The notes under the pieces were generated by a model. The model searched no databases. It saw nothing but the letters and a program-made list of their open reading frames with translations, and was not told the origin of the DNA. Positions 1 to 24,530 of a stretch of DNA of 24,530 nt are shown here, one piece after another. The translations under genes and the position numbers were made by a program. This DNA is from a virus. Taxonomy: Duplodnaviria; Caudoviricetes. The number at the start of each line of letters is the position of its first letter. Positions within the stretch are counted from its first letter, which is position 1. The stretch lies in IMG/VR virus record IMGVR_UViG_3300036446_000028, positions 1-24,530 of that record; one strand, written 5' to 3'.

Positions 1-1590
1 CGGAGGGGCGGTCTGACCTTCCGAAATGGCAATGCCGGCCACGCACAGCTTGCCGGCGGCTGCCCCAAAGTCGAGCGTTCCGCTGACGGACACGGCGTCA
101 TCAATCGAATGGATGTTGCCGATGTGCGTGATCGAGAGCCCGCCGCCGCTGGCAACTACCTCGACGGCTAGAGGCTGCGCAGCCCCCACGTCACCATTGT
201 CTACTGCCGTCGGCGTGACCGACAGGTCAAATTCGCCCACCTCAGCCGCGTCAGCGAAGTGGAGCTCACTGTCGCTGCCGTTGATCACAACCTCGAACAG
301 CGCGGCGTCCGTGCCGCTGAGCCCGAAGGTCGATGGGCGCGACGCCGTCAGCGTGGCGACGTAGGTTTCGCCCTCGGTCACATCGAAGTCGTCGCCGCTG
401 GTCATCACCGGGTTGGCGTAGTCGATCAGCAGCAGGCCCGACGAATGGTTCAGTGGCGCGGCGATGTCCGAGTTGTCCCGCACCGCAGCGCTGACATTCG
501 GTTTCCGCCCATACTGGTAGCGGATCAGTCGGTCGCCATCCGGGAAACTCAGCGGGTAGGTCAGCGCCGAGTGCGTCAGGTCGATATGCGTGGCGTCGAC
601 GCGCGCACCGGTCGCGCTCACCCAGGTCGAGCCATCAGCCGACACTTCGAAGCCGGTTATGCCGCTGGTCGGCGTGAAGTCGGTCCCACGTGAGTGGGAA
701 AGCGTTGCGCGCGTGACCGTGCCGCTGATCGCCGTCGGCTCGCTGATGTTCCAGTTCGCCGGTGCCCCGATATTGTCCCACAGCTTGGCAATCTGCCGGA
801 AGAACATGTGGGCCTGCATGTTGTGGCCGGCCGGGTCGTAGTGCACCCCGTCGCCACCATTGGCCGCCAGAGCTCCGGCGGCCGTCGCTACGTTCGAACC
901 CGCATAGTACATGTTCGGGTTCTTGTTGCTGATCGTCGCCTGCCGCGCACGGATGGTCGACCAGGAGAGATCGGTGCTGTCCGGCTGCGTCGGCGCGCCC
1001 CAGTCGGTAGGACCGAGGCTCGTGATGATCAGCGGCATCTGGGCCCGCGTCAGCCCCAGCTCGTCGCAGAGCGACTGGTGGATAGCGTCCCAGTTGTTCT
1101 GCCAGTCCGAGCCGTCGCCGGTGAAGCCGCTATTGGCGTCGCCCTCGCCATGATTGACGAGCAGGACTTGCCGATCGGCATCGACCTGGGCCGCCGCGAT
1201 GTTCGCTACGAACGTGTTGTAATGGGTCTCGCCTTCAACCAGCAGATCGCTGTTAACGCCGCCGACGGCGCCGTTGATGACGTAGAAGCGCTCACCCGGG
1301 TAGGTGGCAGTCAGGCTGACGAGCATCGTCCGCAGGCCTTCGCCGGGCGGGTCGATCCAGACGTCGTTGTCGTTGTCCCAGAAAAAGCACGTATCCGCCG
1401 GCAGCGATGGTGAAAAGCCGGTTCCTGTATTGAAGAAGAGCATGTTGCTCTGACCATAGGTCAGCAACACGTTGATGCGGCCCGGCGAAGGGCCACCACC
1501 TGTAACTGGCCCCTGCATATGGGCAACGCCCACGCCATCGGCCCACCCGCCATGCAGGCCAATCCTGTCCATGGCGAGCCGGTAGGCCAT
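1..1590 (-). CDS. SASA/SGNH-family (sialate O-acetylesterase-like) protein with C-terminal beta-rich/cadherin-like region; probable virion appendage; 3' end beyond the window
   Basis: Not in the ORF track because it has no stop in the window. Manual translation from ATG 1590 (TGATG overlap with the upstream gene) is open for 530 codons: MAYRLAMDRIG...VLLTYGQSNM...NGAVGG...VNHGEGDA...GDGVHY. GQSN, GExD and DxxH match SASA/SGNH catalytic blocks. Confidence 0.85.
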   Translation of the reverse strand, partial: MAYRLAMDRIGLHGGWADGVGVAHMQGPVTGGGPSPGRINVLLTYGQSNMLFFNTGTGFSPSLPADTCFFWDNDNDVWIDPPGEGLRTMLVSLTATYPGERFYVINGAVGGVNSDLLVEGETHYNTFVANIAAAQVDADRQVLLVNHGEGDANSGFTGDGSDWQNNWDAIHQSLCDELGLTRAQMPLIITSLGPTDWGAPTQPDSTDLSWSTIRARQATISNKNPNMYYAGSNVATAAGALAANGGDGVHYDPAGHNMQAHMFFRQIAKLWDNIGAPANWNISEPTAISGTVTRATLSHSRGTDFTPTSGITGFEVSADGSTWVSATGARVDATHIDLTHSALTYPLSFPDGDRLIRYQYGRKPNVSAAVRDNSDIAAPLNHSSGLLLIDYANPVMTSGDDFDVTEGETYVATLTASRPSTFGLSGTDAALFEVVINGSDSELHFADAAEVGEFDLSVTPTAVDNGDVGAAQPLAVEVVASGGGLSITHIGNIHSIDDAVSVSGTLDFGAAAGKLCVAGIAISEGQTAPP

Positions 1591-1862
1591 CAGGCGGCGA
1601 CCGTCACGACAGTTGCCGTGCCTTCGTCGGCGCGGGCATAGACATCGTCGCCCGTGGTCAGGCCGGCCCACGAGAAGGCCAGCGGCAGCTTCCCGTTACC
1701 ACCGATCAGGATGTAGTCGGTCGTGGCATCTGAGGGGGTCGACGAGCCGACGTGAATGCGCACGTTCTTGCCCGACATGTACTGAACAAGGCCCGATGCG
1801 GAATCAGCCGCGAGCTGCGTGTAGCTGGTGGTCAGCGAGTCGTGATCGGTGCTAGCCGCCAT
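1590..1862 (-). CDS. small phage protein (90 aa, beta-rich), possibly structural
   Basis: C-terminal part of track ORF 1590..2084. ATG 1862 has SD GGAGGG at 1871-1876, overlaps the portal stop and is coupled to the next gene. Confidence 0.75.
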   Translation of the reverse strand: MAASTDHDSLTTSYTQLAADSASGLVQYMSGKNVRIHVGSSTPSDATTDYILIGGNGKLPLAFSWAGLTTGDDVYARADEGTATVVTVAA

Positions 1863-4167
1863 GGGCATTGCCCTCCGGTTGTGCTGCGGCGGCGAGACTG
1901 GCCGCCGTGGTTGCGATGGTCTTGTCCGTGCCGGCCTCGGTCTGGGCGATCTTTTCCTGGAGCAACTGCAGCTCCAGCGTGCCCTTCTCCATGTCCTGAG
2001 CGTGCCGCTGCGCCGCGTTGGACCGCTCGAGCTCGGCCATGGACCGCTTGTCGTCGCGCTCCATCTGGCGGGCCAGCGCGTCATCGGCTGCCTTGGCTTC
2101 CTTGATGCGGTTTTCGACCGCCTGGGTTTCCTGTGCGGTCAGGGCCTTGATGTTTTCGGTTTCGGCGTTCTTGCCGTCGACCAGCGCCTTGGCCTGCGCT
2201 TCCTGCTGGCGCAGTTCGAATTCAGCCTGGCTGGCCTGCTGTTCGGCTTGTGCCTTTTGCTGCTCGGGGCTTGGCTGAGGCGGCTGCTTGCCGGCCTCCC
2301 TCGCTTTGGTGATTTCCCGGTCGAGCGCGTCTTCGGTCGACTTGCCCAGCGTGAACAGCCGCGCCGTCGCGGCGTAGATTTCGATCGCGCCTTCCTTTGA
2401 GATGACGCCCGCATCCACCGCCGGACCTGCCGACTGGAAGAACGCGGCCGAACCCTGCAGGAACTCGGCCTGCTCCTGTTTCTTCTGCGTGAGATCGGCG
2501 CGCACCGTGGAATCGCTCTCCACGTCGATGCGGTACATGCGCGTCACGTCATCGTTGAGCAGATGGTTCAGCGCTTCCATATGGGCCAGCTTCTGCCGGC
2601 GCTGCTGCTCCATCTGCTGGTGCTGCGCTTGGGCCTGCTGAAGCTGCTGCTGCATTTCAGGCGTCAACTGCTGTCCGGCCGGCGGCGCGGGCGGGGGAGG
2701 GATGGGCGCCAGGTCCTGCGGCGTCGGCTTGAGCTGGATGCCCGTCATCGCCTGCAGTGTCTCGGCGGAGAATTTGTCCGGGATGATCTCGGCCATCATC
2801 ACGAACAGATCGCGTGCCGCCCGCTCCATCATGCGCTGCATCTTCTGGATGCGAAGCGAGCCCCACTGGCTCTTGATCTGCTGGGCCGTGGCGGTTTCGG
2901 TCGCTCGGGTCGCGCCGCGAACGATGTCCGAAATGCCGGTGATCTCGTAGATCGCCTGCTTGGTCTGCTCGCGATTGGCATAGAGCTCGCGCAGCGCCTG
3001 GATGAACTTATCGATCGGCCAGAAGGCGACGGCCTTCTCGATGCCGCCGTGCGATGCCCATAGTTCCGGATTGGCCACCGGGACGAAATCCACGTCGCCC
3101 GCGTCCAGCATGTTCGCCAGTTCGGTCGCGTCGCCCGCATACCAGCCGCGGACGCGCATCTGGTTGGTGATGACCGCAATCCGGCGGGTGGTGATGTCGA
3201 GCTCGTCGGCAAGCTTGCGGTAGATCGCGAACGGGTTGACCGGCATGAGCCGGGCCGTCAGTTCGATCGGCTGCATGGGCGTGCAGATCGGGAAGAACTT
3301 CTTCAGCCCCAGCGGATCATGGATGATCTTGAGTATCTTGCCCGTCGTCTCTTCGACGAACCATACCCTCCGATCCTTCTTCGACCAGACTTCCCAGACG
3401 ACAACGTCGTTGTCGGTTTCGCCCTTCTCCAGCTTGTCTTCCGGAAGGGACTGGGCGTCGGTGATCGCCTTGTCGGCAAACGCCTCGAGGTCTTCCATCG
3501 GAATGGCGTGGCGGAAGGCGTCCCATGGACGATCTTCCCAGCGCTTGGCCGGGCCATGACGGTAGTCGCGCCAGCTTACGGCTTCGAAGCTGAGCCGCTC
3601 GTTTTTGACCGTGGGGCCATCACCGGATTCTGCTTCGTCACCGGGCTCTTCTTTTGCAGCGCTCTCTCGGCCGCCCGGGCTTTCTTCTGCGAAGTCCTCG
3701 GCCAGTTCGCGTAGCTCATCGCTGCCCTCGCTCACGTCAGCCTTGAAGCGCAGGCGGACCAGCCCACGGCCGGCTAGGAACGCGTCATGCGCGGCTTGTT
3801 CCAACTCGATCTGCAGCCGGCTATCATCCACCTGAATGCGGATGGTTCGCTCCAGCAGCTCGGAACCGTCCTTGGCTACCGGATCGTCATCAGCGAAACG
3901 GCGGCGGATGTCGGGCTGCGGCGGCGAGTTGATAATCGCCGGCACGATGGTTTCGACATTGGCGTAGAGGATGTTGAAGTCGAACTTGCCGGCGGTCGCG
4001 CCTTCGGTGAGGCCTTCGCCGGTATAGGCGGCCACAGCCTTCTCAGCGTCGTCCAGCCACGTCTTTTCGAGCTTGGCGCTGGCCTCGATGCGTTCGATCC
4101 ATCGCTTGCCTTCCTTGCGCAAGGCTTCGCCGTCCGGCTTCCGCCGCTCGGTCTTCGTCTCTGCCAT
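1852..4167 (-). CDS. phage portal protein (long, P22/podovirus-like, C-terminal coiled coil)
   Basis: 771 aa directly after TerL; FNILYANVETIVPA and YEITGISDIVRG-ETATAQQIK motifs; Q/A/E-rich helical C-terminus. Confidence 0.88.
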   Translation of the reverse strand: MAETKTERRKPDGEALRKEGKRWIERIEASAKLEKTWLDDAEKAVAAYTGEGLTEGATAGKFDFNILYANVETIVPAIINSPPQPDIRRRFADDDPVAKDGSELLERTIRIQVDDSRLQIELEQAAHDAFLAGRGLVRLRFKADVSEGSDELRELAEDFAEESPGGRESAAKEEPGDEAESGDGPTVKNERLSFEAVSWRDYRHGPAKRWEDRPWDAFRHAIPMEDLEAFADKAITDAQSLPEDKLEKGETDNDVVVWEVWSKKDRRVWFVEETTGKILKIIHDPLGLKKFFPICTPMQPIELTARLMPVNPFAIYRKLADELDITTRRIAVITNQMRVRGWYAGDATELANMLDAGDVDFVPVANPELWASHGGIEKAVAFWPIDKFIQALRELYANREQTKQAIYEITGISDIVRGATRATETATAQQIKSQWGSLRIQKMQRMMERAARDLFVMMAEIIPDKFSAETLQAMTGIQLKPTPQDLAPIPPPPAPPAGQQLTPEMQQQLQQAQAQHQQMEQQRRQKLAHMEALNHLLNDDVTRMYRIDVESDSTVRADLTQKKQEQAEFLQGSAAFFQSAGPAVDAGVISKEGAIEIYAATARLFTLGKSTEDALDREITKAREAGKQPPQPSPEQQKAQAEQQASQAEFELRQQEAQAKALVDGKNAETENIKALTAQETQAVENRIKEAKAADDALARQMERDDKRSMAELERSNAAQRHAQDMEKGTLELQLLQEKIAQTEAGTDKTIATTAASLAAAAQPEGNAHGG

Positions 4168-4173
4168 GCTGTG

Positions 4174-5580
4174 TCAGCCCCTTGCTCGGCGCCTGCGGAC
4201 CAGGGCCTCGACCGCATCCTTGACGGACATGTTGCCCTGGATGCTGCCGTTCGGCCCCGCGGTGTAGGCGAGTTCGGTCGGTTTCTTCGGTGGCGGCGCG
4301 GCCTTGATCGCATCGCGCCATGCCAGGCCCAGATAGCGCCACGACGAGCCGATGTGTTCCGCCCAATCTTTCACCGGGTTTTCCCGGAAGGTCTTAAGGT
4401 CGTCGTCCCACTCGCGTCGGTAGTTCTTGAGGCCGTCCGTGCCCGTCTCGACACGCTGGCCGCGCTCATCGTCCCCGAGATGGAAGTCGGCGACCTTAAT
4501 CGCCTCTCGGCCGGCGTGGATGCCTTCGGCTACGGCGATGCGCTTGACCAGTTTGGGCTTTCGCTTGGCCGCCTTCAGCAAGTCCCATCGGGTGTGTTTG
4601 GCGCCCCAGATGAAGTCCATGACGTCATCCGGGACATAGTCGTCGCCGTGATAGCCCTTGCCGTTGAGCCAGCCGACCCATTCCTCGAGGTCGTCGCTCT
4701 CGGGCCGGTAGAAGTCCACGATCTTGAGCCGGCCGCCGATGACCTGAAAGCACCAGATCGGGTTATTGACGGCCTTGCCCAGATCCCATGCGGTATGCAC
4801 CGGGTGGTTCGGATCGATGGGAACCAGCCCCATGCGGCCGTCACGCTCGGCCTTTGCGAGTTCCGCGCCCCAGTAGGCGCCGATCATCGCGCCGGCAAAT
4901 GAGCAGAGATATTCCTGTTCGAAGATCGCAAGGCCCAGGTCGATGCCGTGCAGGTCCTGGTATTCTTTCAGCGCCTCGGCAAGGTCGGCAGCGGATAGCG
5001 CGCCGGTGTCCTCGGCAGTCAGCAGCTCCGCGAACCACGTCTCGGGTTGAGCCTTAGCCCGAGCGTACATCGTCCGGGCGTGGTTGTTGCCGCGAGGAGT
5101 GGTGATGAAGGCTGCGAACCCGCCAGTCTCGCGGATCATCGGCGAGTGGTACGCCCAGGCGCTGGGGTTGCTCAGCGCCCATTCGGAATAGGCGATGCCC
5201 TTGGGGCCCGAACCGACGGTGCTGTCGTAGCGATCCGAGCCGATGAGCTGAAACGTCGCGCCGTTCTTCAGCTCGATGAACATGTCGTCGTCCTGCATGC
5301 GCTCGATGAGCGGCTGCGGGAACGCCTCGAATATCCTTCGCTTGCCGGTGTGGCCGTTGACGCCGTTCCAGATCGCCTTGCGGGCCTGCTTCTGCTCGGG
5401 GAAGCAATGCCAGTAGGTGCCTGGGTCCTTCAGCGCCAGCTCACGCATTGCGTTCAGGACGATCTCGTCCTTGCCGGCGCGACGATGCCAGATGGCCATC
5501 AGCCGATCGTGCGTTCGGTTGACCAGTGCCTCGTGGAAGCTCCGCTGATACCAGCGGACCCGAAACTGGTGCAGCGTCAC
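4174..5580 (-). CDS. terL: terminase large subunit
   Basis: Walker A WHRRAGKD, Walker B GIAYSEW, coupling motif FITTPRG, nuclease motif TAWDLG. Likely start is GTG 5580, overlapping the terS stop (GTGA), not 5778. Confidence 0.92.
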   Translation of the reverse strand: MTLHQFRVRWYQRSFHEALVNRTHDRLMAIWHRRAGKDEIVLNAMRELALKDPGTYWHCFPEQKQARKAIWNGVNGHTGKRRIFEAFPQPLIERMQDDDMFIELKNGATFQLIGSDRYDSTVGSGPKGIAYSEWALSNPSAWAYHSPMIRETGGFAAFITTPRGNNHARTMYARAKAQPETWFAELLTAEDTGALSAADLAEALKEYQDLHGIDLGLAIFEQEYLCSFAGAMIGAYWGAELAKAERDGRMGLVPIDPNHPVHTAWDLGKAVNNPIWCFQVIGGRLKIVDFYRPESDDLEEWVGWLNGKGYHGDDYVPDDVMDFIWGAKHTRWDLLKAAKRKPKLVKRIAVAEGIHAGREAIKVADFHLGDDERGQRVETGTDGLKNYRREWDDDLKTFRENPVKDWAEHIGSSWRYLGLAWRDAIKAAPPPKKPTELAYTAGPNGSIQGNMSVKDAVEALVRRRRARG

Positions 5581-6032
5581 TTCTTCGGTGGCGCTTCGTA
5601 GATGGTCTGGAACGTCATCGTGCCCGAATGCGCAGTTTCCGACTTGTCGCTCAGACCAAGATCGCGGGCGATGATGCTGGGGTTGAGCAGCCCGGCCGAC
5701 GCGCCCTCGAATTTTTGCGTTCGGATGATCTCGTCCACCCGCGTTGTGATGTCCGCAAAACCATCGGCGTCTCGCCACACGTCCCAGGTCGTGCGCGAGA
5801 TATCAAGGAAGATGCACAGGCCCGTCACGGTCATGGCCCGCATCTTCGGAAGCTCTTGCAGCTTCACGTCGCCTTGGTAGGCGAAGGCTTGCGATTCCTT
5901 CAGCGGGTTGGCTTCCACCCACTGGAAATACTCGCAGCAGGCGTCCCACAGGGCTTCTGCTGTTTCGAACTTGGGCTTGCGGCCATGCGAGCTGCGCATT
6001 TGCCAAAAGCTGTTGCCTTCGGGCGCTGCCAT
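5577..6032 (-). CDS. terS: terminase small subunit, P22 gp3-like
   Basis: MAAPEGNSFW..RSSHGRKPKF..ACCEYFQWVEANPL..KMRAMT..IIARDLGL closely follows P22 gp3 as recalled; immediately upstream of terL. Confidence 0.92.
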   Translation of the reverse strand: MAAPEGNSFWQMRSSHGRKPKFETAEALWDACCEYFQWVEANPLKESQAFAYQGDVKLQELPKMRAMTVTGLCIFLDISRTTWDVWRDADGFADITTRVDEIIRTQKFEGASAGLLNPSIIARDLGLSDKSETAHSGTMTFQTIYEAPPKK

Positions 6033-6426
6033 TGGATCACTCTGCTGAAATACCTAAGGGCGCCGCACCCTGCTTCGCGCGGTAGATGGGACGCGGTTTC
6101 TCTCGAAGGCCGCACGCCGCTTTCAGGTGCTCTGGAAACACGAGGGACGGCGAACCTGTCGCTCGCACTGGCGCGAGGCTGCCGTCCCCGGGAGATGCGC
6201 CGTGTCGACCCGACGACTTCGCGGAAGGCGGGTCACACCGCCGCGCCGCGCGCGCTCCGCCGGGCTTGCTGCTAGGCGGGACCTTGGAAATTCGGCAATG
6301 CTTCGCTTTGGGCGGCCACTGCAGTAGGGTGGCCCAGATCGGTAGCGCCTCGGCATCTAAGGCTGGCGCTGCTCACCGGTCGTCTGCATGGGTGTGGTAT
6401 TTGACTACCGCTGATTTGGCAAGTGC
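6033..6426 (-). promoter_or_regulatory. putative late promoter and long structured leader
   Basis: 394-bp gap between the nusG-like gene and terS. Candidate TTGCCA(6422-6417)-N17-TACCAC(6399-6394). Stems at 6144-6188, 6202-6238, 6314-6334 and 6342-6372. Confidence 0.5.
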
Positions 6427-7035
6427 CTATGCCGCCGCTAGATGTTCCAGCGGTACCGTGATCTCCCGCTCGCTGCCGAACATCGCCATCACCACCTTGG
6501 CCATGTCGCCTTCAATCCGGTCAATCGTGACGACTTTGTCTGCGAACCCTCCAGCGTCAAATTCCGCCGATGCCCGCATCCAGCCCTGTTGCCATCGCCC
6601 GATGCGGACGGCGTCGCCGGCCTGCAGGCGCTGATCCTCGATCTCGTCAACGATGCTCTTGGGCGGCAGCCGAAACAGCTCCGGTCCATAGCGGTGGTGC
6701 TGCCGAACGATTTCCTTGGGCCGGATCAGCGTGGGGAGCCCGTCGCTCGTTATCGACACCACGCCCGACAAGAGCGGCTCGAGCAGCGGATCCTCGAATA
6801 GGCTGCGCCAGGCCGGCGTGCGCGTTTCAAAGCCTGTGATCAGATAGGGACCGAGGTGCGGCAGCGGGAAGCGTGTCACCGACTTGCAGTGCCGCGATCG
6901 GCGCCGAGCTCGCCATTCGTGGGGCAGGGCGGTTTGAAACCCCCGGTCCTGCAGAGCCAGCGCCGCTTTGAATACGCGGTTCGGCCGCGCCCGCAGCAAG
7001 TACCAGTGCAGCGAGAGAATCTGTTCGTCGAGCAA
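6427..7035 (-). CDS. NusG/RfaH-family transcription antitermination factor (phage paralog)
   Basis: NGN start HWYLLRARPN, PYLITGF, and KOW-like C-terminus GDAVRI...KVVMAMFGSEREITVPLEHL. TTG start with SD GGGGG. Sits in the lambda-Q position before the packaging genes. Confidence 0.85.
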   Translation of the reverse strand: MLDEQILSLHWYLLRARPNRVFKAALALQDRGFQTALPHEWRARRRSRHCKSVTRFPLPHLGPYLITGFETRTPAWRSLFEDPLLEPLLSGVVSITSDGLPTLIRPKEIVRQHHRYGPELFRLPPKSIVDEIEDQRLQAGDAVRIGRWQQGWMRASAEFDAGGFADKVVTIDRIEGDMAKVVMAMFGSEREITVPLEHLAAA

Positions 7036-7060
7036 GTGGAGCCCCCAACATGGTCATTGG

Positions 7061-7085
7061 GAGCCGGGGCAGGTGAGGCGAGAAC
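7061..7085. repeat. 25-bp element, inverted copy of 14986-15010 (24/25)
   Basis: GAGCCGGGGCAGGTGAGGCGAGAAC versus the reverse complement of 14986-15010, GAGCCGGGGCGGGTGAGGCGAGAAC. Confidence 0.93.
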
Positions 7086-7091
7086 GGTATC

Positions 7092-7120
7092 CTTATACCG
7101 CAGCCTACTCTCGTGGTCCA
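7092..7120 (-). promoter_or_regulatory. putative sigma70 promoter of the nusG-like gene
   Basis: TGGACC(7120-7115)-N17-TATAAG(7097-7092); predicted TSS about 7085. Confidence 0.55.
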
Positions 7121-7127
7121 GACTTAG

Positions 7128-7535
7128 TCATCCGGCCGACCTGATGGTCATATTTTCCGGTTTTGACCGTTTACTGACCTTCGGCGCGACGCTGGTCGCC
7201 GACCCGCTGGCGCGCTTGGCATGAACAGTCACGACATATTCGTCCTGCTGCCCCAGGGCTCGGAGCACTGCTGCCGGCTCTTTGGCAATTACGGTCAACA
7301 GGACGCGCGACGCGGCGTCGATGGCGAACCGCGCCTGTTCCCAGTCGCGCACTCGCCCGGGGGAAAACCCGAACGCCTCGGCGAACTTGACCTGGCTTAG
7401 TCCAAGGCCCTTTCGAATGCCCTTCAGGTCTACCTCTTCCGGAATGTGCGTGACGAAGCCGGCGCGCTCCCCTTCGACATACTCCAAGGTGTCCTGCAGC
7501 CCGGCCATGATTTTGCTGAACGCGTTCTTGGTCAT
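7128..7535 (-). CDS. higA: HigA-like XRE-HTH antitoxin
   Basis: IRKGLGLSQVKFAEAFGFSPGRVRDWEQAR HTH; ATGA-coupled downstream of a RelE-family toxin. Confidence 0.85.
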   Translation of the reverse strand: MTKNAFSKIMAGLQDTLEYVEGERAGFVTHIPEEVDLKGIRKGLGLSQVKFAEAFGFSPGRVRDWEQARFAIDAASRVLLTVIAKEPAAVLRALGQQDEYVVTVHAKRASGSATSVAPKVSKRSKPENMTIRSAG

Positions 7536-7885
7536 TTTCCCTTGCCTTCCTTTTTTACGTACGCCTCGGCAATCGCCTTAACGGCCACCCCGAGGTCGTT
7601 GCGCTCCGCCTTGGACAGATTGTCCTTTTCGTTCTTGCCGAACACCGACAGCAGGAACACCGGCAGGCCTTCGTCGTGATAGAACGATACCACCCGATAG
7701 CCACCGCGCTTGCCCATCCCCGGCTTTGCGAACCGAAACTTGCGCACCCCGCCCGCACCGGCGATCAGGTCGCCCATCTGCGGGTTATCGGCGAGTGCTT
7801 CAACGATCTCAGCGCGAACGTCGTCGGACATGCCAGCAGCCTTGGCGGCGGCAAGAAACGACGGGGTTTCGACAACGGTGTGCAT
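7532..7885 (-). CDS. higB: RelE/HigB-family toxin
   Basis: MHTVVETPSF..GDLIAGAGGVRKFRF..GKRGGYRVV..FGKNEKDNLS. Likely start is ATG 7885, since the track start lies inside the promoter. Confidence 0.88.
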   Translation of the reverse strand: MHTVVETPSFLAAAKAAGMSDDVRAEIVEALADNPQMGDLIAGAGGVRKFRFAKPGMGKRGGYRVVSFYHDEGLPVFLLSVFGKNEKDNLSKAERNDLGVAVKAIAEAYVKKEGKGK

Positions 7886-7892
7886 GCGCCCG

Positions 7893-7947
7893 TATGTACG
7901 GGCTGCCCGCACCGTTGTCAATGGGGAATATACGGGCTGCCCGCACC
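7893..7947 (-). promoter_or_regulatory. higBA promoter with two palindromic operators
   Basis: TACGGGCTGCCCGCACC at 7897-7913 and 7931-7947; TTGACA(7921-7916)-N17-TACATA(7898-7893). Confidence 0.8.
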
Positions 7948-8006
7948 ACAGAAGGAGCCAGATGTGGTTCCTTCTGCGTGGGCAATCTGGGGACGCGTAG
8001 CCCTGC

Positions 8007-8192
8007 CTAAGCTCTCGGCAGCCTCAACTGGCAAGACGTGCAAGAGCCGCTGAGCTTGCCGATTATCTTCTCCTTCCACCAGTGGAAGGTGTGCCGCTCG
8101 CATTTCGGACAGTCGATAATTCCGACGTCTCCGGGCTGTGGTTCCAGTTTAGCGATATCGACCAGCGCCTGCATTGCGGGAGGGAGCTTCAA
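8007..8192 (-). CDS. small zinc-finger protein (CxxC...CxxC)
   Basis: CPKC and CTSC; TTG 8192 overlaps the upstream stop (TTGA). Confidence 0.6.
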   Translation of the reverse strand: MKLPPAMQALVDIAKLEPQPGDVGIIDCPKCERHTFHWWKEKIIGKLSGSCTSCQLRLPRA

Positions 8193-8986
8193 GCCGCCGC
8201 CTTCCGCCGCTTGCGGGCCTTCTTGAACCAAGTGCTGGCCATCGCCCTGTACATGGGCACGCGATGGGTGGCAGCGAAGGCCTTGGCGTCGGCGTCTAGG
8301 GTCAGCCGGGCACCGTCAATCGCCAGCCAGAGCATGTCCGCGTCGACCTCGTCGAATTCGGCGTCGGTCAGCAGCAACTCGGCGGCCTTCATGTGTTGAC
8401 TGGTCACCGGCGCCAGCTTGCCCTTGGCCAGTTGCTCCAGCACGACTGCGGCGCGACGGTCGCCCCATTCCTTACGCAGCGCCGATATCCCGCCGACGGC
8501 GATGGTTTCCCCGTCGTGGTAATCGCCCTTACTGGCCGGGTACCGCAGCACCGTGAGCCCGGCACGCTCCGCCACCATGATCACCGCCAGCGCGTCGGCA
8601 TCGCCGGCTGCGTGCTGCGCCCAGAACAGCTGCAGGCTCGACACGTTGCGGCGATCCTTGTTGATCGCGACGAAGTTCTCCGCCTCGCCGGCCGTGCCGT
8701 CGGTTTCGATGATGACGGCGGGCACCACCGTGATCGCCGGATGCCGTTTGGCTGCCTCGAGCCGATGCTGACCGTCAGTGACGTGGTATCCGCCCTCGAC
8801 CTTGGCGACGACGATCGCGCCAAAGCTCGACCAGGTGAACCACTCCAACATTCGCTGCACGCGCGCCTCGTCGAGCTCGCGCTGATAGGTCGGGTCCACG
8901 GTGATCAGATCCTTTTCGATCCAATCTAGCACCGGCGGTTCGCCAGGGTCGCGATATGCCACCGCGACCCCCTCCAAATCGGCCAT
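8189..8986 (-). CDS. ParB/Srx-like N-terminal domain protein (DUF6551-like)
   Basis: VDPTYQREL and YHVTDGQHRL motifs; likely start ATG 8986, just after the upstream stop. Confidence 0.8.
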   Translation of the reverse strand: MADLEGVAVAYRDPGEPPVLDWIEKDLITVDPTYQRELDEARVQRMLEWFTWSSFGAIVVAKVEGGYHVTDGQHRLEAAKRHPAITVVPAVIIETDGTAGEAENFVAINKDRRNVSSLQLFWAQHAAGDADALAVIMVAERAGLTVLRYPASKGDYHDGETIAVGGISALRKEWGDRRAAVVLEQLAKGKLAPVTSQHMKAAELLLTDAEFDEVDADMLWLAIDGARLTLDADAKAFAATHRVPMYRAMASTWFKKARKRRKAAA

Positions 8987-8988
8987 CG

Positions 8989-9510
8989 TCACGCCGCCTT
9001 TCTTGCTTCGATGGCATCGAGCACGGCCGAAGCCGCCACGGATGCTGCCATCTGCAGGGTATCCAACATGACGAAGGGTAGGTCGCTCAACTCGTCGTGG
9101 CCCGCGCGATTTTCCTGCTCCTCGGCCGCGTACCACGCAAGATGCGCCATCAGCGCGCGCAGTCCGGCAACGTCAACGACGGGCGTCGCCAGCAGATGCA
9201 GCATGGCATCCGCCTCCGCTTCTTGCGCCTGAAAGGTTTCGTCGACGCCCTCTGCGATCTGGAAATGCACCCAGGCGGACCAGTGACCGTTGATCGCCAG
9301 ATGCAGTCCGGTATCGACGCCATCAAGGACCGGATAATAGCCGGGCACCTTGGCGGGGTAGTCGCTTTGGCTCAGGGCCGTCAAAGCGCGTCCGAAATCG
9401 AGGAAGCCCTCGAGTTCTTCGCTGGGCAGCCGCCTCACCAACTCGTTGAATTCGTCGATTGCTGCGGCCGGCGTAGTGCCGACCGCTCCGGTGTCAATCT
9501 TGGTGCTCAT
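8989..9510 (-). CDS. hypothetical phage protein
   Basis: 173 aa, tightly packed in the operon. Confidence 0.7.
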   Translation of the reverse strand: MSTKIDTGAVGTTPAAAIDEFNELVRRLPSEELEGFLDFGRALTALSQSDYPAKVPGYYPVLDGVDTGLHLAINGHWSAWVHFQIAEGVDETFQAQEAEADAMLHLLATPVVDVAGLRALMAHLAWYAAEEQENRAGHDELSDLPFVMLDTLQMAASVAASAVLDAIEARKAA

Positions 9511-9512
9511 GA

Positions 9513-10976
9513 TCAGGCCGCCTGCTCGAGGCCGTTGCCGATGGCAGCCAGCGCCGACAAATATTCCTCGTAGCTGTCCGTCACGCCCAGCGTGGTCAGG
9601 TAGCCGGCCTGCGCAGCAACCTCGGCGACGCTCTGAGGGACATACCGCACCACCGCCCGCAGCGTCTCTACCTCGGCATCGTTGGCGGCGTTGAAGGCGT
9701 CGATTGCCGGCTGAAACGGTGCGCGGCGCTGCTCCAGTTTCCGGGCGGCTTCACGATAGTAAACGGCGGTGCATTCGGTCAGGCTGGCGGCGACGGCCTG
9801 CCGGATGCGGTCGGCTTCCTTCGGAAACGACTTTTCAAGGTAGCCGACGCCGCAGTCGCGCAGCCAGCTGTCGTGCTCGTCGGCGATCCGCTTCACATCT
9901 GCGTCCGCGTCTTCGCCATAGACCTCCACGTAGACCGGTATCTTGCCGCCGACAATTCGGGCAGGGGTCAGGATCGGGTCTTTGCTGCTCAACGCCTCCA
10001 GCGCGTCCTGCGCCTCGTCTTCGGCGTCCGTCGTGTCGCCGAACGCTGCCCATGCCACCTTGTGCGCTTCGATCAGCGCCTCGAGGGTGCCGGTCGGACG
10101 GATCGGGTTGTACCGGTCGGCGGCGTCGCACACGTCGTGCATGAGCTGCGACACCATCCTGCCTTCCCAACTTTCCGCGGACTCGATAACCCCGACCCCC
10201 CCGTCCTGCGTCAGTTCGAAATACAGGCCGATGCTCTTCGCCGCGATGCCTTGCAGCGTGTGTGGTCGACACCAGTTCACCGCCTGCAACAGCAGGGCAG
10301 CGCGATCGCCCACCACGCTGTAGGCACGAAGCGCCTCGCGCCATTCGGCATAGCCCGCGCAGTCCTTGCCCTCGTTATCGTAGTACCGCGCCTTCCCCGT
10401 GGCCAACTTGACGGAAGCGTCGTGCCATTCGCGCGTAGCGACCACCGTCTTCCAGCGCCTGGACGCCTCTTCCGCCAGCGGCATCAGTTCTGCCGCCATG
10501 GCGACTAGAATGCTGTCGTCGGCCGGATTTACAGTCTGCCACCGGTCGAAGAAGGACGCTGCATTCGGGAGAACCTCGACGATCCTGACCCCCGCCAGAT
10601 GCTCGACGATGTCGTAGACGTGGAACAGGTCGTCGGGGTGATCACCGACGACCACATCATCGCCGCGCATTTCGTGGATGATGTGCACGCCCTCGCCTTT
10701 GAAACCAGCGTCCCAATCGGCCCTGCTCGGGGTGCCGACCATGACAAGCGAGCCGACGCCGATCTGGTCCAGTGTCGAGAGCATCGCATTGCGCCGTTTC
10801 AGTTCCGACCGATCTTCTTCGCCGTCGGCATCGTCGCGCTTCACCTTGGCCATGACCTTGGCGACGACCTCGGGCGCGGCGGGGAACGAACCAATGCTGC
10901 CGGGCAGGCTCGGGGATCCGATCTTGACGCCGTTTGCGGTGGTGCGGGTGGTTGTGGTATCGGTGGTGTCGGTCAT
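9513..10976 (-). CDS. hypothetical Ala-rich helical protein (about 487 aa)
   Basis: Long ORF; likely start ATG 10976 (MTDTTDTT) with SD GAGAGGAA at 10984-10991. Confidence 0.75.
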   Translation of the reverse strand: MTDTTDTTTTRTTANGVKIGSPSLPGSIGSFPAAPEVVAKVMAKVKRDDADGEEDRSELKRRNAMLSTLDQIGVGSLVMVGTPSRADWDAGFKGEGVHIIHEMRGDDVVVGDHPDDLFHVYDIVEHLAGVRIVEVLPNAASFFDRWQTVNPADDSILVAMAAELMPLAEEASRRWKTVVATREWHDASVKLATGKARYYDNEGKDCAGYAEWREALRAYSVVGDRAALLLQAVNWCRPHTLQGIAAKSIGLYFELTQDGGVGVIESAESWEGRMVSQLMHDVCDAADRYNPIRPTGTLEALIEAHKVAWAAFGDTTDAEDEAQDALEALSSKDPILTPARIVGGKIPVYVEVYGEDADADVKRIADEHDSWLRDCGVGYLEKSFPKEADRIRQAVAASLTECTAVYYREAARKLEQRRAPFQPAIDAFNAANDAEVETLRAVVRYVPQSVAEVAAQAGYLTTLGVTDSYEEYLSALAAIGNGLEQAA

Positions 10977-11007
10977 TCTGAAATTCCTCTCACGGATTTT
11001 TCGGTGG

Positions 11008-11196
11008 CTACTTCGAGGGGTGGACCGTTGGCGCGGTCTGCCCCTCACTGTTTTCTGCTGCTAGGCCCTTTTCGATCAGGATACGCGCGGCCTTCGCCTT
11101 GCTCCCGATCTGATTTCTCCACCGGTACGCTTCGATCGCTTCCGTCTCATCGTCCGAAAGCATCATCGGGAACCGGTTGTTTCGCACCTGAGCCAT
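11008..11196 (-). CDS. ribbon-helix-helix DNA-binding protein
   Basis: RFPMMLSDDETEAIEAYRWRNQIGSKAKAARILIEKGL fits a strand-helix-helix pattern; SD AAGGAGGG. Confidence 0.8.
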   Translation of the reverse strand: MAQVRNNRFPMMLSDDETEAIEAYRWRNQIGSKAKAARILIEKGLAAENSEGQTAPTVHPSK

Positions 11197-11221
11197 CAGG
11201 CCCTCCTTGTTTGTGCGGCTG

Positions 11222-11294
11222 ACACAACTTGTGCTAGTTGTGCTACGTTGCTCTTTGAGCGGCGGCGTGTCAATGCTACTGGCACAACTTGTGC
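11222..11294. promoter_or_regulatory. divergent promoter/operator region of the RHH pair
   Basis: Palindromes ACACAACTTGTGC (11222-11234) and GCACAACTTGTGC (11282-11294); minus-strand TTGACA at 11273-11268. Confidence 0.75.
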
Positions 11295-11306
11295 AGGAAA
11301 ATTTTG

Positions 11307-11789
11307 ATGGCGGACGAGAAGCCTCCGAAGGACAACCGCGTCCCGATTATGATGAGCGATGCTGAGCTCGGGGCCATCGACAACTGGCGATTTGAAAACC
11401 GCATAGCGACCCGCTCGGAAGCCATCCGCCGACTGTGCAAGATCGCCCTCTTTGTCGACGACAAACTTGATCTTCTATTGGAGGACTTGGGGGCGGCGGC
11501 CAACAGTGTGCTCGACGTGGTGAACCTCACCGAGGAGCCCCCTCCACTCGATTCCTGGGAGTTCAGGTTGCTTGACGCGGTTTTCAGCGGCGACGGCGGT
11601 CTAATCAAGGCGGTTGGCGATCTTGAAGAACTTGCTGTGGTGACACGGCCGTATCGAACCGCGCCTTCTCTGCAAGAAGCGATAGAACAGGCAGCCCGCG
11701 AGCGCGTGCTGCATCTCGGCCGACGCGAGGATGCGCAAGCGGAGGAAAAGGCGGCAAGAGACGAGGGCGTTACCAAAAGCAAGAAATAG
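11307..11789 (+). CDS. ribbon-helix-helix regulator with C-terminal extension
   Basis: RVPIMMSDAELGAIDNWRFENRIATRSEAIRRL resembles the divergent 62-aa protein; likely start ATG 11307. Confidence 0.8.
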   Translation: MADEKPPKDNRVPIMMSDAELGAIDNWRFENRIATRSEAIRRLCKIALFVDDKLDLLLEDLGAAANSVLDVVNLTEEPPPLDSWEFRLLDAVFSGDGGLIKAVGDLEELAVVTRPYRTAPSLQEAIEQAARERVLHLGRREDAQAEEKAARDEGVTKSKK

Positions 11790-11928
11790 GACAGCCCTCG
11801 CGTGCACGCACATGCACGTGCACGGCGCGCGACACGCGCGTGCGTATGCGATGGGCGGAATCGGTTGCTCAACCCATTGCCAGTCCTTGCGAAATCGGCC
11901 CCAAACGGGATTTTCCCGTGATGTGGAC

Positions 11929-12396
11929 TCATGCCGCACCGCCGTCCGGATCATCGCCGCAGACCATACGGGCGTTGACCTCGTTCGCGACGAGCGTGGC
12001 AAGTGCGTCGAGCTCCAGCGTCAGGCCGCGGCTTTCCTCGATGATCATCAACCCGCCTTGCAGCTCTTCGAGAACGGAGTATGGCATTCCCCGTATGCTG
12101 GCCTCGACGACCTCCAACGCCGTGCCAATCTGCTGCTGCGCGTTGACCAGCACGCCGTGCGCCAACGCGCTCATCTCCGGACTGTCCTCGAGCTCGTCGG
12201 CAAGCCGGTGAGCTTCTTCGAACTCGGCCTTGGTCACCGGCCTCTGGCGAACAAAGCCCATAACGTCGCTCTCGAATGACCTTTGGAGCGGGCGCCGATT
12301 GACAACGGATCCCGGCACCGCCGTCGCGCGCGGGTCGGACCTACCTTTGCGTCTGGCGTACCGTTCGGCCGCCAAATTGATGACCATCTCGGTCAT
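11929..12396 (-). CDS. hypothetical phage protein (155 aa)
   Basis: ATG 12396 in ATGA overlap with the initiator stop; SD AAGGAAG. Confidence 0.7.
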   Translation of the reverse strand: MTEMVINLAAERYARRKGRSDPRATAVPGSVVNRRPLQRSFESDVMGFVRQRPVTKAEFEEAHRLADELEDSPEMSALAHGVLVNAQQQIGTALEVVEASIRGMPYSVLEELQGGLMIIEESRGLTLELDALATLVANEVNARMVCGDDPDGGAA

Positions 12397-13313
12397 GCTG
12401 CTTCCTTTTCGGATTGCGGTCGACGGGACCATTCCGTCCAGCCGGTGCCGTCGTTGGGTTTGAGAAGATGCTCTGGTGCGAGGCAGCCCGGCTGTCCGGG
12501 CGCCGGCCCCCATTCGCCCGTGGCCCAGATCGATTTCGACCGGGCCCACGTGAGGCGCTTTTGCCAGTCATCCTCGGAAACCGGCTTGACCGTTTGCAGG
12601 AAACCCTCGGCACGCCCTTCGGTGATGAAGCGGACCATGTGCACCGGCCGGTAGTCCGGCGTCGCTCGGCAATGGGCGACGAACGCCGGGATCGCCGCCG
12701 CTACGTTGGCGCGCTCGTCGGCACCAATCCGAGCCCAAGCGGTGGCGGCCTTCTTTTTCGACATCAACCGATCCGTCGGATAAGCGAGCCAGGCGGCTTC
12801 GAAGTCTGGGGGGTACGCCGACCTCTTCGAAGCCTTCTTTGCAGGGGCGTCCGAAACGCCAGTTTCGGACAAGATATCTTCTTTCCCTGTTTCCCTGTTT
12901 CTTATCTGTCCCGCTGCTGTCCCGCTGCTGTCCCGCTCGGTGTCCCGGTTGCCGTCCCGCTCTGGCAGTCCGACCTTCTGATATTCGTCGTAATTACAGA
13001 TGGTTACGACAGTGACGCCCTGTCCCGCTGCTGTCCCAATCATGGTCCCGATTTTCAATCGACCGAAAAACCGATCAACGCGCGATTTGCTCCATGCCCA
13101 CCGGTCCGCGAGGAAGCGGATTGAGTGCGCACATTGCCCGCGTTTCAGGTCGACCTGCACGCTACCCACCCTAATGGTAGTGGGCCGCCAGGCCGCTTCC
13201 GAGATCAGGAACAGCCATGCCTCGCGCTCGGTGAACGGCTCTTTGGCGAACGCCGGGTGGTCGAAGATCGCCCGCGAAACCGCAAAGACACTGACGCTGC
13301 CGTTACGCTGCAC
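12393..13313 (-). CDS. phage replication initiator (lambda O/DnaD-like winged helix)
   Basis: EPFTEREAWLFL..LKRGQCAHSIRFLADRWAWSKSRVDRF..VTICNYDEYQ; internal iterons; adjacent to DnaB. Confidence 0.82.
   Translation of the reverse strand: MQRNGSVSVFAVSRAIFDHPAFAKEPFTEREAWLFLISEAAWRPTTIRVGSVQVDLKRGQCAHSIRFLADRWAWSKSRVDRFFGRLKIGTMIGTAAGQGVTVVTICNYDEYQKVGLPERDGNRDTERDSSGTAAGQIRNRETGKEDILSETGVSDAPAKKASKRSAYPPDFEAAWLAYPTDRLMSKKKAATAWARIGADERANVAAAIPAFVAHCRATPDYRPVHMVRFITEGRAEGFLQTVKPVSEDDWQKRLTWARSKSIWATGEWGPAPGQPGCLAPEHLLKPNDGTGWTEWSRRPQSEKEAA
12871..13053. repeat. putative replication origin: iterons plus purine/pyrimidine-skewed tract
   Basis: CTGTCCCGCTG-like units at 12906, 12917, 12928, 12940, 12952, 13020, 13031 and 13043 (11-12 bp period); TTTCCCTGT repeats in 12871-12905. 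Confidence 0.8.
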
Positions 13314-14745
13314 GGGTCATCTCCCCGTATCCACGCCGAGCGGCGTTCCCGAAGTGCGAGCATCCGATGTCGACGAACAGTTCGATCGTATCGATCCGGC
13401 CGTTGCGCTGCTTCGCGATCTCGACCTCGGCCTGATGAAGGCACGCGGCCAGGTCCGCGTCCCGCTCAATCTGCTTGTCGAGCGTCGACGGCTTTTCCCG
13501 GGCCAGGTAGTAGGCGTGCCGATACAGGAACATCACCATATCGGCGTCCTGTTCGATGGCTCCAGAATCGCGCAGATCGGCGAGGGTGGGGCGCTTGTCG
13601 TCGCGCTGCTCGACGGCCCGGTTGAGCTGCGTCAGCAGCAGCACGGGCAGGTCGAATTCCTTGGCCAGTTCTTTCATCCCCTCGGTGATCTCGCCAAGCT
13701 CAAGCACCCGGTTGCCGGAATAGCGGCTGGTCGGCTTCACCTTCAGCAAATGGTCGACCACAAGGAGATCGAGGGCGAAGCCGCCGGCGTCAAACTCGGC
13801 GGCCATGCCTTCGACCTTCGCCCGAATGTCGGAAATCGTCAGCCCGGAGCTGTCTTCGATGCGAACCGGCAGTGCCGCCATATCGGCGGCGATGGCGTCG
13901 AGATATTCCAGCTCGTCGTTGCTGGCGCTGCCGTTGATGATGCTCTCGTACGGGATAGTCACCGCCCGCCGGAAGGCCAGGTCGGACAGCAGCCGGGGTG
14001 AAAGCTGCTCATGGCCCATCTCGATTGAGAGGAACCCGACTCCGTTTCCAGCTTTGGCGGCCGACAAGGCAATACTGGTCCCCAAAGTGGTCTTGCCCAT
14101 GGACGGCCGGGCGCCGAGAAGGATGAGGTTCTTGCGCTGCAGGCCGCCAGTGATGCGGTCGATGTCAACAAGGCCGGTGGTGATCCCGGTGAGGCCATGC
14201 CGCTCACGTGCGGCTCGCGACGCGGCCAGTGAGGCTTCAGCGCTCTCCCCTAGCCATCTGGCGGTACGACCCCGGCCGCCCCGCCGCAACGTTGATCCAA
14301 GATCGTCGACGGTGGACGCGAGGCTCCGAAGTAGCGACTGTACATCGGTTTCTGGTGCCGAGGCGGCGATGGCAACAGTCTTGGCCTCCACCGCCAATTG
14401 GATGCGCGCCCACTGCGCCACCACCTTCCGCGCCGCAGCCATCGTGGTGCCGGCGCTATACAGGGTATCCGTGGTGCATCTGCCCATGTAGGCACCGAGT
14501 TCGAGGCCCGTACCCGCCTTGAAGGTCTGCAACACCTCCGGCTGGATGAGGCGCAACACCACCGGCACCGTGGTCGAGCTGAAATGTTCCAGCGCCAGCC
14601 GCGCCGCAGCAAAGATGGCCTGGTGGATAGGGTCTACCAACTGGTGGTCGTCCATGAAGGCAAAGACCGGGCGGTGATCGCCGCCGGCCAGAATGGCACC
14701 GAGCAATTGCTGCTCGAGCTCGATGACGAAGCCGTCGTCAGCCAC
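13303..14745 (-). CDS. dnaB: replicative DNA helicase, DnaB family
   Basis: GARPSMGKT, FLSIEM, LLVVDHL, QLNRAVEQRDDKRPTLADLRDSGAIEQDAD, IAKQRNG. Confidence 0.96.
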   Translation of the reverse strand: MADDGFVIELEQQLLGAILAGGDHRPVFAFMDDHQLVDPIHQAIFAAARLALEHFSSTTVPVVLRLIQPEVLQTFKAGTGLELGAYMGRCTTDTLYSAGTTMAAARKVVAQWARIQLAVEAKTVAIAASAPETDVQSLLRSLASTVDDLGSTLRRGGRGRTARWLGESAEASLAASRAARERHGLTGITTGLVDIDRITGGLQRKNLILLGARPSMGKTTLGTSIALSAAKAGNGVGFLSIEMGHEQLSPRLLSDLAFRRAVTIPYESIINGSASNDELEYLDAIAADMAALPVRIEDSSGLTISDIRAKVEGMAAEFDAGGFALDLLVVDHLLKVKPTSRYSGNRVLELGEITEGMKELAKEFDLPVLLLTQLNRAVEQRDDKRPTLADLRDSGAIEQDADMVMFLYRHAYYLAREKPSTLDKQIERDADLAACLHQAEVEIAKQRNGRIDTIELFVDIGCSHFGNAARRGYGEMTRAA

Positions 14746-14941
14746 GCGTCAGAACCTCGTAAAATCTGTCGTAGGCCTCGACGGCCGCGCGCATGTGGAT
14801 GATGTTTCCCACCTTCTGCGCCTTGGTCAGCGCCGCCCGGAAGTCTTCGAAGGCGGCGTCGAGATCGCCGTCGTCGGCAACCAGCTTGCCGCCTTCGACC
14901 GTCGCCAAAGCTTGGGCGTCCACGATCCTGTCGTGTTCCAT
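14738..14941 (-). CDS. hypothetical protein (67 aa) coupled to dnaB
   Basis: ATG 14941 with SD GGAG at 14952-14949; overlaps the dnaB start. Confidence 0.7.
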   Translation of the reverse strand: MEHDRIVDAQALATVEGGKLVADDGDLDAAFEDFRAALTKAQKVGNIIHMRAAVEAYDRFYEVLTRG

Positions 14942-14965
14942 CAGGCATCTCCATTTCGAACTGTC

Positions 14966-15010
14966 GAGCCGGAACGGATGGAGGTGTTCTCGCCTCACCC
15001 GCCCCGGCTC
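14966..15010 (-). ncRNA. predicted regulatory RNA hairpin in the early transcript
   Basis: Minus strand GAGCCGGGGCGGGUG-AGG-(CGAGAACA)-CCU-C-CAUCCGUUCCGGCUC: 18-bp stem with three G.U pairs that form only on this strand. The 5' arm plus loop is complementary to 7085-7061. Confidence 0.6.
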
Positions 15011-15033
15011 AAGCGCCGCCGCGGCGCTATTCG

Positions 15034-15462
15034 TCAGCCGGCGCGCCTGGTCGGCGTCGCCTGAAGATCTTTGCGATCACCCGGTCCCAGTAGAGCTTCA
15101 GCCTCAGCCACAAGAGCGAGACGAGCAGGGGTCGGCGGGAGTTGTTTGGCGATTTCGAGCTCATGGCGGAGTTTGGCCTCTTGCCGCGCGCAGGCCGTGT
15201 CATAGGCGGCCTTGATCCTCAGCCACGCGGCCACGGCCATCTGTTTCGGTTTGCGGTAGCGGAGCGCCCAGAAGGTCTGAGCGGGGATCCCATACGCCTG
15301 CTCGGCGCGGTGCATCGACGCTTCGACGGTATCGCCGGGACCTTGGTGGACCCGATCCAGCAGGGCGTCGGCCCAGACCGCCGCCTTGTCGACGGCATCT
15401 GCATCATCGACGACGGTCAGGTCAGTCATAATTTGCCCCAAACGCAAAGGATTTCTCGGCAT
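15034..15462 (-). CDS. phage regulatory protein in the cII position
   Basis: GPGDTVEASMHRAEQAYGIPAQTFWALRYRKPK HTH-like block; ATG 15462 with SD GGAG. Confidence 0.7.
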   Translation of the reverse strand: MPRNPLRLGQIMTDLTVVDDADAVDKAAVWADALLDRVHQGPGDTVEASMHRAEQAYGIPAQTFWALRYRKPKQMAVAAWLRIKAAYDTACARQEAKLRHELEIAKQLPPTPARLALVAEAEALLGPGDRKDLQATPTRRAG

Positions 15463-15793
15463 GTGCAATCGCTCCAACGCTACGTTTCTCAGCGTTGAAG
15501 ACGACGTGCAGACCGAAAGGACTATCGAAGTGACCGTGAGAAAGACCGAGAGCCTGGCAGCTGTAGTGATCAATCTCGCGGCGGAGCGCGCCCGTAGACG
15601 CGCCAAAATTCAGGTTCGCGGCGAGCCCCGTGCCGCGCCGCTGGTGCCGGGGCCGATCCCCAATGCCGCCATGCTCCGGCACCAGCACCCCCGGAGCAGC
15701 CGTAATCGGCGCTGGGGGGATGAGTAGGAAGCCGGCCGCGATGATCGCGTGCCGTCGCCGGCTTCCATCGCTGAGGTGGCGCAGCGAATTCAT

Positions 15794-16099
15794 TCAGGCG
15801 GCGATCCGGTCGCTGTCTTCGGTCACACCGTCAGCGTGCCCCAGCTGGGCAATGTTTCGAACCGCCCTGCCCAACGCCAGCAATTCGTGCACTTCGTCCG
15901 CGCCGAATTCCTGCAGCAACTTGAGAACCGCGTGTTCCTGGAGGCGCCTACGCAGATATGCAGCAGCACTGGGCGCGATACGAGCAATGCCTTGTTCCCA
16001 CCCAGCCACCGTCGAGACGTGGTTGCCAATTTCATCGGCCAGTTGCTGCTGCGTAAGCCCGAGTTGCCCGCGGCAACTTTTGATTTCTGATGGCTCCAT
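15794..16099 (-). CDS. Cro-like XRE-HTH protein
   Basis: RGQLGLTQQQLADEIGNHVSTVAGWEQG; divergent from cI. Confidence 0.8.
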   Translation of the reverse strand: MEPSEIKSCRGQLGLTQQQLADEIGNHVSTVAGWEQGIARIAPSAAAYLRRRLQEHAVLKLLQEFGADEVHELLALGRAVRNIAQLGHADGVTEDSDRIAA

Positions 16100-16133
16100 C
16101 CCGCACCTAATGTGAAGAAGCTTGGATGGTGAT

Positions 16134-16202
16134 CATCTACGAATTTCCCGTAGAAAAGTCAATGGTCGGTTACGAGAAATCCGTAGCTTCGTGTGGCATA
16201 GT
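16134..16202. promoter_or_regulatory. OR-like region: two operators and divergent promoters
   Basis: CTACGAATTTCCCGTAG (16137-16153) and TTACGAGAAATCCGTAG (16170-16186); minus-strand TTGACT(16162-16157)-N17-TAGATG; plus-strand TGnCATAGT at 16194-16202. Confidence 0.8.
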
Positions 16203-16209
16203 CACCTTT

Positions 16210-16905
16210 ATGAGCGACCCAGCAGACTATTCGACCACCGACGGACGGCTCCGTGCAGCTTGGAAGGCTGCTGGTTACAATTCCGCCGCTGACGTTGCCA
16301 AGCGTACCAACATTCCTTACTCGACGTTCGCCGGCCACTCGAACGGTAGTGCTGGCATCCCGGTTGAGGCGTTGAAGCGGTACGCTGACGTGTTTCGCGT
16401 CAATATCGAGTGGCTGATGACAGGCCGCGGTCGCATGATGCGAGAGCAGACAGTTTTAGTCGGCGAGTCTGTGACTCGAGGGCTTGCGGTTGTCGGCAAA
16501 GCTCAGCCTGGGATTTTTGTCGATGCAGCCGCAGCGGAAATGGGGCAAGACCGCCGAATCCCCGTGATGCCGTTGGTGCAATTCTTCAAGGCTTCACAGT
16601 ATGCCCTTGAGGTGGTGGGGGATAGCGTGGGCGACGTCCTTGCTGAGGGCGAATTTGCAGTCTGCGTAGAGTACCCCGAGCCGGACCTTGGTCTGAAAGG
16701 CGGCTCTCTGGTTCACATTGAGCGCCATCGTGACGCCGGTCAGTTGGTTGAGACGACGATCAAGGAACTGCAGCAGCGCGGAAACGACTGGTGGGCCATT
16801 CCTCGTAGCAAGAACCCGAAATGGCAGGGCTTCCGGATTAGCGGGGACGACAGCGTCGTTATCAAAGGCATAGTGACCGGGGTCTACCGCCGAATCGCCT
16901 TTTAA
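16210..16905 (+). CDS. cI: CI-like repressor (XRE HTH plus S24 peptidase domain)
   Basis: N-terminal HTH; VVGDSV (Ser) and TTIKEL (Lys) dyad; IKGIVTG end. Likely start is ATG 16210, since 16126 lies across the operators. Confidence 0.9.
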   Translation: MSDPADYSTTDGRLRAAWKAAGYNSAADVAKRTNIPYSTFAGHSNGSAGIPVEALKRYADVFRVNIEWLMTGRGRMMREQTVLVGESVTRGLAVVGKAQPGIFVDAAAAEMGQDRRIPVMPLVQFFKASQYALEVVGDSVGDVLAEGEFAVCVEYPEPDLGLKGGSLVHIERHRDAGQLVETTIKELQQRGNDWWAIPRSKNPKWQGFRISGDDSVVIKGIVTGVYRRIAF

Positions 16906-16911
16906 TGACCG

Positions 16912-16977
16912 CTACGATCTTTCCGTAGCCTTGAGCCTAAAAATGCTTCATGCTACGAAGTAGTCGTAGAATGAAGC
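16912..16977 (+). promoter_or_regulatory. OL-like region: two operators over a rightward promoter
   Basis: CTACGATCTTTCCGTAG (16912-16928) and CTACGAAGTAGTCGTAG (16953-16969); TTGAGC(16931)-N17-TACGAA. Confidence 0.8.
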
Positions 16978-17126
16978 TCAGAAGTCGCCCCGCGAGTGAG
17001 AATGCTGAGCAGCTGCCCTCTGAGGTCGCTGCGATCATTATCGCCCTTGCCAAGGAGCAGGCGCGGCGCGACCACTATGCCCAGAACGGGGAAGCGGCCG
17101 GCGAAGCCAGCCGACGCACGGCATGA
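16971..17126 (+). CDS. 51-aa protein coupled to the integrase; candidate recombination directionality factor
   Basis: MKLRSRPASENAEQLPSEVAAIIIALAKEQARRDHYAQNGEAAGEASRRTA*; stop overlaps the integrase ATG (ATGA); too short for the ORF track. Confidence 0.65.
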   Translation: MKLRSRPASENAEQLPSEVAAIIIALAKEQARRDHYAQNGEAAGEASRRTA

Positions 17127-18709
17127 CCAAGGCGGCGATCTACGCGCGCTTCAGCTCAGACCTTCAGCGCGATCGGTCCATCGAGGATCAGATCGAATCC
17201 TGCCGCGCATATGCCGAGCGGCAGGGCTTCGACGTCGTTGAGGTCTATGCCGATCGCGCCAAGTCGGGCGCTTCGATGCATGGCCGCGACGGCATTCAGC
17301 GCCTCATCAGCGACGGCCGCCAGCGGCTCTTCGATGTGGTCGTGGTCGAAACCCTGAGCCGCCTTGCCCGCGACGAAGGCGACCGCGCCGAGATCAGGAA
17401 GCGCCTCACCTTCGCTGGCGTGAAGACCATGACGCCGAGCGATGGCGAGGTCACCAGGCTGACCGACGGCATCAAGGCGATCATCGACGCCCAATACCTC
17501 GAGGATCTGAAGGTCATGGTCCGGCGCGGCATGGCCGGCGTGACCCGCGACGGCCGCCATGCCGGGGGCAGGGCCTATGGCTATCGCCCCATCCTGGGCA
17601 AGCCGGGCGAGCTCGAGATCGTCGACGATGAAGCCGCAATCATCAGGCGCATCTTCGCCGAGTATGCCGCCGGCAAGATGCCGCGCGCCATCTGCGCTGC
17701 CCTGAATGCCGAAGGGGTGAAGCCACCGCGCGGCACGTACTGGTCCGACGGCGTGCTGCGAGGCAACCGGGTCCGTGGTCATGGCATCCTCGTCAATCCT
17801 ATCTACAGCGGCGAGATCGTCTGGAACCGGGTCCGCATGGTCAAAGACCCCGACACCGGCAAGCGCGTGTCGCGCCAGAACCCAGTCGATGAGTGGCAGC
17901 GGGCTGCTGCTCCGCATCTTGCTATCGTTGATCAGCAGACTTTCGCGACGGTACAGGCCAAGCTGGGAGATATCGGTAAAGCCCCCGCATGGAAGGCGCG
18001 GCGCCCCAAAGGCCTGTTCGCTGGGCTGTTGCAGTGCGGTTGCTGTGGCGCCGGCATGTCGATCAAGGATCGTTCCGCCGGGAGGGTGCGAATCCACTGT
18101 GCCGCCGCCAGACAGGGCGCCTGCACCAACACCCGCACCGAATATCTCGACACCATCGAACCGGTCGTGCTGGACGGCCTGAAAGCCCGCCTGAAGGACA
18201 AGGCCGCCATCGCGCTCTACTTGCGCACCTACAACGACGAGCGCCGCGCCCTCGCGTTGGATAGCACCAAGCACAAGGCGCAACTCGACCGTCGGCTGGC
18301 GTCCGTTCAGGGACAGCTAGACCGTGCGATCGGCTTGGTCATCAAGGGATTGATCGGCGAGGATGATGCCGCGGCCGATATCGCTCGCCTCAAGGCGGAG
18401 CGGGCGGAGATCACCGCCCAACTGGCATCTGTCGGCGAAAAGCCGAAGGTCATCGAGCTGCACCCGGCAGCTGTGACCACGTACCTCGATACCGTCGACC
18501 GGCTCGAGGTAGCACTCAGGGAAGGCAGCGAACGCGATCACCCGGCCGCCGAACCTATCCGAGCGCTGATCGATCGCATCGTCATCACGCCCGGCGCGGC
18601 GAAGATCGCGACCGTGCGAGTTGAGGGAAAGCTCAATGCCCTGATCGGCGGCGAGCAATTTCCTGCCATGCGGCTTGGGGTAATTAGTGGTAGCGGAGGA
18701 GGGATTTGA
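17123..18709 (+). CDS. large serine recombinase (prophage integrase)
   Basis: IYARFSS catalytic Ser, LSRLAR, recombinase domain AYGY, zinc ribbon CGCCG..C..C, coiled coil; C-terminus reads into the tRNA fragment. Confidence 0.95.
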   Translation: MTKAAIYARFSSDLQRDRSIEDQIESCRAYAERQGFDVVEVYADRAKSGASMHGRDGIQRLISDGRQRLFDVVVVETLSRLARDEGDRAEIRKRLTFAGVKTMTPSDGEVTRLTDGIKAIIDAQYLEDLKVMVRRGMAGVTRDGRHAGGRAYGYRPILGKPGELEIVDDEAAIIRRIFAEYAAGKMPRAICAALNAEGVKPPRGTYWSDGVLRGNRVRGHGILVNPIYSGEIVWNRVRMVKDPDTGKRVSRQNPVDEWQRAAAPHLAIVDQQTFATVQAKLGDIGKAPAWKARRPKGLFAGLLQCGCCGAGMSIKDRSAGRVRIHCAAARQGACTNTRTEYLDTIEPVVLDGLKARLKDKAAIALYLRTYNDERRALALDSTKHKAQLDRRLASVQGQLDRAIGLVIKGLIGEDDAAADIARLKAERAEITAQLASVGEKPKVIELHPAAVTTYLDTVDRLEVALREGSERDHPAAEPIRALIDRIVITPGAAKIATVRVEGKLNALIGGEQFPAMRLGVISGSGGGI

Positions 18710-18732
18710 ACCCCCGACACACGGATTATGAT
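18688..18732 (-). mobile_element. attachment site: 3' half of tRNA-Met(CAT)
   Basis: Minus strand ATCATAATCCGTGTGTCGGGGGTTCAAATCCCTCCTCCGCTACCA = anticodon loop, T arm, acceptor strand and CCA; no D arm or 5' half. Confidence 0.9.
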
Positions 18733-18790
18733 GCCGTTAATAGCGTCCGGAATCCGGTGGTATTGGGCTCCATGTCGCGCCTGTGTCACG

Positions 18791-19525
18791 CTAGCCACTT
18801 TGTGGGCCCGATGTGACCGAAAACCCGCTGCGGGCCAAGGCGGCGACCATCGAGCCTCCAATCTGCCCAGTAGCGGCCTCCCAATCTTCGTAAACTCGCA
18901 CGGATACTTTTCGGTCCGAATACTGTCGGGACTGCCGTTGCGCCGTCTGCTTGAACCTTGAGATTGACCGGGAGATGCCTTGAACCGTGGGGTATCGGTC
19001 AAAGCTAGGCAGAAACGAGTGTTGGATGAATCGCTTCTTGACGATGAAATCCTCGATGTTGTCGGTCGTCCACACCCAGTAGTTTCGCTCCGTGTCGTTC
19101 GATGGCTTCGCGTCCCCGTCGATGAAGCGCTTAGCGAAGTGCCTAGCATCGATAGCCAGGTCGTTGAACAATGCGCCATCGACTATAAAGATATCTAGGT
19201 CGGACGTGTCGTTGAACGCTCTCCCAAAATCGCTGCCCAAAGAGTACCCGAGCCTAGCGCTCCCGGTCATGCTTATGTGCTTTGGGCTGATCTCAAGGCT
19301 TTGCGCCATCGCTTCTCGGGCCGCTTCGAAAGCCATGGGATGGTCGCGAAAAACATATGGCACTCCTTCGGATAGCCACTGCCTAGCAAACCTGAAAACT
19401 TCACGCTTTGAGATGGGTACGGTTTTGTCCCAGTCGCCGGGATTTGGGTATCGAGACGTCAGGCTAGTTGTCCATCCCGTGTTTGCCTCTGGACCGGACA
19501 ACAATTTCTTCAATGTACTGAGCAC
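18791..19525 (-). CDS. Pol-beta superfamily nucleotidyltransferase-like protein (start uncertain)
   Basis: MTGSARLGYS...SDLDIFIVD matches the hGS-x(n)-DxD signature. Confidence 0.72.
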   Translation of the reverse strand: MLSTLKKLLSGPEANTGWTTSLTSRYPNPGDWDKTVPISKREVFRFARQWLSEGVPYVFRDHPMAFEAAREAMAQSLEISPKHISMTGSARLGYSLGSDFGRAFNDTSDLDIFIVDGALFNDLAIDARHFAKRFIDGDAKPSNDTERNYWVWTTDNIEDFIVKKRFIQHSFLPSFDRYPTVQGISRSISRFKQTAQRQSRQYSDRKVSVRVYEDWEAATGQIGGSMVAALARSGFSVTSGPQSG

Positions 19526-20045
19526 GTTTCAGCACCCTTTCTAGCTTCTGCCTAGATGGATGTTGCGGCAGTGGGTACTTGAGCATTGCTGCAAAGAAGG
19601 CAGCCTCCTTTGCCGTAGCCTCAGCCAAGTTGATGCGATGTGTCGAAGCGATAGCCTCAAGGCCGTTGCCCTGCCAACCGAAGTACGCAACCTTTAGGTA
19701 CGCAAGTGCCAGTTGGCGCTTAGTGAAGCGTTGGGAGACATGAATCGCAATAGCGATCTCTGAAAGCTTTCTGCCAACGGTGAGTTCGTAGCGACCCCTT
19801 ATGGTGCGAACTAGCTGCTGTTCAATCGTACTCGCGCCACTGATCTTGCGGTTCAGCAAGTAACCCGTGACCGCCCGAATGATACCAATTAGGTCGAAGC
19901 CAGGGTGAGAATAAAACCTTCGATCTTCACCCGCGACCAGCGCAGCCAGCGCCCGGTCCAAACCAGCGGACGGAGGTATCGGTGATCTGGAAAGGTCATG
20001 AATTGCGCGGACTATCGCCCGCTTCTCGACCCCAGTTCTTGTCAT
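19464..20045 (-). CDS. stand-alone GT51 peptidoglycan transglycosylase-domain protein without a membrane anchor
   Basis: EDRRFYSHPG, GASTIEQQLVR, RKLSE and YLKVAYFG motifs; ATGA-coupled to the integrase. Confidence 0.88.
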   Translation of the reverse strand: MTRTGVEKRAIVRAIHDLSRSPIPPSAGLDRALAALVAGEDRRFYSHPGFDLIGIIRAVTGYLLNRKISGASTIEQQLVRTIRGRYELTVGRKLSEIAIAIHVSQRFTKRQLALAYLKVAYFGWQGNGLEAIASTHRINLAEATAKEAAFFAAMLKYPLPQHPSRQKLERVLKRAQYIEEIVVRSRGKHGMDN

Positions 20046-21310
20046 GCAAGCAAAGCCGTTTCAGCGGCAGCCAGCTCATCTGAGTCATCGCCCCTTGGGA
20101 AGAGGTGACCGTAGACGTCCATGGTCATGACGATAGATGAGTGCCCTAGGCGCTCTTGTACCACCTTGGGCGGAAGCCCAAGCCCGCCATCCTCACGGCG
20201 ATTAATGCACCAAGAGGCGTAGAAGTGACGGAGGGCGTGGAGGCCCGTGTACTTGGCGGTCCTAAGGGGCAGGCCATCCGCTCCCACTAGACCGCTATCG
20301 ACTGTGACGCCGGCCGCCAACTGGACCGGATGGAGGCCCCTATTGATGATGTTCGCATGCGACTCCACATTTCCATTTCCGTTCGGGAAAACTAGGTCCA
20401 GCACCCGCACCCGGTTGCCCTTATCTTCCGTCTTGTCGGTGGCCTTCTTCGGACAGACCAGCTTCCACTCGCGGAGGGTATTGAGCACGAGCGGAGGCAT
20501 CGGGACCTCGCGCTCCGAGGTCGCGGACTTAGGTCGGCCAATGTCATTGAAGCGGTCGGCACGCTGCCGGACATGGAGAACCCGCTTGTCAAAGTCCACG
20601 TCCTCCCACTTGAGTCCGCGAAGCTCGGAAGCCCGAAGACCGGTGAAAATACCGGTAAGGAGGAGGGGGCGCCAGGTCCCTTCCAGTTTGCCGACGATAG
20701 CCTTTATTTCGGCGGGCATCGGGATGTCCCCGCCGACCACAAGCTTTCCCTTCTGACGCTTCTCAAGGCGCCGATCCTTACCTAGCTTCCGTGCGCCGCG
20801 CATATCCCTCACAGCGTTGCGGCCGACAAGACCGCGCTCTTGTGCGTCAGCAATAAGGGAGCCAAGGCTACTCATTACCTTTCGGATCATTGCCGGGGAC
20901 CTCTTGGCTTTGCGGCGACCCTTCGGGACCAGCACTTCATCGCGGAGCGTGTCGCGAAAGTTCGAGATGACGGGAGCGTTTAGAGTCGTGAGTTTCTTAT
21001 CCGCGAGGTGCGGGAAAATGTGGAACTCAAGGTGCTGTTCGTATTGCGCGATAGACGTGCGCTCAAGACCGGCCGCTCTGGCTTCGGCCAGCCATAGCTT
21101 GCTCGCCTCGCGAACCGTTACCGAAGCTCCATCAGCAACGTGGACGCCCCTGCGGACCTCCACACGCGCGGTGGCGGCAAAATCGTCCGCGTCCTTCTTC
21201 CGCTTGAACGTCTTCAGGCGACGGACACCAGAGCCGTCCACGTAGTCCACCACCCACGCCTCGTTGGCTTCGCCCTTGGCGTTGGTCCATTCACGCTTGC
21301 GAACCGACAT
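20042..21310 (-). CDS. int: tyrosine integrase
   Basis: TGLRASEL (R), PKS (K), HALRH, LGHSS, DVYGH (Y); N-terminal arm-binding domain; SD GAGGAGG. Confidence 0.96.
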   Translation of the reverse strand: MSVRKREWTNAKGEANEAWVVDYVDGSGVRRLKTFKRKKDADDFAATARVEVRRGVHVADGASVTVREASKLWLAEARAAGLERTSIAQYEQHLEFHIFPHLADKKLTTLNAPVISNFRDTLRDEVLVPKGRRKAKRSPAMIRKVMSSLGSLIADAQERGLVGRNAVRDMRGARKLGKDRRLEKRQKGKLVVGGDIPMPAEIKAIVGKLEGTWRPLLLTGIFTGLRASELRGLKWEDVDFDKRVLHVRQRADRFNDIGRPKSATSEREVPMPPLVLNTLREWKLVCPKKATDKTEDKGNRVRVLDLVFPNGNGNVESHANIINRGLHPVQLAAGVTVDSGLVGADGLPLRTAKYTGLHALRHFYASWCINRREDGGLGLPPKVVQERLGHSSIVMTMDVYGHLFPRGDDSDELAAAETALLA

Positions 21311-21519
21311 GGCGCACCTCCTCTAAAGGAACATGTCGCGGCTTGTCGCATGATTTCCGTTTGTCTGAAAGCAGGGAAGGAGTACTCCCGATGCCAAGGT
21401 TAACTCAGGTGGTGCCGTCCCTGTTTAGCAAGATGCCGAAGTAGGGCCTCCATTTGGCGACGCTCTCGCGGGTGAATCGCTGTACATCTGGAAGGTAGCA
21501 ACATTGGGACATGTAAGCA

Positions 21520-22944
21520 TTGGCGCGTACAACTCGAAGGGGACCTGATTGGCCGGTCAGCCTGAAAACTCTGTCCAAGAGACAATTGCAGGGGTTGAAC
21601 GACGCTGAGTATGGAGCGCTAAAGGGGCGCGTGAAGCGAAGAGGTATTCAGCGCACTGGCAGCCAAAAGTTCGGTCAGAAACTGGCTCGGAAGATTGAGT
21701 TGCGGCGGCGCCCACAGAAGCGCGTGCAGTTCTCGAAAGAACTGCTTCTGGCCAAGCGACGCGAGTGCGAGATCATGGACGCGCTAGTGCCTAACCGATC
21801 CGCAATATGGCGGTCCGACATAGCGCGGCGCCGCAGGACGGTCCGTATTCCGGTCACCGACTTTTCCATCCTTGATGATCCCGACGGCGCGCTAGGCATT
21901 CTAACGCAGATTGCTAGAGCGGAGTGCGACGCGGCTGCGGTTGAGGTCGATTTTCTTGACCCAGATATAGTTGATGTCGGGCCATTTCTCGTCTTGGGCA
22001 TCATGTTTGAGCGGATGGCACCGCTCGTTACTGGCGGACGGGTGACGCAGCAGACGATGAAAGTGCTGGAGGCCGTCAATCTCCGGCAATTTCTTCGGAT
22101 GAGACCATTCGGCGCGAAGCTGAAGTTCGGAGATATTTGGGCACTCCCGCTGGAGCGACGCCGAGGGTCGGGAACCTCAACAAGCGAAAACGTGGCCTTT
22201 GAACCTAGCAGGGCGGAAATTGTTGCGGACCGCACTGCCCGACATGTCGATCATTGGCTAAGCAAGATCGAGCCTCCGTCATCCCTAACCACTTGGGGGG
22301 CCAGCAAGATCAAGGCGTTCGTCGGGGAGATACTAAACAATGCAGAGCGCCACGGCCGGACTGGCGGCGATGGTGAATGGATAGCTGCCGGTTTCATGGC
22401 TCGGAGGGAAATCAAGATAGAGGGGGAGATAAGCACCGTACACGTCTGCCATCTCTGCTTCTTCAACCCTGGTCGCCCAATAGCTGAAACCATCACCGAC
22501 TCACCGGCTACTATCCGAAACCAGGTAGACAGTTATCGAAGGCGCCACCGTGGAGCGGGCCAGCACCACGAGACGCTCGCCACCGTCTTCGCACTCCAAG
22601 ACGGCATATCGCGAATAGACCAGGGAGAGGGCATGCCATCTGGTGGCACTGGACTGATGGACATCGTCGAGTTTGCAAATGAGGTAGGGAAAACCGACCT
22701 ACCCGAATTGTCAGCCAAGGTTGCGATAATGTCGGGGAGAGCCTACATCCGCTTCGCGCAGCCCTTTGCACGCGGTTTATCGTCTGGTGACGGTGAGCCG
22801 CGATTGCAGTGGTTTAACGCCGACAATGATGTTATGGAGCCGCCCGCCGAGACGCACGTTAAGACGCTTGCGAAGCGTTTTCCCGGAACACTCATATCGC
22901 TTCGCTTTGTGTTGGACGGGTCCGTAAAAGCTCGGGATGCCTGA
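21520..22944 (+). CDS. GHKL/HATPase-domain protein with STAS-like N-terminal region (start may be GTG 21631)
   Basis: N box EILNNAERHG, degenerate G1 FNPGRPI, G2 DGISR..GGTGL, terminal FPGTLISLRF; no HisKA or TM segment seen. Confidence 0.75.
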   Translation: MARTTRRGPDWPVSLKTLSKRQLQGLNDAEYGALKGRVKRRGIQRTGSQKFGQKLARKIELRRRPQKRVQFSKELLLAKRRECEIMDALVPNRSAIWRSDIARRRRTVRIPVTDFSILDDPDGALGILTQIARAECDAAAVEVDFLDPDIVDVGPFLVLGIMFERMAPLVTGGRVTQQTMKVLEAVNLRQFLRMRPFGAKLKFGDIWALPLERRRGSGTSTSENVAFEPSRAEIVADRTARHVDHWLSKIEPPSSLTTWGASKIKAFVGEILNNAERHGRTGGDGEWIAAGFMARREIKIEGEISTVHVCHLCFFNPGRPIAETITDSPATIRNQVDSYRRRHRGAGQHHETLATVFALQDGISRIDQGEGMPSGGTGLMDIVEFANEVGKTDLPELSAKVAIMSGRAYIRFAQPFARGLSSGDGEPRLQWFNADNDVMEPPAETHVKTLAKRFPGTLISLRFVLDGSVKARDA

Positions 22945-23275
22945 AATGAGCTCAAACATGGTCAACTTCGCCGAACTCACCGACAATGGGAAGGTGCGCA
23001 ACCTCTCCGGTAAGGAGCGCGGTATTGCGGCCAGGAGGCAACTCCACATTGACGACCTCGACAACACCGATGGCGTTGTTGAAGTAGTGGTCCCGGACTA
23101 TGTGGACACCATTTCCCCATCGTACTTCCAGGGGCTTTTTTCCGAGAGCATCGCGCGTTTGAATGGTCGCGACGGGTTTCTGCGGAAGTATCAGTTCCAA
23201 AGCTCCAACCAAGTTCGGCAGTGGATTGACGTTGGCATCCGCAACGCAACAGCAAGTCGGCGACCGCTGATTTAG
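22937..23275 (+). CDS. STAS-like (DUF4325-like) protein
   Basis: LSGKERGIAAR..VEVVVPDYVDTISPSYFQGLF pattern; overlaps the HATPase stop. Confidence 0.72.
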   Translation: MPEMSSNMVNFAELTDNGKVRNLSGKERGIAARRQLHIDDLDNTDGVVEVVVPDYVDTISPSYFQGLFSESIARLNGRDGFLRKYQFQSSNQVRQWIDVGIRNATASRRPLI

Positions 23276-23302
23276 CGGTCACGCCGTGGGGGCAGGCCGA
23301 CT

Positions 23303-23797
23303 ATGGAGACTGCTGACTGGTTAGCCTTGGGCGCTATCGTTCTTTCCTGCTACACCTTCGTTGATGGCCGGCTGATAGAGAAGCGGCTGGCTCGAAAGGC
23401 CGACGCTAGAAGCACATTCGACGGGCTGGTCACCACTCCGGTTGAAGCGAAGCTCTCGACACTTGAAGACGCGGTGCGTGAAGTCGCAAGCGATGGGGCC
23501 GACGCGGCAGACCAAGCGGCGCGCCTTGTCGAGGTGACTAGATGGGTACGCCGAACCTACAGCCCTTGGTTTGTCTCCTTCGAGGCGTTTCTACAAGCGA
23601 ACACAGAGGCGAAGCTTAGTGAGCTTTCCGACCTTCTATTCCAGTTTCACGACGAGGTCGCACCGCTCTTCGACGCGCTAGGCAATGCAACCTCGGAGCG
23701 CGACATAGACGAAGCTGGAAATGGTGCGATAAGCGCGAGCACCCGCTTCGTGGCTCGGATAAGAGCCGAAATTCAACAGATGCGTTTGCAGTACTAG
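23303..23797 (+). CDS. single-pass membrane protein
   Basis: N-terminal hydrophobic WLALGAIVLSCYTFV followed by a helical soluble domain. Confidence 0.7.
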   Translation: METADWLALGAIVLSCYTFVDGRLIEKRLARKADARSTFDGLVTTPVEAKLSTLEDAVREVASDGADAADQAARLVEVTRWVRRTYSPWFVSFEAFLQANTEAKLSELSDLLFQFHDEVAPLFDALGNATSERDIDEAGNGAISASTRFVARIRAEIQQMRLQY

Positions 23798-23801
23798 CAC
23801 C

Positions 23802-24107
23802 TTACCGGTGGCCAGCGCGGCGGGACGGCCGCTCCATGATGTAGTCGTGCGTCGTCTCCACCGGTATCGCCCGCCCATCCTCCGCCACCCGGCCGGGCGT
23901 GAAGTCGATGACGGGCCGGGCGGCGCCGCATGCCTCGCACCGGATGACGGCGTAAAGCTCGGCTTGGTCCTGATAGAAATCGAAACCATCGCCGTAGATG
24001 AAGGACACCGTGAGGGGGTCCATGAAGCTCTCGTGCCCACATCGGCACGCGATGCGGAGCACCAGTCCGGCGTCAGTGATCTGCCGAGCGGTTCGCAGGT
24101 TGGACAT
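23802..24107 (-). CDS. small zinc-ribbon protein, probably SOS-regulated
   Basis: CRCGH and CEACG; SD GGAGAG; LexA box upstream. Confidence 0.72.
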   Translation of the reverse strand: MSNLRTARQITDAGLVLRIACRCGHESFMDPLTVSFIYGDGFDFYQDQAELYAVIRCEACGAARPVIDFTPGRVAEDGRAIPVETTHDYIMERPSRRAGHR

Positions 24108-24142
24108 GGCGACTCTCCATCGGGTGGAGAGTCAGCATGCCA

Positions 24143-24157
24143 GAACAAAAAGAGAAC
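24143..24157. promoter_or_regulatory. alphaproteobacterial LexA (SOS) box
   Basis: GAAC-AAAAAGA-GAAC = GAAC-N7-GAAC, 35 bp upstream of ATG 24107. Confidence 0.8.
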
Positions 24158-24167
24158 AAGGTGCTAG

Positions 24168-24530
24168 CTATAGCGGCTCGACACTGGCACTGATCCGCTC
24201 GCCCCGCAGTGTGCAAAGGCCCTCCATCTCCTGAGGAACGCCGAACGCATTCTCGCCCGTGAACACGCTTCTCATCTGGTAGCCGTCAGTGGTCTCCCTA
24301 GCTCCCGTGGTTTCCAGCAAGCTGAAGGTTGCCGGGTGCTGTAGGTGACGCTTGAACATGTCAGTGCACTGGATGATGAAGCTGTCTTCTACGCTCATGC
24401 TGGAACTCGAACCCAGTACACACGAGCCCAGCCAAGCAAGTAGTCCCAGACTAACGACACCGCCCACAACCTTGTCGACTGTCGTTTGCGGCTTCTTCGC
24501 TTTCGCACTGTCGGTCGAAATGAGGGTCAA
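24168..24530 (-). CDS. hypothetical membrane-anchored protein, probably 5'-truncated by the window
   Basis: TM segment VVGGVVSLGLLAWLGSCVLG; periplasmic-type C-terminus (GENAFG, two Cys). Confidence 0.65.
   Translation of the reverse strand: MTLISTDSAKAKKPQTTVDKVVGGVVSLGLLAWLGSCVLGSSSSMSVEDSFIIQCTDMFKRHLQHPATFSLLETTGARETTDGYQMRSVFTGENAFGVPQEMEGLCTLRGERISASVEPL

Follow-up and report, generated by a model that had tools for sequence, protein, structure and literature searches.

The window analysed here is a stretch of 24,530 nucleotides from a Caudoviricetes virus record (IMGVR_UViG_3300036446_000028), and the features described below lie on its minus strand unless stated otherwise. At the upstream end of the region of interest, a cro-like gene (15794-16099) diverges from a plus-strand cI-like gene (16126-16905), and TACG-N7-CGTA palindromes resembling cI operators occur at 16138, 16171, 16913 and 16954; this region (15794-16905) presumably controls the early transcript that carries site B, discussed below. 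Directly upstream of B is a gene (15034-15462; phrog_35370, E 3e-28, a family of unknown function) that we call cII-like for its position only, and whose product is 72% identical to its counterpart in a related prophage, L003. A small GC hairpin (15012-15028) between the stop codon of this gene and B is also present in L002, L003, L104 and L113. Site B is followed by a gene for 67 amino acids (14738-14941), which overlaps dnaB and has a weak homologue after B in L027 (31% identity, E 6e-5), and then by the replication genes (12393-14745), comprising the DnaB helicase (13303-14745; Pfam DnaB_C, E 5e-73) and the replication initiator (12393-13313), both assigned to PHROG replication families. 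Between the early genes and the promoter of a nusG paralog lies a toxin-antitoxin pair (7128-7885; Pfam RelE, E 2e-9, and HTH_3), a position occupied by different, unrelated ORFs in L002 and L003.

The nusG-paralog gene (6427-7035) has a TTG start and encodes 202 amino acids. The protein matches the Pfam NusG family below its cut-off (E 6e-4) and an antiterminator family, PHROG 6386 (E 7e-9), while a profile of its own family (A2) matches NusG in the PDB with an E of 4e-15. In a structure model with a pLDDT of 68, 92 amino acids can be aligned with the RfaH N-domain (Z 8.6, rmsd 5.3) and 53 amino acids with the KOW domain of NusG (Z 7.9, rmsd 1.8). These matches assign the protein, with NGN and KOW domains, to the NusG/Spt5 superfamily. 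With the NCBIfam models for RfaH, LoaP, UpxY and housekeeping NusG, the top score of the window protein was 16.6 bits, where the cut-off is 100, and an NCBIfam scan of five NusG-like proteins reached no more than 64.7 for the same cut-off. This protein had no match among cultured phages, that of L034 had none among phages, and that of L026 none among plasmids. The paralog is likely a late antiterminator, a role suggested by its fold and by its position before terS, terL and the portal gene.

Upstream of this gene we predict a sigma70-type promoter (7092-7120), in which TGGACC (-35, 7120-7115) and TATAAG (-10, 7097-7092) are separated by 17 nt. After a gap of 6 nt, site A (7061-7085) begins at the predicted +1, position 7085, where the preliminary description had placed it. 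A generic sigma70 scan over 5900-17200 returned no matches and left this promoter unscored; its sequence is not consensus sigma70. A CGGTA-N6-TACCG palindrome spanning the -10 element, unlike the cI-type palindromes, is present in three loci only. Site A is predicted to consist of an open 5' toehold of 20 nt and 5 nt of an anti-SD arm, with a mean unpaired probability of 0.92 over its first 8 nt and 0.18 over its last 6. Its 3' end overlaps the helix of a hairpin (7040-7065; z -3.2, 2 of 200 shuffles) that covers the nusG ribosome site GGGGG (7046-7042).

Site B (14986-15010) forms the 5' arm and loop of an 18-bp hairpin in the early operon (14966-15010; z -5.7, 0 of 200 shuffles), and the 8 nt of B that face the 5' end of A have a mean unpaired probability of 0.72. 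In five relatives 88% of cells in the aligned hairpin are paired and five pairs show two-sided change, the structure having been derived from the same alignment as was scored. Sites A and B are inverted copies, complementary at 24 of 25 positions and 7,900 nt apart, and as minus-strand RNAs they pair over the full 25 nt with a single G.U (-57.5 kcal/mol). In 100 dinucleotide shuffles of the sequence, the longest distant inverted repeat allowing one mismatch measured 15-20 nt, and none reached 25. The sites, hairpins and promoter hexamers given in the preliminary description are confirmed in position and sequence, as are CUCCAU (14983-14978) in the 3' arm of the B hairpin, the proposed anti-SD, and AUGGAG (14954-14949) in the ribosome-site region of the 67-amino-acid gene. 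That description did not include the GC hairpin at 15012-15028, the operator-like palindromes or the second promoter-like element described below. An Rfam covariance-model scan of the window, with C4, CI, IsrK and OOP included, gave nothing near A or B at E values up to 5. A second inverted pair (6918-6940 and 15854-15876; 19 nt, one mismatch), without counterpart in relatives, was set aside as chance because 16 of 100 shuffles reach its length.

An own matched A/B pair is present in 11 of 62 de-duplicated phage-type nusG-paralog loci (9 strong, 2 weaker), at distances of 3.7-12.4 kb and with sequences that differ between loci. The duplexes are 19-33 nt long and near-perfect, and the ten scored cores, to which L101 adds nothing, total 238 Watson-Crick pairs, 9 G.U pairs and 10 mismatches. 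Between the window and L003, the 25 nt hold six two-sided changes and three one-sided changes, all to G.U, with no breaks. The co-conservation and compensatory change at both sites that the two-site pairing implied are found in 11 prophages. The relatives also have equivalent nusG ribosome-site hairpins of altered sequence, as well as promoter-like hexamers with the same spacing 5' of A (as judged by eye); a strict TTG-N17-nAnnnT pattern matched 6 of 10 pair loci, the window's own promoter not among them, versus 3 of 53 others. L034 scores 37, a value equalled by 7 of 170 control windows, and L101 about 30, and the membership of these two is based on context, not on score. In six pair loci, no Rfam model other than tRNA reached its gathering score. 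L032 has a locked nusG site and no partner within its 6.2 kb of sequence.

Several candidates were rejected: L001, L197, L198 and L200, from exact-pattern scans of viral contigs, are unrelated chance matches; L109 (score 42) has A inside a coding frame and its partner beyond cI; L023 and the first match in L110 are repeated palindromes; and L129, L158, L105/L168, L038, L149 and L150 were ruled out on context. A model of B built from five loci (R1) recovered these and L110 (E 0.04) and matched 0 of 49 pair-less loci at E<0.1, a silence that is weak evidence because R1 also misses 5 of the 11 pair loci. Across 151 Devosia-family genomes, R1 found nothing beyond loci already known and three weak matches within or antisense to host genes.

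In the NusG tree, the pair loci fall in several separate places with pair-less neighbours around them. All pairs are at loci whose nusG is not coupled to the early operon. An upstream gap of at least 70 nt together with a closed ribosome site is found in 10 of 11 pair loci versus 5 of 40 pair-less ones (Fisher p 2e-6, for loci that are not independent), while 27 of the 40 pair-less loci, and none of the 11 with a pair, have a gap of at most 60 nt and are coupled in a Q-like manner. In three cultured-phage records nusG likewise abuts the previous frame, and there is no pair at its start. The predicted leader helix hides the nusG ribosome site in all ten pair loci examined, at an opening cost of 10-25 kcal/mol, and the medians are 16.7 kcal/mol for pair loci versus 7.1 for pair-less loci.

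When B is cofolded with the leader, opening becomes cheaper by 5.7-15.4 kcal/mol in 9 of 10 pair loci, whereas L113 shows no gain. Blocking A reduces the cost by at least 7 kcal/mol in 7 of 10 and, in L101, by 8.7; the drop is -0.5 in L110 and 2.5 in L040, two loci whose duplex stops short of the SD hairpin. In the window the SD hairpin partly survives pairing, and the cost is still 10.5, above the pair-less median. The first 8 nt of A are open in 10 of 10 loci (0.60-1.00) and the seed of B in 7 of 10, and the cognate partner is the best binder in 8 of 10 rows.

Sites A and B form a conserved complementary pair, and from these observations we estimate a probability of roughly 60% that B acts as a trans trigger, opening the nusG-site hairpin so that translation occurs only after early transcription has started. 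The nusG promoter would be active without early proteins, its message locked by its own hairpin, until induction and the cro-side transcript supply B. The free 5' end of A would then pair with the loop of B and zip along its 5' arm, so that the final 5 nt of A are pulled out of the SD helix. The NusG paralog would be translated, would load at the nearby downstream promoter with its leader motif, and would allow the terminase and structural genes to be transcribed. Such an RNA pair would stand in for operon coupling, by which lambda Q is timed, as is nusG in most related prophages, and phage-specific A/B sequences would limit cross-talk between co-resident prophages. A fuller reading, to which we give slightly better than even odds, is that of a natural, phage-specific toehold switch for the early-to-late step, in which a trigger within the early mRNA allows the late antiterminator to be translated. 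The cassette would have spread between NusG lineages, and its pairing would, in a subset of phages, shut down the replication genes as well.

The preliminary description had proposed a two-output switch, in which pairing activates nusG and at the same time frees the 3' arm of the B hairpin onto the next ribosome site, turning replication down. Its late-ON half is supported by the predicted site opening in 9 of 10 cofolds, but the replication-OFF half is not supported. Anti-SD-like words are seen in the window, L003, L104 and L040, and with cofolding the downstream site becomes harder to open in the first three of these, by 4.8, 4.7 and 6.8 kcal/mol, respectively. However, these are the only 3 of 10 loci with a change of at least 4 kcal/mol; L002, L026 and L027 show no rise or a fall, and the four others a change below 2. 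Against a null with swapped ribosome sites, the released anti-SD had no effect beyond chance in any of the 10 loci (in the window 5 of 25 null values are at least as high, and in the best case 3 of 25), and the 3' arm is pyrimidine-rich anyway, because it is paired with a G-rich arm. We therefore regard the reciprocal form of the switch as unlikely.

A may instead be the regulator, acting as an antisense RNA on B and causing cleavage or termination of the replication transcript by RNase III or Rho, in an immunity-like manner as for P4 CI. In 11 of 11 loci the genes that follow B are replication or early genes, and the sequences differ from phage to phage. RNase III could act on an RNA duplex of 25 bp, and U-rich tails 3' of the A hairpin in L034, L040, L110 and L113 could yield a short RNA. 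P4 CI provides a precedent in which replication genes are blocked through premature termination (PMC4825925). This reading, however, leaves unexplained that most duplexes end within the anti-SD arm and that pairs are restricted to an uncoupled, locked nusG, and there is no U-tract 3' of the A hairpin in the window, L002, L003, L026 and L027; we consider it improbable.

That B lies upstream of A on the same strand in 11 of 11 loci would also suit pairing in cis, if early transcription read through both sites and only this long RNA were translated. Yet the sites are kilobases apart, with opposite-strand genes and inserts between them, and the complementarity ends no more than about 3 nt from the predicted +1, as would be expected of a free 5' end, so that cis pairing is a distinctly poor candidate. 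It is more doubtful still that the A hairpin is mainly a transcription terminator whose formation B prevents: U-rich runs follow it in 4 of 10 loci, but the tract is absent in the window and five others, and a terminator scan found nothing on the minus strand at this hairpin.

We give the slightest chance to a role of the repeats as DNA, as inversion sites or as binding sites for a phage protein: the repeats are inverted, a serine recombinase lies nearby, and the strand is not fixed by wobble counts because the excess of G.U over A.C (9 vs 5, p 0.21) is not significant, but the orientation of the segment does not vary among the 11 loci, no site sequence or symmetry is common to the phages, both sites are part of covarying RNA hairpins, and no promoter-like element faces B on the opposite strand (by eye). 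Inversion in particular is unlikely because the long ORFs between B and A, replication genes where identified, keep one direction in 11 of 11 loci; in one DNA run, which may come from the source sample, no inversion joints were seen in contigs, none of which spans both sites.

Parts of the proposed mechanism have parallels elsewhere. Synthetic toehold switches combine an open 5' toehold with a ribosome-site hairpin, as here, though they are engineered; in IS10 RNA-IN/RNA-OUT a free 5' end enters a hairpin loop, as we propose for A and B, but the pair is cis-encoded and represses; and DsrA activates rpoS by removal of an anti-SD strand, through short, imperfect, Hfq-dependent pairing. Lambda Q is timed by its place in the early operon, and P1 C4 is a phage antisense RNA near replication/antirepressor genes that represses within its own operon. 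A and B are unlike cis-encoded antisense RNAs (OOP, aQ, sar, RNA-OUT), being 7.9 kb apart and pairing as same-strand RNAs, whereas the hidden site and the lower opening cost on pairing of the anti-SD strand place them, in prediction, with IsrK and DsrA.

A close likeness is to IsrK of the Salmonella prophage Gifsy-1, described in PMC4825925 as a trans RNA that refolds a translationally inactive message, leading to the antiterminator AntQ. IsrK is there a shortened version of the message that it targets and works via orf45-anrP (PMC4825925), whereas B comes from a separate early operon kilobases away and would target the antiterminator message directly, and the protein is a NusG paralog, not Q. 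P4 CI RNA (PMC4825925) is likewise a trans-encoded phage antisense RNA pairing near replication/antirepressor genes, but it represses through sites in its own operon. A and B, in contrast to P4 CI and P1 C4, lie in separate predicted units. In lambda, the early genes and the late-operon promoter (pR'/qut) flank the antiterminator gene, as here, and aQ, which is cis-encoded, lowers Q at the RNA level (PMC12360218, PMC12197685). Unlike Q, nusG is preceded by a predicted promoter of its own, and its RNA partner is encoded in trans and would, by prediction, activate it. RfaH, LoaP and UpxY share the NGN and KOW fold, and their genes adjoin the long operon probably served, according to PMC7593976, in which the recruitment of some NusG paralogs is still described as open. 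No RNA-gated translation of these three was found in the parts of the literature available, and the literature searched, the main texts of papers mostly outside subscription journals, gave no description of such a switch.

If true, the trigger reading would add a new way of timing late genes in temperate phages, by direct RNA pairing between two operons, where other phages rely on operon position or on an activator protein. Timing would then be kept even after cargo, here the toxin-antitoxin pair, has split an antiterminator gene from the early operon, and about ten natural trigger-switch pairs with predicted specificity would be available.

It would also point to a candidate loading motif for an unstudied family of phage NusG paralogs. 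Directly after the nusG stop codon and before the terminase genes lies a second promoter-like element (6371-6422), with a -35-like hexamer at 6422-6417 and a conserved leader motif at 6385-6371, presumably unlike the ops consensus. We regard this element as a candidate late promoter and NusG-loading site. The motif pattern, composed after sight of the sequences, occurs no more than 100 nt from the stop codon of nusG in 20 of 62 phage-type loci versus 1 of 43 others, against an expectation of about 0.02.

The window is a lambda-like prophage with a serine recombinase and divergent cI-like and cro-like genes, and its minus strand carries, in order, cro, a 123-aa frame, the gene in the cII position, site B, a 67-aa gene, dnaB, the initiator, further early genes, a RelE/HTH pair, a promoter with site A, the nusG-like gene, terS and packaging genes. 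Sites A (7061-7085) and B (14986-15010), both on the minus strand, are complementary at 24 of 25 positions with 7,900 nt between them in the window sequence. As the preliminary description had it, their minus-strand RNAs pair at all 25 positions, one of them as G.U, and in 100 dinucleotide shuffles no distant inverted match exceeded 20 nt when one mismatch was allowed. The local hairpins proposed at A (7040-7065; z -3.2) and at B (14966-15010; z -5.7) are also beyond chance. A second inverted pair, between the nusG coding region (6918-6940) and the cro 3' end (15854-15876; 21/23), is at chance level and has no counterpart in relatives.

For comparison, nusG-like loci were sought among viral contigs, in 243 genomes of the Devosia family and in 401 genomes sampled from the order to which that family belongs, with upstream DNA taken for the best-scoring nusG-like matches only. 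We tabulated 110 loci (L181 was left out as too short), and 62 were phage-type by a rough rule (a viral record or at least 4 matches to phage ORFs) after removal of five duplicates. A matched A/B pair occurs in 11 of these 62 (the window, L002, L003, L026, L027, L034, L040, L101, L104, L110 and L113), at A-B distances of 3.7-12.4 kb; L026 and L027 have a 21-mer in common and L104 is close to L113, so the 11 loci are not all independent. Pair scores are 42-57 in nine of them, a score of 42 being reached by 1 of 170 control windows, while L034 (37) and L101 (about 30) were accepted by context. Three other loci (L028, L179, L188) have a leader of the A type, but their contigs do not extend far enough to include B. 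The pair sequence varies between phages and is complementary within each phage; the ten scored duplex cores hold 238 Watson-Crick pairs, 9 G.U, 5 A.C and 5 other mismatches, with no significant excess of G.U over A.C (p 0.21). Compensatory changes at both sites in related prophages, for which the preliminary description had proposed to look, were found: between the window and L003, both bases have changed in six pairs and one base in three more, the latter all being left as G.U, and every pair is kept. In the NusG tree, pair loci lie in several separate places with pair-less neighbours. The A/B pair is real and conserved, and at the level of sequence its complementarity, co-conservation and covariation are evident.

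In pair loci, A starts about 6-7 nt past promoter-like hexamers. A strict promoter pattern matches 6/10 pair loci vs 3/53 others, the window's own promoter not being among the matches, and a generic promoter scan gave no score for the nusG promoter. The first 8 nt of A are predicted to be open in 10/10, and in 8/10 the last 6 nt are largely base-paired within a helix over the nusG ribosome site. B follows an early-gene stop codon, often with a small GC hairpin between, and comprises the 5' arm and loop of a stem, of which the portion meeting the 5' end of A is open in 7/10; this structure covaries in five relatives, the same five from which it was derived. Such geometry is suited to a mechanism in which a free 5' end first contacts a loop and then zips down, for which IS10 RNA-IN/RNA-OUT and toehold switches are analogues. 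A GGTA-N6-TACC palindrome, possibly a shared protein site, spans the nusG promoter -10 (7084-7101), recurs in the downstream promoter (6394-6411) and is confined to the window, L002 and L003. The cargo right before the nusG promoter differs by phage (the RelE/HTH pair at 7128-7885 in the window; ~9160-9820 in L002; ~8920-9920 in L003).

If the pair times nusG, it is expected where nusG lies outside the early operon. We compared the 11 pair loci with 40 pair-less loci having at least 6 kb upstream, excluding 11 short or A-only loci. With start codons and gaps assigned by a heuristic, which failed to find the start codon of L027 and of L034, an upstream gap of at least 70 nt together with a closed ribosome site was found in 10/11 pair loci vs 5/40 pair-less loci, and a gap of at most 60 nt in 0/11 vs 27/40. 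Opening the nusG ribosome site is predicted to cost a median of 16.7 kcal/mol in pair loci vs 7.1 in pair-less loci. Position and the link to an uncoupled nusG are likewise evident from sequence. No pair was found at the nusG start of phages phi3LM21 and vB_MweS-yong2, where nusG overlaps the previous gene, or of ppBjS10J-1, where the annotated gap before nusG seems, by eye, to contain a further frame. In L032 (~6150-6230) a small gene rather than a replication gene precedes the nusG paralog, which has a promoter-like element to itself and a ribosome site covered by a strong hairpin; no partner for this leader occurs in the 6.2 kb available upstream.

In folding models, opening the nusG ribosome site alone costs 10-25 kcal/mol, and cofolding with B lowers this by 5.7-15.4 in 9/10, with no gain in L113. 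In the window the cost falls from 16.8 to 10.5, part of the hairpin remaining. Blocking A alone gives a computed drop of at least 7 in 7/10, the weakest being 3.4 (L113), 2.5 (L040) and -0.5 (L110). The cognate B is the best binder in 8/10 rows, the two exceptions being near-identical partners. The preliminary description had A-B pairing both free the nusG ribosome site and turn replication off, and it is half right: the former effect is predicted by cofolding, whereas the ribosome site after B becomes costlier by at least 4 in 3/10 and shows no increase in 3/10, an effect unremarkable in 10/10 against swapped-in other ribosome sites (window 5/25, best 3/25). A reciprocal switch that also turns replication down is unlikely; about as unlikely is a reading in which A represses the replication transcript in the manner of an immunity RNA.

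The NusG-like protein has NGN and KOW domains, by profile and by structure model, and scores below every named NusG subfamily cut-off. Its sole named close relative (68% identity) is in a Devosia genome (L002), which suggests a Devosia-like host. From fold and position it would be a late antiterminator. A tRNA gene lies shortly after nusG in L002 and L034. After the nusG stop (6422-6371, minus strand), a promoter-like element that often includes CAAATCA precedes a conserved leader motif of the type GGAYGA-N5-7-GAYCC, within 100 nt of the stop; this arrangement occurs in 20/62 phage-type loci vs 1/43 others and resembles lambda, where pR' and qut lie behind the Q gene. The motif is a candidate loading site for the phage paralog. 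In lambda, Q is loaded at qut, close to the late promoter (PMC12360218); for some NusG paralogs the mode of recruitment is described as unknown (PMC7593976).

Given an uncoupled, locked nusG with a promoter-like element and motif behind it, nusG in pair loci looks like a stand-alone Q equivalent needing an early-operon signal, for which B is the sole candidate found. We favour, with a probability of roughly 0.6, a reading in which B in the early transcript acts in trans on A, at the start of a second transcript, and opens the nusG ribosome site; the direction would be from B to A, and the paralog would then antiterminate late transcription. Pairing in cis within one long transcript is quite improbable. 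Attenuation at the A hairpin is very improbable: a U-rich run follows the ribosome-site hairpin in L034, L040, L110 and L113, where the hairpin could therefore double as a terminator, but the window has no such tail. Use of the repeats at the DNA level is the most improbable, as their orientation is the same in 11/11 pair loci.

IsrK of Gifsy-1 is a trans-acting activator of translation whose action results in an antiterminator (PMC4825925). Its target is a longer version of the transcript to which it belongs, whereas B and A here are predicted to lie in separate operons. The same paper describes P4 CI as terminating transcription ahead of replication genes, and lambda aQ is a cis-acting RNA that reduces Q (PMC12197685). 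Rfam gave no match for A/B in the window or in six pair loci, and no description of the pair was found in a literature search that most subscription journals and all supplements lay beyond. The principle of activation by removal of an anti-SD strand is already known; what appears to be new is its use to connect an early operon, nearly perfectly and phage by phage, with a late regulator of the NusG type.

Elsewhere in the window, four exact TACG-N7-CGTA palindromes, two upstream and two downstream of cI (16138, 16171, 16913, 16954), are probable repressor operators. A divergent pair of small regulators, of 62 aa and 166 aa and with a weak PHROG match to a repressor, lies at 11008-11789 in the early region, opposite to the direction of the neighbouring genes. 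The region holds two integrases; the cargo between the serine recombinase and the tyrosine integrase (18791-20045) includes a gene with a transglycosylase domain and an unnamed one of 244 aa. Past the tyrosine integrase lie three genes, also unnamed (21520-23797).
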